Translations under genes and position numbers: made by a program | Virus record (IMG/VR): IMGVR_UViG_3300017971_000004 | Coordinates: 128,001-188,555 of that record | Length of the DNA stretch: 60,555 nt | From: a virus | Taxonomy: Duplodnaviria > Heunggongvirae > Uroviricota > Caudoviricetes | Strand: one strand, 5' to 3' | In this document: in pieces, positions 1 through 60,555 of the stretch | Position numbering within the stretch: position 1 is the first letter of the stretch | Layout: each line of letters opens with the position of its first letter | The notes under the pieces: model-generated | What the model was told of the DNA's origin: nothing | The model's input: only the letters and a program-made list of their open reading frames with translations | Databases searched by the model: none

Positions 1-359
1 CGACCGATGTTTTCAACGAGAGCGTTGGGAGCCTGCGGAAACTCACTGATAGTATACTGCTTGATCCCCTTGGGCTTCTCGGCCAATAACTCCTTGATAT
101 CCACGGCGAGCCGAGTCACCTTCAGGCGTTCGTAGACCTCGCGCCAAGAGGTGATATTTTCCATGAGCTTGTAAAAAAGAGCAAAATTCCCACGTACTCC
201 ACACCGTCCGGAGCCGCACACAAAGACTCCCCGGTCAATGTTTATTGAGAATGAAGGATTATGGTCATCATGGAATGGACATCGAGCATGTATCTCCCCG
301 GAGGAGTTGGGTTCCTTATCGGGAAACTTGGACAGAATGTACGACTGCGGATCGACCAT
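1..359 (-). CDS. DNA primase (DnaG-type), N-terminal CHC2 zinc finger; runs off the left edge
   Basis: Not in the ORF track. Manual translation from ATG at 359 gives MVDPQSYILSKFPDKEPNSSGEIHARCPFHDDHNPSFSINIDRGVFVCGSGRCG..., open to the edge. CPFH-D-PSF...C...C is the primase zinc-binding motif; the gene follows the DnaB-like gene. Confidence 0.85.
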   Translation of the reverse strand, partial: MVDPQSYILSKFPDKEPNSSGEIHARCPFHDDHNPSFSINIDRGVFVCGSGRCGVRGNFALFYKLMENITSWREVYERLKVTRLAVDIKELLAEKPKGIKQYTISEFPQAPNALVENIG

Positions 360-403
360 ATCTTCCCCGAAAAACCAGTACTCTGTCACATACTCAGACC
401 GTA

Positions 404-432
404 TAACTAGCAGCCACGAAAACCCATGTCAA
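404..432 (-). promoter_or_regulatory. Sigma70-like promoter upstream of primase
   Basis: Minus strand TTGACA (432-427), 17-nt spacer, TAGTTA (409-404) in an AT-rich intergenic gap; the -10 box is imperfect. Confidence 0.5.
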
Positions 433-474
433 GAAAAAACACCACTTAATTTATGTTCAGTGCCGAGAAAAGTT

Positions 475-1833
475 CTAAGTATTCGGAACGTAAGGATTTA
501 TTCGTGCAGCATGCTGCCATAAACGATGCAATTCACGACTAACTACCATCCTTGGAAGATCAGAATCTAAAACTATTTCAGGTATAGTAATAGGGCCACC
601 CCGGAAGAACTGCGGAGACAGCACTATGATGCCGGCCTCGGCCTCCTTTTCATTTTGATCGATTCCGATACAAAGGTCGATTCCGCGAGAGATATCCGTG
701 GATAATCCTCGGTGGCCAAGTCCGAGACGATCCGCCTGTGCACCCTCCAAATTCGACTGGGAAGCCTCGAAGATTGCCACATTGTATCGTTCTGCGTGAA
801 TTTTCAAATCCCAGACAATCTGACGCTGCTCGTGGCGTTCCTGATTGAACGATTTCGAAGGTGCAATGATATTCAAATAATCCCATATCTCTACATCTGC
901 AACAAAACCCTCACGGTCTTTGAGACGTTCGATCTCCTCTTCCACGTCCGAGACTTTGGTCTCGTAAGAAGTGCCCTTGATAATCTTCAACCGATTTTTC
1001 CAGGTCTGCATCCAGGAGAACGTGCGGTCGAGGTCCTCCTTCTCCTTCTTGGTGAGCAGCAGGTTCGAGACGCGGTCGTAGTTCAGCTCGGAGAACATGG
1101 CGTCGTAGCGATCCATCGTCATGTCCATCGAATTCTCGTAGGTGACATGCAGCACATCGAAGCCTTGAAGCAGAAAGGCGTAACCGAAGGCATTCAAAAA
1201 GATGCTCTTGTAGCGTTTGAACGGAGCAAGCATGTCCGCCAGCATCGGTGCCTTGATAACGAACTGCTGATCGAGCCCCATGATGCCGGTCAGGATCCGG
1301 GGGCTCATGCTCGGGTTGTCACGGATGTACCGTCGCTGCTCCTGGCGTTCCTGGTACGTAGTGGCGTAGTCGACGACCGGAAGCCGGTTGGTTCGAATGA
1401 CATCCTTCGCGCTGTGGAAACCTTCTTCGATCTCGTCGAGCAGGAAATCGACCCGACTCGTGCGCGCGAAACCCTCGAAGGCACTCCGCGTCTTGGTGTT
1501 GGCGATACAGAATGCAACGTAAGCACGGAACGTACTGGATGCGTCCTCGATGAACGACAGTTTACGGATGTAGAGCGCGTAGAGCTGGTTACGGTACTTG
1601 AACCGCGTCTCCTCGTTCTCGACGGAGAGCAGCTCTTGATCTAGATACTCGAAGACAGGCGGTTTCCAGTTGCGCTTCTGCAAGATCCTGACGAGCCACT
1701 GGTAGGAATCGACCTGAAAATATTCAGGCTCTACGACACGAAGGACGTCGACCTCGACGAACCCAGCGTTTTGCAAAATGGAGGCGAGAAATTCGGCCTC
1801 GATGTTGACGTCAATCTGCATCAGGTCGGCCAA
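475..1833 (-). CDS. DnaB/gp41-like replicative helicase (SF4)
   Basis: ILTGIMGLD preceding a variant Walker A (APFKRYKS), HVTYEN, Walker B IWDYLNII, LKIHAERYNVAIFEASQSN (H3-like) and STDISRGID (H4-like); adjacent to loader and primase genes. Confidence 0.85.
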   Translation of the reverse strand: MADLMQIDVNIEAEFLASILQNAGFVEVDVLRVVEPEYFQVDSYQWLVRILQKRNWKPPVFEYLDQELLSVENEETRFKYRNQLYALYIRKLSFIEDASSTFRAYVAFCIANTKTRSAFEGFARTSRVDFLLDEIEEGFHSAKDVIRTNRLPVVDYATTYQERQEQRRYIRDNPSMSPRILTGIMGLDQQFVIKAPMLADMLAPFKRYKSIFLNAFGYAFLLQGFDVLHVTYENSMDMTMDRYDAMFSELNYDRVSNLLLTKKEKEDLDRTFSWMQTWKNRLKIIKGTSYETKVSDVEEEIERLKDREGFVADVEIWDYLNIIAPSKSFNQERHEQRQIVWDLKIHAERYNVAIFEASQSNLEGAQADRLGLGHRGLSTDISRGIDLCIGIDQNEKEAEAGIIVLSPQFFRGGPITIPEIVLDSDLPRMVVSRELHRLWQHAARINPYVPNT

Positions 1834-2567
1834 TCGCTCCTACCGTCCATGAGCCGGAAATCCTCGCCGCCCCCTACCTCGACCTGACGGAAGATCTTAC
1901 CTCCGACAATGCCGTCCGGACGTATCTCCAGGACCGAGTCGAGAACCCCTTGGTAGAAGCCGACAAGGCTTGCGGGAGCGAAGTTCGAGGTGATGATCGT
2001 GGGCAACTTGTTGTTGCGACGGTAGTGCATGATACGGTGCAGCATCGAGATGACAGTGTCGGTCTTCCACGCGGCGCTCCTACTCTCACTGCCGAGGTCA
2101 TCGATCACCAACACCGTCGACTTCCAGGCGTCCCCAACATCCTCGCGCTCCAGAAACGCCTCCAGCAAGGAATGCATGTCGGCAAAGCCGTAGGTGCGTT
2201 GACGACTGTAATTCTCGGTCTTGCAGAAGGGCCACGCCAACGCGTACACGAGGTAGTGAGCCAGCGTCGTCTTGCCGCGCCCGTTCTCCTTAGAAAACAG
2301 GTAAAGGCTCAACCCTTTGTCCATCACGTCGAAGGGATTGCGCAAGAAGTAGTCCACCGACTCTCCACCAGATTCCAGCATCGGCAGCACGTAGTTCGAA
2401 GAACTCACCAGATCGAGAGTATCTTCATGAAATCCACCATCGATGAGCCAGCTGAAGGCGCGGAACTTGATCGCGCAGTTGCACAGATCGAAGTCGATGT
2501 AGCCGTCTCCGCCACAAGCGGGGCAGCCCCCCATGATGCGCTCCTTCAGCTGCTTCAGATCGGTCAT
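1821..2567 (-). CDS. DnaC/IstB-like AAA+ helicase loader
   Basis: N-terminal CPAC...CNC zinc knuckle, Walker A ENGRGKTT, Walker B VLVIDDLGSE, LPTIITSNF. Confidence 0.85.
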   Translation of the reverse strand: MTDLKQLKERIMGGCPACGGDGYIDFDLCNCAIKFRAFSWLIDGGFHEDTLDLVSSSNYVLPMLESGGESVDYFLRNPFDVMDKGLSLYLFSKENGRGKTTLAHYLVYALAWPFCKTENYSRQRTYGFADMHSLLEAFLEREDVGDAWKSTVLVIDDLGSESRSAAWKTDTVISMLHRIMHYRRNNKLPTIITSNFAPASLVGFYQGVLDSVLEIRPDGIVGGKIFRQVEVGGGEDFRLMDGRSDWPT

Positions 2568-3244
2568 TGAGCGTGCACCTCGACGAAGTCAGCGAGCGCG
2601 TCCACGCAAACCTTGCTCCACCCCTCCAGGACGTTGTAGATACCCTCCAGTTCCTCCTGAACCTTCCAGGACATCTCCTTGCCCTCGTCTCCCATCCGAA
2701 GGCGCTTGGCAAGCGCGGGACGCACGTCGATGCGCAAGACGATTCCCAAGTGGACCCGACCCACATCGTTCGAATCATCATAGAGGACGCCGACTACGGC
2801 AAAGTCATCTGACAGCTCGTCCCAGATGGACTCGGCTCCATCGAGGCTCAGCTCCTCGGCCACCTCGCGCCGCACGTTGTTCCGGATCAGCCCCATCCGA
2901 CGCTCGGCGCTATCGGCAGGATTGATATGCCCCCCGATGCCGATGGAGAAAAGATCGGTGAGGCGCTTCTCGGCCCCGGATCGCCGGTACGTCAAGTAGC
3001 GGTCTCCTGAAGAGACAATCAAGTAAGGAATGATCTGCTTATAGACCGGATTCTCCTCGGCCTCACGACGCGACATGAAAAAGGCCCCCCGCAGACTCGC
3101 TGAGATCTGGTCCAGATCGTCAGGCTGCGTGGTGATCGAACATCCGTCGAGGCCGTCGAAGTCCTCCAGAACCTCGCGATCTACAACGAGAACCAGCTCA
3201 TGCACCTCTGGTCCCAGCTCAGGATTCTGTTTCTTCTTGCTCAT
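2564..3244 (-). CDS. Nudix-family phosphohydrolase (COG4112-like)
   Basis: YKQIIPY...EKRL...SIGIGGHINP...RREVAEEL...GRVHLG. Start reassigned to ATG 3244 (ATGA overlap with the upstream stop, GGAGG RBS). Confidence 0.8.
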   Translation of the reverse strand: MSKKKQNPELGPEVHELVLVVDREVLEDFDGLDGCSITTQPDDLDQISASLRGAFFMSRREAEENPVYKQIIPYLIVSSGDRYLTYRRSGAEKRLTDLFSIGIGGHINPADSAERRMGLIRNNVRREVAEELSLDGAESIWDELSDDFAVVGVLYDDSNDVGRVHLGIVLRIDVRPALAKRLRMGDEGKEMSWKVQEELEGIYNVLEGWSKVCVDALADFVEVHAQ

Positions 3245-4392
3245 CCCCTCCTCCAGCGCACGTCCCGGATCGCCTGGTAGGGCGAAATGTTGGTACCATT
3301 CTCGTCCCACAGATCAGGATACATTCCGTAACGCGAGTACTCTTCCCACGTCGGCATAGCCGTCAACAGACGCGGATCATCCCATTCTTTATGGAACTCC
3401 TCGAAGTTCTCGGGCGACACTCGGATCGTCAGGTACTTGTTGGTGGCATAGTGACGCTTACCGCGTCGTTGGGTGCCGTCCGCATAGTAGTAGTAACCGT
3501 CAGCGGTGATTCTCCGAATCTTGCTCCGGTCGATCATGTCGTCGGAAGCCGGCTGCCATCCCTTCGGAATCGCCCCGTCTGGGAACTCACATTCGAAAGA
3601 GAGCCCCAAGAACTCCCGCACCGCGCGCCATTCGTCGGCAGCGCGGATACGGAGCAGGTCAAAATCGGGATCGAGCTGGTTGACGTTCACAACCGTCTGG
3701 ATCTGGAGAGGCTGCTCGGGAGCCATCTTGTAAAGATTGCGGCACTTGAGCACCAACCAATCGAGATAGTCGACCCCTTCGTTGTGAATCTGATTGATAC
3801 GGTTCGCAACCTGCTGATAGAGCACCAATGTCTTCGGAGGAGCTTTTCCCTTCTCGACTCCCCTGCTCAAGTCGGGGCCGATGAAGACACGCTTCGAAAA
3901 GGAGGCGCGTCCGCTGTGCTCGATCTGAAGACGAATGAACTCCAGCATGAAGAAGGCCACTTCATCCACGAGCTTTCGACTCTTGGTGTACTTCCTGAAC
4001 TTGCGCATCCAGGTCCAGTGCTTGCGCTGCCCAAGAAGCATCGTAGGACGTTCATACATCTCGTAGGGAGTCATGCAGAAGGAGAGCACGCAGTAACTGC
4101 GCCAATCGACATCCATGTCCTCACAGATCCAGAGCCAGCGGCGCACGTAGTCGACACTCTTGCGAAGAAGTCCAATGGGATCGGGATCATCGTGCCACGG
4201 CGTCAGCAAGCCGGTGAAGACGAAACAGGTCCAAAAATATCGAGAAAGATAGATGATATCGTCAAAGCACTCCCGAGGATCGAGGAGGTTCTTGTTCGTA
4301 AAATAGACCGGGCGCACGCCATACTTCTGAGACAAAGCGAGAGAGTACTCGTAGAGGTCGGCGTGGACCTGCTCGGTGACGAAGTCGCTCAT
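3241..4392 (-). CDS. Hypothetical protein (383 aa) in the replication cluster
   Basis: Long ORF with ATGA overlaps on both sides; no motif recognised. Confidence 0.75.
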   Translation of the reverse strand: MSDFVTEQVHADLYEYSLALSQKYGVRPVYFTNKNLLDPRECFDDIIYLSRYFWTCFVFTGLLTPWHDDPDPIGLLRKSVDYVRRWLWICEDMDVDWRSYCVLSFCMTPYEMYERPTMLLGQRKHWTWMRKFRKYTKSRKLVDEVAFFMLEFIRLQIEHSGRASFSKRVFIGPDLSRGVEKGKAPPKTLVLYQQVANRINQIHNEGVDYLDWLVLKCRNLYKMAPEQPLQIQTVVNVNQLDPDFDLLRIRAADEWRAVREFLGLSFECEFPDGAIPKGWQPASDDMIDRSKIRRITADGYYYYADGTQRRGKRHYATNKYLTIRVSPENFEEFHKEWDDPRLLTAMPTWEEYSRYGMYPDLWDENGTNISPYQAIRDVRWRRG

Positions 4393-6197
4393 TTCAAGTA
4401 CCTCAACAGGTCTTCACGGCCCAGCTCGACCAACTTCTCGTCCGAAGTGGTCAATGCGTCCGCGAGGTCCTGCTTTCCGTGCAGGCGGTCACGAATCAGC
4501 TCGTCGACGGAGTTGATGACATCCAGAAAGATCATCGTCGCCGGCTTCGCCCGAATGGTATCCAGCCGCGACATCTGGCCGCTCGTGATCCGGCGGTGGA
4601 TGCGGTCGATGCTCTGCTTGTAAAGCGTGAAGCTGTAAGGACGATCGACGTAGATGGCGGTGCGCGCCCTAGCCAGGAAATCGAGACCCGTCCCGGCCTT
4701 GGCCGGAATGGCGACGACCACGCGAGGCTTGTCCCGGTTCTCGAAGTCGAAGGCCATCTGTTCGAGCTGCTCGTTGGTGACGCCGCCGTAGATCTGGTAC
4801 GCGCCGTAGATGGGATCGTACCTCTCGTAGAGATTCTCAACTGCGCGTCGAAATTCGGTCCACAGGATGACCTTCTGCTCCGGATCGGCCAGAATCTCCT
4901 CAAGAATGTTGTCAATTTCGACATATTTGGCCGATTCGCCAGCTTCATCGAGAAGATTCGGATGATTCATGACCTGGCGCAGGCGCAGCACTGTCGTGTT
5001 GTTCGACAAGAAGCGCATCAGGTTGATGACGGTGGATTTCGGCAATCCGGCAACGATTTCGCCACAGATCGTGCGATAAAGGGCCAGCTGCTTCCCGGAC
5101 AGCTCCACATCCCGGATCATGAAGACGCGATCCGGAAATCCATGCATGTCGGCCTTGGTGCGCCGGATGGAGACAGCTTCGATCATCGTTTTCAGCTCGT
5201 CCAGGTTGCGATATCCCACTACCTTGGCATGAGTGCCCTTCGATCCGTAGCTGATCGCCTGTTTCACGACAAAATGATGCTCGAACTTATTGATGTGGGG
5301 CAGATAGCCCTGCGTCAACACCTTCAGGGCCACGTAAGCGTTCAACGGGCTCTCCGAAACGGGAGTCCCGGTCAGCAAGATGGTCCTCGGGCGCTTCCCA
5401 GCCCGATCCTTCGACTCATTCAGGAGGGATAACACGCACTTCGTGCGCTTGGCAGTCAGGTTCTTATACATGTGGAATTCGTCGACGATGATCAAATCCC
5501 ACAGCATCGAACGCAATAGCTTCGTAGTGTCTCCGTAGATGTTTCCTCGCCCGCCCCCTCCGATAAGATTCTCGGGGTGGATGAGCATCAGGTCCCACTC
5601 GGTTTCCTGGTGCTCTTGGATGAACTTGAACGCCCGCTTACGCCCCGAAGGCACCTGGACCACCTTGAGGTAGGTATGCTTCTCAACCTCCCGTCTGAAG
5701 GAAATTTGGGCCGTGTAAGGACAGATGACGAGAGAACGCCGTACCAACGTGTCGAGGACGACGATAGCCGCGAGCGCCTCAAGGCTCTTCCCCACCCCCA
5801 TCTCGTCGAAGATCCCGGCTCTCCGATTGTTCACGGCGAAGGAGATGGCCGGTAGCTGGTCCTCGTAGGGCACGCACTTGAGCTTCCCGTTGAGGGCACC
5901 CCGAACCTGATCGTTGTTGACCCCCCGCTTGATGTCGATGTTGCGCACCTGCCGAGAACCCAGATAAGCGAGCCTGTCCCAGGCATCATCGGTGATGGTG
6001 CGCCCCTCCACCAGGCCGAGCTGGTCCAAACGGGCTCGGAGGAGGTTCATGTCGTGGAAGTTGATGGTCCAGAGGTTCTCTTCGATCTCGTAGGCCGACA
6101 GCAACGAGCGCACGACCAGATAGGCCCGCTGGTAGTAGGGATGGGTCGGATCGAGCCGGACGCAGATGCGCCAGCGTCTCAAGAAGACATCGATCAA
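4389..6197 (-). CDS. SNF2/SWI2-family helicase/translocase
   Basis: DEMGVGKS (motif I), LIIVDEFH (II), LLTGTP (III), LRLRQVMNHP, KVILWTEF, AGTGLDF, QSIDRIHR (VI). Confidence 0.92.
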   Translation of the reverse strand: MIDVFLRRWRICVRLDPTHPYYQRAYLVVRSLLSAYEIEENLWTINFHDMNLLRARLDQLGLVEGRTITDDAWDRLAYLGSRQVRNIDIKRGVNNDQVRGALNGKLKCVPYEDQLPAISFAVNNRRAGIFDEMGVGKSLEALAAIVVLDTLVRRSLVICPYTAQISFRREVEKHTYLKVVQVPSGRKRAFKFIQEHQETEWDLMLIHPENLIGGGGRGNIYGDTTKLLRSMLWDLIIVDEFHMYKNLTAKRTKCVLSLLNESKDRAGKRPRTILLTGTPVSESPLNAYVALKVLTQGYLPHINKFEHHFVVKQAISYGSKGTHAKVVGYRNLDELKTMIEAVSIRRTKADMHGFPDRVFMIRDVELSGKQLALYRTICGEIVAGLPKSTVINLMRFLSNNTTVLRLRQVMNHPNLLDEAGESAKYVEIDNILEEILADPEQKVILWTEFRRAVENLYERYDPIYGAYQIYGGVTNEQLEQMAFDFENRDKPRVVVAIPAKAGTGLDFLARARTAIYVDRPYSFTLYKQSIDRIHRRITSGQMSRLDTIRAKPATMIFLDVINSVDELIRDRLHGKQDLADALTTSDEKLVELGREDLLRYLK

Positions 6198-6619
6198 AAG
6201 TCCCCCTCCAGAAAGGCCTCGATCTCGGCCTCACGCTTGTCCTTCTCGGAGACGTGTGCTGCCTCGATGAGCCGTCCCTTGAGCAGAGGATAGCCTCGAC
6301 GACCCACTCCCTTCACCTCGATCTGCCGCACCGGGGCATCCGGGTTCATGTAGTAGAGTGTCTCGAAGGTTCGCGCCTCGTCGGTGCCGATCTTGGCCAA
6401 AGATGTCTTCACCGCGATGCGGATCGTGTCGTCGGAGCCCACATCTCCCTGCCACAGATACCAGAGAACGCCCTGAGCGGACTCCGCGCGAGACGTGAGG
6501 TACTTCCCGCAGCCGTCGCTCCAGGAGCATTCCTCGTCGTTCACCCAGGCCTGGACGAGCTGCCCCTCCCGACGTCTCCCAGCAGCCTTCTGGAAGCCGA
6601 TCTGGACGATCACTCTCAT
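6194..6619 (-). CDS. Hypothetical protein (141 aa)
   Basis: ATGA-coupled to both neighbours; no motif recognised. Confidence 0.75.
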   Translation of the reverse strand: MRVIVQIGFQKAAGRRREGQLVQAWVNDEECSWSDGCGKYLTSRAESAQGVLWYLWQGDVGSDDTIRIAVKTSLAKIGTDEARTFETLYYMNPDAPVRQIEVKGVGRRGYPLLKGRLIEAAHVSEKDKREAEIEAFLEGDF

Positions 6620-7563
6620 TGAGAGATCATCTCCTCGATGGCGTCGCCATAATCATCGTCTTCCGGACCTCCGGTAGGTGGCAACCGGCGTTCCATCCAC
6701 TTCATGATCAGGTCGGGGATCGACTTGCAGAAGGTCACCTTCTTCACACCGGTCAAACCGGAAGGTTCGAACTGCTGGAACTTGAACTTGTCATAGATTT
6801 TCTTCGGATCGACTCCGTACTGGAGCAGCATCGACACCGCGATGGCCCACATGTCCGCGAAACCGTGCGATTCTGCACCCTCTTTGCCAAGACGGATGAA
6901 CACCTCACCTGGAGTACCATCCGCGTAGGTGCCCACCGTGAAGTAGCCGTGCTGACCGCTGATTTGAAAACGTACTGTATAGCTGTCACGCTCGTCGTCG
7001 AGATGAAACCGCCTCGGATGGGGTGCTCCACGCGGAGAAGGGTTCGCATCGAAGATCCGATCCTCGATCAACTTGAAGGGCTGCCGAGTCACGGAACCCT
7101 TGGGCCTCAAGCTCTCCGGCTCCTCACCTCCGAAGGCCCGGTCGACCACATCGCCAGTCGTCTCGTAACATCTCAGCAAGTCGACCGCGTAGTTGATGGC
7201 GTCGTCAACCCGGCTCTCGCGCCCATACCGAAGTGCATCGAGCATGCAGTAGATGATGTTGTCCTCCAGGATGCCAAGATGCTGCGCTTTGCTGAACTCC
7301 TTGAACGTGATCTCTCCTTGATACTCGCGCTTCTCGAACTTCCCCGACTGGAACCGCGCCTTGAGAACGCTCAGATACCAGATGGTCTTCTTGACATCCT
7401 CCTTGCCGTTCTTCTTCTTGTGGCGCGACACGTACTTGACCACGCAGCCCTCGGTGAAGCCCAGCTTCCAGTCCTCGATGAAATCGATGGGTTGATACTT
7501 GCCGTCATAGTGCTTCTTTTCGTTGCCAGGGGAATTCCGGTCGATTTCCAGACGCTTGCTCAT
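6616..7563 (-). CDS. DUF3310 (T7 gp1.7-like) domain(s) fused to a TSCPD domain of the class II RNR C-terminal type
   Basis: N-term KHYDGKYQPIDFIEDWKLGFTEGCVVKYVSRHKKKNGKEDVKKTIWYL is DUF3310-like. C-term GYFTVGTYADGTPGEVFI..GKEG...AIAVSMLLQYGV...FEPSG...KSIPD is TSCPD-like. Confidence 0.8.
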   Translation of the reverse strand: MSKRLEIDRNSPGNEKKHYDGKYQPIDFIEDWKLGFTEGCVVKYVSRHKKKNGKEDVKKTIWYLSVLKARFQSGKFEKREYQGEITFKEFSKAQHLGILEDNIIYCMLDALRYGRESRVDDAINYAVDLLRCYETTGDVVDRAFGGEEPESLRPKGSVTRQPFKLIEDRIFDANPSPRGAPHPRRFHLDDERDSYTVRFQISGQHGYFTVGTYADGTPGEVFIRLGKEGAESHGFADMWAIAVSMLLQYGVDPKKIYDKFKFQQFEPSGLTGVKKVTFCKSIPDLIMKWMERRLPPTGGPEDDDYGDAIEEMISQ

Positions 7564-9131
7564 TGGGTCACCTTGTCCAGGAGGGCCTTGACGTTAGTCT
7601 CGGCGTACTGCATGTTCGATTCTCCCTGACCACCCCGACACGCCGCCGACGGATGTACGCTGATTGCCACCAGCGCGTCGATGTCACCGATCACACTGCG
7701 GGGTTTGTCCAGAATCTCGCCGCAGTGCTTCGTCACCCGGCTCCGGTATGGAGTGACGAGACTCATCGCCTCGTTACCGAAACAGATGATGAGCTTGGGC
7801 TTGACGAGGTCAATCTCGGCCCGGAGATACCGCGAGCACGCCAAAACCTCGGGCCATGTCGGAGGACGATTGGCCTGGGAGTAGCACTTGCACGCGTTGG
7901 TGATCCAGCACTCGTGTCGCTCCAGACCAACCACCTCCAAGAAGCGATTGAGCCGACCTCCTGCCGGCGCATCCGGCCAGAACGGAACACCGTTCTCCAG
8001 CTCCTGCTGGCCAGGGTTACGGCCCACGAGCATGATGTCGACCCCTTGATGACCTTGGGGAAGAGTCGGCCCCTTCTCGCCCGTGTCGGCCCGGAGAGCG
8101 CACTGGTTGCATCCGAGGATCGCCCAGTCGACCTCTCGAAGATCGGTCCAGGTCTGATTCGATAGATATACTTCCATTTCATCCACCATGACCGTCAGAT
8201 CCGAAGCCGACGTGGGAACCAACGGCTCGATGTTCGCACACGACTTCCCGATGCGCTCCGCCATCACCTGGAGTCGGAAGGAATCCCGGTCGAGCGGTTG
8301 CCCGAGCTGCTCTCGAAGAAGCTTCAGGTCCTGTGAAGAAAGGCAATGCGCGGCTTCGCGGATAGCGGGCAACTTCACAAGACGGTACGTCTCCCCAAGA
8401 ACGTCATCGGCATCCAGGATCCGCGCCGTCGTCTTGCGCTTCTTCAGTTCCTTGATGAGGTTCTCATCGAGGCTCATGATATTGCCCAACGTCTCGTACT
8501 CGCGGAGCAACTTCGAGCCTATCTTTTGGCCGATCCCCTTCACCCCCGGCAAATTGTCCGAAGCATCCCCCATCATCGACTTCAGATCGGGGATGCGTTC
8601 CGGAGATACACCAAGGACCTCCACTACCTTTGAATGATCTACTAGAAGTTCCTTCTGAGGATCCCAGATGAGGATGCGCCCATCTTCCCGAACGAGCTGC
8701 CACAGGTCTTGATCCCCGGTAGCGATGACGATCTTCCAATCCGGGAAGTGCTCGATGCGCTTCAGATAGTGCTCTGAGAGCCACGAGAGGACGTCGTCAG
8801 CCTCGACGCCAGGCAAGATGACCTGACGCACCCCGAGGGCCTCGAAGTACCTCCTGGCGTAGCCTGCTTGCTCCTGGACCATCTCCAGATCGATGTCGCT
8901 CTCCCGTTTCTTCTCCATCCGGTGAGCCTTGTAATCGGGGTAGAGCTGCGAGCGCCACCAGGACATTCCCTTGTCCCAGCACACCACGAGGTCCTGCGGT
9001 CGGAACTTGTGAATCATCGAGTAGAAGTAGTTCAAGACCCCTTTCGCCAGAGAGCTGTCGCCGGTTCCGTAGCCGGCGTAGGCCGCGCGCCAGAGCAGAG
9101 GGTTCCCGTCGATGAGGAGAACGACATTCAT
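7560..9131 (-). CDS. 5'-3' exonuclease (FEN/PolA-N type) fused to family-4-like uracil-DNA glycosylase
   Basis: Exonuclease motifs LIDGN, YPDYKAHR, EADDV, TGDQDLWQL, GDASDNLPGVKGIG. UDG motifs CNQC, VGRNPGQQE, WITNACKC-x15-C, KPKLIICFG, HPS. Confidence 0.88.
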   Translation of the reverse strand: MNVVLLIDGNPLLWRAAYAGYGTGDSSLAKGVLNYFYSMIHKFRPQDLVVCWDKGMSWWRSQLYPDYKAHRMEKKRESDIDLEMVQEQAGYARRYFEALGVRQVILPGVEADDVLSWLSEHYLKRIEHFPDWKIVIATGDQDLWQLVREDGRILIWDPQKELLVDHSKVVEVLGVSPERIPDLKSMMGDASDNLPGVKGIGQKIGSKLLREYETLGNIMSLDENLIKELKKRKTTARILDADDVLGETYRLVKLPAIREAAHCLSSQDLKLLREQLGQPLDRDSFRLQVMAERIGKSCANIEPLVPTSASDLTVMVDEMEVYLSNQTWTDLREVDWAILGCNQCALRADTGEKGPTLPQGHQGVDIMLVGRNPGQQELENGVPFWPDAPAGGRLNRFLEVVGLERHECWITNACKCYSQANRPPTWPEVLACSRYLRAEIDLVKPKLIICFGNEAMSLVTPYRSRVTKHCGEILDKPRSVIGDIDALVAISVHPSAACRGGQGESNMQYAETNVKALLDKVTQ

Positions 9132-9167
9132 ACCTCTTAAATTACTGGACTGGAATGTTCGGGAAGA

Positions 9168-10268
9168 TCAGAGAGGATCGATACGGAACTGGAAGTCGTC
9201 GGCATCCTTGTAAGGCTCCTCGACTTCACGAACAAAGTCGGCAGGAACCTTCCCCTCCTTCTTGGCCGTCTCCCAGGCAGTGATGTTGAGGGTGTGGTTC
9301 AAGCACTCCTCCATGTCGTGATCACGCAGCCACTGGACGATGACTTCCGTGTCGAGCTTGACTCCGCTGTCGCCGGGTCGGCGCACGATGTGAGCCTTGT
9401 AGTCGAAATCGACAATCATCCAGTCGTCCTTGCCGGGTCCCGAAGGCTCTCCGTACTTCTTGACATAGGACTTGAGCTTCTCGTAGTCCTCCTCGCGGAT
9501 CGCTTCGAACTCCTTCTCAGCGCTCTTCTTGCGGCGATTCGCATCGGTATAGCGCCTGAGACGTGTACCGTAATCTTCACGTTCCGCTTCCTGCTGTTGC
9601 CGCAGTTCCTGCGCCTTGCGCTGCTTCTCGAAGTAGTTGTGCTCGGGATCCGAGATGTTACGAGGACCATCTTCCGGGCGCGCGGCCTCCGATTCGATGT
9701 GAGGTTTCCCCGGAGCGAGATACAGAAGCTTCACGATCCCCTTCAGAACGAGTTCCTCCTGGACGGACCACAGAACCGAGGATTTCTCCGCACGGCAGAT
9801 GAGGACCACATCCCCCGATGTCGACAACTCCTTCTTGAGCACCTGGACGGTCAACTGGTCGGCGATACCAGCCTCCCACGCCTTGGTCGCGGGGTTCTGT
9901 TGCCATGCTGGACCGTTGAGCAGAAGGGCCGATCCCGGCGTGATGCTCGTCGGGTGCGGCTGTGGGGCGTCCGGAGGGGGAAACGGAGGAGCCGCGCTCG
10001 GAGGCTGTGGGGCGTCTTCCGGAGAAACGGGCTTGGACTCCCGTTCCGGAACCGGGGGTTCCTGCGTCGGAGGTTGAGGTTCGGTTCCAGGTTCCGCAGC
10101 CGTAGGCATCTCTGGAGACTCGCCGCCAACTTCGATAGGTGCCGGACGTTCTTCCTTCGGGACGTCCTTGTGGCCCGTCCCCAGATGGATGTTGACTGCG
10201 CGCTTGGTCTTGTCGCCCTTCTCTCCGAAGTCGCAGAGAGGACATTTGTACCTACGATCATCCGCCAT
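9168..10268 (-). CDS. C2H2 zinc-finger protein with Pro-rich linker and charged C-terminal domain
   Basis: Start reassigned to ATG 10268 (AAGGAGAAGG RBS); YKCPLC...IHLGTGH; Pro/Glu-rich residues about 40-110. Confidence 0.7.
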   Translation of the reverse strand: MADDRRYKCPLCDFGEKGDKTKRAVNIHLGTGHKDVPKEERPAPIEVGGESPEMPTAAEPGTEPQPPTQEPPVPERESKPVSPEDAPQPPSAAPPFPPPDAPQPHPTSITPGSALLLNGPAWQQNPATKAWEAGIADQLTVQVLKKELSTSGDVVLICRAEKSSVLWSVQEELVLKGIVKLLYLAPGKPHIESEAARPEDGPRNISDPEHNYFEKQRKAQELRQQQEAEREDYGTRLRRYTDANRRKKSAEKEFEAIREEDYEKLKSYVKKYGEPSGPGKDDWMIVDFDYKAHIVRRPGDSGVKLDTEVIVQWLRDHDMEECLNHTLNITAWETAKKEGKVPADFVREVEEPYKDADDFQFRIDPL

Positions 10269-10384
10269 GACCTTCTCCTTGTGCTCCCGTACTCGTGTGA
10301 GCATCCCAGTCAGAACCGGGACAACTACATTTTCGATCCTTCCCAGACTTCCATACAGCTGCATACGGACCTCCAGCGATGTTC

Positions 10385-10412
10385 TTATTATATCGCTAGA
10401 GGCTTGTCAATA
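10385..10412 (-). promoter_or_regulatory. Promoter/operator upstream of the replication operon
   Basis: Minus strand ATTGACAAGCCTCTAG followed by GATATAATAA; TTGACA and TATAAT are only 12 nt apart, so this may be two overlapping elements. Confidence 0.55.
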
Positions 10413-10442
10413 TAAAAAGCTCCTCTCTGTAAAGGTCCAAGA

Positions 10443-10910
10443 TCATTCAGTGTTCGGAACTTGCGCCGATTCCGGAACTTCCGGTACAGCCGGAAAATCC
10501 ATCTCTCTCTTGAGAGGACTCAAGCTCCGGAGCCCCACTCCGACCATGTTGACGACGAACTGGGTCTTGGACAAGCTCGCGAACTTCGAGAACTCCACAA
10601 TTTGGTCGTGCATCCTCTTCGGAAAAGCTACCAGGACGCGCACTACTTCATCCTCGGAGTACTTCTTGCCGGTGAGAGCCCAGTACCGATGACCTCTGCT
10701 CCGGACATCCTCCACGATTCGTTTCTTCTTCAAGATTCGAAGGTTGTTGCCCAGCTGGGATAGACTGTACTTCTTGCCGGTCGTCATCTCCAGGTACGTC
10801 TGAAGCACCTCGGCGGTGACGCGTGGGTGCTCGGCTTCCATCTTCTCCAGCGCTTCGAGCATCAACCTGCGCAGCTCGATGAGATCAACTTCATCCGTCT
10901 GGGGAGCCAT
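10443..10910 (-). CDS. Putative transcription regulator (winged HTH plus RHH-like domain)
   Basis: VTAEVLQTYL...YSLSQLGNNLRILKKKRIVEDVRSRGHRYWAL is wHTH-like; VVRVLVAFPKRMHDQIVEFSKFASLSKTQFV is CopG/RHH-like; own promoter and strong RBS. Confidence 0.65.
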   Translation of the reverse strand: MAPQTDEVDLIELRRLMLEALEKMEAEHPRVTAEVLQTYLEMTTGKKYSLSQLGNNLRILKKKRIVEDVRSRGHRYWALTGKKYSEDEVVRVLVAFPKRMHDQIVEFSKFASLSKTQFVVNMVGVGLRSLSPLKREMDFPAVPEVPESAQVPNTE

Positions 10911-10959
10911 CCACTTCCTCCTCCCTCAATATACAGAATGAGGGATCAATACCTCTCTC

Positions 10960-10991
10960 CATATAGCACGGAGTCTAAGAGGCTGTCAATA
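10960..10991 (-). promoter_or_regulatory. Sigma70-like promoter for the regulator gene
   Basis: Minus strand TTGACA (10989-10984), 18-nt spacer, TATATG preceded by TGC; carries the repeat ATTGACAGCCTCTTAG. Confidence 0.55.
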
Positions 10992-10999
10992 TGGGAAGA

Positions 11000-13900
11000 C
11001 TACCAGAAGTGAGTCGCGAAGGGGGGGCCGACCAGCTCGCCCCAGTTGGTCAAGTTGGACTGACAGGTACCGATGGTCAGATGGAGATTCCACATGTAGA
11101 CACGCGGTCTTGGGAGCGGGTCGTCCGGCGACATGATGGCGTTGGCACCCAGGAAGATATCGGTGGAGTAGATGCCGCTGTCACCTCCGAAATCGGGGAT
11201 GTAGATCTCGAAGGGGCGTGGAATGGTCGTCCCCGGAGGATTGCCGTTGACCGCGTCGTTGTTGAACGGGGTCGCCGCTTCCCAGGTGGAGGAGACGATG
11301 TGATTGCCGATGATGGCCGCACGACCGGCATCTCCGGCAGCGTGCGACCACCCAGAGCCCGGAATAACGTAGATTCCGTAGCACACCGAGGCAACTCCCA
11401 GGGCTCTCCAGTTGTCGATGTGGTTGCCCTCGATGGTGACCCCGTAGAACGGATAGGAAAGGCCAGCTCCGGCCCGGACGTAGATGTGGTGAGCCCGCGT
11501 GCCTCCGCTGCCGTCCGTTCCCTCGACGTCCCCGGCTTCGATCCGGGTGTGGTTGCCCTCGATCACGTACTGAGCGCCGTCTCGAACTTTGATGCAGCTG
11601 CTGCCATCGATGAGACCCTTCGATCCCGGCAGATAAGCATTGAGGACACCTTCCAAATGACAGATGTTGTTCGTGATCGAGAAGCGCAGCATCTCCGTCC
11701 TGACGGTGATGCAATGGGAGCCCCCTCCGCCCCCAACGCTCGTGAATGGGTTGCTGTTGTGCCCGAGCACCCGGATATTGTTGCCGTCGCAGAGCAGATG
11801 GGACTCGTTGGGAGGAGCTATGCCCTCCAGGAAGATCCCCTCCCCGAAGCAGAAGACCCGGTTGCCGATCACGCTGGAGGAAGTGACATTGGCGTAGATG
11901 CCGGCGCGAAGGGTCGTGATCGTGTTCCCTTCGACCACGACCCCGCTGGAAGAAGCGGAGTTCGTGCCCTGGCCGATGTAGATACCGGTGCCGTTGCTGT
12001 TCACGTTCGAGCTGATGAGGCGGATCTGGTTCCCTTGGATGACCGAAGCCGTCATCTTGTGCGCGAGGTCAAGACCCGCGATCCGGAACGAAGTTGTATC
12101 GACTTCCGCATAGATATGGTTGTGGCTGACGGAAATGTTCTCGATGGGGTAGCCTGCTTGACCCGCAGTGGAAGCCAAGACGTACACGCCCCGGAAGCTG
12201 CCGTTGGGGGCGTTCATTCCCGACATCAGGTTGCCGTTGATCTTGAAGTTCCGCTGGATGGTGTTGGAGTTGGAGTTCACCAGCGCCTGCACGACCCGGA
12301 TGTTACCGGTGGAGTTGGTGAACCCGAAAAAGTTGTTGTTCGAGACGGAGATATCCGTCACCGCAGAATCCGCGACATCCAGCGTCCCCAGATCGATCTC
12401 GACCCCCATCAACTGGCCGTCGTAGCCGCTGCCGCCGACCGCGCCTTTGATGAAGATGTTCATGTCGTTCTCTTCGACCCGAAGGCCGTAGACGCTGTTC
12501 AGGACGGGATAGCTCAAGGTCTCGACCTTGACGCCCCGGTGGTAACAGGCCAAGAACTTGTTGTTGAAGATCTCGACATCATAGAAGTAATCCGCGATGT
12601 AGACGCCGATGCCAAGGGCGTTGAACTTGTTGTCGCAGATGGCGATGTTGGAGACGCCGAGAGTGGCGATCCCGGTCAAGAGCGTCGTGCCGGGGACCGT
12701 CCGAGGCTCGAAGGTGTTGCCGTTGATCGTAGACAACTGCACGTTCTCGAAGTAGACGCAGGTCGGTGTGTTCGAGAGACTCGTGCAGTCGGCTTTGATG
12801 ACGTTGTCCTCGATGAAGATCTCCCGCGTCTGGTAGGTGCCGCTCGTCTGGACATAGATTCCGGGAGTAGGGTTCGAACCGGCGTTCAAGATCGCGATGT
12901 TGTTGCGCTTGATGTGGATCGCCGATGCGCTGTCGAGGTTGATCACGGGATAGTTCGAGTTGGCGGCGACCACGACATTGTTGCCGATGATCTCCCAATC
13001 GATGTAGCCGTCCGGGACGGGCGCGACGTTCAAGAACATTCCGCTGTAGGTGGCGATCAGGTTGTCACGGATCCGGACCCCCACGATGGTGCGCTCGCCG
13101 TTGTCGAGGGCGAACATGGCGTCATTGGTCGTACCGAACGCCGTGTAGTTGCACTTCTCGACGATGGTGTTGTTGTGCAGCGCGAAGACGGTCCCGTTGT
13201 TCGCGTACATGTCGATGGTGAGGCCGGAGATCTGGCAACCGGAAGAGAGCTTCCAAGCTCCTGTAATGTCGACGTGGACCACTTCCACCCTGGCGAGGGT
13301 CAGGGCTGCGCCTCGCGTGCCGCAGACGTTCACATTGGGCGGCTGCGTGATCTCCCGGTTGATGCCGCACATCCCGGTCACGTAGATGGTGACCGCCGCA
13401 TCCCTGTACGGATCCTTGAGACCGGAGACCTTCGCGTACTCGAAGGCGGTGAACAACGAATCGTAGGCTGCCTGCGCCGGATAGAAACCGACGTTCCGCG
13501 AGCTGACCGACCACGGGTGGAGCACCTGATTGACATTCTGGGAGAAGTCGCAGTTGTAGATGATGTTGGTGGCATCTGTTTCGACATACCAGAGGATCAC
13601 GCCCCGCTCCGGAGCGTCGTGAAGGTCGGTGGCGTGATAGATCGCGCTCTTGGTCGGCACATCGGTCATCGAGCCGAGGATGTAGTGCATCGCCGCCGTC
13701 AGATCCCCCGCGAAAAGAGCATTCACGTTCAGCACTCGAACCGTCCCCTCGTAGTCGGCCCAGACGAGCGACGTGGAGTTGGTGGAGAACGCGAGGCTCG
13801 ATACCGAATCGATGCTGATGCGGCGTCCCCGGCAGTAGTAGGATCCTCCGTTGATGTCAGCGTTGAGGCCGCTGCCTCCGTAGTCCAGCCGGAACTCGTT

Positions 13901-15685
13901 GTTGTAGCCGTTACGCCGCAGCAGAACCCCGGAGCGCCCCAGCTCGTTGTTGGGATCCCAGGCAATCTGCTCCAGGGCCGTGTCGGCCATATTCTCGAAG
14001 CACAAGGTGCCCCACGGACGCTTATCGACAGTCACACGGCCCGGCCACGTCGTCGGAGGGTAGCCCATGACCCAGGTCGCGGAGGCACCATCGTACCAGT
14101 ACGGAGTCGACGCGATCTGGATGTGCTGGTCGAAATCCAGAGAGGCCGCGATGGTGATTGAATCGGTGAAAGTACCGAGTCCGGGCAGGAACTCGTCGCC
14201 AGAGCCCGGCGTCATGTTCACGTACAGATCGATCCAGTGCTCTCCATCCTCGGCATAGAGCCTGATGACCTGGGACGGATTCGTGCTCAGCAGCGTGACC
14301 TGATCCCCGTTGTCCCACCTGAAGATGTACCGCAGCGACGGCGTGTTGGTGACCTGCACCTCCAGAATGGCCGAGCCGAACGGATAATCGTGGCTCGCGT
14401 CGATGATCCAAGTCCCCGTCACCGTCCGAGACGCCGGATAGGACATCTTCTGGAGGTATTGGACCGTCTCCTCGTCGGAAACATAGATCTCGTACATATA
14501 GGCCGTCTGGTTCGCCGGAGTGGAGAAGACGACGGTGGTCACGTCGACGGAGCTGAGCTTCTTGCCGTTGACGTAGTAGAGATCGCCTGCCACCGGAGCT
14601 GTGATGAGCAGCTGGTCGGCTGGGGAGGCATTGTTGACCGCCGTGGCGAAGACGTTGGGACTGGAACCCTTCCAGATGCCGTTGCAGTGTTCGATATCCT
14701 GGTGCTCTTCGAGGAGAGTGAACTCCTGCTCCAGGATATCGTTCAGCGATGTCCCGTGCGGGTTGGTGGGAGTCACGACACCGGTCCCGATGAAGTGCCG
14801 GTGCAGCTCGTCCTCGGCAGTCAGGCGCGGGATGTCCTGGTAGTAGAGGTTATGAATCGTGACCGTCTCGGAGATCGGGAAGGTGCCGCTCGTCGGCAGC
14901 ATCGAGATGACGATCTGAACTCGCAGGTAGGCTCCTGCACCGTCCGTGAGGTTGTAAATGCCGTCCACGGTCGGTGACAACGTCACGCCGACACCGTTGG
15001 TTGTGGTCCAGGTGAAGTCGTAGGTCGGACCCACACTGTAGGTGTAGTCCAAAGTGCCGTCACCGACCGGCGTGTCCGACGAGACGCCGAGAATCGCAAT
15101 CCCAGGAATCGACGTGAACTCGCGGGGCTCCGCGTAGAGGATGCTGTCGTAGGACGTCGGGCTCTGGATGCTGCTCGCCGTCAAGGAGGTCGACGGACCA
15201 TTGGCCGTGACTTTGCTGACGACGAGCATCCGATTCTTGGCATCGTTGGCCAGGTTGTCGTCGGTCGCCGGGAGCGCCGCGTAATTGGCCTCCGAGTAGA
15301 CCCGGATGCGCCACGCCATCTCGGCCTCGGTCGGATAGGTCTCTCCGTCGCTCTCGTGCGGCTGCCTGTGGATCTCGTTCTCGGTGTAGACCGCGCAGAC
15401 GAGGTTCACGACACCGCTCGTCTCGTCATCGAGCGCGATGTCGTAGTAGTCACTGGCAGTCTGCAAAAATTCACCGTTCGGGGCAAATCCGGACAGCTGC
15501 GCGACATCGATGTGGAGATAGGGCGGAGCACCGCTGGTGTTCACCGTGACTTCGCCGCCCGTGTACATCCCCCGAGATGTCCAATCCAGGCGATTCCGAA
15601 GGATCTCCTCGGACTTGCTGGTTTCCGTGCGTCGGAGCGCCGTGTGGTCAACAACGACCCCATCCGGATAAATGCTGCCCCTCAT
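11000..15685 (-). CDS. Large tail fibre/tailspike with parallel beta-helix (pectin-lyase-like) C-terminal half
   Basis: 1561 aa; repeated I-x-x-N-x-I / I-x-G-N turns over about residues 800-1500; lies at the end of the baseplate operon. Confidence 0.8.
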   Translation of the reverse strand: MRGSIYPDGVVVDHTALRRTETSKSEEILRNRLDWTSRGMYTGGEVTVNTSGAPPYLHIDVAQLSGFAPNGEFLQTASDYYDIALDDETSGVVNLVCAVYTENEIHRQPHESDGETYPTEAEMAWRIRVYSEANYAALPATDDNLANDAKNRMLVVSKVTANGPSTSLTASSIQSPTSYDSILYAEPREFTSIPGIAILGVSSDTPVGDGTLDYTYSVGPTYDFTWTTTNGVGVTLSPTVDGIYNLTDGAGAYLRVQIVISMLPTSGTFPISETVTIHNLYYQDIPRLTAEDELHRHFIGTGVVTPTNPHGTSLNDILEQEFTLLEEHQDIEHCNGIWKGSSPNVFATAVNNASPADQLLITAPVAGDLYYVNGKKLSSVDVTTVVFSTPANQTAYMYEIYVSDEETVQYLQKMSYPASRTVTGTWIIDASHDYPFGSAILEVQVTNTPSLRYIFRWDNGDQVTLLSTNPSQVIRLYAEDGEHWIDLYVNMTPGSGDEFLPGLGTFTDSITIAASLDFDQHIQIASTPYWYDGASATWVMGYPPTTWPGRVTVDKRPWGTLCFENMADTALEQIAWDPNNELGRSGVLLRRNGYNNEFRLDYGGSGLNADINGGSYYCRGRRISIDSVSSLAFSTNSTSLVWADYEGTVRVLNVNALFAGDLTAAMHYILGSMTDVPTKSAIYHATDLHDAPERGVILWYVETDATNIIYNCDFSQNVNQVLHPWSVSSRNVGFYPAQAAYDSLFTAFEYAKVSGLKDPYRDAAVTIYVTGMCGINREITQPPNVNVCGTRGAALTLARVEVVHVDITGAWKLSSGCQISGLTIDMYANNGTVFALHNNTIVEKCNYTAFGTTNDAMFALDNGERTIVGVRIRDNLIATYSGMFLNVAPVPDGYIDWEIIGNNVVVAANSNYPVINLDSASAIHIKRNNIAILNAGSNPTPGIYVQTSGTYQTREIFIEDNVIKADCTSLSNTPTCVYFENVQLSTINGNTFEPRTVPGTTLLTGIATLGVSNIAICDNKFNALGIGVYIADYFYDVEIFNNKFLACYHRGVKVETLSYPVLNSVYGLRVEENDMNIFIKGAVGGSGYDGQLMGVEIDLGTLDVADSAVTDISVSNNNFFGFTNSTGNIRVVQALVNSNSNTIQRNFKINGNLMSGMNAPNGSFRGVYVLASTAGQAGYPIENISVSHNHIYAEVDTTSFRIAGLDLAHKMTASVIQGNQIRLISSNVNSNGTGIYIGQGTNSASSSGVVVEGNTITTLRAGIYANVTSSSVIGNRVFCFGEGIFLEGIAPPNESHLLCDGNNIRVLGHNSNPFTSVGGGGGSHCITVRTEMLRFSITNNICHLEGVLNAYLPGSKGLIDGSSCIKVRDGAQYVIEGNHTRIEAGDVEGTDGSGGTRAHHIYVRAGAGLSYPFYGVTIEGNHIDNWRALGVASVCYGIYVIPGSGWSHAAGDAGRAAIIGNHIVSSTWEAATPFNNDAVNGNPPGTTIPRPFEIYIPDFGGDSGIYSTDIFLGANAIMSPDDPLPRPRVYMWNLHLTIGTCQSNLTNWGELVGPPFATHFW

Positions 15686-16554
15686 GATTTTTTCTCCTCA
15701 GAAAGTTTCAGAGCTTTCTGCTCCCGCTTTGTTTTCCTAATATGATCTACCAACCATAAAGGTCGTAGATTTGTATACCGAGATGCCTCCAAAAATTGTG
15801 CCCGATCCAATAAATCAAAAGAAGAAAGAGGCTTTATATGATCGATCTGCCATCCCGAGTTAGACCAATTATCCCAGTTCATCAATTCCCCAGTATGGGG
15901 ATGCGGATAAAACTGATCTTCCAAATATTTCTTCAATTCTGGAATTGTACACCCTAAATCTGCTACGGCAGATCCTCCTTTATAGCCCGTCCCATCACGA
16001 TACTGCAACGCTACCAACAAACGACTCCGTAAAGTTGAAGCCAATCTCGACTGCGGATCACGTCTGTTGCGACATACACTACGTTGTCCATCACATTTTT
16101 TACAGCAAGAAGCTAAACCATCCCTATGGTATTTATGCGGACTAAATTCTCGTACAGACTTGACTTGTTCACATCGAGAACACTTTTTTACCCCTTCCTT
16201 GCGAGGGGGGAAGTTCAACCGTTTATCCCGCTCATGACTCTGCTTCTGAGTACATCGGATACACCAACTCTGACGACCGTCCTTAACTGTAACAAGTTTT
16301 CTAAATTCAGTTACCGGTTTCTCTACTTTGCAATGCGTACATGTTTTAACTCCAGATGTAACCTCAACAAAAGTCTTGAGTTTCTTTTTCTTGTAATTCT
16401 TCATGTATTCGCGACGATGTTCATACATGCAATTCTTACACATACTCTTTCGATTAGCAAAACCAGTTCTTGAGTAAGAAAACTCAGAAAAAGACTTTAC
16501 TTCCATACACTTAGTGCAGGTTCGAACTTCTCGTTCTTTATCTCTAATTATCAT
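15682..16554 (-). mobile_element. Free-standing HNH homing endonuclease with three CxxC...CxxC zinc-finger repeats
   Basis: CTKC..CKNC, CTHC..CIRC, CSRC..CKKC repeats; C-term LGCTIPELKKYLE..F..MNWDN..WQIDHIKPLSSFDL..YTNLRPLW; clearly AT-richer than its flanks. Confidence 0.85.
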
Positions 16555-16557
16555 TTC

Positions 16558-17163
16558 CTACACTTTTATCACGCGAACCGTCCGCGACCGGGCCGGCTTC
16601 AGGTTCCGGTTGCACCACCGGATCGTCTTGATGGCCGTCCCAGTAGTGACGCCACCGTACTCGATCATCTTGTTCGCGCTGATGAAGCGCTTCTTGGCAA
16701 CGCGCCGGTTCGGCGCATCGATGCTGTAACCCTTCAAAGTGTTTACCAGAATCGTCGGATTCAAAGTCTTCTGATACCACCACCAGTGGATCTCCATGTT
16801 CGCCTGGTAGGCATCCACCTCGTAGAGCGTCCGGGCAGCATCACTGGTGAGGTACTTGATCTCGTACATTGGATCACGGCGCGACTGCACGATGTGCTGG
16901 CATTCGTGGGCGCAGGTCATGATCTGCCCAACGAGCTGCTTCTGGGTGCCGACGCCGACCTCGAAGGGGATGTAGATCTTGCTGCCGACAGTGGTCGTGT
17001 AGTTGTGCAGAAAGTAGTCCTGGTCCTGGATGCCCATCGTGTCGAGCGCCCATCCGATGAGCTGCATCTCCCCGGCGTCGTCTTTGTCGACCACCTTGAA
17101 GCGGTACTGCTTCTGCATGTACTTCCAGTAGAGCCGGACCTGATCCCCAGATACTTGCGGCAT
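16558..17163 (-). CDS. Putative zincin-type metallopeptidase (HExxH)
   Basis: YTTTVGSKIYIP...CAHECQHIVQ...YEVDAY; start reassigned to ATG 17163 (TGATG overlap, GGAGG RBS). Confidence 0.65.
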   Translation of the reverse strand: MPQVSGDQVRLYWKYMQKQYRFKVVDKDDAGEMQLIGWALDTMGIQDQDYFLHNYTTTVGSKIYIPFEVGVGTQKQLVGQIMTCAHECQHIVQSRRDPMYEIKYLTSDAARTLYEVDAYQANMEIHWWWYQKTLNPTILVNTLKGYSIDAPNRRVAKKRFISANKMIEYGGVTTGTAIKTIRWCNRNLKPARSRTVRVIKV

Positions 17164-17438
17164 CACACACCTCCGTCCAGTTCTTCGCAGGCTTCGATCG
17201 GGAGGCACGCCGGGATTCCGTCAGTCGGATCTTCGCAGCACACCCATTCCAGATCCTGGCCGAAGTCCTCCACGTCGGCACAGTCGTCGTGGACCTCCCA
17301 ATCGGTTTCGGCGTTGCAGATCATGACCCTGGAGCCTTCACACTTCATCTCTTCCGGTTCACATCCATCGTGACAGCCGGACGAAAAGATGATGAAAGCT
17401 AACATAACCAAAATCACCTCAATCGTAATCCTATACAT
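17163..17438 (-). CDS. Small cysteine-rich lipoprotein
   Basis: Hydrophobic signal VILVMLAFIIF then SSG-C lipobox-like site; 8 further Cys in an acidic mature region of about 70 aa. Confidence 0.7.
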   Translation of the reverse strand: MYRITIEVILVMLAFIIFSSGCHDGCEPEEMKCEGSRVMICNAETDWEVHDDCADVEDFGQDLEWVCCEDPTDGIPACLPIEACEELDGGV

Positions 17439-20400
17439 TGGTCAACCCCGGTATGTCCGGATTGCTCCCGAACATGTGAAGGCCCTTGAGCACCAAGGAC
17501 CGAATCTTGAAGTCGCTCAGATCGCGGATGTTGCTCACCGACAGGCGCAGCTGATGGATCAGGTGTCCTGCCGGACTCTGGTTCACGTCGACGTTCTCGT
17601 TGCGCTGGATCGTGTTCCAGCCGGCTGCCAGGCACGACGGCGCATCTACGCCGGAGCGGTGTTCGAAAGTGATCGTCAAGGCGCTCTGCCGATACATCCG
17701 GATTTCCTCGTGCTCCAGGTAATAGACCGCGCCTCCGACGAACTGGGAAGCGTCCATCTCGACCGTGGTCGGGTCGATGAACCTCCAGTTGGCCGTCGAG
17801 ATCTCCCTGCGTCCGTCTGCGTCCTCGATGTAGAGCTTGGAGACCGCCATGTCCATTGAGGAGCGGTACTCCAGCGTGGTGCGACCGATGTCCGGATTGA
17901 AGAAGAGCGGCACGGTCACGATGCGTCCGATGACGTTGTGCTCCATCCGATCCCAGAGCATGTAGTCAGCGAACCAGACGTAGTCCTGGTAGGTGAGAGC
18001 GCCGAGATCCAACAACGGCGTCTCAATCACGCAGATCGGATTGTAGCTGATGGTGTAAGTGGCACCAGAGTTGTAGTAAGCAGTAGCCACCTGAACTTCG
18101 GATGCGGAATTGAACCACCACTGATCGTTCGGAACAAGAATCCCATCCTCGAACAACATGGCATATTCTTGATCCTGGTCCGAATCATAGAGAAGGGGAG
18201 CCACGTAGGGAGCGGCCACCGAGAACGTCAGCGGCTCGTCCTCCACGGGAAGCAGGTTCGGGAGGAGGTACGAGTACCGGAAGGGGCTCGACGCATGGAT
18301 ATCGAGATTTGTGAGGGTACAGGAGGAAAAATCACCTTCTGTAACGGCTCCCTTGAGATTGATCGGCACATTATCCGAATTATATTCGGTAACATCGAAG
18401 ATATCGATGGACGAATGAGCCGGAGAGATCCTCCGGACGTGTCCCTGCCGGATGGTGGTATCGGTGATGGTCACGCTCCGGGTAATCGTGGCTCCCGGAG
18501 GAGTGCCGTCCAGCACGGGCAGCAACGCGTAGTCCACCAAGGTCGTCATCGAGGATCCGTCGCTCGCCGGCAGCACGTAAGCTCCCGCACTCAGGATCGA
18601 GACCCAGCCGAGCCCCGGACCCCACGCAGCGTTCGGAGCGTTCCAACGAAGCCGGTGGATGTCCCCGAGACTGTTGTACTCGTAGTCGACGGTGCCATTC
18701 CCCGGATCGGTGTCCATCGAGATGTCAGTGACCGTGACGCCGGAGATCGGCACTGTCTTGTCGGGGCGCTTGTGGGGCAGTCCGATATACTCCTTCTCCA
18801 GGAGGGAGAGCGGATCTACGGACCACGTCCACGCCAGCTCGCCGAAGTACTGCCGATGACGCGTCCTGACGACGGTGTTGCTCGTCAGAACCCGAGAGGT
18901 GATGTATTCGACGTCCACACGGAAGCTATCCAACATCACATCGATGCCCACGGGGTCATCGATGGTGACGGCCACCAAGACCCCGTTGTCAGTGAGACCG
19001 GCGGGGATGATGGTCTCGAACTCGATGTAGGTGAAATCTTCGTACCAGAAGCCCCCAGTATCCTGTACGACCGGGAAAGGCGCGCTGGACACCCAGGTAG
19101 CCCCGTTGTCGAAAGAGAAGCTCAGCGTGGCTGTGGTTGGCCCTACCGTGGTGCTGGACACCCAGCCGGAGAACTTCGCCTTGAAGCCCTCGTAGTCGTA
19201 GAAGAGGCCCGGACTCTGCTGCGGATAGTTCTGACCCCTCGGACCCGGTCGGGGCATCGGGTACTGAAGAACCCTCGAAAACAGCTCGTGAACCCGCGCA
19301 CCAGAATCTTGGAGATGCACCCGAAAAGCCGGTGAAGGATCATAGAGATCGATCTTGTCGGTCACGACCCTGGATTCCAGAATGACTGTAGAAGTCGTTG
19401 GCAGCGGCAGCCCAAGCCACCAGTTATCAGGAAGCTCGGCCACGCCCGGGGTCGAAGCATCATCGAAGACGTCAACAAAGTCGAAAGTGTTGATGGCCGG
19501 CAGCTGGGTGCGATCCACGTACACCCAGAGTCCCCCTGTCTGCTCGATCTGCCTCGCCTCCTTGCCGTACCCCACGGAGAAGAGAACGGACGTTGTGGCG
19601 GGCCACGGACCGCTCAGAACGTCCATGTCATCTTCGTAGCAATGGACCTTCAAGGTGTAGCCGAAACCATCGATGAGCGAGTAGGTGCCATCTCCGCTGA
19701 TCGAGACCCACGGCGACCAGGCCGCGAGTGGCGAGCGCCAGCGTAGCTCCCTGGTCGGCGGCGTCACGGACCCATCATATCGGTAGGCGATCTCGGAGTT
19801 GGCGTTGACGTCCACCGATCCCGAAATACTGACAATGGTGACCCCGTTCATGACGTTCGGAGCGAATGTCAGATTGCCCGGCTCGACGCCGAAGATCCGG
19901 ACGGCGGCGTTGTTCGCGCCGTGTTCAATCTCCAGGAGTGGCTGCGAGGCCGGATTCACCAGGAGCACTTTGCCGTTGTAGACCGACGCCAAGGCGTACC
20001 CCATCGCCGTGTTGATGTCGCCGACCACCTGTGCCGCTGTCGGTGTCGGCCATCCCGTGACCAACGGCACAATAATGGTCCCGGTGCCGTCATCGATATA
20101 GAGAGTCGTCTCCGCAGCTGCCAGAGCGAAAGGACCCGCGAGTCCCAGAATGAACGCCGGTACGGTCGAGGGCGGTCCTGGCAGGAACAGCAATCCATCG
20201 TTCGCCGGCACGTAAGGACCGGGCGTCAAGAAAGTTCCCCACCGTAGGGAATCGAGCGTGGCATCGTACTGGATGACCCGTGCCGCAACTCCAGAAGGAA
20301 CATCTGCTTCGACACGGTCAAGCGCGACTCCGGTAATTCCAGCTCCGTTGTAAGAGACGACGTGAGACCGTTCTTTCCAACGGGCGTTGATGAGCATCGA

Positions 20401-21021
20401 CTGATCCAAGGTCCAGTTCGGACCCCAGAGCCGGCGCGAGTAGCCGAACTGCGGAATCTGGGTAAACTCGGCCACAGCGGTCTCGAAACCCCGAAATCGT
20501 CCCCCATAGTTGCGGTATGCCAACCGCAGCTCGTGAAGGAGCCACCGATAGTCGTCCAGGGACTGCCCGATATTGTTGTAGGTCTGGATGTCGCGACCAA
20601 AACGACCTTCGATGCCGTTGACGGTGACCGTCTCGATGAAGATGTCGTCGTAGGCTTCCTTCCAGTCGTCGTCGATGCTCTCGAAGGTCTCCGCATAAGC
20701 TATGAGCCACAGGGCGTACTCCCGCACAGTCACGTAGCTGATGAGGGTATTGTTGGTCTCGGAATTGACGAGTCGGATCTCGTTCTCGCCACGATCCAGA
20801 TGGCGACTGAAGACAACATTCCCGTTGATGTCCGACACGACAGAACCAGAATAAACTCCTGCAATATAAAGGATATAAGTGGTATTCGGATTGTCGGTTT
20901 CAAGGCGCACTTCGTGGTTTCCGTGCCGGTACGGAACGACAATGCCGCGCGAATCGTAGAACGGCCCCGGCGGGATGGCCTTGATCAGCTCTGCATAGCG
21001 ATTCACACCTTCGAGGGCCAT
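17431..21021 (-). CDS. Large baseplate wedge/peripheral protein
   Basis: About 1196 aa, beta-rich, downstream of the baseplate J-like gene; TGATG coupling at 21021. Confidence 0.6.
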   Translation of the reverse strand: MALEGVNRYAELIKAIPPGPFYDSRGIVVPYRHGNHEVRLETDNPNTTYILYIAGVYSGSVVSDINGNVVFSRHLDRGENEIRLVNSETNNTLISYVTVREYALWLIAYAETFESIDDDWKEAYDDIFIETVTVNGIEGRFGRDIQTYNNIGQSLDDYRWLLHELRLAYRNYGGRFRGFETAVAEFTQIPQFGYSRRLWGPNWTLDQSMLINARWKERSHVVSYNGAGITGVALDRVEADVPSGVAARVIQYDATLDSLRWGTFLTPGPYVPANDGLLFLPGPPSTVPAFILGLAGPFALAAAETTLYIDDGTGTIIVPLVTGWPTPTAAQVVGDINTAMGYALASVYNGKVLLVNPASQPLLEIEHGANNAAVRIFGVEPGNLTFAPNVMNGVTIVSISGSVDVNANSEIAYRYDGSVTPPTRELRWRSPLAAWSPWVSISGDGTYSLIDGFGYTLKVHCYEDDMDVLSGPWPATTSVLFSVGYGKEARQIEQTGGLWVYVDRTQLPAINTFDFVDVFDDASTPGVAELPDNWWLGLPLPTTSTVILESRVVTDKIDLYDPSPAFRVHLQDSGARVHELFSRVLQYPMPRPGPRGQNYPQQSPGLFYDYEGFKAKFSGWVSSTTVGPTTATLSFSFDNGATWVSSAPFPVVQDTGGFWYEDFTYIEFETIIPAGLTDNGVLVAVTIDDPVGIDVMLDSFRVDVEYITSRVLTSNTVVRTRHRQYFGELAWTWSVDPLSLLEKEYIGLPHKRPDKTVPISGVTVTDISMDTDPGNGTVDYEYNSLGDIHRLRWNAPNAAWGPGLGWVSILSAGAYVLPASDGSSMTTLVDYALLPVLDGTPPGATITRSVTITDTTIRQGHVRRISPAHSSIDIFDVTEYNSDNVPINLKGAVTEGDFSSCTLTNLDIHASSPFRYSYLLPNLLPVEDEPLTFSVAAPYVAPLLYDSDQDQEYAMLFEDGILVPNDQWWFNSASEVQVATAYYNSGATYTISYNPICVIETPLLDLGALTYQDYVWFADYMLWDRMEHNVIGRIVTVPLFFNPDIGRTTLEYRSSMDMAVSKLYIEDADGRREISTANWRFIDPTTVEMDASQFVGGAVYYLEHEEIRMYRQSALTITFEHRSGVDAPSCLAAGWNTIQRNENVDVNQSPAGHLIHQLRLSVSNIRDLSDFKIRSLVLKGLHMFGSNPDIPGLTNV

Positions 21022-22022
21022 CACTTACCTCCTCCGAGACCCTTCTGCTCACCTTGCGGCGTGAAGAGCTGCGCGTCATCGATGATCGAGAACCTCGTAT
21101 CGGCCTGAGCGCTGTTGATCACCTTGAGCGCGTCCAGATAGTAGTACTCGTAGGCATTGCTCTTGGTGTATACCCCATTGCCGACGACATGGACATCCAC
21201 GAGACCTTTATAGGCAGCCGGCTGGCGCTTGTCGTCCATGCTGGGCGTCACTAGACCGCGCATCCGAAAATCCGAGACAACGATGGTATCGTGGACCGGC
21301 TGATTCTGGAAGACCGCGAAGGGCCGATAGTAGAACCACTCGACCCGGACCCCTTGGAGGTTGTAGGTAGTCGTGCCGTTCGTTGTATAGATTCGGAACT
21401 TCGCAGCAGTGCTCGTGAACCGAACGCTCTTGAAAACGCGCTCTCCGTTGGCGTAGAAGTAGACGTCACTGTTCCAGCGCAGGATCTTGAACATCGAGGT
21501 GCCAGTCGTCCACGAGAGAGGCTTGATCATCTCGTCGGCGAGGATGCCGCCCCGGTAGACCTCACAACGCAGCACCAGTGTCCCCGGCTCCGTCCCCACT
21601 TCGATGCGCATCTCGGCGTAATCGTTGACTCCCACCCAGAGTGACAGCGCCATCAACGTGACGACGTCAGCGGGGTATTCTCGAATCACGGGCAGACTGA
21701 ATCTGATCTCGCCTTGCGTAGAACCCCACAACGCAACCGATTCGATTGCAGCAGCCGAGCTGGCGGTCGAGCCCGTCACCATCTCCAGATGGAACGGTCC
21801 GGTGTTGACGGATCCGGAGCCGTAGGAGATGTCGACCCACTTCGACGGATCGAGGACACCTCCGGTGAAAAAGTCATCCCATTGACGCGGATCGAAACCG
21901 GTCCCCTTAAGAATGAAGGGGTTACCTCCCGGCGATGGTCCCCGCTCCGGATCCACCACGTCGAGCATGGTGCTCGGCCCGTAGAGCACTCCGGTCCCGT
22001 ACTTGAACAGCGCGTATCGCAT
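21021..22022 (-). CDS. Baseplate-associated protein with IPT/TIG-like and beta-sandwich (lectin-like) regions
   Basis: VVDPERGPSPGGNPFILKGTGF resembles IPT/TIG; position in the baseplate operon. Confidence 0.55.
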   Translation of the reverse strand: MRYALFKYGTGVLYGPSTMLDVVDPERGPSPGGNPFILKGTGFDPRQWDDFFTGGVLDPSKWVDISYGSGSVNTGPFHLEMVTGSTASSAAAIESVALWGSTQGEIRFSLPVIREYPADVVTLMALSLWVGVNDYAEMRIEVGTEPGTLVLRCEVYRGGILADEMIKPLSWTTGTSMFKILRWNSDVYFYANGERVFKSVRFTSTAAKFRIYTTNGTTTYNLQGVRVEWFYYRPFAVFQNQPVHDTIVVSDFRMRGLVTPSMDDKRQPAAYKGLVDVHVVGNGVYTKSNAYEYYYLDALKVINSAQADTRFSIIDDAQLFTPQGEQKGLGGGK

Positions 22023-23452
22023 TACGACACCAAGTTCACGATGAGATTCGCCTCTTCCAGCCGCGCATACTGGTTCGGTGGAATCTCGATGTCCGCAACT
22101 CCCGTACCACCCTCGACCGCGAGGGTGGTGTAGGTCCAGTTATCGACCCCGAAAACGCGCGCAACCTCCGCATCGATATCGAACTCCTCGACGTTATTGC
22201 CCAGAAGGAGCCCGTTGATGTAGTTCAAAACACGCTCGCGAACCAGCTGGAGCACCGAGTCCGGATTGCCCGAAGATACTTTCAAGTTAGCCTCGATTTC
22301 CAGCTGCTGAGCCTGCGCCCAGCGGAACAAGACGTCCGATCCCATCACGTAGTACTCGGATTGACGGTAGTAGGCCGTCATCGTGGTGATGAGGCTGTTG
22401 TACGAGTAGACGATGGTGATCGCCGCGTTCAAGGTGGGGGCCGATCCCCCGGCAATGAAGCGGATGCCGTCCTGGCCACGGTCGCTGTAGGCGTAGATGG
22501 TCTCGCCGGTCACGACTACGTAGTCGGTCCCCGCGATATAAGTCGTCCCCGAGTCCGAAACCGAGATGACCTCCACCACCGGCTGCTTTTCCAAAGGGAT
22601 CAACGTCTCGATACCGGGATAGTTGGTCGTCATGGAAACGGTTGCCGGCGAATCGCCGAGGATCCAGCAGTCGACCGCGCCGGCATCGTACATCTCCCGC
22701 AGCAGATTCTCGTTCTCTCCGTAAACCACGTAGGCATCTAAGGAGCTGCTGAAACTGTCGAGAATGAAACGCTGAAGACCGCGAGCCGGCCCCAGCTGCG
22801 AGCCCTCTACCTGCATCTGGTAACGCCGGGCGAGTTCGAGATTCGTCTCCAAGCCGCGTCCGCTGGTCGTAGCCTCCTTGTTGTACACATAGTCGAAATC
22901 CGGGAAGGGACGTCGGAACTGCGTGATCGTGTAGGCCCCCACCGCAGTCGATTCGCCTTTCACCACGCTGGCAACAGCCACATCGATCTCGTAACGCTCC
23001 GTATCGGCATTGTAGTACGCAGAGGCCGGCACTGTGGCAGGCCCGTACATGACCGCCGATTCGATGGTCTTGAACTCCGTGATCTGACCCGTCGAAGGAT
23101 CCTGCACCGTCGACAACGGGAAGTTCGACGGGATGGGAATGTTGGCAGTCGGCGGCTGGATGCGCGCGAAGGTGACGATGGCGAGCGACGGAGCACCGTC
23201 CCACCGCACGAGACCCTCGTTGAAGACGAAGCCATCCAGATCGGCGGGAGCGAACTGCTCCGCGTTCTGCAAGCTCGTGAGCTGCGACAAGTAGACGATG
23301 TTGTCGTTGATGTCCTTCATCACCACGGACGGCGGAGTGATGAAGATGTCCCGAATCGAGCCGATCCTGGTGTCGACGGTCTCGTCCCGCTGGGCGATCC
23401 CATCGGCAATCTGGTCAGCGAACTCCGTCTCGGTCCTTCTCCGAATGGTCAT
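22022..23452 (-). CDS. Baseplate J-like wedge protein
   Basis: Position after gp25-like gene; GRGLETNLELARRY, AGAVDCWI, C-terminal VARVFGVD...IPPNQYARL typical of baseplate J. Confidence 0.85.
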   Translation of the reverse strand: MTIRRRTETEFADQIADGIAQRDETVDTRIGSIRDIFITPPSVVMKDINDNIVYLSQLTSLQNAEQFAPADLDGFVFNEGLVRWDGAPSLAIVTFARIQPPTANIPIPSNFPLSTVQDPSTGQITEFKTIESAVMYGPATVPASAYYNADTERYEIDVAVASVVKGESTAVGAYTITQFRRPFPDFDYVYNKEATTSGRGLETNLELARRYQMQVEGSQLGPARGLQRFILDSFSSSLDAYVVYGENENLLREMYDAGAVDCWILGDSPATVSMTTNYPGIETLIPLEKQPVVEVISVSDSGTTYIAGTDYVVVTGETIYAYSDRGQDGIRFIAGGSAPTLNAAITIVYSYNSLITTMTAYYRQSEYYVMGSDVLFRWAQAQQLEIEANLKVSSGNPDSVLQLVRERVLNYINGLLLGNNVEEFDIDAEVARVFGVDNWTYTTLAVEGGTGVADIEIPPNQYARLEEANLIVNLVS

Positions 23453-23460
23453 GGCTTACC

Positions 23461-23895
23461 TCACGTAATCGTACCGCCCACCACGAAGTTGGGCAGGTTT
23501 CCCATCGTGTAGACATCGACCCTCCAGCGAAAATTGCGAGGATCGTCGGTCGCCCATACCTGGACGGGAGAGAAATCGTCGAGCATCTCGGACGGGGTGC
23601 GCCGGCTGAAGAGGTAGTTGCGTTGGTTGTACTTCAGACGGCTCAGCCCGTTGCGCACCAACGTCTGGAACTTGAACATGGCCGGCGTGCTGTAGACCTG
23701 ATCGGGCTCTTTGTCACTGCGATCTCCGAGAACCTTCCCGAGGCCGGTCCCAATGCCGGTATCCGGTCGAATCGCCGTCTGGAGCGTCATCACGACGTTC
23801 TGCTTGAGCTTGTCCTTCCCCGTTACCTGCTCGTAGCCGGTGTTGACACTATTTCGAACGATGTCCCCCTCGACTATTTTCAGTTCCCACGACAT
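23461..23895 (-). CDS. gp25/GPW-like baseplate wedge protein
   Basis: About 144 aa between spike and baseplate J; VTGKDKLKQ...GIGTGL pattern; DPRNFRWRVDV. Confidence 0.7.
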   Translation of the reverse strand: MSWELKIVEGDIVRNSVNTGYEQVTGKDKLKQNVVMTLQTAIRPDTGIGTGLGKVLGDRSDKEPDQVYSTPAMFKFQTLVRNGLSRLKYNQRNYLFSRRTPSEMLDDFSPVQVWATDDPRNFRWRVDVYTMGNLPNFVVGGTIT

Positions 23896-24395
23896 CACGG
23901 CACCTCGTCGGCGGCGTCCATGAGCGCCAGGTAGATGGCGTCATCGAGAATCTCCACGGTTGCGACCAGATCGGCCTTGATGGCCTCCCAGTACAGCAGG
24001 AGCGCTTCGATCTCATCCATGAAGCTAACCACGTTCTTGTAACGCTCGCGCCAGATCGTCAGGCCCGACACGGCTGTATCGAACAACTGGAGCGCCGGAT
24101 CGGTGAAGAGCTGGTAGAACTCCGGACACAGCTCCTTGAGCGGCCCGTCCGGGATATTGGTCAGCAGGTTTCGGATCTCCTCAATCAAGGCTTGCACGAT
24201 GGCCCACGCCGCCTCCTCTATCTGGGACAGGATGTCGAACTGCGCGAGCCACGCCTTGAGCCACAAGATGTAGGCGTCGATGAACGCGATGAGCGCCAAC
24301 AAGATTGCCTTGAGCGCCTCCAGGATGGCGGCAATCTGTGAATAGATCCATCGCAAGACGCACGTCGCGAGGGCCTGGGTTGGCGTATCGGGCAT
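23895..24395 (-). CDS. Helical, partly hydrophobic hypothetical protein after the spike gene
   Basis: 166 aa with amphipathic/hydrophobic helices; coupled to neighbours. Confidence 0.7.
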   Translation of the reverse strand: MPDTPTQALATCVLRWIYSQIAAILEALKAILLALIAFIDAYILWLKAWLAQFDILSQIEEAAWAIVQALIEEIRNLLTNIPDGPLKELCPEFYQLFTDPALQLFDTAVSGLTIWRERYKNVVSFMDEIEALLLYWEAIKADLVATVEILDDAIYLALMDAADEVP

Positions 24396-24397
24396 TC

Positions 24398-26017
24398 CTA
24401 CACCGTCTTCGAGACTGTCGACAACGCGGTCGCCAGACTCGCCTGGAAATCGATGCCGAACGGAATGAGCGCTCCAAGCGCACTCTTCGTGGCCGGAAGC
24501 ACACCGTTCAGCGCGGGATCAGCCGCGAAAGCGGCAAAGAACGTGTTGAGCGCCGTCATGAAAGTGGTCAGTTCCGTGATGAAAGTCGTTCCCTTCACCA
24601 AGAATTCCGTAGCCGCAGCACCTCCGAGATTGACAATCGGGGCTCCGATGTCGATCTGGGTGGCGGCGATCAGCACGAGCTTCGCCGCCGTGTCGATACC
24701 AATCTCGCCGGTCGCCACCAGCTCCATCGCCGCCGTGGCCACCATCGTGAGGTCGGTCGCGTTGAAAGTGAGCGCGTCCTTCGCGGTCGCGACCACCGGG
24801 CTCGCCCCCAGGTTGAGGACACCGGATGCCAACGTGATTGAAGGGGCAGTCAGCGTCATCGCGCCGGTCGCCGTCAACCCCATCGTCGCTCCGGCAGTCG
24901 CGGTAAGCGCTGCACCAGCCGTCAAGCTCAAGGCGGCTCCTGCGCTGGCAGTGAGCGCCGTGCCTGCGGTGAGCGACATGCTGGCTCCCGCAGTGAGACT
25001 GTACGTACTGCTCGTCGTCCAGTTGACGAGGTTGTTCAAGATGGTCCAGGTTGCTGCCGGAGTGAACCACTGGAAGCCGAGAGCGGTCTTGGCCGAAATC
25101 CCCCGATTGCCGAGGTTATCTACCACCTCGACATACATGTCGACAACGCCTGCGCCGTCATCCTTCACAGTGGTCAACTTCCGAGCCCCGGTGCCGGCGA
25201 GCGCGACCGCGAGATCCGGATACGAAGTCGCTGGCACCATGATGAGGCCGGTCAGGTCGTCGATGATTTCTCCGCGCGACTCCTGCACCATCAGCAACTG
25301 TCCGCCAGGAGCCGTGATCGCGCCGCGACGCACGTAGTTGGTATGCTCCTGCGCAACCGTCCCGAAGATACCGTAGATATAGCTCTCCTGAGTATCGACT
25401 CCGGGCACCAGGATCCGACGCGCAGATCCCTCGCGTTTTTCGCCGGCAGCCCCGTAACGAGTATGGACGATGTCCGACTGGATGACGGTCTCTCCGTTGG
25501 GTTTGTCCAACGTGATCGAATGGGGGCCGCTCCCGAGTCGGGCACGATCTCCCAGGTAGATGCTGGAGTTGCGCGCCGACCGGAACGAAACATCACCCGG
25601 TTGCAACCGCTTGCCGGAAGCATCGGCCCAACCGATGCCCCCACGCTCATCCAAAGCATCATCGCGGCGTTTCATCACATTGAAATCGACGGCACTGAAA
25701 CCAAGCGCCATCGGAAAACCGAGCGTGTCGAAGCCCACGACGAGGATGTCATCCACCTGGGGGTAGTAGACTCCCCAGGAGGACCGGGCGAAGTTGTTGT
25801 CTTCGGAAGTCTGCGGCGGAGGAATCGACAGCCCCACCAACGGCATCAGAACCTCATACGGAGTGCCGCCGCTGAGGGGTGTCACCTCGACGGTTCCCCG
25901 TTCGATGTGCAGATCGGTCACCCGAACTCGATGAAGAGAGCTGTAGAAGGCATTGTGGCGCGCTCTCCCACGCAGGGAGGGCGACGAGTTCGGATTCGCG
26001 TTGGAACGACCGGCCAT
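24398..26017 (-). CDS. Baseplate central spike (gpV/gp5/VgrG-like)
   Basis: N-terminal OB-fold-like region (YYPQVDDILVVGF); C-terminal approx 8-aa repeats (SLTAGAS/MSLTAGTA/LSLTAGAA) typical of a triple beta-helix. Confidence 0.8.
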   Translation of the reverse strand: MAGRSNANPNSSPSLRGRARHNAFYSSLHRVRVTDLHIERGTVEVTPLSGGTPYEVLMPLVGLSIPPPQTSEDNNFARSSWGVYYPQVDDILVVGFDTLGFPMALGFSAVDFNVMKRRDDALDERGGIGWADASGKRLQPGDVSFRSARNSSIYLGDRARLGSGPHSITLDKPNGETVIQSDIVHTRYGAAGEKREGSARRILVPGVDTQESYIYGIFGTVAQEHTNYVRRGAITAPGGQLLMVQESRGEIIDDLTGLIMVPATSYPDLAVALAGTGARKLTTVKDDGAGVVDMYVEVVDNLGNRGISAKTALGFQWFTPAATWTILNNLVNWTTSSTYSLTAGASMSLTAGTALTASAGAALSLTAGAALTATAGATMGLTATGAMTLTAPSITLASGVLNLGASPVVATAKDALTFNATDLTMVATAAMELVATGEIGIDTAAKLVLIAATQIDIGAPIVNLGGAAATEFLVKGTTFITELTTFMTALNTFFAAFAADPALNGVLPATKSALGALIPFGIDFQASLATALSTVSKTV

Positions 26018-28455
26018 CAGCTACTCCCACCCTGCTTCTTGAAGACGAGGCGTGACAGGTTGAACGGCATGTCTCCGCCGAAGTAGATGAACTTCTCCAT
26101 CTTGTCGCCATCGAGGCTTCCCGTCCAACCCTTGACATGGTTCAAGTTGATCATGCTGTCGCAGCTGGAGTTCCAGACTATGCTGTGCTGGCTACTCACA
26201 ATATTGGCGATGTAGTTCCGCTGCCGCCAATAAAGCGGACGGTTCACCATCAGGCCAAACTTGGGCACGATCTGGAGACCGAGGTTCCGCGCCTCGGCAT
26301 TCGTGCGCCGCAGCTCCAGCGCCGCATATAGCCGCGCGGTCGTCTGTCCCGTCGTGAATCCCCAAGGACTTCCTTCGGCGAGACGGAAGCCCAGAATCGG
26401 TGCGAGACCGGGTGCCACGACGTATTCGTAGACACGGCTGTTGGGATCATTGCCCTGCTCGTAGTTACGGATGATGTTCGGCAGAGCGCGGTAGGCCGTG
26501 ATCATCCCCTGGTCGTTCATCGAGTTGGAGTATCCCAACGTTTCGTGTTTCTCGATGGTGAAATGGTTGATATAGCTGAAATCCTCCACGTCCTCGTCGT
26601 CCAGGAGAAAACCTTCGCGTTCCAGCTCAATCCTGGTACGCAAGCTGAGCATCTCCTTCAGTTCGTCTTCCGTATAATCACTGGAGGCCTCCCATTCGCT
26701 GAGCAGTTTCTGGTCGATGCTGACCTCCGCCTGGATCTCGGCGTTACTAATGTGGAAATCTTCGTCATCGAACAGCCACGGATCGAAGTCGTAGAAGGGC
26801 ATCTCGAAGACCATGTCGCCCTTCGGTGTGGCGTAGCAACAGAACTCGATGCGCTCCGCAAGGTCGTAGAGGAACGTGAGACGGTCCTTGAACTCGGAGT
26901 GCATCGCCACCGAATTGACGACGGTCTCGTCGAGCGCTCCCTTCTCCAGCTGGGAACCGAGCGTAGAGGGCGCGACGTAGATCACGCGACCCCCTCCGAC
27001 CGGATACTTGTCTGGATTCGTCCCAATCTCGGTGATGATCTCCTCGGGCCGCGCATCCCACGAGGTGGGCGCAGCGTCAGCGGACATGTTCACCAGATCC
27101 TCACGGCGCACCCGGTGGTGAATCACATCGTTCAGCTTCTTCAGATTGCCGTGACTGATGTGACTGTCTGCACCGCCGATGGCGGCGTCCAGATCATCGA
27201 TCTCATCGCCCACGAAGTAGGCGTGGGTGCCGTACTTGTTGTTCCTGCGCTTGAACGTGATGCCTTGCGGCGTGGAGATGGGAGGAATGTTCGCACCCGT
27301 GAACCGGCTCGCCTTGAGTTCGAGACGGAACTCGCGGAGGAGCGCGATGCGTTCGGTCGGCGACATCGAATCCACATCGCTGGGGCTCTTCCCGAGGTTG
27401 TCCATCAGGTAGGTCCTGATATCCTCTTCCGACAGCCCCGCGATGAACCGGTCGGTCGTCTCGTCGAGCGAGCCGATGAAGGTGTTGAGACCAAAGAACA
27501 AGAGTTCCAAGATCTCGAAAATGGTAAAGCCGGCGAACAGCTGCTGCATCGGTACGAACTTGGTCTCCGCAGTCGTCCCCGCAATACCCGGAACATTGGC
27601 GAACAGATCCCGGATGGACTGGTCCAAGATGCCCGTGTCCAGCTGGATGAGGCTGTACCTCGCCATCTTGGAGACATCGGTCCCCGTGATCGTCACGAGC
27701 GATTCCTGATTGACCCCCACATCCTCCGTGGCGGAGTCGAGGAAGCCGGTGAACATCCAGTACCAGATGCGCGGATTGAAGGGGTCTCGAAACGCCACCC
27801 GGATCGGATCGTTCGGATGGAAAACACTGTCACCCTCTTGGAAAGGATAGATATACTTGAAGTTGAAGTTGGAGAAGTCGAAATCCTCACCGAACTTCTC
27901 GATGTGCCACTTGATGTCCTCTTCATCGGCCTGGGAGAGCTTGAACGCCTTTTCCTTGATGACCTCGTACTTGATGCCGTCCGGGACCTTCCCTTCCTCC
28001 CAGTACTGCTGGTAGTTGAGCTGCGCCGTCTCCAGCGCGCCGTAGGCGGCTTCGACCTCTGCCGTCAGCTCGGCGTACTTCCCCGGTTGAGCCGTGATGA
28101 GCCGCAGGAATTCCTTGAGCACCGTGGGATCTTCGCCGGCAGTCCCACGCAGGTACTGTTCGGTGCCTTTGTAGTCCTGGACGTTCTTTTCCAAGGTCGA
28201 GACCAGCGTCTCCCGTGAGTTGCTCAAAGCGAGCATGTCGTCATGATCGAGAATGTACTTGTCGAGCGGATTGACCAACGTGATGGCACAGTTTCCCGGC
28301 GAACGGTCGAGACTGCCACCCGCATGGTTGACTCGGATCTCCGCGACGTCCCCGGATACTTCCTGCCCGAAGACGAATACACGGAAAGCCGGGAACGCGG
28401 CGCGGTAGATGCCATCCGTGGCGATGACCGACTGCTGGTCGATTTCCGTGACCAT
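26017..28455 (-). CDS. Baseplate hub protein (gp27/GpD-like)
   Basis: NDPIRVAFR...WYWMFTGFLD...ITGTDVSK and late PKFGLMVNRPLY...VSSQHSI; position between tube-initiator and spike. Confidence 0.75.
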   Translation of the reverse strand: MVTEIDQQSVIATDGIYRAAFPAFRVFVFGQEVSGDVAEIRVNHAGGSLDRSPGNCAITLVNPLDKYILDHDDMLALSNSRETLVSTLEKNVQDYKGTEQYLRGTAGEDPTVLKEFLRLITAQPGKYAELTAEVEAAYGALETAQLNYQQYWEEGKVPDGIKYEVIKEKAFKLSQADEEDIKWHIEKFGEDFDFSNFNFKYIYPFQEGDSVFHPNDPIRVAFRDPFNPRIWYWMFTGFLDSATEDVGVNQESLVTITGTDVSKMARYSLIQLDTGILDQSIRDLFANVPGIAGTTAETKFVPMQQLFAGFTIFEILELLFFGLNTFIGSLDETTDRFIAGLSEEDIRTYLMDNLGKSPSDVDSMSPTERIALLREFRLELKASRFTGANIPPISTPQGITFKRRNNKYGTHAYFVGDEIDDLDAAIGGADSHISHGNLKKLNDVIHHRVRREDLVNMSADAAPTSWDARPEEIITEIGTNPDKYPVGGGRVIYVAPSTLGSQLEKGALDETVVNSVAMHSEFKDRLTFLYDLAERIEFCCYATPKGDMVFEMPFYDFDPWLFDDEDFHISNAEIQAEVSIDQKLLSEWEASSDYTEDELKEMLSLRTRIELEREGFLLDDEDVEDFSYINHFTIEKHETLGYSNSMNDQGMITAYRALPNIIRNYEQGNDPNSRVYEYVVAPGLAPILGFRLAEGSPWGFTTGQTTARLYAALELRRTNAEARNLGLQIVPKFGLMVNRPLYWRQRNYIANIVSSQHSIVWNSSCDSMINLNHVKGWTGSLDGDKMEKFIYFGGDMPFNLSRLVFKKQGGSS

Positions 28456-28456
28456 C

Positions 28457-29206
28457 TTACTCCAAGTCGTTGAAGAACTCCCGGCCTATGGACAGGGAGA
28501 TGTACTTGTAAACATCATCCATCGACGGCATTGAGCTGAGCGCCGTGAAGCTGAACGAATAGCTCTTGTTGAACGGCTCCGTTGCCTCATCAGTGAACTC
28601 CATGACGCGATCGAAGTGTCCGATGAAATCGATGATCGCATTGCCCAGGATCGGGCTGCTGTAGAGGACGTGAAACTGGTTCGGCATCCCGCTGACGGGA
28701 TCGATCATCGGTTCCCGAGTGAGACTGTACAGATTCCAGAAGTTGACCAACTTCGCAGCCCCGGAATAGTTGGCGACATCGAGCCCCTTCTGCTTGGTGA
28801 CCGATTTCGTCCACTCCTGGAACTGCTTGAGCGAATCGGAAAGCCAGTTCGCCTTCTTCGCGCCGCTGCGAAGATTGATGTTTCCGGTCTGACCCGAAAA
28901 CTGGATCTGAATGATGTCGTTGTTACGACCCCGCGCATTCGTCCAGTGGAAGAAGACCGCACCGCTCTGGGTATCTCGCCGTGTGATGCGCTTCTGCTGC
29001 GTGAACGTGACCGACTGCGGGTTCACCTTCATCCGGACTGGCGGAATGTTCTGGGCGGTCCGGAGATCGGATGTGAACATGAACGGCACCCGATACGCGA
29101 TGTCCTCGTAGGGATTGAGGATCCGTTCGAGAATCTTGTCGGTGCTCGGTTTCGGCTGCGTCTCGTCGACGAAAGTGTCCACGAACCATGTTCCGAAATC
29201 AGCCAT
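28457..29206 (-). CDS. Tube-initiator/baseplate tube-like protein (gp48/gp54, CIS-tube-like)
   Basis: MKVNPQSVTFTQQKRITRRDTQSG...IQFSGQTG...FSYSFSF pattern; directly after the tape-measure genes. Confidence 0.65.
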   Translation of the reverse strand: MADFGTWFVDTFVDETQPKPSTDKILERILNPYEDIAYRVPFMFTSDLRTAQNIPPVRMKVNPQSVTFTQQKRITRRDTQSGAVFFHWTNARGRNNDIIQIQFSGQTGNINLRSGAKKANWLSDSLKQFQEWTKSVTKQKGLDVANYSGAAKLVNFWNLYSLTREPMIDPVSGMPNQFHVLYSSPILGNAIIDFIGHFDRVMEFTDEATEPFNKSYSFSFTALSSMPSMDDVYKYISLSIGREFFNDLE

Positions 29207-29209
29207 CTA

Positions 29210-32026
29210 TCACTCCTTCGGTGCCTGGGGTCTACGCGTCACTTTCTCCCCGTACTGCATGACACCGGTCTGACCTGTTGCCGAGGGCACCACGCCGGCT
29301 GACTTGCGTTCGGCGAGAGCCTTTTCGTACTGACGGCGCGTCTGACGATATTGCGGAGCCTCCTTCTCGATGTCCTTGCGGCCCGTAAAGAAGAAGGCCG
29401 TCTTGCCGCGTCCCATCGGAAGCGCCGCCACGATCTGCGATTCTCGCGCGAACGGCGCGAACGCGCCGCCTTGGATTTCAGTCCCGAGCGCCTGATGCGT
29501 GAAGGTGGTAGCACGCCCACCGGTCGGATCCTCGACCTCTCCACGTAGAACGCTCCGTGCGAACTCCACCGTCTGCTCGGTGGGAGGCGTCGGTGTCGCG
29601 AACCTCCGCTTGCCCCCCTGTCGTCCCCACCCGAGGCCTCCCGTAGTGACCTCGTAGAGATCCTTGGTGCCGCGCTGCTTGGCCTGGTTGAGGACAGCAT
29701 GCGCGTGGGCAGCGGCGAGCTTCCGATTCCTACCGGTATAGCCCCCGATCTCCCGCTGGATAACCCGCGCCAAGGCCTCGACATCGAGACCACGATACTC
29801 ACCTTCGCCCATGATCTCGGTCTCGGAAGTCGGCGTGGTGGATCCAAAGATGAAACCGCAGCGCGGGCAGTTCCCCATGATGGAGAGATTGATGTTCCCT
29901 TGCGTATCGACCCCCGTCGCGATTACCGAAACACCGCCGCCGACCCATTCGCCGCCACGACCGCTCCCCGGACCGCGTTGGACCGATTTCACCGGAACGC
30001 TGACATTGACGACGTGCTTGATCCCCGCGCCGCCCTCGGTGAGGGCCGACAACGAGATCGGCGCGAACTGAACGGTCGCCTGCGTGGGCTGCCACATCTC
30101 GCCGACAGCTCCCGGAGCGCCGCCTCCTGCACCGGGCTGCATCGCAGCGGTGGGATCGAAGTTCCAGGCAGCCCTGAGGGACTTGAGGGACGAACCCAGG
30201 ACATCACCGCCCATCTTCCCCATCGCGGCGATCATCTGATCGAAGCCCCGGCTCATCTTTTCCGTATGCGCCGCAGCCTGGACATCGAAGGCGTGCAGGT
30301 TCGCGACAAGCTGCTCGTTCGCCTGGGTACGACCCATGACGGCATTCGCCAGATACGCCGGGAGAGCCCTGAAATAAGCAATGAGCATGGCGAGAGTATT
30401 GCCCACGAGACCCAGCAGCCCCTGGCCGACTTTGCTCAAGCCTTTCAACCATTGGTTCATGAAACGTTCGAACTTGCTCTGCTTCTGAGCTTCTATACCG
30501 AACGATCTTCGAAGGATCTCCATGTCCTCCTTGGCACTCTTCGCGGCCTCGACGACCTTCCCTTCCTTGACATCCTTGCCGATCTTGGCCACGACACGAG
30601 CACCTTCGAACCCGAAGCCCATCTGGGTCTCGATGTAGTAGCGCGCACGGTTTTCATCTGCACCGCCGACCGCTTCCATCGCGATGTCATAGACAGCCTG
30701 CACGGTGCGCACTATCTCGTTGGTATTCTTGCGCTCCAGGACCCGTGCAAAGGCGTCCATCATCCGCTGCCGCCCTTGGAGCCCCCTCCCGTAGCCGAGA
30801 CGCTCGGCCACGATGATCTTCCAGCTATCGGACATCTTTGTGATGCCCGAAGCGATTTGCTGGATACCGAGGGCAGCTTGTCGTCCCGCGAACTGCTTGG
30901 GGACGCCGATGCCGGCAAAGTCCTCTTGGACATGGGCCAGCAGGTTGATGGTGTCGTCGATGTCGTAGCCGAACTGACGCAGCTCCTCCCCGGCGGTCTC
31001 GACATTGCGAACGAACTGGAGCGCGCCGGTCCCGGACTGCTTGCCGACCATGTACATCTGGATCAAGGACTCACGGGCCTCATCGGCATTTTTTCCATAG
31101 TCGGCCATCAAGCCGACCATCCGCTTCGCCGAATCCCCCGCAGGGATCTCGAACATCTTGTCGAGAGCGAAGGTGACCGTCAACGCACTGCTCTGGACGT
31201 TGTTGATCTGGGTATCGACCTTGGCGAGCATCTGGCTCACGCTCAAGCCGCCGTCGACGAACGCCTGCGAGACCGCCTGGACCTCCTGACGGTTGATGCC
31301 CATGAAGCGTTGAAACGTTTCCTGAATGCCGGCGATGTGCCGCGTGCCGGACTGAACCGCGCCTCGGACGCCATCGTCGTAGGCCGCGATCAAGATGTTC
31401 TTCACTTCGCCGGTCTCGGCCCGGATACGGTCCTTTTCGAGATAGCCGTAGGCCATGATCTCGATTGCACCGGACAAGATGTTGCCGGGAGTCGGGATCT
31501 TCAAGGTGGACAGCATCCCCCGAACGCGAGACTTGAGCGTGTTGATCTCGGAGACGATGATCTTCGAGATGCGGTCCGGAACCCCCGGAACCGTTCCGCG
31601 CTTGCGCTCGGCGCGCTGGTCGGCATCCCGTTCGCCTTTCCCCTTGCCGACCTTGGATGCGATGTCCTCCCCCTCACGAACGAGATTGGCGGCTTCGTTC
31701 GAGAGATTCTCGAAGTTCTTCTCAGCCTTCTGAACGGTCTGGTCGAAAGTCTCGAAGGACTTCTCCATGCTGCCGGAAATGGCATCATAAGTGGACGAAA
31801 CCTGCTGGGCGTAACGCTTGCTGATCCCGAGCAGCTTGGCCGTCTCTTCGAACTCAGGGTTCTCGGTCAGATCGGACAGTGCCGTGTTGAACCCGAACCT
31901 GAGCTGATCCTCGGTCTTCTTGAAAAGGTCTTCATTCTGCCGGGCCAGATCGCGGACGGCGGCTCCCAGCTCGGTGAACTTGTACCGAACACTATCGAGC
32001 TGAGCAGTATCGGCAACATCCGCCAT
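29210..32026 (-). CDS. Tape-measure-like protein 3 with C-terminal SleB-like cell-wall hydrolase domain
   Basis: Helical N-terminal approx 620 aa homologous to the two upstream paralogs; C-term LARVIQREIGG...AVLNQ...ARSVLRGEVEDPTGGRATTF resembles Hydrolase_2/SleB. Confidence 0.8.
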   Translation of the reverse strand: MADVADTAQLDSVRYKFTELGAAVRDLARQNEDLFKKTEDQLRFGFNTALSDLTENPEFEETAKLLGISKRYAQQVSSTYDAISGSMEKSFETFDQTVQKAEKNFENLSNEAANLVREGEDIASKVGKGKGERDADQRAERKRGTVPGVPDRISKIIVSEINTLKSRVRGMLSTLKIPTPGNILSGAIEIMAYGYLEKDRIRAETGEVKNILIAAYDDGVRGAVQSGTRHIAGIQETFQRFMGINRQEVQAVSQAFVDGGLSVSQMLAKVDTQINNVQSSALTVTFALDKMFEIPAGDSAKRMVGLMADYGKNADEARESLIQMYMVGKQSGTGALQFVRNVETAGEELRQFGYDIDDTINLLAHVQEDFAGIGVPKQFAGRQAALGIQQIASGITKMSDSWKIIVAERLGYGRGLQGRQRMMDAFARVLERKNTNEIVRTVQAVYDIAMEAVGGADENRARYYIETQMGFGFEGARVVAKIGKDVKEGKVVEAAKSAKEDMEILRRSFGIEAQKQSKFERFMNQWLKGLSKVGQGLLGLVGNTLAMLIAYFRALPAYLANAVMGRTQANEQLVANLHAFDVQAAAHTEKMSRGFDQMIAAMGKMGGDVLGSSLKSLRAAWNFDPTAAMQPGAGGGAPGAVGEMWQPTQATVQFAPISLSALTEGGAGIKHVVNVSVPVKSVQRGPGSGRGGEWVGGGVSVIATGVDTQGNINLSIMGNCPRCGFIFGSTTPTSETEIMGEGEYRGLDVEALARVIQREIGGYTGRNRKLAAAHAHAVLNQAKQRGTKDLYEVTTGGLGWGRQGGKRRFATPTPPTEQTVEFARSVLRGEVEDPTGGRATTFTHQALGTEIQGGAFAPFARESQIVAALPMGRGKTAFFFTGRKDIEKEAPQYRQTRRQYEKALAERKSAGVVPSATGQTGVMQYGEKVTRRPQAPKE

Positions 32027-34437
32027 TAGAAGATATTCTCCGCAGCCGCCTTGTCGGCCTTGTTCACCGCGTCAGTACTACGCGGAATTTTGGGCTTTCC
32101 CACTTCAATCGGGAGCGCCCCATAGTCCCGATCCGCAGCTCGACGAAGAGTTCCTTCAGACGGGCTCCAACGTTCTCCGGTCTGGGGGTTCTCCATGATG
32201 CCCGTCACCGGATCGAGTTCCCAACCTTGGTTGACTTTGCGGCGCATCTCCGCGACTTTGCCCGGATTTTTCTTGGCCCACTCGGTCTGACCACCGATGT
32301 CAGCATCGGAAGTAGCCTGAAGCATCGCACCCGTGAACTCGTCCTGGTAGGGCAACTTCACGCCGACCAACGGAGCTTCCCACAAGGGGGTGTCGTGCAG
32401 CATGCTGCCGAAGGTGGTCTCCTCGATCTCCTTGTCGAGATAAAGCTTGTTGAAGCGTTCTCCGAGCTGCCGATATTCCTCACGCCGCGCCCAGGCCTCC
32501 TCCAGCTCCGTCACCGCAGCCGTCCACGGAGCAGCTCTCTTCGGAACCTTCACAGGGCCGGAAATAGCATCGATCAACGGCTGGATGGTCTCGGCGAATT
32601 CGGAGCCAAGTGCCTTGGACACGAGGTTGATTCCCTCCTCGCCCTTCTTCCAGTGGTCGGAGATTTCAGCAATGCGCTGCCGTTGCTCGGCCACGATGTT
32701 ACCGACCACCCGGTCGAGCTGTCGATTCTGCCAAGCCCAATGGAGCGCCGGCAAGCTTCGAACACCGATCACGAGAATGCCGAAAATGTCAGCAACAATG
32801 GCCGTGAGAGCTTCCCCGAGCATGGCCATGCCCCGTACTAGCTCGCGGCGCGTCCGATGCAGGCTCGAAACCTGAGAGGCCTCGACCTTGAAAGCACGTT
32901 TGAGGTTGGAACGTTCCTCCTTGGTAAGATCCTTGAGCTTCCCCCCTTTGGCGATGAGATCGCCCGCGTCGTACAAGAGCGCCGCAGTCCGATTGCGGAC
33001 ACCCAGGTTCTGCTGGATGGTACGGATCATCCGGGAGCGACCCCCGAGACCGGTCTCGCGCATGACCTCGATGTAGGAGCGAATCAAGTTCTCCAGGTAT
33101 TGGTCCTCCTCACCTCCGGCGATGCGCCGCAGACCGTCCTGGAACTGGATCAGGAGCGAATAGGCGTCCGTCTCCTCGTCGTTGTACATCCTCCTGGCCA
33201 AGACGACCTTCATCCCGCTGTCGAGGTTGGAGAAGGCTGACATGAGGTCCTGGACGACGCCCACAGCCTGCTGACCGGCATAGCGCTGATTGAGCCCCAT
33301 GCTCTCGTAGAATCCGATGACGTCCTCCATCAGGACGGCCACGTTCTCAGCGTTGATCCCGAACCGGCTCAAGCTGTCCTGACTGGACTTGACCGCCCGG
33401 ATGAAGTTCATCGTCCCCATTCCGCTGCGTTGACCGGCCATCGACATCTTGAAGAAGAAGTCAGTCGCCCCGCGAAGCTCCATCCCGTACTCGCGCACGA
33501 AGCTCACGATCTCCTCCATGCTGGTACCGGTGGCGAAGTTGAAGTGCCGATCCAGCGCAATGGAAGCGACCACGACATTGCGGCCAGCCGACTTGAGACC
33601 CCGGTCATAGGTCTCGATCAAGTCTGCACTCTTGAAACCGTTATCGATCATCTCGGCAACGGTCTTCTGTACCTCTTGCCGAGCGATGCCGTAGTGCCAT
33701 TGAGCGCGCTCGGCCCAGTTGCCCATCCAACGGACCGCCTTGCGCGTTTCCGTCGAGAAGATCGAGTCGAGACCCGCCGCGAACACGTTGGACATCTCCC
33801 CCATCTCGGCCCGACGACGGTTGCGCTCCTGGTAACCCAGGATGATGGTGCCGATGAGACCGGAGACGAAACCACCGACAATGCCGCCAGGAATCTGGGA
33901 GATGAGATCCTTGATGGCCCCCTTGGCCGATCTGACCTCGCGTTCCACAAACCGTCGCCACATGGAAATGCGCTTGATGGATTTGTCTTCGGCCTCTTCT
34001 GTCTCGTCGAACGAATCTTCCGCCTTCCGAAGAGCCTGATCGGCCTTGTTCGCAGCGAAAGTGACCTCCACGACCGGAATATCGACAGGAGGCGGTTCGA
34101 ACTCGGAGCGCGGAACCCTGATGTCACTGCCGAGCTTGATCGACCCGAGTTTCTCGAAGGTGTCTGAAATGGCGCGATCCTGACGTTCCCACTGCCGCAG
34201 GTAGTTTTCCATCGAGATGTAATCAGCCTCCGGATACAACGTGGAGGCAGTCTGCATGAGCGGCTTCAACGGCAACGAGACATCTGCCGCCTCGTCGAGT
34301 AGATGCGTTATATCCCGCTCCACGGCGGCGGCAACCGAGCGAACGGCGACACCGAAGTTGGTATATGCCCGAGAGGCGTTCTCGGTGCTCCGGTCCAAAG
34401 TCGCGACGTCAATCGCTATTTTCAGATCGCCATCCAT
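32026..34437 (-). CDS. Tape-measure-like protein 2
   Basis: 803 aa, helical; shares SRAYTxFG, SGLIGxxILGYxERxRxRAExGE and AGQRS motifs with TMP1. Confidence 0.8.
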   Translation of the reverse strand: MDGDLKIAIDVATLDRSTENASRAYTNFGVAVRSVAAAVERDITHLLDEAADVSLPLKPLMQTASTLYPEADYISMENYLRQWERQDRAISDTFEKLGSIKLGSDIRVPRSEFEPPPVDIPVVEVTFAANKADQALRKAEDSFDETEEAEDKSIKRISMWRRFVEREVRSAKGAIKDLISQIPGGIVGGFVSGLIGTIILGYQERNRRRAEMGEMSNVFAAGLDSIFSTETRKAVRWMGNWAERAQWHYGIARQEVQKTVAEMIDNGFKSADLIETYDRGLKSAGRNVVVASIALDRHFNFATGTSMEEIVSFVREYGMELRGATDFFFKMSMAGQRSGMGTMNFIRAVKSSQDSLSRFGINAENVAVLMEDVIGFYESMGLNQRYAGQQAVGVVQDLMSAFSNLDSGMKVVLARRMYNDEETDAYSLLIQFQDGLRRIAGGEEDQYLENLIRSYIEVMRETGLGGRSRMIRTIQQNLGVRNRTAALLYDAGDLIAKGGKLKDLTKEERSNLKRAFKVEASQVSSLHRTRRELVRGMAMLGEALTAIVADIFGILVIGVRSLPALHWAWQNRQLDRVVGNIVAEQRQRIAEISDHWKKGEEGINLVSKALGSEFAETIQPLIDAISGPVKVPKRAAPWTAAVTELEEAWARREEYRQLGERFNKLYLDKEIEETTFGSMLHDTPLWEAPLVGVKLPYQDEFTGAMLQATSDADIGGQTEWAKKNPGKVAEMRRKVNQGWELDPVTGIMENPQTGERWSPSEGTLRRAADRDYGALPIEVGKPKIPRSTDAVNKADKAAAENIF

Positions 34438-36737
34438 CAGGGATCCGCACCCATCGTATTGCCGCTGGATGTCAGCACATGCTCGGCTTGGTAAATCCTC
34501 GTCTCCGTCAGCTGTTGCTGGGTGATCTTCTGCTGTGTCGTCGGGACAATGCCGGTCCCCCTGCCAGTCGAAGGCGGAGGGGGAGGAGTCGCCTGCACGC
34601 TCGTGCTGACGCTCCCCATCTGTGCTTGACCGGAGCGCAGGACATTCTTGGTACCACTGGGAGCCTCACCGGTCAGAACGGCCCTCTGGCCCGGCTGAAG
34701 GCCGACAGGGCTAGGTCGCGGAGCTGCCATCCCGCGCCGAACCGCCTTGGTGCCCCCTTGTTGCTGTCCCAGCAGCTCCCGAGCCTTCCGCTCGACGGCT
34801 ACACCCCAGTCGACCTGCGGAGTCTCGAACTTCTCGCTCAACGCGGCCTCGATGGGATCGATCAGCGATTTGAACTCTCCACCGAGCGCATCCTTGAGAA
34901 GTCCCCCTCCGGTCATGACGTCCTTGGCCCCGGCGCTCATGTGGGCGAACAGCATCGACTGCCGGGCTCCAGCCTCCGCGATGGCGGAAGCCGCCTTGTT
35001 GACATCCTTGTCCAGAGCTGCCTGGATCACCTGCGGGATAGTCTTGAGACCGACCGCCAGCACCCCCAGGATGCCCACGAGGATCTTGAGCAGACCGCGT
35101 CCGATGTGCCCGATGGCCTCGCGCAGGCGTTTCTGCGTCTTCTCCAAGGACGAAACACGCTGGCCTTCCGTCTTGAAAGCGTCCGACAGGCGCTTCATCT
35201 CATCGTTGGTGAGGGCCTGGAGACTGTTCTGCTCCTTGATCTTGCCGCCGAGATCGTGAAGGGTCGCAGCGGTTCGATTGTCGAGGCCCTGCATCTCCAT
35301 GACCTTGATCGCCTCGGCGCGCCCCCGACCCCCTTCGGTAGCCCACTGCTGAAGCTCCGTGGTCGCACGGAGCATGAAGTTGTTGTCCTCTCCCTTCCCT
35401 GCCCGTAGGAAGCCGTCCTCCCACTTCTGAAGGGCGTCGAGGGCGCTCAGCTCCGGGAACATCCTCTGGGCGAGAACGGCCTTCATGCCGGGGCTGAGGC
35501 TCGCCAGACCGCGTGTGAGACCTCCCACCACCCTCGCAGCCTGATCGCCGGCATACTGCGGACTCAGACCCATGTCCTGGTAGTGGCGTTGGATCTTGCC
35601 CATCACATCGGCCACGTCTTCAACATCTACACCGTATTGCTGCATCGCGGACGCCCCCGAGAGGACCGCGTTCGTGAACTTTTCGATCCCCATCGCGCTG
35701 CGCTGCCCCGCAAAGGCGATCCGAACGTACTTATCAGTGGCGACGTCGAGCGAGTCACCCAGCTCGGTCGTGATCTGAATGATGCCCTGCATCGAGGTGC
35801 CGGTGGCCTGATTGAAGTGCTTGTCGACCGCGATGGAAGCGATGGTGACGTTGTCGCCCACGCGGCCCAGGTCCTTGTCGAAAGCGGTCATGATCTCCTT
35901 GGACCTGTAGCCGGCATCGACCATCATTTTGAGAACGCCCTGGGTCTCCTTCCTGCCGACCCCGAAGTACCACTGGGCTCTCTCCTGGAAGTTGGCGAAA
36001 TAACGGGTAGCTCTCCGCGCTTCGCCACCGAAGAGGGCTTCTCCTGTCGCCTCGAAGACGTTTCGAACTTCGCCGGCCTCGGCCCGGAGACGATCTCGTT
36101 CCGTGTAGCCGAGGATCATCGCCCCGATGAGACCGGAGATGACGCCACCGCTCAGAACGCCTCCCGGAACGTGAGAAAGAAGACCTCGAATCGCGCCCTT
36201 GGCGGAACTGATCTCGGCCTTGATGTAGGCCGTGATGGCGTCGGTCTGCTTCTTGGACGCCTCATCCGCCTCCTTCATACGCTTTTCAACGTCCTTCGAC
36301 TGTTTCTCCGAAGTTTCGGAAGTCTCCTTGGCCACGTCAGCCGTGGCGACCGCTGCTTCCGCCTCCGCAGCCGCCTTCGATTGGCCAGGAGGAGCGCCAC
36401 CTTCGTTGACGAGAGCGCCCAGGCGCATCCCCGAGAGCCGGGTCATGTCGTTGGCGATCTTGTCCCCGTGGCGAGCAATGTCATCCATCCCCCGAACAGT
36501 ATGGCCAAGCTGAATCCGGGCCGACTGGAAGGAACGGTTGATCTGCGGAGTCAACGTGGCCACCGAGGACGAGACGACACCCGCCTCCCGTTGGAGGGCC
36601 GACAGATCGTTGGAAACCGAGTTGACGACCTCCCTTACCGAGGAACCGAAGTCGGTGTAGGCCCGGCTGACGCGATCGGCCTCTCCTTCGAACTCGGAGA
36701 AATCGAACTTCAGCAGGTATTCCTTGGGATCGGTCAT
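34437..36737 (-). CDS. Tape-measure-like protein 1
   Basis: 766 aa, Ala/Gly-rich and helical, directly downstream of the G/GT chaperone pair. Confidence 0.82.
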   Translation of the reverse strand: MTDPKEYLLKFDFSEFEGEADRVSRAYTDFGSSVREVVNSVSNDLSALQREAGVVSSSVATLTPQINRSFQSARIQLGHTVRGMDDIARHGDKIANDMTRLSGMRLGALVNEGGAPPGQSKAAAEAEAAVATADVAKETSETSEKQSKDVEKRMKEADEASKKQTDAITAYIKAEISSAKGAIRGLLSHVPGGVLSGGVISGLIGAMILGYTERDRLRAEAGEVRNVFEATGEALFGGEARRATRYFANFQERAQWYFGVGRKETQGVLKMMVDAGYRSKEIMTAFDKDLGRVGDNVTIASIAVDKHFNQATGTSMQGIIQITTELGDSLDVATDKYVRIAFAGQRSAMGIEKFTNAVLSGASAMQQYGVDVEDVADVMGKIQRHYQDMGLSPQYAGDQAARVVGGLTRGLASLSPGMKAVLAQRMFPELSALDALQKWEDGFLRAGKGEDNNFMLRATTELQQWATEGGRGRAEAIKVMEMQGLDNRTAATLHDLGGKIKEQNSLQALTNDEMKRLSDAFKTEGQRVSSLEKTQKRLREAIGHIGRGLLKILVGILGVLAVGLKTIPQVIQAALDKDVNKAASAIAEAGARQSMLFAHMSAGAKDVMTGGGLLKDALGGEFKSLIDPIEAALSEKFETPQVDWGVAVERKARELLGQQQGGTKAVRRGMAAPRPSPVGLQPGQRAVLTGEAPSGTKNVLRSGQAQMGSVSTSVQATPPPPPSTGRGTGIVPTTQQKITQQQLTETRIYQAEHVLTSSGNTMGADP

Positions 36738-37570
36738 TCGCTGGTTTCCACCGTGATTCTGCTACGTTCCGGCTTCTCCGGAATGCCTCCCAGGATCGAA
36801 TCCGATTCGATCCTGACCGGAATCAACTTGCCGTCCTGCTGGCGCTCCCGCTGAAGCTCCTGAATGAGATCACGCCGAGCTTGACCGAGGGTCCGCGCCG
36901 GCTGTTGGTCCAGGGAACCCTCGTCGATATCATCCTTGTTGAGCACGAGGTTCTCCAGGTACAGCTGCGTCTCCTTGGAACCCCAGTCGAGAAATTTGCG
37001 CACTTCTTCGGGCGTATTCTCGAACTCGACATCGCTGTCGCTTTTCATGAACTCGTCCAGCTCTTCGGGCGTCATCTCCACGAAGTCTCCCTCGGTCGGG
37101 TACGTCGGGACTATGCCGGCCTCCTCCAGCTCCAGCTTGCGGCGCTCGCGCTCCTGAGTAGCGAATTCGTCGCGTTTTTCGAGAACCATCTGAACGAACT
37201 CGTCGCGTCCGATGGCCAAGGCCAACGGAACACACTCCTCGACTTCAGGCGCACGCAGAAGACCCGTCTCTTCATCCTCGACCGGCATCAGGTTCAACCC
37301 CAACATGTTGAGCAGCTCCGTTCGGACCACCTTGGCGATTTCATTCGCCCGCTCGAATTTCTCTTCGTCCTCCAGGTTCATCGATTCCAGCTCGAAGACC
37401 CATTGAGTGTCATTCGATCCTTTCAAACGAGGATCGCCGACCGGGATACGCCTCCGGGCCAGGATCTTGGCCTTGATTTGCAGCCTCGATGTTATTCGTC
37501 TCCAGACGGGGAAGATTCGGTCCCAGAGGGCTTCGTGCCCTCTCCCGAATTCTCCCCGAAGGATTTTTTT
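36734..37570 (-). CDS. Tail assembly chaperone, -1 frameshift extension (gpT part of gpGT)
   Basis: -1 frame of the chaperone from the A7 run reads KKILRGEFGRGHEALWDRIFPVWRR...; its stop overlaps the TMP1 start (ATGA); no good independent start. Confidence 0.8.
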   Translation of the reverse strand, partial: KKILRGEFGRGHEALWDRIFPVWRRITSRLQIKAKILARRRIPVGDPRLKGSNDTQWVFELESMNLEDEEKFERANEIAKVVRTELLNMLGLNLMPVEDEETGLLRAPEVEECVPLALAIGRDEFVQMVLEKRDEFATQERERRKLELEEAGIVPTYPTEGDFVEMTPEELDEFMKSDSDVEFENTPEEVRKFLDWGSKETQLYLENLVLNKDDIDEGSLDQQPARTLGQARRDLIQELQRERQQDGKLIPVRIESDSILGGIPEKPERSRITVETSE

Positions 37571-38025
37571 ATCGAGGCCTGCGCCCCTTCTCTCCTTTCT
37601 TCGAGCTTCTGCCATTCCTCCCACAGCGGTTCCAAGACCTCCGGGAATCGGCTCGACAAGAACTCCATAAGGTGCTCGGCGGCGAAGTACTTCTGCGAGA
37701 ACTTGCCGCGTCCTTCCATCGTTTCGAGCGCCTTGCGCAGCTCCTCGGTAGTCGACCACTGCTCCTTGAAGAACTCGAAGATGGGGACGCCGTCGATGGC
37801 GCGGATGCCGATGGCCAGTGTCGGCAGCCTCCACGACGTGATGGCCGACAGCCGCGTCCCCATGTTGACGAACCCGTTGCGCCAGTTGCTTTCCTCCTCA
37901 TTGAGCAGCCGCATCGTCCACTTGTGGTTGTGAACCATGCAGGTATGCTCCAGGGTCTCGCCGTCTAGTTCCCTGGCAAGATCCATGAGGATCATTTTTG
38001 GATTCTGGACTTCTTCCTCGGACAT
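37492..38025 (-). CDS. Tail assembly chaperone (gpG-like)
   Basis: Between tube and tape-measure genes; start reassigned to ATG 38025 (MSEEEVQ); slippery site near its 3' end. Confidence 0.82.
   Translation of the reverse strand: MSEEEVQNPKMILMDLARELDGETLEHTCMVHNHKWTMRLLNEEESNWRNGFVNMGTRLSAITSWRLPTLAIGIRAIDGVPIFEFFKEQWSTTEELRKALETMEGRGKFSQKYFAAEHLMEFLSSRFPEVLEPLWEEWQKLEERREGAQASIKKSFGENSGEGTKPSGTESSPSGDE
37507..37570 (-). promoter_or_regulatory. Programmed -1 ribosomal frameshift signal
   Basis: A AAA AAA heptamer (37570-37564), 5-nt spacer UCCUU, then a long stem-loop CGGGGAGAAUUCGG...CCGAAUCUUCCCCG enclosing AGAGGGC-ACGAA-GCCCUCU. Confidence 0.85.
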
Positions 38026-38080
38026 GGTGGCTTTCGCTCCTCTCTCCCGCATCAGCGGGGTATGGTGCCTACGGCACCGC

Positions 38081-38689
38081 TTACGAAATCATTCGTACTT
38101 TGGTATAGTTCAACGTGGCGTGCACCATCACGATTCGATCACCTTGCGCCTGGAGATTCCGACCCAGCTGGCTGAACCAGCACCCGGAATACCAGAACTT
38201 CTCGACGTAGTACTCGGCACCCACCTGAACGTCCTCCAGATCATCCTTGACCCCAGCGGCGCTCAAGATGGCTCCCGTGGCCTGTTCGACCTTCTTGTTG
38301 AGCTTCTTGCCGAACGAGAAAGGATCTCCCGCCTTCTTGTCGAGCCACGGGATGGAAGGATCCTTGTCGCTCTTGAAGCGAATCCACTTCTCCTCGATGT
38401 CGATGGGATTGTGTTGGTCCGTCAACATCCAAAACGGTTTCGGCGTCCCCCACACCTCCTCCATCTTGTTGGTGAAAAGATCGTACCGGCCAATCTGAAT
38501 CGTCAGGCCCGTCGCGATGCCGGGAACGTTTTCGAAAGGCTCCCCGGTGCCGACAGCGCTGATCTCGTAGAACGGTTGCACCGCCCGCGCCTGATTGGGA
38601 GCCCACGATTGGATGTGACCGATTATCTGGTTCCCGGCCTTGATCGAGATCGCATGAGAGGTACGGATCTGCGTGGCGGGTACGGGCAT
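38081..38689 (-). CDS. Tail tube protein paralog 2 (with approx 54-aa insertion)
   Basis: Collinear with the 148-aa tube (IQSWAPNQ, YDLF, LTDQ, EEKW, CWFSQLGRNLQAQGDRIVMV); extra segment between EEKW and EKF. Confidence 0.85.
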   Translation of the reverse strand: MPVPATQIRTSHAISIKAGNQIIGHIQSWAPNQARAVQPFYEISAVGTGEPFENVPGIATGLTIQIGRYDLFTNKMEEVWGTPKPFWMLTDQHNPIDIEEKWIRFKSDKDPSIPWLDKKAGDPFSFGKKLNKKVEQATGAILSAAGVKDDLEDVQVGAEYYVEKFWYSGCWFSQLGRNLQAQGDRIVMVHATLNYTKVRMIS

Positions 38690-38702
38690 CTCATCTCACG
38701 GC

Positions 38703-39149
38703 TTAAACGGGCCGCACACGAGCGTAGTTCAACGTCGCGTTGACCATCACGATCCGGTCGCCCTGCGCCTGGAGGTTGCGCCCCAGCTGGCTGAACCAGC
38801 AGTCGAAGTAGATGAACTTCTCGCTAGTGCCGTCCGGGTTGCTCCACTTCTCCTCGACCTCGATCTTGTTGTTCTGGTCGGTGAGCATCCAGAGCGCTTT
38901 CGGGGTACCCCAGACCTGCTCCATCTTCGACGCGAACAGGTCATAGCGGGATACCTGGATGGTGAGGCCGGTGACGTTGCCGGGCACGTTCTCGATGACC
39001 TCCCCGGAGGTCTCCGCCCGAAGCTCGTAGGCTGGCGTGACGGTCCGAGACTGGTTCGGTGCCCAGGTCTGGATCTGGCCGATGGTAGTACCGGCGGCGC
39101 GGAGAGATACCGCGTGGCTACTACGAATCGTCGTGTTCGGAACTGGCAT
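38703..39149 (-). CDS. Tail tube protein
   Basis: 148 aa directly after the sheath gene; T4 gp19-like size and pattern. Confidence 0.88.
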   Translation of the reverse strand: MPVPNTTIRSSHAVSLRAAGTTIGQIQTWAPNQSRTVTPAYELRAETSGEVIENVPGNVTGLTIQVSRYDLFASKMEQVWGTPKALWMLTDQNNKIEVEEKWSNPDGTSEKFIYFDCWFSQLGRNLQAQGDRIVMVNATLNYARVRPV

Positions 39150-39169
39150 ATCTTAGCCTCCTCCCTTTC

Positions 39170-41665
39170 TTACGCCGGGGCGAAGAAGGGGTTATCCACG
39201 CTGTACTCGCCGAAGAACCGCTTCGCCGGGTACTTCAGGTTGAACCAGTACTTGAAATAGAAGGTGCGAGGATCGGTGCTCGACTGGTACACCTGGATGT
39301 CGCTCGAAGCGTCGATGTCCCTCGGGAAGCCGGCCTCGTCGCGGTACGGCGCGATGGTGCCGGCGTTGATCTGGGCGAGCAGCCCGATCATGATCCACTT
39401 CTTGACGTCCGAGATGAAGTCCGCCAGATCATCCGGTACGACGCCGACGAGGTTGGTCGACACCAAGTTGTCGATGGTGTCGGTGACGGCGTCCTTCTGG
39501 GCGCTCGCGGACGGCTCCTCGAACTGGACGACCTTGCCGCCCCCGGCCTCGGTGGTCAACGGATCGAGCAGCACGAAGCGACCCGCGTCCAAGGTCACAA
39601 CCGTGACGCCCTTGTCGGCCATCGCATGCCGCTCGCCGCGCAGGTACGTCCCGAAGCCCTCCTCGTTGAAACCCTTGACGAACTTGCCGATCAGAGCGCT
39701 GGACGGGCTCGGGAGGGCCGTGAACGCAGCGCAGACGGCGGTCGCGAGGTAGGTACCGTCGAGTTCGAGCGTGATCTCCTGCTGGGTATCCAGCGTGATG
39801 GTGCGCTCGACATCGCCCGGCGCGCAGAGAACGTGACGACCACGACCCGGCGACGTGTTCCCCGGCTGGAGAACCTGCGTCGACCGGTAGATGAACGTGT
39901 CCGGTGTGTCCGGATCGCCAGGATCGGTATCACGGGCCATCCCGTACCAGCCGCGCCGATAATGCTTCTCCAGCATGGACGACTGCTCGGAAACGTGCTG
40001 CATCGTGTAGACCGCCGTCGCCCGAGCGGTGTCGAGCACCACGATCTCGGTGATGCCCTTCTTCTCCTCGCAGACGTCGATGGCGGCGTTGATCTGGTTC
40101 TGGGTCGGGATGCCCGGCGTGGTCGAGTCGTTGATCTGGACGAGCCAGACGCTGTTCGCCTCGTTCTCGAAGGCGACCTCGCCCGCAATGCACAGCTTGT
40201 TGCGCAGGTAGTTGTCGAGGGTCAACGGAGACGTGTACTCGTAGAGCTGGTCCGGATCGAACACGCGGTGCGCCGTCTCGTAGTCGGTGGAGGGCCGCGT
40301 GTAGTCGTAGGTCGCGAAATATTCCGCGCCGAACTCGGGCCGCAGCCCGACGCCGTAGACCTCGTAGGGCAGCGTGATCGTGCCGAAGAGGGTGGCGAAG
40401 GAGTTGTCGGACGTATCCAAGAACTCGATGGACGAGGACGCTCCCTTCGGCTGCGGGAAGTTCTCGAAAGGATCGGGAACGTCGAGCTTGATCGCTCCGA
40501 AGCCGTCATCGGAAGCGACGTGCGCGTAGGCCGGACCGTAGTAGGTCGATGCGTTCAGAGCCGTGTTGATGTCAGCGGCGATCTGGGTCGCGGTGCGCCC
40601 GACGCCTGCGGTCAGCGTGATGGTGATCGGAGTGCCGCTGTTGATGGAAAGGTAGAGCTTGTCGTTCGTCGCTGCGGTGATGTTGTAGGGACCGGTGAGA
40701 CCGGTGATCGTCGAATTGGCCCAGACGGTGCTGGTCCAGTCGAGGGTGTTACCCGTCTCCTGGTAGTCGGTGTTCTTCGTGAACGAGGTGCCGCCGGGGT
40801 AGGTCCCGACGTTGACGATCTTGTCGAGCGGCGTGGTCGCCGTGGCGCTGGCCAGAACATCGGTCAGGATGTCGATGGCAATGTAGTCGAGGGTGTAGGT
40901 CGCGGTCGAGATATAGCTCTCGTCCTTGATCTGGATCCAGGTCGAGGCCTGGATGCCTGCCGTCGCGGTCGGAACCCACGCGGCGTTTGAAATCTCCGAC
41001 GCGCCGTCGTTGGTGGTCGCCAAGGACAGGAACACCTTGACATCCGAGGCCGGAGTCGTGCTCGGCGACGCGATCGTGATGATCTCGTTCACGGCCCCCG
41101 TCGCATGGGTCGCCACGCCGGCATAATCCGCACCGTAATCCGAATAGTACGTACCGGCGGCGTTGCCCAGCTCGTAGTTGATGGCGTCGCAGATATCGGT
41201 GGCCGTGGCCGCAGCCGGAGCGCCACCGACCGCCGTCACCGCTGCGTTCATGTCGAGGGTGACCACGCGCTTGCCGTCGAGGGAGATGGTGAAGTACTGC
41301 GCCGTTCCGGTACCACTGGAAACATCGATGGTCGCGCCCGCCCACTCGTTCCCTACGAGATAGGCCGACAGGAACCACCAGTCTCCCAGACCCAGCTCAT
41401 TGCCGTTCAGGTACAGCTTGGCCTCGTTGCGGTCCCGATTCGACACGTTCACCAGCTGGGCCGTGTGAGGAGTCGAGGCGGCAACGGTGAGCGTCTCCTC
41501 GTATACCTTCCCGCGAGTGATGGGTTCATCGACTTCGCGACGAGTCCGAGGCGCGATCCCGACGATGCACATGACGCGTTCTGAAGAAACAGAAACCGCT
41601 CCAGGAGCGATCACTTCTTGGATATACACGCCCGGATCGACGTATTTCGAAATCGAGATGGCCAT
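39170..41665 (-). CDS. Contractile tail sheath protein
   Basis: YVDPGVYIQEV N-terminus; C-term ADKGVTVV...DPLTTE, DPRTFYFKYWFNLKYPAKRFFGEY. Confidence 0.92.
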   Translation of the reverse strand: MAISISKYVDPGVYIQEVIAPGAVSVSSERVMCIVGIAPRTRREVDEPITRGKVYEETLTVAASTPHTAQLVNVSNRDRNEAKLYLNGNELGLGDWWFLSAYLVGNEWAGATIDVSSGTGTAQYFTISLDGKRVVTLDMNAAVTAVGGAPAAATATDICDAINYELGNAAGTYYSDYGADYAGVATHATGAVNEIITIASPSTTPASDVKVFLSLATTNDGASEISNAAWVPTATAGIQASTWIQIKDESYISTATYTLDYIAIDILTDVLASATATTPLDKIVNVGTYPGGTSFTKNTDYQETGNTLDWTSTVWANSTITGLTGPYNITAATNDKLYLSINSGTPITITLTAGVGRTATQIAADINTALNASTYYGPAYAHVASDDGFGAIKLDVPDPFENFPQPKGASSSIEFLDTSDNSFATLFGTITLPYEVYGVGLRPEFGAEYFATYDYTRPSTDYETAHRVFDPDQLYEYTSPLTLDNYLRNKLCIAGEVAFENEANSVWLVQINDSTTPGIPTQNQINAAIDVCEEKKGITEIVVLDTARATAVYTMQHVSEQSSMLEKHYRRGWYGMARDTDPGDPDTPDTFIYRSTQVLQPGNTSPGRGRHVLCAPGDVERTITLDTQQEITLELDGTYLATAVCAAFTALPSPSSALIGKFVKGFNEEGFGTYLRGERHAMADKGVTVVTLDAGRFVLLDPLTTEAGGGKVVQFEEPSASAQKDAVTDTIDNLVSTNLVGVVPDDLADFISDVKKWIMIGLLAQINAGTIAPYRDEAGFPRDIDASSDIQVYQSSTDPRTFYFKYWFNLKYPAKRFFGEYSVDNPFFAPA

Positions 41666-41692
41666 TTGGATGAACCTCCCTTGAATCTCGGA

Positions 41693-41702
41693 TTATTATA
41701 TC
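41693..41702 (-). promoter_or_regulatory. Putative late-type promoter element GATATAATAA upstream of sheath
   Basis: Exact 10-mer match to 10385-10394; no TTGACA at canonical spacing; GGGAGG RBS downstream. Confidence 0.6.
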
Positions 41703-41739
41703 TCGACAGTCGTCGGGAATCTAAAGACGGGGAAGAAGA

Positions 41740-42915
41740 CTACTCTTCGAGGTCGATCCGGTGGACATTGTAGTAGTCTCCGGAGGGAAGTTCCGGATTA
41801 TACACAACATTCTCGGGCTTTATCCAGGTAGCGGTACCACGATTGACGTCCCGATTGACGAAGTCGACAGCGATCAAAGGTACCGAACCCCGGATGGAGT
41901 ATATCTGCTCGCGCTGGTCGCCACCAGCCCTCGGAGTGGCATACTCGCCGGCCCAGTTGAACTCGCCCTTGAGGATAAGCTGGTACCACTCGGGAGGTTC
42001 GAGGTCAGGATTGTAGTAGGATCTCCCGATGATCTGGAAGTACTGACGCTCCATGTAGAACGCGAAATAATCGTAGACAAGATCCGCCAGCTCGGTCCGG
42101 GTATTCAGAGAATCCGTGACCACGTCGATGTTGATGGTCATCTCTGCCGCCACCACGAAACGCTGCTTCGGAGGATTCTCCAGATTTTCATAGGTATCGT
42201 ACTGCCCTACCGTGAACCCGAGCGCCGCCAGGCATTCCGGATCACCCCCGATGATCTCGATGGAGTTAGGAACCCCCGACGCCGCAGGACCGCCGGCTAC
42301 GATCCGCATGAATCCATCCGGAGTCGTGACCGCGTGGTAGAAGAGCGCCTGCATGTTGATCGCCGCCGCCACGTCTTCGGGAGAAGCGTTGTGGATGTCT
42401 CCGAAGATGACTTCCTCGAACAAGATGGTAGAGATTTCGGCAATCTCTCGAAGTTCAGGATCTCGGCTGTTGGCATAGGGATAGGTCTTCAGCTGGAGCG
42501 TCCAACCGGGATTGAGATCGACATTTCCCTGCGTCGTGCCCTGCACGCTGGAAGGATACTGGCCGTCCGAGGCGAAGTTGCCCCCGATGCTCAAACGCTT
42601 CTCCCGCATCGAGGCAGAAGTGATGGCAATCATTGGAAATCGATCCGGAGTGTCAGCCTGGGACATGATGAGGTTCATCACCGTCTCCATGCTGCGCTCG
42701 GTCGACCCACTCCCCATGTGCGCGAACTTCTCGATAGTAGGTATTTCTGAGATCTTGGCCCGCATAGTCTGGGACCGATAATCAAAGAATCTCCGAAGTT
42801 CGGAGGCAACCGCGTCCTTGGTCGTCTCGATGAGTTGTCCGAAACGAGGAGGATCCTTCGGATCGTAGGGATCCGCCGGTCGATATTCACGCGGCTCTGA
42901 GAAATCGTTCGCCAT
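41740..42915 (-). CDS. Tail completion/terminator-like neck protein
   Basis: DRFPMIAITSAS, TINIDVVTDSLNTRTELADLV; position just upstream of sheath; TGATG start at 42915. Confidence 0.6.
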   Translation of the reverse strand: MANDFSEPREYRPADPYDPKDPPRFGQLIETTKDAVASELRRFFDYRSQTMRAKISEIPTIEKFAHMGSGSTERSMETVMNLIMSQADTPDRFPMIAITSASMREKRLSIGGNFASDGQYPSSVQGTTQGNVDLNPGWTLQLKTYPYANSRDPELREIAEISTILFEEVIFGDIHNASPEDVAAAINMQALFYHAVTTPDGFMRIVAGGPAASGVPNSIEIIGGDPECLAALGFTVGQYDTYENLENPPKQRFVVAAEMTINIDVVTDSLNTRTELADLVYDYFAFYMERQYFQIIGRSYYNPDLEPPEWYQLILKGEFNWAGEYATPRAGGDQREQIYSIRGSVPLIAVDFVNRDVNRGTATWIKPENVVYNPELPSGDYYNVHRIDLEE

Positions 42916-44015
42916 CACCACACCAAATGAAATGGGCCTGCCGGATCCGCGATGCGAATCTCGAAGGTCTGCGAAACCAGGATGTATCCGAACGGATCAG
43001 AGTTCTGCCAAGATGTCGTCACATAGCGCGAACCTATCCGAGCGCCATCCAAGACTTCGATGAAGGCCAACGGACCTTTGAGCAACTCATCCTGGCTACC
43101 CATCTCGATTGTCGGATCGAAGAAAGCGAGTCCGGCGGTCCAGAACGAGAGGCCATCCTCGACCGGGATATCACCGTATTCGTACTTGCGAGCCCGTGTT
43201 TTGGGTGGTTCGCGCATGATCAGGATCCAAGGACCCATCCGGTACTGACCCGCAGACGGATGCGAGAGCGGCAGCCGCGCGAAGCGAGCCCTGATGATCT
43301 CGAACTGTGGAGAGATCACGTCCACTGAATCCCGGTTCAAAGTCGCCCGAAACCGAATGGTGCCGCTGGTCGGGTTCACCGAGCACAAGGTATCCAGGGA
43401 TGCCCAGGTGTCTCCGCCGTCCAACGAGTATTCGACCACCACCGAGGACTCGGACTCCTCCGGCAAGAAGTAGAGCGCCTGCGCCGACCAGGCCGATCCG
43501 AAAGCGTCCCGATTGAACGACATGTCGACGCTCTCGATGACACCAGTGACCGCTCCGTCCGCGAGAATGACCTTGGACGACTTCCACCCTTGGGTGAGGT
43601 GTACGTCCGTCAGCGTGGCGTCTGGGTCGCTTCCGGAGAGCCAGAAAGTCTCGTAACCGAACTTCACGTAGCCAGGCACGATGCCGACGCCGTGACAGGC
43701 CCCGCACTTCCTGTCGGCCTGCTGGTTGCTCTCCTTGTAACAAGCGCACTGCGGTCCTTCGGTGACACCCCTCCAGAGAGCCGCGCGAATCGAACCTGCC
43801 AGGATCTGCTCCGTCAGGAGCGCGCGTTGGCGGGCGTGTTCCTGGTTGGCAAAGATTTGAGCATGAATATCGCGCCCCCAGTAGCCCACCGCCATGTGGG
43901 CACCGGGAACCTTGCAACCCTTGGTCGCCGTGTCCTGGCCGCAGACGGCATCCCCGTCGTTGCCATTTCCAGTCCCGTTGCCGTTGCCGGCTTCTTCACA
44001 CCCACCGTTGTTCAT
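42915..44015 (-). CDS. Head closure/neck protein with Cys-rich knuckle
   Basis: QCACY...KCGACHGVG motif; position between adaptor and terminator genes. Confidence 0.55.
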   Translation of the reverse strand: MNNGGCEEAGNGNGTGNGNDGDAVCGQDTATKGCKVPGAHMAVGYWGRDIHAQIFANQEHARQRALLTEQILAGSIRAALWRGVTEGPQCACYKESNQQADRKCGACHGVGIVPGYVKFGYETFWLSGSDPDATLTDVHLTQGWKSSKVILADGAVTGVIESVDMSFNRDAFGSAWSAQALYFLPEESESSVVVEYSLDGGDTWASLDTLCSVNPTSGTIRFRATLNRDSVDVISPQFEIIRARFARLPLSHPSAGQYRMGPWILIMREPPKTRARKYEYGDIPVEDGLSFWTAGLAFFDPTIEMGSQDELLKGPLAFIEVLDGARIGSRYVTTSWQNSDPFGYILVSQTFEIRIADPAGPFHLVW

Positions 44016-44185
44016 CGACTCTCAATCAGCTCCGCAAGAAGATCATCCAAAGACTGCTCACCGCGTCCCTCATCGTACTCGGACACCAGTTGCTGCCACT
44101 TCCCCGGATCCAGCAAGTTGGCGAACTTCTTGTTCCCCTCCCGACTACCGTCGAAGAGGTCGATCTTGATTTCCTTGACCGGCAT
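44012..44185 (-). CDS. Small hypothetical protein (57 aa), missed by the ORF track
   Basis: MPVKEIKIDLFDGSREGNKKFANLLDPGKWQQLVSEYDEGRGEQSLDDLLAELIESR*; start abuts the upstream TAA and the stop overlaps the next ATG (ATGA). Confidence 0.75.
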   Translation of the reverse strand: MPVKEIKIDLFDGSREGNKKFANLLDPGKWQQLVSEYDEGRGEQSLDDLLAELIESR

Positions 44186-45109
44186 TTAGACCCCCGAGAC
44201 GCCGCCAGGCCAGAGGTTGCGGAACAAGCTGCCGTAAGGCGCAGAAGCAAGGAGCATGGAAAAGGCCATGTCCATTCTCACCTCGGCGCTCATCGTGCCG
44301 CTGTTCACGAAGTGGCGCTTGAAGTTCGGAATCGCCATGTCCAACTCCGACTTCAAGTGGCTCAGATAGCCGGCAAACGGAGTGGCGTGCTGAAGTACGA
44401 AGGAATGTCCCGAATCGCTGTACTGGGGCACGTCCGTATCGATGCTGAAGAGCAACTGGCTCGTGATGCCCTGGTAGATCGCGGCTTTGATCAAGATGTT
44501 CGAGAACATCTCGATGGGGAAATACTCCAGCGATACCCAGGTCGGGTACGGCTGGGCCTCGTTGATCATATTCAACCCGAGACGCAAGAACAGGAGCAGC
44601 ATCCCGTCTGTGTAGCCCAGGAAACAGTACTGCTCCGGCAGATTCGGCTTGATGACCTTGTCGATCATCACCCGAAGAGACGGCAGCAGCGAGAGCACGC
44701 GCGGCGAAACAATGTCCAGGACCTGAGTCCGGTAGACATCCTCGGAGCTGGCGTCCTCCCGGCTGTGCCAGTTGAACAGCAACCGCTGAGCCGTCTCGGT
44801 CTCGTCGTCTTCTTCACCCCAGGTGATGTAGTACTTCCCGGCAGAAGGCCGCTTGATACGGTCCGTCGCACTCGGCGCGTCACTCGGGGGATAATAAGCC
44901 TCGATGAAGAGTGAATTGCCCCCCAGGTCGGTCACTTCGAGGTCAAGTTCACCCTCGGGATCGCCACTGGCCGGTGTGCTGGCATTGATGTCGACGAGTT
45001 CTCCGGCGGCATTGCGCAGCTCGATGTCGACCCGGCGCTTCGAGTTCGTCCGAGCCAGCTCGATCATGGCCGCAACAGACGGTTCCTCCATGCCAGGCTG
45101 GATGATCAT
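44186..45109 (-). CDS. Head-tail adaptor/connector-like protein
   Basis: 307 aa; N-terminal beta domain plus helical C-terminal region; position in the neck cluster. Confidence 0.55.
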   Translation of the reverse strand: MIIQPGMEEPSVAAMIELARTNSKRRVDIELRNAAGELVDINASTPASGDPEGELDLEVTDLGGNSLFIEAYYPPSDAPSATDRIKRPSAGKYYITWGEEDDETETAQRLLFNWHSREDASSEDVYRTQVLDIVSPRVLSLLPSLRVMIDKVIKPNLPEQYCFLGYTDGMLLLFLRLGLNMINEAQPYPTWVSLEYFPIEMFSNILIKAAIYQGITSQLLFSIDTDVPQYSDSGHSFVLQHATPFAGYLSHLKSELDMAIPNFKRHFVNSGTMSAEVRMDMAFSMLLASAPYGSLFRNLWPGGVSGV

Positions 45110-45474
45110 GCTGCTAGCTCACGTTCCTCCGGATTCGGGTTGCGGAACTCGACCGCCCAGTCATCGAGCAGGCGTGTGTCGAAGCCGAGCTGACGTTCGA
45201 GGTCCTCCTTGACTTCCCAGAGCCCCTCGATCAGCTCGTCGCTCTCGTCGAAGTTCTCGTCGAGCAACTCCCTGCCGTCGAAGACATAGACATCCGGACC
45301 TTGGCTGTTCTCCATCAGGTTGTTCCAGACGGCCCTCCCGGGACGATCGGCCTGGATGTAGTCGCCGAGATGCCACATGATGCTGTCCATGATGCGCTGG
45401 CGACGGTCGAAGTCGACGGCCCACTGCTGGGCCAGCCGGTAGAAGTTGATCGTCCTGATGCCTTCGAGCCGCAT
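45106..45474 (-). CDS. Acidic hypothetical protein (122 aa), possible internal head protein
   Basis: True start ATG 45474 (MRLEGIRTINFYRLA); basic N-terminus, very acidic remainder; ATGA overlap with the adaptor gene. Confidence 0.7.
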   Translation of the reverse strand: MRLEGIRTINFYRLAQQWAVDFDRRQRIMDSIMWHLGDYIQADRPGRAVWNNLMENSQGPDVYVFDGRELLDENFDESDELIEGLWEVKEDLERQLGFDTRLLDDWAVEFRNPNPEERELAA

Positions 45475-45475
45475 C

Positions 45476-45883
45476 TCAATCTCCCAGCAGGATGACAACG
45501 ACCTTTGCGTTGATGGGAGCTGTCGAGATGATCTGAACGGCGGTGATGTCTGTCTTGAACATCGCGATCCAGCCTCCCGACTCGTCCGTTGCCGGGCTAC
45601 CCTCCAGGTCGATGTACTCCGCGCCACCGTTGAAGAAAACGCGAATCGGCTGGTCGGTACCGATGTAGACGAAGCTCGCCTTGGACAGCGTCTGGAAGTC
45701 GACGTCCACGGTCCCGGAAGGCGGGATGATGTAGTTGCCCTCGACTTTCTCGTTGAACTCCAACACCGGTCCCGTCGCCGAAGCCGGATTGATGATCGGA
45801 GACCCGAAGACCGGCGCGACATTCGGCCCACCGGGAACCGAGGGATAGGTGATCTTGGCAGTGACCGTTGCTTCCTCTGACAT
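45476..45883 (-). CDS. Beta-rich putative virion protein (135 aa)
   Basis: GGAG RBS; beta-strand pattern; lies in the structural operon. Confidence 0.65.
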   Translation of the reverse strand: MSEEATVTAKITYPSVPGGPNVAPVFGSPIINPASATGPVLEFNEKVEGNYIIPPSGTVDVDFQTLSKASFVYIGTDQPIRVFFNGGAEYIDLEGSPATDESGGWIAMFKTDITAVQIISTAPINAKVVVILLGD

Positions 45884-45893
45884 CGGGCTCTCC

Positions 45894-46325
45894 TTATCTC
45901 GCGCCCGCCAGGGCGTAGCCGATTCCTACCGTAACTCCAACGCCCACCACGAAGCCCACCGCGCCCCAGAGGGCCGGGTGCCGGTACCAGGCGTCTTTCT
46001 CCTCCTCGCACATCTGAGTGAGCTGAGCCTGCTCTTCGAATGCGAGCCGCCACTTCTCCCCGATGTTCTCGGTGATGCGCAGATCCTCCCGGATCAGCTC
46101 CAAGTGGTGGTCTCGCAGTTCGAGTTTCGTGTCGATCAGCTCCAGCTTCTCGCGCAGCAGCTTCAGCTCCTTGAGGTCCTTGAGCATCTTGGTCGCGGTC
46201 TCCTCCGCGAACCAGTAGCCTGGATGGCCGTCATGCTCCAGCTCGATGGTTTCCGGCACCTCGCTGAGCGCCACGCGCGGCAGCATAACCATCAAAACGA
46301 CCAGGATGGAAGCCACGAACCTCAC
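45894..46325 (-). CDS. Signal peptide + coiled coil + C-terminal hydrophobic segment; spanin-partner-like
   Basis: MRFVASILVVLMVMLPRVALS-E, no lipobox Cys; C-term WYRHPALWGAVGFVVGVGVTVGIGYAL; ATGA overlap with the i-spanin-like gene. Confidence 0.6.
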   Translation of the reverse strand: MRFVASILVVLMVMLPRVALSEVPETIELEHDGHPGYWFAEETATKMLKDLKELKLLREKLELIDTKLELRDHHLELIREDLRITENIGEKWRLAFEEQAQLTQMCEEEKDAWYRHPALWGAVGFVVGVGVTVGIGYALAGAR

Positions 46326-46684
46326 TCGTCGCCTCCATATCCCAAATTCTTGAACTCTTTAAGCTTTTCCTTCGAAGAGAGCCGATCAATCTCCTTGCGA
46401 GCGACCTTGATCTCTTCGTTCTTGGCCTCGATCTTCTTGTCGATCTCCTCGATGTCCTTCTCGACGGCATTTTCTTGCCGCCGAATGACTTCACGCTTGC
46501 CTTCGAGCTTGGCGACTTCCTTCTCGGCCTTGAGCACCTTGATCTTGTGCTCTTGCTTCTTCCGTTTTCGAACATTGCTGGCAATGACGATTCCGGCGAT
46601 GGCGGCGAGGATAATCCCCACCGTAGCAGCGACCGCTTTCCAGTGCCGCTTCATCCATCCCCAGGCTCGTTTCAACCAGGACAT
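46322..46684 (-). CDS. Putative i-spanin (Rz-like)
   Basis: Basic N-terminus, one TM (VAATVGIILAAIAGIVIA), long charged coiled coil; near the holin. Confidence 0.6.
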   Translation of the reverse strand: MSWLKRAWGWMKRHWKAVAATVGIILAAIAGIVIASNVRKRKKQEHKIKVLKAEKEVAKLEGKREVIRRQENAVEKDIEEIDKKIEAKNEEIKVARKEIDRLSSKEKLKEFKNLGYGGDE

Positions 46685-46691
46685 CTTGGGA

Positions 46692-46976
46692 TCAATAACC
46701 CTTCTCCTCCCAGTACTTTCGGGCTTCCTCGGGATCCATTTCTCCCGCCGCCCCGGCCAAAGGTTCTATGTCCCTTCCGAAATTGGCCATCAGCTTAGTC
46801 AGCTCATCCGCGATCATCCCCGGATCGGTGTAGCTGTGCGACAATTCTTCTGAGACGAACTGAAGCACTTTGTCGTAGAGCTGTTCCGCTTCCACCTCGG
46901 GAGTTGCGTACACTCCTTGACGTTCCATTTTCGAGGCGATCCTCTTCAACCCATCTTCCGAAATCCCACGCTTCAT
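46692..46976 (-). CDS. Small acidic protein, paralog A (MKRGISEDGLKRIAS)
   Basis: Shares its N-terminal 15 aa pattern and C-terminal PEEA with the neighbouring gene. Confidence 0.75.
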   Translation of the reverse strand: MKRGISEDGLKRIASKMERQGVYATPEVEAEQLYDKVLQFVSEELSHSYTDPGMIADELTKLMANFGRDIEPLAGAAGEMDPEEARKYWEEKGY

Positions 46977-46977
46977 C

Positions 46978-47247
46978 TCAACCTCCCAGAAGCTCCTGTA
47001 CAGCTTCCTCCGGCGTGTAGTTGCTCTCCCTCATGTAGGCCAGCTCGGAGCCGTAATCACCGACCTGGAGGCCCGCAGCTTGGAGCTGAGAGGTTACCGC
47101 CTCGATCCATTCGTCGTAGCCCTGCTCGAAGCCTCCAAGACTCTGCACAGTACGTCCCATGTCGGTCAGAAAATCTGGAGCTTGCGCAGCTTTATCCAGC
47201 TGCGAAGCAATCCGCTTCAGACCTTCATCGGGAATACCGCGCCGCAC
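46978..47247 (-). CDS. Small acidic protein, paralog B (MRRGIPDEGLKRIAS)
   Basis: See paralog A; tightly packed with GGAGG RBS. Confidence 0.75.
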   Translation of the reverse strand: MRRGIPDEGLKRIASQLDKAAQAPDFLTDMGRTVQSLGGFEQGYDEWIEAVTSQLQAAGLQVGDYGSELAYMRESNYTPEEAVQELLGG

Positions 47248-47568
47248 CTACTCCTCCCGTCCGTTGGCCTTCTCTTCCAGCTTGGCCTTCGAGGCGAATG
47301 TCCGAGTCACCATCTTGTAGATGAGAGACGAGACGGTCCCGAGCGCTCCACCGGTCAGCAGCTGCTCCTTGACGGTTTCGAGCGGCAGCAGCAGACCCCC
47401 GATCAGGCCGAGCACGATGGGAATGAATGGCAGAATCCGCATCCCGATCTGGTTCTTCTGGAAGAATTTCTTGAAGCTCAGCTTGAGCGCCTGAACGATG
47501 CCCGCAACAACGACCGCGAGACCTACGTAGGGACCGTATTCCTTGAGAATCTCTATGAAATTTTCCAT
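47248..47568 (-). CDS. Putative holin
   Basis: 106 aa, up to three hydrophobic segments, ILPFIPIVLG motif, charged C-terminal tail. Confidence 0.7.
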   Translation of the reverse strand: MENFIEILKEYGPYVGLAVVVAGIVQALKLSFKKFFQKNQIGMRILPFIPIVLGLIGGLLLPLETVKEQLLTGGALGTVSSLIYKMVTRTFASKAKLEEKANGREE

Positions 47569-47577
47569 GACTCCTCC

Positions 47578-55996: not shown

Positions 55997-58900
55997 CTAG
56001 TCACCGACACCAGTCGGCAGACCACCGCCTGCCGGACGTTCGATTCCCTCGTCCAAGGCCTCTCCCCCACCAGGAGCGCTCCCCGGCGGCTTCGAAACGT
56101 CGTCCATGCCTCCAGAAGGCTTTCCGGCTGCTCCAGGAGGCTTGGCCCCTGCTCCGGGTCCTCCGGGCGGCTTCGCGCCTCCAGCGCCGGCCTGCTGCGT
56201 CTGCTGGAGGAATTCCCGAGCCAGGTCCTTGCCGAGGGTCTGTTCGATCTTCTCGCGCTTGGACTTGAACTCCTTCATGGACTTTTCGAGTTCCTCGGTG
56301 GCGTCGAGACCCACGGCCCCGGCAACGGTCGAATCGGAGATCTGGATGCCAAACTTCGCCAGCATCGCATAGGCCTGGAGAAGATCCTGATCCACGCCCG
56401 GATCGAGCTTGTTGCGCCACTTGAGAGTGGGCATCAGGATCATGTTCTCCTCTTCGATCTCCTGTGCGGTCCGCTTGATGCGGTAGCGATGATGCACCTC
56501 AGAGGGTTTCGCGGTAAACCACTCGTTGATCTCGGAGATGGGGCGGAAGAACTTCGGATAGAGCCAGAAGTTCTCCAGGAACTGACGCAGCGAGAGCAGC
56601 CGGCGCAAGAAGACCTGAAGACCACTCTTGGCCGAATTGAACGATGCGACGTTGTTCAATGTATAGCTGCTCGTCTCCTGTACCGTCAGACTATAAACGT
56701 AAGGATTGAGCTTCTTGTCCACCTGCACAGTCTCTACCGACTTGACCGGAAGATAGATGTACTCGTCGTCTACGAAAACCTCGTGACGTTCACCTTGATG
56801 GTTATCCTTCTCGAACCCAGTCCAATCTACCTCATCCCAGACAGCAGAAACCTCCGACCAAACCAGCTCAGCAAGAGGTCGAGCTTGCTTTCCGGAACAA
56901 GTAATATAATGACATTCCTGGTGGACGTACCCTTTCTCGTCCCTGCGCTCAGGAGAGGTATGCACGTAGCATGAATACCCCAACTGAGCGAGAATAACTT
57001 CGAGCTGTCGCATCAGTTGAGTCGAGGTAGTAGTGTATACTACATCGAGGCGATTACCATTCTTGAAAAGATAGCCGTCGCCTCGATACATGCCTTTCAG
57101 GAGTTCTTTCTTCAACTCCAGGTTCCAGCCCATCACCTCGGACGAGAGTCGCTTCGTGCCACTCCCTTTTCCTCCATTCTCTTCCAGATAGGTGCTCAGC
57201 GGGGTTGCCGTCGTGGGAACATACACCGTGAAAGATGGAACCTCCGAGTCAGGCTGCTTGTAGGAACGCTGGATGGTACAGAGGTGACCAAAAGATTCCA
57301 ACAGCTCGGCCACATCCGCAACGTAGAACTCTTCTTTGGCACAATCCACTCTCCCGAACGAGAACCTCGTCGTCTTGTTTCCAGAATCGGAAACCGTGAA
57401 CTCCGTCGAACCCTCCGCCGCGTAGTATCCCAGCAACCTGGCCTTAGCCAAATTTTCCTCTGAAGAAGGAGTAGCGGACACCTCGAATCCGCGAGGGATC
57501 ATCAACCAGTCCCCCATACGAACTTCGTCAGCGCGCAACCGTTGATAAGGATAGTGCTCACTGGGGAAAGACGCAATGACAGCGTCCCCGTGCTTGTAGT
57601 CGATCCACTCGCGGTCTCGACCTGCACGGAGGGTATTCTTGTGATGCTGCGGAGAGAAGGAGCGCCATTGCCGTCGTCCTTGACTTGTTCCCTTCTCGTC
57701 CCCAAGATCCTCCCCGCAACCACACAAGCATTTATGTGGTCGAGCGAATACAGGAAGCTCGTGGTAATCAGTAAGAGTAAGCTCGCGGTCACCGTATAAA
57801 GTGATCTTGACCATCTCGTCCGGAGCCGGATACTCCAAGACATCAACTACCTTACGAGACTTCCCGAAGCGATCCATTACAGCATCGCCCTTCCGAATCT
57901 CTTCAACCCCTACGTATGAGGAATCCCCCTTCCGCACAGGAGTGCGAGAGAGGCTACAAGCGTAGGTCACTTCGCCGGTCATGAAGCTCTTCGAAAGACC
58001 CAGCGCCAGCAACTTCACTTTCTCGATGACGTCGTGCTGTTGGTGAATCGAGATGGCGCGGTCGGTCGTGCCCCAGGCCTCGAAGTTGATGCCGTAGTGG
58101 TAGATGATCCACGCCTGCGGGTCGGCCTCGGCGCGGTTCAACATCTCCAGCAACTTCACCTCGGCACCGGGAGCCGGGATCCACCCGGTCTGGGGATCAC
58201 CCAACTTGATGACCTTGACCGGGGCCGCGTGTCTTCGATAGGTGGCGATGGTGCTGTTGTAGACCGCATCCTCGACCATGAAGATGCGCCACATCCGACT
58301 CGCCAGGCTCGTTCCGCGAACTTCATGAAGATGGAGCTTCCTCGGAATGAACGTGGCGTTGAGCGGACTCAGCCTGATCTTCTGCCGCGCCATGATCTTG
58401 GCCACGAACTCGGCGGGCAACCTCGACCGGAACTCCCTCGATTCCGGAGATCCATCCGAAAGCAGCCGCCGGATGCTCTCGTCCGGCACGAAGTTGAGGA
58501 TTGGGTCCATGTTGACGATGGGAGCGTCGATGACCTCGACGTAGTCGGGATCATGCATCCCGATGTAGGTCCAGATGCCCAGATCGTCATCGAAGAAACA
58601 GTGGGGGATGGCTTCGCCGAAGACCAAGTAGTCGCGAACGATGTACCGGAGACGATCCATCAGGTTCGTGACCTGACACATGTATTCCAGCGTGTCCCGG
58701 ATCTCGTGGCTCTTCTCGTCCCCGACCACGATGTCGAAGTCGCTGACGAGCATCTCGGCGTACATGTCTATCGCGCATCCGAAGATCGGATCGACACGAT
58801 GGAACAGTCGCCAGTCCTCGTTGGCCTCCTCCCGGCTCTTCGGATACTGAACTCGGTCCGGGGATTCGACCTGCGGCAGGTAAGGCCGCTGCATGTGGTA

Positions 58901-59143
58901 CAGCGAGCTGCCCCCTCCACCTCCGCCACCGGAATACGGCGTGACGCCGTATGGCATCCCAGAGAAGTAGCCAGAACCTTCGCGACGCGAAGGCGTCATC
59001 GCCAAGGTGGCACCCTTCGGCAACACGCTCGCCGCCAGCTCCCTCCGATGATAGGAGGGGTCGGCGTTAATGAGCCGAGGCTGGAACTGGTTGGCGGCAG
59101 CCCTGCGCGTCGGAATGAAGCTTTCTTTCAGATCATCAGTCAT
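55997..59143 (-). CDS. Portal protein (about 607-aa extein) interrupted by an intein
   Basis: RVDPIFGCAIDMYAEM, VRDYLVFGEAI, HDPDYVEV, RGTSLASR, VIKLGDP; C-terminal Gly/Pro tail; position at the start of the head module. Confidence 0.85.
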   Translation of the reverse strand: MTDDLKESFIPTRRAAANQFQPRLINADPSYHRRELAASVLPKGATLAMTPSRREGSGYFSGMPYGVTPYSGGGGGGGSSLYHMQRPYLPQVESPDRVQYPKSREEANEDWRLFHRVDPIFGCAIDMYAEMLVSDFDIVVGDEKSHEIRDTLEYMCQVTNLMDRLRYIVRDYLVFGEAIPHCFFDDDLGIWTYIGMHDPDYVEVIDAPIVNMDPILNFVPDESIRRLLSDGSPESREFRSRLPAEFVAKIMARQKIRLSPLNATFIPRKLHLHEVRGTSLASRMWRIFMVEDAVYNSTIATYRRHAAPVKVIKLGDPQTGWIPAPGAEVKLLEMLNRAEADPQAWIIYHYGINFEAWGTTDRAISIHQQHDVIEKVKLLALGLSKSFMTGEVTYACSLSRTPVRKGDSSYVGVEEIRKGDAVMDRFGKSRKVVDVLEYPAPDEMVKITLYGDRELTLTDYHELPVFARPHKCLCGCGEDLGDEKGTSQGRRQWRSFSPQHHKNTLRAGRDREWIDYKHGDAVIASFPSEHYPYQRLRADEVRMGDWLMIPRGFEVSATPSSEENLAKARLLGYYAAEGSTEFTVSDSGNKTTRFSFGRVDCAKEEFYVADVAELLESFGHLCTIQRSYKQPDSEVPSFTVYVPTTATPLSTYLEENGGKGSGTKRLSSEVMGWNLELKKELLKGMYRGDGYLFKNGNRLDVVYTTTSTQLMRQLEVILAQLGYSCYVHTSPERRDEKGYVHQECHYITCSGKQARPLAELVWSEVSAVWDEVDWTGFEKDNHQGERHEVFVDDEYIYLPVKSVETVQVDKKLNPYVYSLTVQETSSYTLNNVASFNSAKSGLQVFLRRLLSLRQFLENFWLYPKFFRPISEINEWFTAKPSEVHHRYRIKRTAQEIEEENMILMPTLKWRNKLDPGVDQDLLQAYAMLAKFGIQISDSTVAGAVGLDATEELEKSMKEFKSKREKIEQTLGKDLAREFLQQTQQAGAGGAKPPGGPGAGAKPPGAAGKPSGGMDDVSKPPGSAPGGGEALDEGIERPAGGGLPTGVGD
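56636..57958 (-). mobile_element. Intein (441 aa) with LAGLIDADG homing endonuclease in the portal gene
   Basis: Starts C(396)SLSRTPV, block B LTLTDYH, LAGLIDADG-like LLGYYAAEGS and LLKGMYRGDG, ends VYSLTV..SSYTLNNVASFN(836) before Ser+1; DNA is AT-richer than the exteins. Confidence 0.92.
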
Positions 59144-59579
59144 TCAAGAAGACCACGAACTCCTGCCCCTTGGGGGGCACCACAACTTTGTTGTCGACAT
59201 TGATGACGTTCTGAGAAGAGAGCGCCATCTCCTTGAGAATCCGGTCCGCAGCCTGCTGTCCCTCCATCTGGGCTTCCCGATGGTCCTTCTGGGCCTGCTT
59301 GAGGTCCTTCTGGGCCTGCTCCAGCTCGCGGTTGGCCTGCCGGATCCGATTCTCGGCCTCCTGGACCTTGAGGCCGGCCAGCTGGGCTTCGGCGGCGTGC
59401 AACCGGTTCAGTTGGATGAAACGTTGCGGATCTCGCTTCGGAGCATCCTCCTTGGGGACATCTTCGGACACTTCCTCGGCACCATCTTCGGGATCCTCGG
59501 ATTCCGGAACTTGAGAACCCTCCTCCGGCTTCTCGTAGATGTTGCGCACGTTGTCGTTGTCTTTGTCGTTTTCGGTCAT
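59136..59579 (-). CDS. Acidic/coiled-coil hypothetical protein (147 aa)
   Basis: Start reassigned to ATG 59579 (GGAGG RBS); heptad-like central helix. Confidence 0.7.
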   Translation of the reverse strand: MTENDKDNDNVRNIYEKPEEGSQVPESEDPEDGAEEVSEDVPKEDAPKRDPQRFIQLNRLHAAEAQLAGLKVQEAENRIRQANRELEQAQKDLKQAQKDHREAQMEGQQAADRILKEMALSSQNVINVDNKVVVPPKGQEFVVFLND

Positions 59580-59605
59580 CTCATCCTCCAGGATCGAAAA
59601 GTCCT

Positions 59606-59619
59606 GGATATAATATACC
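59606..59619. promoter_or_regulatory. Near-palindromic AT-rich element GGATATAATATACC upstream of the portal operon
   Basis: Sits in the 59580-59638 intergenic gap; related to the GATATAATA motif. Confidence 0.45.
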
Positions 59620-59638
59620 AGATGGATTGCGCCGGAGA

Positions 59639-59866
59639 TTACCTCGCGAACTCGAACTCCTTTTGACAATCCGCGTTGGAGCACTGGTACTTGCCATCTT
59701 CGATCTTGGTCAAGGTCGAACATCCGCAAGAAGTTTCCTCTGCCTCGACCTGGGCTCGAAGACTCGCCAGATCCTCCTCCAAGGACGTGATGTACGTGGC
59801 CCTGGCCGTCTCGATCTCGGACAACTTGGATTCGATGCTCGCCAAAAGCTCTTGCCGCGTCGGCAT
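59639..59866 (-). CDS. Small coiled-coil protein with C-terminal Cys4 zinc ribbon
   Basis: CGC...YQCSNADC; GGAGG RBS. Confidence 0.7.
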   Translation of the reverse strand: MPTRQELLASIESKLSEIETARATYITSLEEDLASLRAQVEAEETSCGCSTLTKIEDGKYQCSNADCQKEFEFAR

Positions 59867-59875
59867 CTCGACCTC

Positions 59876-60555
59876 CTACTGGTTCGCGCCCGGCGCGCTG
59901 GTGCTCGGGTTCCCGGTCTCGTCGTCGTCGCCATAGACGTTCGACGCGTTCGTGCCGGAAATGGACGTTCCGGCAGTGGAACTGACGCTCCGGTTGACGT
60001 TTCCGAGGAACGTCGAGTACAGGAACTTGGCCACCGGGATCGTCGCGACCGTCTGCTGGATGTTGCCCATGACCACGGCGTGCCGGACGTAGTATGTACC
60101 GGTACCGTCCGAACTATCGATGGAAGTGTGCTCCGCTGCACTAGTGGCCGTAAAGATGTTGCCGATGATGGTCACGCCCTCCAGCTGAGACGTGCCCAAG
60201 TTGAAGTAGATCCCGTAGCCGTTGCCGGTGCCATCGTGGTCCATATCGGTCATCGAATTGTTGACAATCCGACACCGGGTAGGACCGCCGACGATCTCGA
60301 TGCAAGTCCGACAATCCCAAGCAATGAAGATGTTGCCCTCGACGACGTTGTCGTACTGATCGATGGCGAGAACGCTCCCTTGCTGGGTGTTCGAGTAACC
60401 GATGTAGCGCAGGTAGAACTGGTTATTGGAGACGATGTTGCGCGGCGTTGTCACCTCCATCATGTTGACGCCGCTGCTCCAGGAAGTCGAAGTGGAACGT
60501 TCGCAACGGATCTGATTCCCGATGAACCGATGGTTTCCGATGTTTCCAGAACCGC
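59876..60555 (-). CDS. C-terminal part of a parallel beta-helix protein (partial)
   Basis: Frame is open to the right edge (GSGNIGNHRFIGNQIRC...); repeated V/I-x-G/N-N-x-F/I turns. Confidence 0.75.
   Translation of the reverse strand, partial: GSGNIGNHRFIGNQIRCERSTSTSWSSGVNMMEVTTPRNIVSNNQFYLRYIGYSNTQQGSVLAIDQYDNVVEGNIFIAWDCRTCIEIVGGPTRCRIVNNSMTDMDHDGTGNGYGIYFNLGTSQLEGVTIIGNIFTATSAAEHTSIDSSDGTGTYYVRHAVVMGNIQQTVATIPVAKFLYSTFLGNVNRSVSSTAGTSISGTNASNVYGDDDETGNPSTSAPGANQ

What the first reader, a model, noticed from the sequence alone, without database searches (positions are those of the whole stretch)
29210..36737. Three tandem, mutually homologous tape-measure genes
Seen: three coupled ORFs (766, 803, 938 aa) after the G/GT chaperone share collinear motifs: SRAYTDFG / SRAYTNFG / YKFTELG; ILGYTERDRLRAEAGE / ILGYQERNRRRAEMGE / AYGYLEKDRIRAETGE; AGQRSAMG / AGQRSGMG / VGKQSGTG; FKTEGQRVS / FKVEASQVS / FGIEAQKQS. 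Their C-termini diverge and only the third carries an enzyme domain. Established: tailed phages normally encode one tape-measure protein that assembles as a homo-oligomer. Inference: (a) an obligate heterotrimeric tape measure with division of labour, (b) subunits joined in series for a very long tail, or (c) alternative tail lengths. At the usual approx 0.15 nm per residue, about 110 nm (parallel) versus over 300 nm (series) would distinguish these.
Basis: partly seen in the sequence, partly recalled or inferred. Interest (0 to 1): 0.8.

Follow-up and report, generated by a model that had tools for sequence, protein, structure and literature searches.

The report
Three paralogous tape-measure genes in tandem
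An uncultivated 188-kb contractile-tailed phage, like most of its relatives, carries three old, mutually related copies of the tail "ruler" (tape measure) gene where phages normally have one, which most likely means the ruler and injection bundle inside its tail is built from different subunits, though this is not proven.

Summary
Three translationally coupled minus-strand genes (766, 803 and 938 aa) are true paralogs (BLASTP E 2e-115, 4e-48, 9e-39). They lie between a G/GT chaperone pair with an in-frame A_AAA_AAA slip site and the tube-initiator gene.

They are tape measure proteins by position, by helical and hydrophobic make-up, and by fold. The predicted structure of the third matches about 97 viral tape-measure models. 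Pfam hits stay below threshold. Only the third carries an enzyme, a SleB-like cell-wall hydrolase.

- The family has at least 410 clusters, all metagenomic.
- A-B-C triplets with one-to-one orthologs occur in six lineages sampled as DNA.
- Other lineages carry a doublet (A-like plus C).
- A separate lineage has an independently derived triplet, split by the initiator gene.
- The outgroup Rctr197k has a single 669-aa gene.

All copies keep the same ruler length of about 600 to 620 aa.

My best reading (about 0.5) is a mixed tape-measure bundle with chains in parallel and divided labour. End-to-end stacking and alternative tails are less likely. Nothing here tests binding.

This scan already found the same triplet in a relative (e1-1611144). 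A preprint notes two tape-measure-like genes in Staphylococcus jumbo phages.

The parts
39170..41665 (-). Tail sheath-like protein (831 aa)
   Evidence: tblastn: 40% identity to Rctr197k_065, and 23% identity (E 3e-5) to the annotated tail sheath gp178 of Bacillus phage G. No Pfam or PHROG hit.
38703..39149 (-). Tail tube-like protein (148 aa)
   Evidence: phrog_985 virion structural protein, E 4.5e-6. Lies directly after the sheath gene.
38081..38689 (-). Second tube-like paralog (202 aa)
   Evidence: phrog_985, E 9e-6 over residues 6-77.
37492..38052 (-). Tape-measure chaperone G (186 aa)
   Evidence: Position. Overlaps the T frame and contains the slippery heptamer.
37564..37570 (-). Slippery heptamer A_AAA_AAA for a -1 frameshift (G to GT)
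   Evidence: Read in the zero frame as ATA AAA AAA TCC. The -1 frame is the open T frame.
36734..37570 (-). T-frame extension of the GT fusion chaperone; its stop overlaps the start of gene A (ATGA)
   Evidence: ORF 36734-37834 in the -1 frame.
34437..36737 (-). Tape measure paralog A (766 aa, P0001)
   Evidence: Hydrophobic stretches at residues 186-210 and 549-567. Orthologs at 38-53% identity in five sampled lineages.
32026..34437 (-). Tape measure paralog B (803 aa, P0002)
   Evidence: phrog_167 tape measure, E 0.0095. Orthologs at 31-40% identity. B clade support 99/99.
29210..32026 (-). Tape measure paralog C (938 aa, P0003), with C-terminal enzyme
   Evidence: AF2 model pLDDT 77. BFVD and Swiss-Prot fold matches to tape measure proteins. 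PF10145 E 0.0057, below threshold.
29297..29794 (-). SleB-like cell-wall hydrolase domain of C (about residues 745-910), preceded by a small CPRC beta element (about residues 698-725)
   Evidence: Foldseek PDB 4f55 and 4fet (SleB catalytic domain), probability 0.99, TM by target 0.65-0.69. PF07486 hits in 8 of 51 C-type homologs, but not in P0003 itself.
28457..29206 (-). Tail tube initiator-like protein (249 aa)
   Evidence: PF23980, E 2.5e-5 (24.5 bits against a cut-off of 27). phrog_1011. Orthologs in all related loci.

Best explanation
The three genes encode three specialised subunits of one tape-measure complex. After translationally coupled synthesis, and coating by the single G/GT chaperone, A, B and C most likely co-assemble side by side and in register into the bundle that fills the tail-tube lumen. 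That bundle is a trimer in solved tails, so probably one chain of each. It sets a tail of roughly 90-115 nm, the same as the single-copy ancestor. On infection the bundle is ejected. C brings a SleB-like cell-wall hydrolase. A and B carry two hydrophobic stretches and a shared C-terminal end motif, and would supply membrane-insertion or channel functions. Shown: paralogy, tape-measure identity, conservation of copy number, equal ruler lengths, the enzyme on C only, and independent origin of a second triplet. Inferred: co-assembly, stoichiometry, and the roles of A and B.
For: (1) Tape-measure identity. The genes fill the slot between the G/GT chaperone with a canonical slip site and the tube initiator and baseplate genes. 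The AF2 model of C is all-helical with long terminal helices. It matches 97 BFVD entries at E<=1e-3, nearly all named tape measure or minor tail protein, plus B. subtilis YqbO (E 3.5e-5) and FluMu gp42.
(2) All three are kept. One-to-one A, B and C orthologs occur in window, L004/L007, L008/L009, L010, L011 and L012. The two closest relatives have the same gene layout. dN/dS is 0.06 for A and 0.08 for C in one close pair.
(3) Three copies were reached twice. A second lineage (L015, L019, L021, L022) has three copies split by the initiator gene. AU tests reject positional orthology (C+III_3 p 9e-4; A+III_1 p 1e-10). A 172-sequence tree makes the second triplet monophyletic.
(4) Ruler length is preserved. 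Segment lengths across the core (A residues 175-568) are almost identical in all paralogs and genomes. Start-to-landmark lengths are 619, 611 and 603 aa in the window. The single-copy outgroup gene has 669 aa and is homologous (hhalign probability 98.5%, E 1.7e-15). Duplication therefore did not lengthen each chain or split it.
(5) The genes are coupled by 1- or 4-nt overlaps, which fits matched expression.
(6) Labour is divided. Among 51 C-type homologs, Pfam finds five different wall-hydrolase families (M15_2 in 12, M15_3 in 8, Hydrolase_2 in 8, M23 in 4, CHAP in 1). Pfam finds no enzyme domain in the seven A-type and six B-type proteins scanned. A and B types share a C-terminal end motif that C lacks.
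(7) From established knowledge: tape measures are trimers in solved tails, and a duplicated homomer subunit co-assembles with its copy by default.
Against: No direct evidence of co-assembly or of presence in virions. All family members are metagenomic, so no EM, proteome or mutant exists. Doublet lineages (L013 and the P0104 contig) and a single-copy outgroup show that three different chains are not required by the architecture. The N-terminal helical part varies between paralogs of one genome (147/141/142 residues in the window, but 162 against 126 in L013), so perfect register along the whole length is not enforced. The strict length conservation of the core is also explained by AF2 predicting it as a compact helical domain, which weakens it as evidence for register. 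The two tree methods disagree on the deeper branching. The AU-test groups were defined after seeing a tree.
Confidence: 0.5

Rival explanations
1. One ruler plus passengers. Only one paralog (most likely C, which carries the enzyme as classical tape measures do) binds the hub and sets tail length. A and B are tape-measure-derived ejection or channel proteins that ride in the tube lumen, or elsewhere in the virion, without determining length.
For: Only C-type proteins carry the wall hydrolases typical of tape measures. A and B share a distinct C-terminal end motif and an extra Gly-rich hydrophobic stretch. The C clade is the most sharply separated (100/100).
Against: A and B keep the full N-terminal motif, the core and the same ruler length as C and as the single-copy outgroup, which passengers would not need. 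In the second triplet lineage all three copies derive from one non-C ancestor. The tube lumen has little room for anything other than chains packed alongside the ruler, which in practice is the mixed bundle.
Confidence: 0.2
2. Alternative or redundant homotrimers. Each virion uses one paralog as a homotrimer, giving sub-populations of tails with different ejection payloads (bet-hedging over hosts or cell states), or the copies back each other up.
For: The paralogs have the same ruler length, so any one could build the same tail. C-terminal ends differ. Copy number varies between lineages: 1, 2 or 3.
Against: Simple redundancy does not explain retention of one-to-one orthologs at 24-35% paralog identity, with dN/dS below 0.1, across deep lineages. 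Coupled translation from one operon gives all three at once in the same cell. Sorting freshly made homologous chains into pure homotrimers would need an exclusion mechanism.
Confidence: 0.13
3. Series arrangement. Homotrimers of A, B and C stack end to end and measure a tail of roughly 350 nm or more.
For: Summed length is 2,507 aa. The sheath shows remote similarity to that of the very long-tailed Bacillus phage G (23% identity).
Against: All three share the same N-terminal motif and architecture, with no complementary head and tail ends. The outgroup with a related sheath and initiator has one 669-aa gene, so each duplication would have had to add about 100 nm of tail at once, and this would have happened independently in two lineages. 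Known long tails use one long tape measure (PMC2147016, PMC4919401). In the second lineage the initiator gene sits between copies.
Confidence: 0.07

Closest known systems
Canonical single tape measure proteins of the TP901-1 / PhageMin_Tail type with a wall hydrolase (for example B. subtilis skin-element YqbO, Mu and FluMu gp42, P1 Sit, T5 pb2, TM4 Tmp)
   Same: Gene position after the G/GT chaperone. Long helical protein with hydrophobic stretches. Same predicted fold. A peptidoglycan hydrolase fused to the C-terminal part of paralog C (P1 Sit and T5 pb2 as described in PMC9024508).
   Different: Here the slot holds three diverged paralogs (two in some relatives) and not one gene. Two of them lack any enzyme. 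Sequence similarity to curated tape-measure families is below threshold.
Paired tape-measure-like genes of Staphylococcus jumbo phages (MarsHill, Madawaska, Machias, DC4): 'tape measure protein' plus 'tail lysin'
   Same: Two adjacent large helical, transmembrane-segment-bearing tape-measure-like genes, at least one carrying wall-degrading domains. They are noted in print as 'two potential tape measure proteins' (bioRxiv 10.1101/2020.12.14.422802; PMC10638138).
   Different: Unrelated lineage. About 1,960-1,990 aa each, two copies and not three. No mechanism proposed. I did not compare the sequences here.
Virus Rctr197k (KX853510) gene Rctr197k_071
   Same: Nearest deposited relative. Homologous core (hhalign probability 98.5%). 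Same neighbours: sheath at 40% identity and an orthologous tube initiator.
   Different: A single copy of 669 aa, annotated only as a misc_feature 'similar to hypothetical protein'.
Paralog-derived hetero-oligomers in phage virions (the (gp6)2-gp7-type wedge heterotrimer; the T1 cement heterotrimer gp48:(gp49)2)
   Same: Precedent that duplicated virion subunits co-assemble into mixed trimers, including 2:1 forms that would correspond to the doublet lineages (PMC10966104, PMC11945409).
   Different: Different proteins and locations. No such case is documented for a tape measure in the papers I could search.

Membership tests
Phage tail tape measure protein (functional class) | Gene lies between the tail assembly chaperone pair (G/GT with a programmed -1 frameshift) and the tube-initiator, hub and baseplate genes | tested here: met
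   Order is sheath, tube, tube-like, G/GT (A_AAA_AAA at 37570-37564), A, B, C, PF23980-like initiator, then baseplate genes including phrog_6 wedge and phrog_4540 hub.
Phage tail tape measure protein (functional class) | Long, mostly alpha-helical protein with hydrophobic or transmembrane-like stretches | tested here: met
   The AF2 model of C is helical from residue 7 to 621. Hydrophobic stretches: A 186-210 and 549-567, B 178-200 and 533-569, C 533-563.
Phage tail tape measure protein (functional class) | Fold or sequence likeness to recognised tape measure proteins | tested here: met
   BFVD: 97 matches at E<=1e-3, almost all named tape measure or minor tail protein. Swiss-Prot models: YqbO E 3.5e-5, FluMu gp42 probability 0.92. 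TM-scores are low (0.2-0.35), as expected for flexible helical models.
Pfam PF10145 PhageMin_Tail / PF20155 TMP_3 / phrog_167 | Score above the family's curated threshold | tested here: not met
   PF10145 scores 17 bits against a cut-off of 33.2 on C. phrog_167 has E 0.0095 on B. TMP_3 best E is 9e-4, in 4 of 20 family members. I therefore do not file these genes as members of those curated families, only as remote relatives.
Phage tail tape measure protein (functional class) | Protein length sets tail length; chains sit in the tube lumen as a trimer | not testable with these tools
   No cultured member, EM or virion proteome. INPHARED holds only the metagenomic Rctr197k.
SleB/CwlJ-type cell wall hydrolase (Pfam PF07486 Hydrolase_2), C-terminal domain of C | Fold of the SleB catalytic domain | tested here: met
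   Foldseek against 4f55 and 4fet: probability 0.99, TM by target 0.65-0.69, rmsd 3.5-3.9 over 146 columns. Domain pLDDT is above 90.
SleB/CwlJ-type cell wall hydrolase (Pfam PF07486 Hydrolase_2), C-terminal domain of C | Pfam profile match above threshold, and catalytic residue present | tested here: inconclusive
   P0003 itself gives no Pfam hit, even as an isolated domain. 8 of 51 C-type homologs do (best E 1.2e-8). The L011 ortholog scores 32.2 bits against a cut-off of 27. I did not check the catalytic residue.
Hetero-oligomeric (mixed-subunit) tape measure, the proposed kind | The paralogs physically co-assemble | tested here: inconclusive
   The only available test, a complex prediction of the three N-terminal regions, returned no verdict. 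All other support is comparative.

The most novel reading that the evidence does not exclude
The tail lumen of this whole clade of roughly 150-210-kb phages holds an obligate mixed tape-measure trimer: one chain each of A, B and C, or 2:1 in the two-gene lineages. A three-subunit ruler evolved at least twice independently from a homotrimer. This breaks the three-fold symmetry of the tail axis and lets each chain specialise (wall digestion, membrane insertion, hub or terminator contact).
Probability: 0.35. Interest if true: 0.75.

Novelty: new variant of a known kind. Interest (0 to 1): 0.62.

Why it matters
The tape measure is the textbook case of a protein ruler, and in every solved tail it is a homo-oligomer of one gene product. 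A large, environmentally widespread phage clade in which the ruler gene is stably doubled or tripled would be a natural experiment on how a symmetric homomer becomes an asymmetric heteromer. That the tripling happened twice independently strengthens the case. It would also show how the ejected tape measure divides the tasks of wall digestion and channel formation. In practice, it shows that automated annotation will mislabel or leave unnamed two of the three genes. It also shows that tail length cannot be predicted by summing the tape-measure-like genes.

Tried and rejected
- **Complex prediction.** I ran the N-terminal regions (A 1-180, B 1-172, C 1-165). The result was no verdict (median score 0.00, one run 0.42, folds uncertain). 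It is not evidence either way.
- **INPHARED phages.** tblastn and megablast of A, C and the whole region found no match. A type III paralog hit only Rctr197k.
- **Profile against PDB sequences.** Only designed coiled coils and helical bundles matched, which is uninformative.
- **Foldseek PDB for the helical part.** No match at E<=1e-3.
- **Wider survey of loci.** Alignments A2 and A3 were too diverse for the search for related loci. Single-protein queries gave one new locus. The metagenome scan returned only duplicates of L006 and L008.
- **DNA of the two closest relatives.** P0004 and P0005 were not retrievable, so dN/dS for B could not be estimated. L008 and L009 are identical in B. The sheath value in that script is an alignment artefact and is disregarded.
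- **Length covariation.** I looked for covariation of the N-terminal region between paralogs across genomes. No clear correlation appeared with seven genomes.
- **Sequencing runs.** Two DNA holders were found (sediment and seawater metagenomes, possibly the source). No RNA holder is listed.
- **Literature.** Searches for heterotrimeric or multiple tape measures found nothing beyond the Staphylococcus jumbo-phage remark. Other 'heterotrimer' hits concern wedges or cement proteins.
- **0305phi8-36.** I recalled this phage as possibly multi-tape-measure. The paper describes one long tape measure and a two-gene chaperone, so I rejected it as a precedent.
Full report
**1. The observation**

The window is bases 128001-188555 of a 188,555-bp IMG/VR virus record with direct terminal repeats, rated complete.

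On the minus strand lie three consecutive ORFs:
- A, 34437-36737, 766 aa
- B, 32026-34437, 803 aa
- C, 29210-32026, 938 aa

BLASTP confirms paralogy:
- A-B: 35% identity, E 2e-115
- A-C: 27% identity, E 4e-48
- B-C: 24% identity, E 9e-39

The genome contains no further copy.

The junctions are ATGA (GT/A), TGATG (A/B) and TAATG (B/C).

Upstream, the 186-aa G frame carries A_AAA_AAA at 37570-37564 in the zero frame. The -1 frame there is the open T frame that ends at 36734. This is a canonical G/GT chaperone.

**2. What the genes are**

The gene order is:
- sheath-like gene (remote match to the phage G sheath)
- two tube-like genes (phrog_985)
- G/GT
- A, B, C
- tube-initiator-like gene (PF23980, just below the cut-off)
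- baseplate genes, including a phrog_6 wedge subunit and a hub/lysozyme-like protein

Curated profiles give only sub-threshold tape-measure hits.

I folded C with a 51-sequence alignment (AF2, pLDDT 77). The model has five parts:
- long N-terminal helices, residues 7-126
- a confident compact all-helical domain, residues 180-490
- two long helices, residues 518-621, which include the hydrophobic stretch
- a small CPRC beta element
- a confident alpha/beta domain, residues 745-910

Fold searches gave these matches:
- BFVD: 97 matches at E<=1e-3, almost all named tape measure or minor tail protein.
- Swiss-Prot models: the top match is YqbO of the B. subtilis skin element, and FluMu gp42 is also found.
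- PDB: the C-terminal domain matches the SleB catalytic domain, with probability 0.99 and TM 0.65-0.69.

C-type homologs carry interchangeable wall hydrolases. Of 51 scanned, Pfam finds M15_2 in 12, M15_3 in 8, Hydrolase_2 in 8, M23 in 4 and CHAP in 1. A further family member that my A/B/C profiles could not class (P0135) carries a glucosaminidase domain. A fused wall hydrolase is a hallmark of tape measures.

In the seven A-type and six B-type proteins scanned, Pfam finds no enzyme domain. A and B have two hydrophobic stretches each, and C has one.

**3. Distribution and history**

A profile of 20 family members found 410 cluster representatives at E<=1e-3, of which 210 score E<=1e-30. All are 640-1,045 aa, and none has a name. 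No cultured phage in INPHARED has the family. The only deposited relative is the metagenomic Virus Rctr197k.

| Layout | Gene order | Where seen |
|---|---|---|
| I | A-B-C-initiator, one-to-one orthologs | window, L004/L007, L008/L009, L010, L011, L012; by gene layout also the two closest relatives |
| II | A-like-C-initiator | L013 and the P0104 contig |
| III | T1-initiator-T2-T3 | L015, L019, L021, L022; partial L017; a remnant in a bacterial-looking contig, L020 |
| Single | one homologous 669-aa gene before the initiator | Rctr197k (hhalign probability 98.5%) |

The trees give this picture:
- In an IQ-TREE analysis, C (100/100) and B (99/99) are clades, and A+B join.
- The type III copies fall outside A, B and C.
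- AU tests reject C+III_3 (p 9e-4) and A+III_1 (p 1e-10). I named these groups after seeing a tree, which is a caveat.
- A 172-sequence FastTree makes all type III copies one clade (support 1.0). That clade is sister to the A/B-like clade, and C is separate.
- The two methods differ on deep branching, but both say the type III triplet arose independently of A/B/C.

Clade sizes in that tree suggest that doublets are at least as common as triplets: C 54, A 23, 43 A-like sequences that branch next to A (among them the doublet-lineage proteins P0104 and L013_A), B 17, and type III 31.

In one close pair, L008 against L009, dN/dS is 0.06 for A and 0.08 for C.

**4. Length analysis**

Between conserved landmarks the segment lengths are nearly invariant in every paralog and genome. 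From A residue 175 to 568 they are 34-36, 16, 50, 74, 47, 93-100, 34-36, 22 and 22 residues.

Start-to-landmark 'ruler' lengths are 619, 611 and 603 aa in the window, and 589-645 aa in the other loci. The tails after that point differ by class: A 125-175 aa, B 157-270 aa, C 303-382 aa.

At 0.15 nm per residue, which is the established rule of thumb, the predicted tail lengths are:
- about 90-93 nm for the shared ruler
- 115-141 nm for the full lengths
- about 376 nm if the three were summed in series
- about 100 nm for the single-copy outgroup

**5. Mechanism**

The most economical reading is that duplication of a homotrimeric tape measure produced chains that still co-assemble in parallel and then specialised. 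C kept or swaps the wall hydrolase. A and B kept an extra hydrophobic stretch and a shared C-terminal end motif.

The supporting points are:
- retention of one-to-one orthologs
- a convergent second triplet
- unchanged ruler length relative to the outgroup
- coupled translation

The weaknesses are:
- There is no physical evidence.
- Two-copy and one-copy relatives exist.
- N-terminal lengths are unequal in some genomes.
- Core length conservation is equally explained by a folded domain.

I put the mixed parallel bundle at about 0.5, one ruler plus passengers at 0.2, alternative or redundant homotrimers at 0.13, and the series arrangement at 0.07.

**6. Comparison and novelty**

I found no paper describing a hetero-oligomeric tape measure. 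Two tape-measure-like genes are remarked on, without interpretation, in Staphylococcus jumbo phages.

This scan had already reported the same triplet in a relative. Finding e1-1611144 has genes of 788, 764 and 911 aa, which correspond to my L008/L009. The scan had also reported tape-measure pairs in other phage lineages.

I class the finding as a new variant of a known kind, of moderate to high interest. The mechanism is unproven.

Noticed in passing
L015:4856-13243, L019:2451-10970, L021:3601-11877, L022:9992-17783: A separate lineage has three tape-measure paralogs with the tube-initiator ortholog inserted between the first and second copy. This differs from the window's A-B-C-initiator order, and the three copies form their own clade.
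   Followed up: yes
L020:5849-10920: An initiator-like gene plus two tape-measure paralogs (792 and 639 aa) sit alone in a 93-kb contig. They are flanked by ATP synthase, ECF sigma factor, FHA and cytochrome genes. This looks like a prophage remnant or a domesticated fragment in a bacterial chromosome.
   Followed up: no
L008 vs L009, 10001-20774: Two near-identical relatives are 100% identical in B, the initiator and the 852-aa baseplate gene, but only 97.6% identical in A and C. This suggests recent recombination within the tail module.
   Followed up: partly
window 38081-39149 (-): Two adjacent tube-like genes (148 and 202 aa) both hit phrog_985, so the tube protein may also be duplicated, as discussed for P1 Tub and BplB in PMC9024508.
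   Followed up: no
window 17547-17629 (+): ARAGORN calls a tRNA-Gln (CTG) on the plus strand, inside the 3' part of a 1,197-aa minus-strand ORF (17431-21024). Either the tRNA or the ORF end may be spurious.
   Followed up: no
window 15682-16554 (-): A 290-aa protein with HNH / endonuclease VII and Lar-like matches (phrog_1035 E 2e-23) sits among the tail and baseplate genes. It is probably a homing endonuclease. Rctr197k also has a homing endonuclease next to its sheath gene.
   Followed up: no
L014:20064-22073 (KX853510 78062-80071): The single tape-measure homolog of Virus Rctr197k is deposited only as a misc_feature 'similar to hypothetical protein', although the frame is open for 669 codons from a GTG.
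   Followed up: partly
C-terminal 20-30 residues of A-type and B-type proteins (P0001, P0008, P0009, P0034, P0038, P0040, P0053 and others): Many A-type and B-type proteins end in a loosely conserved strand-like hydrophobic run with Pro, Ser or Gly, followed by an amphipathic helix. C-type ends are charged and variable. This may be a hub- or terminator-docking motif.
   Followed up: partly
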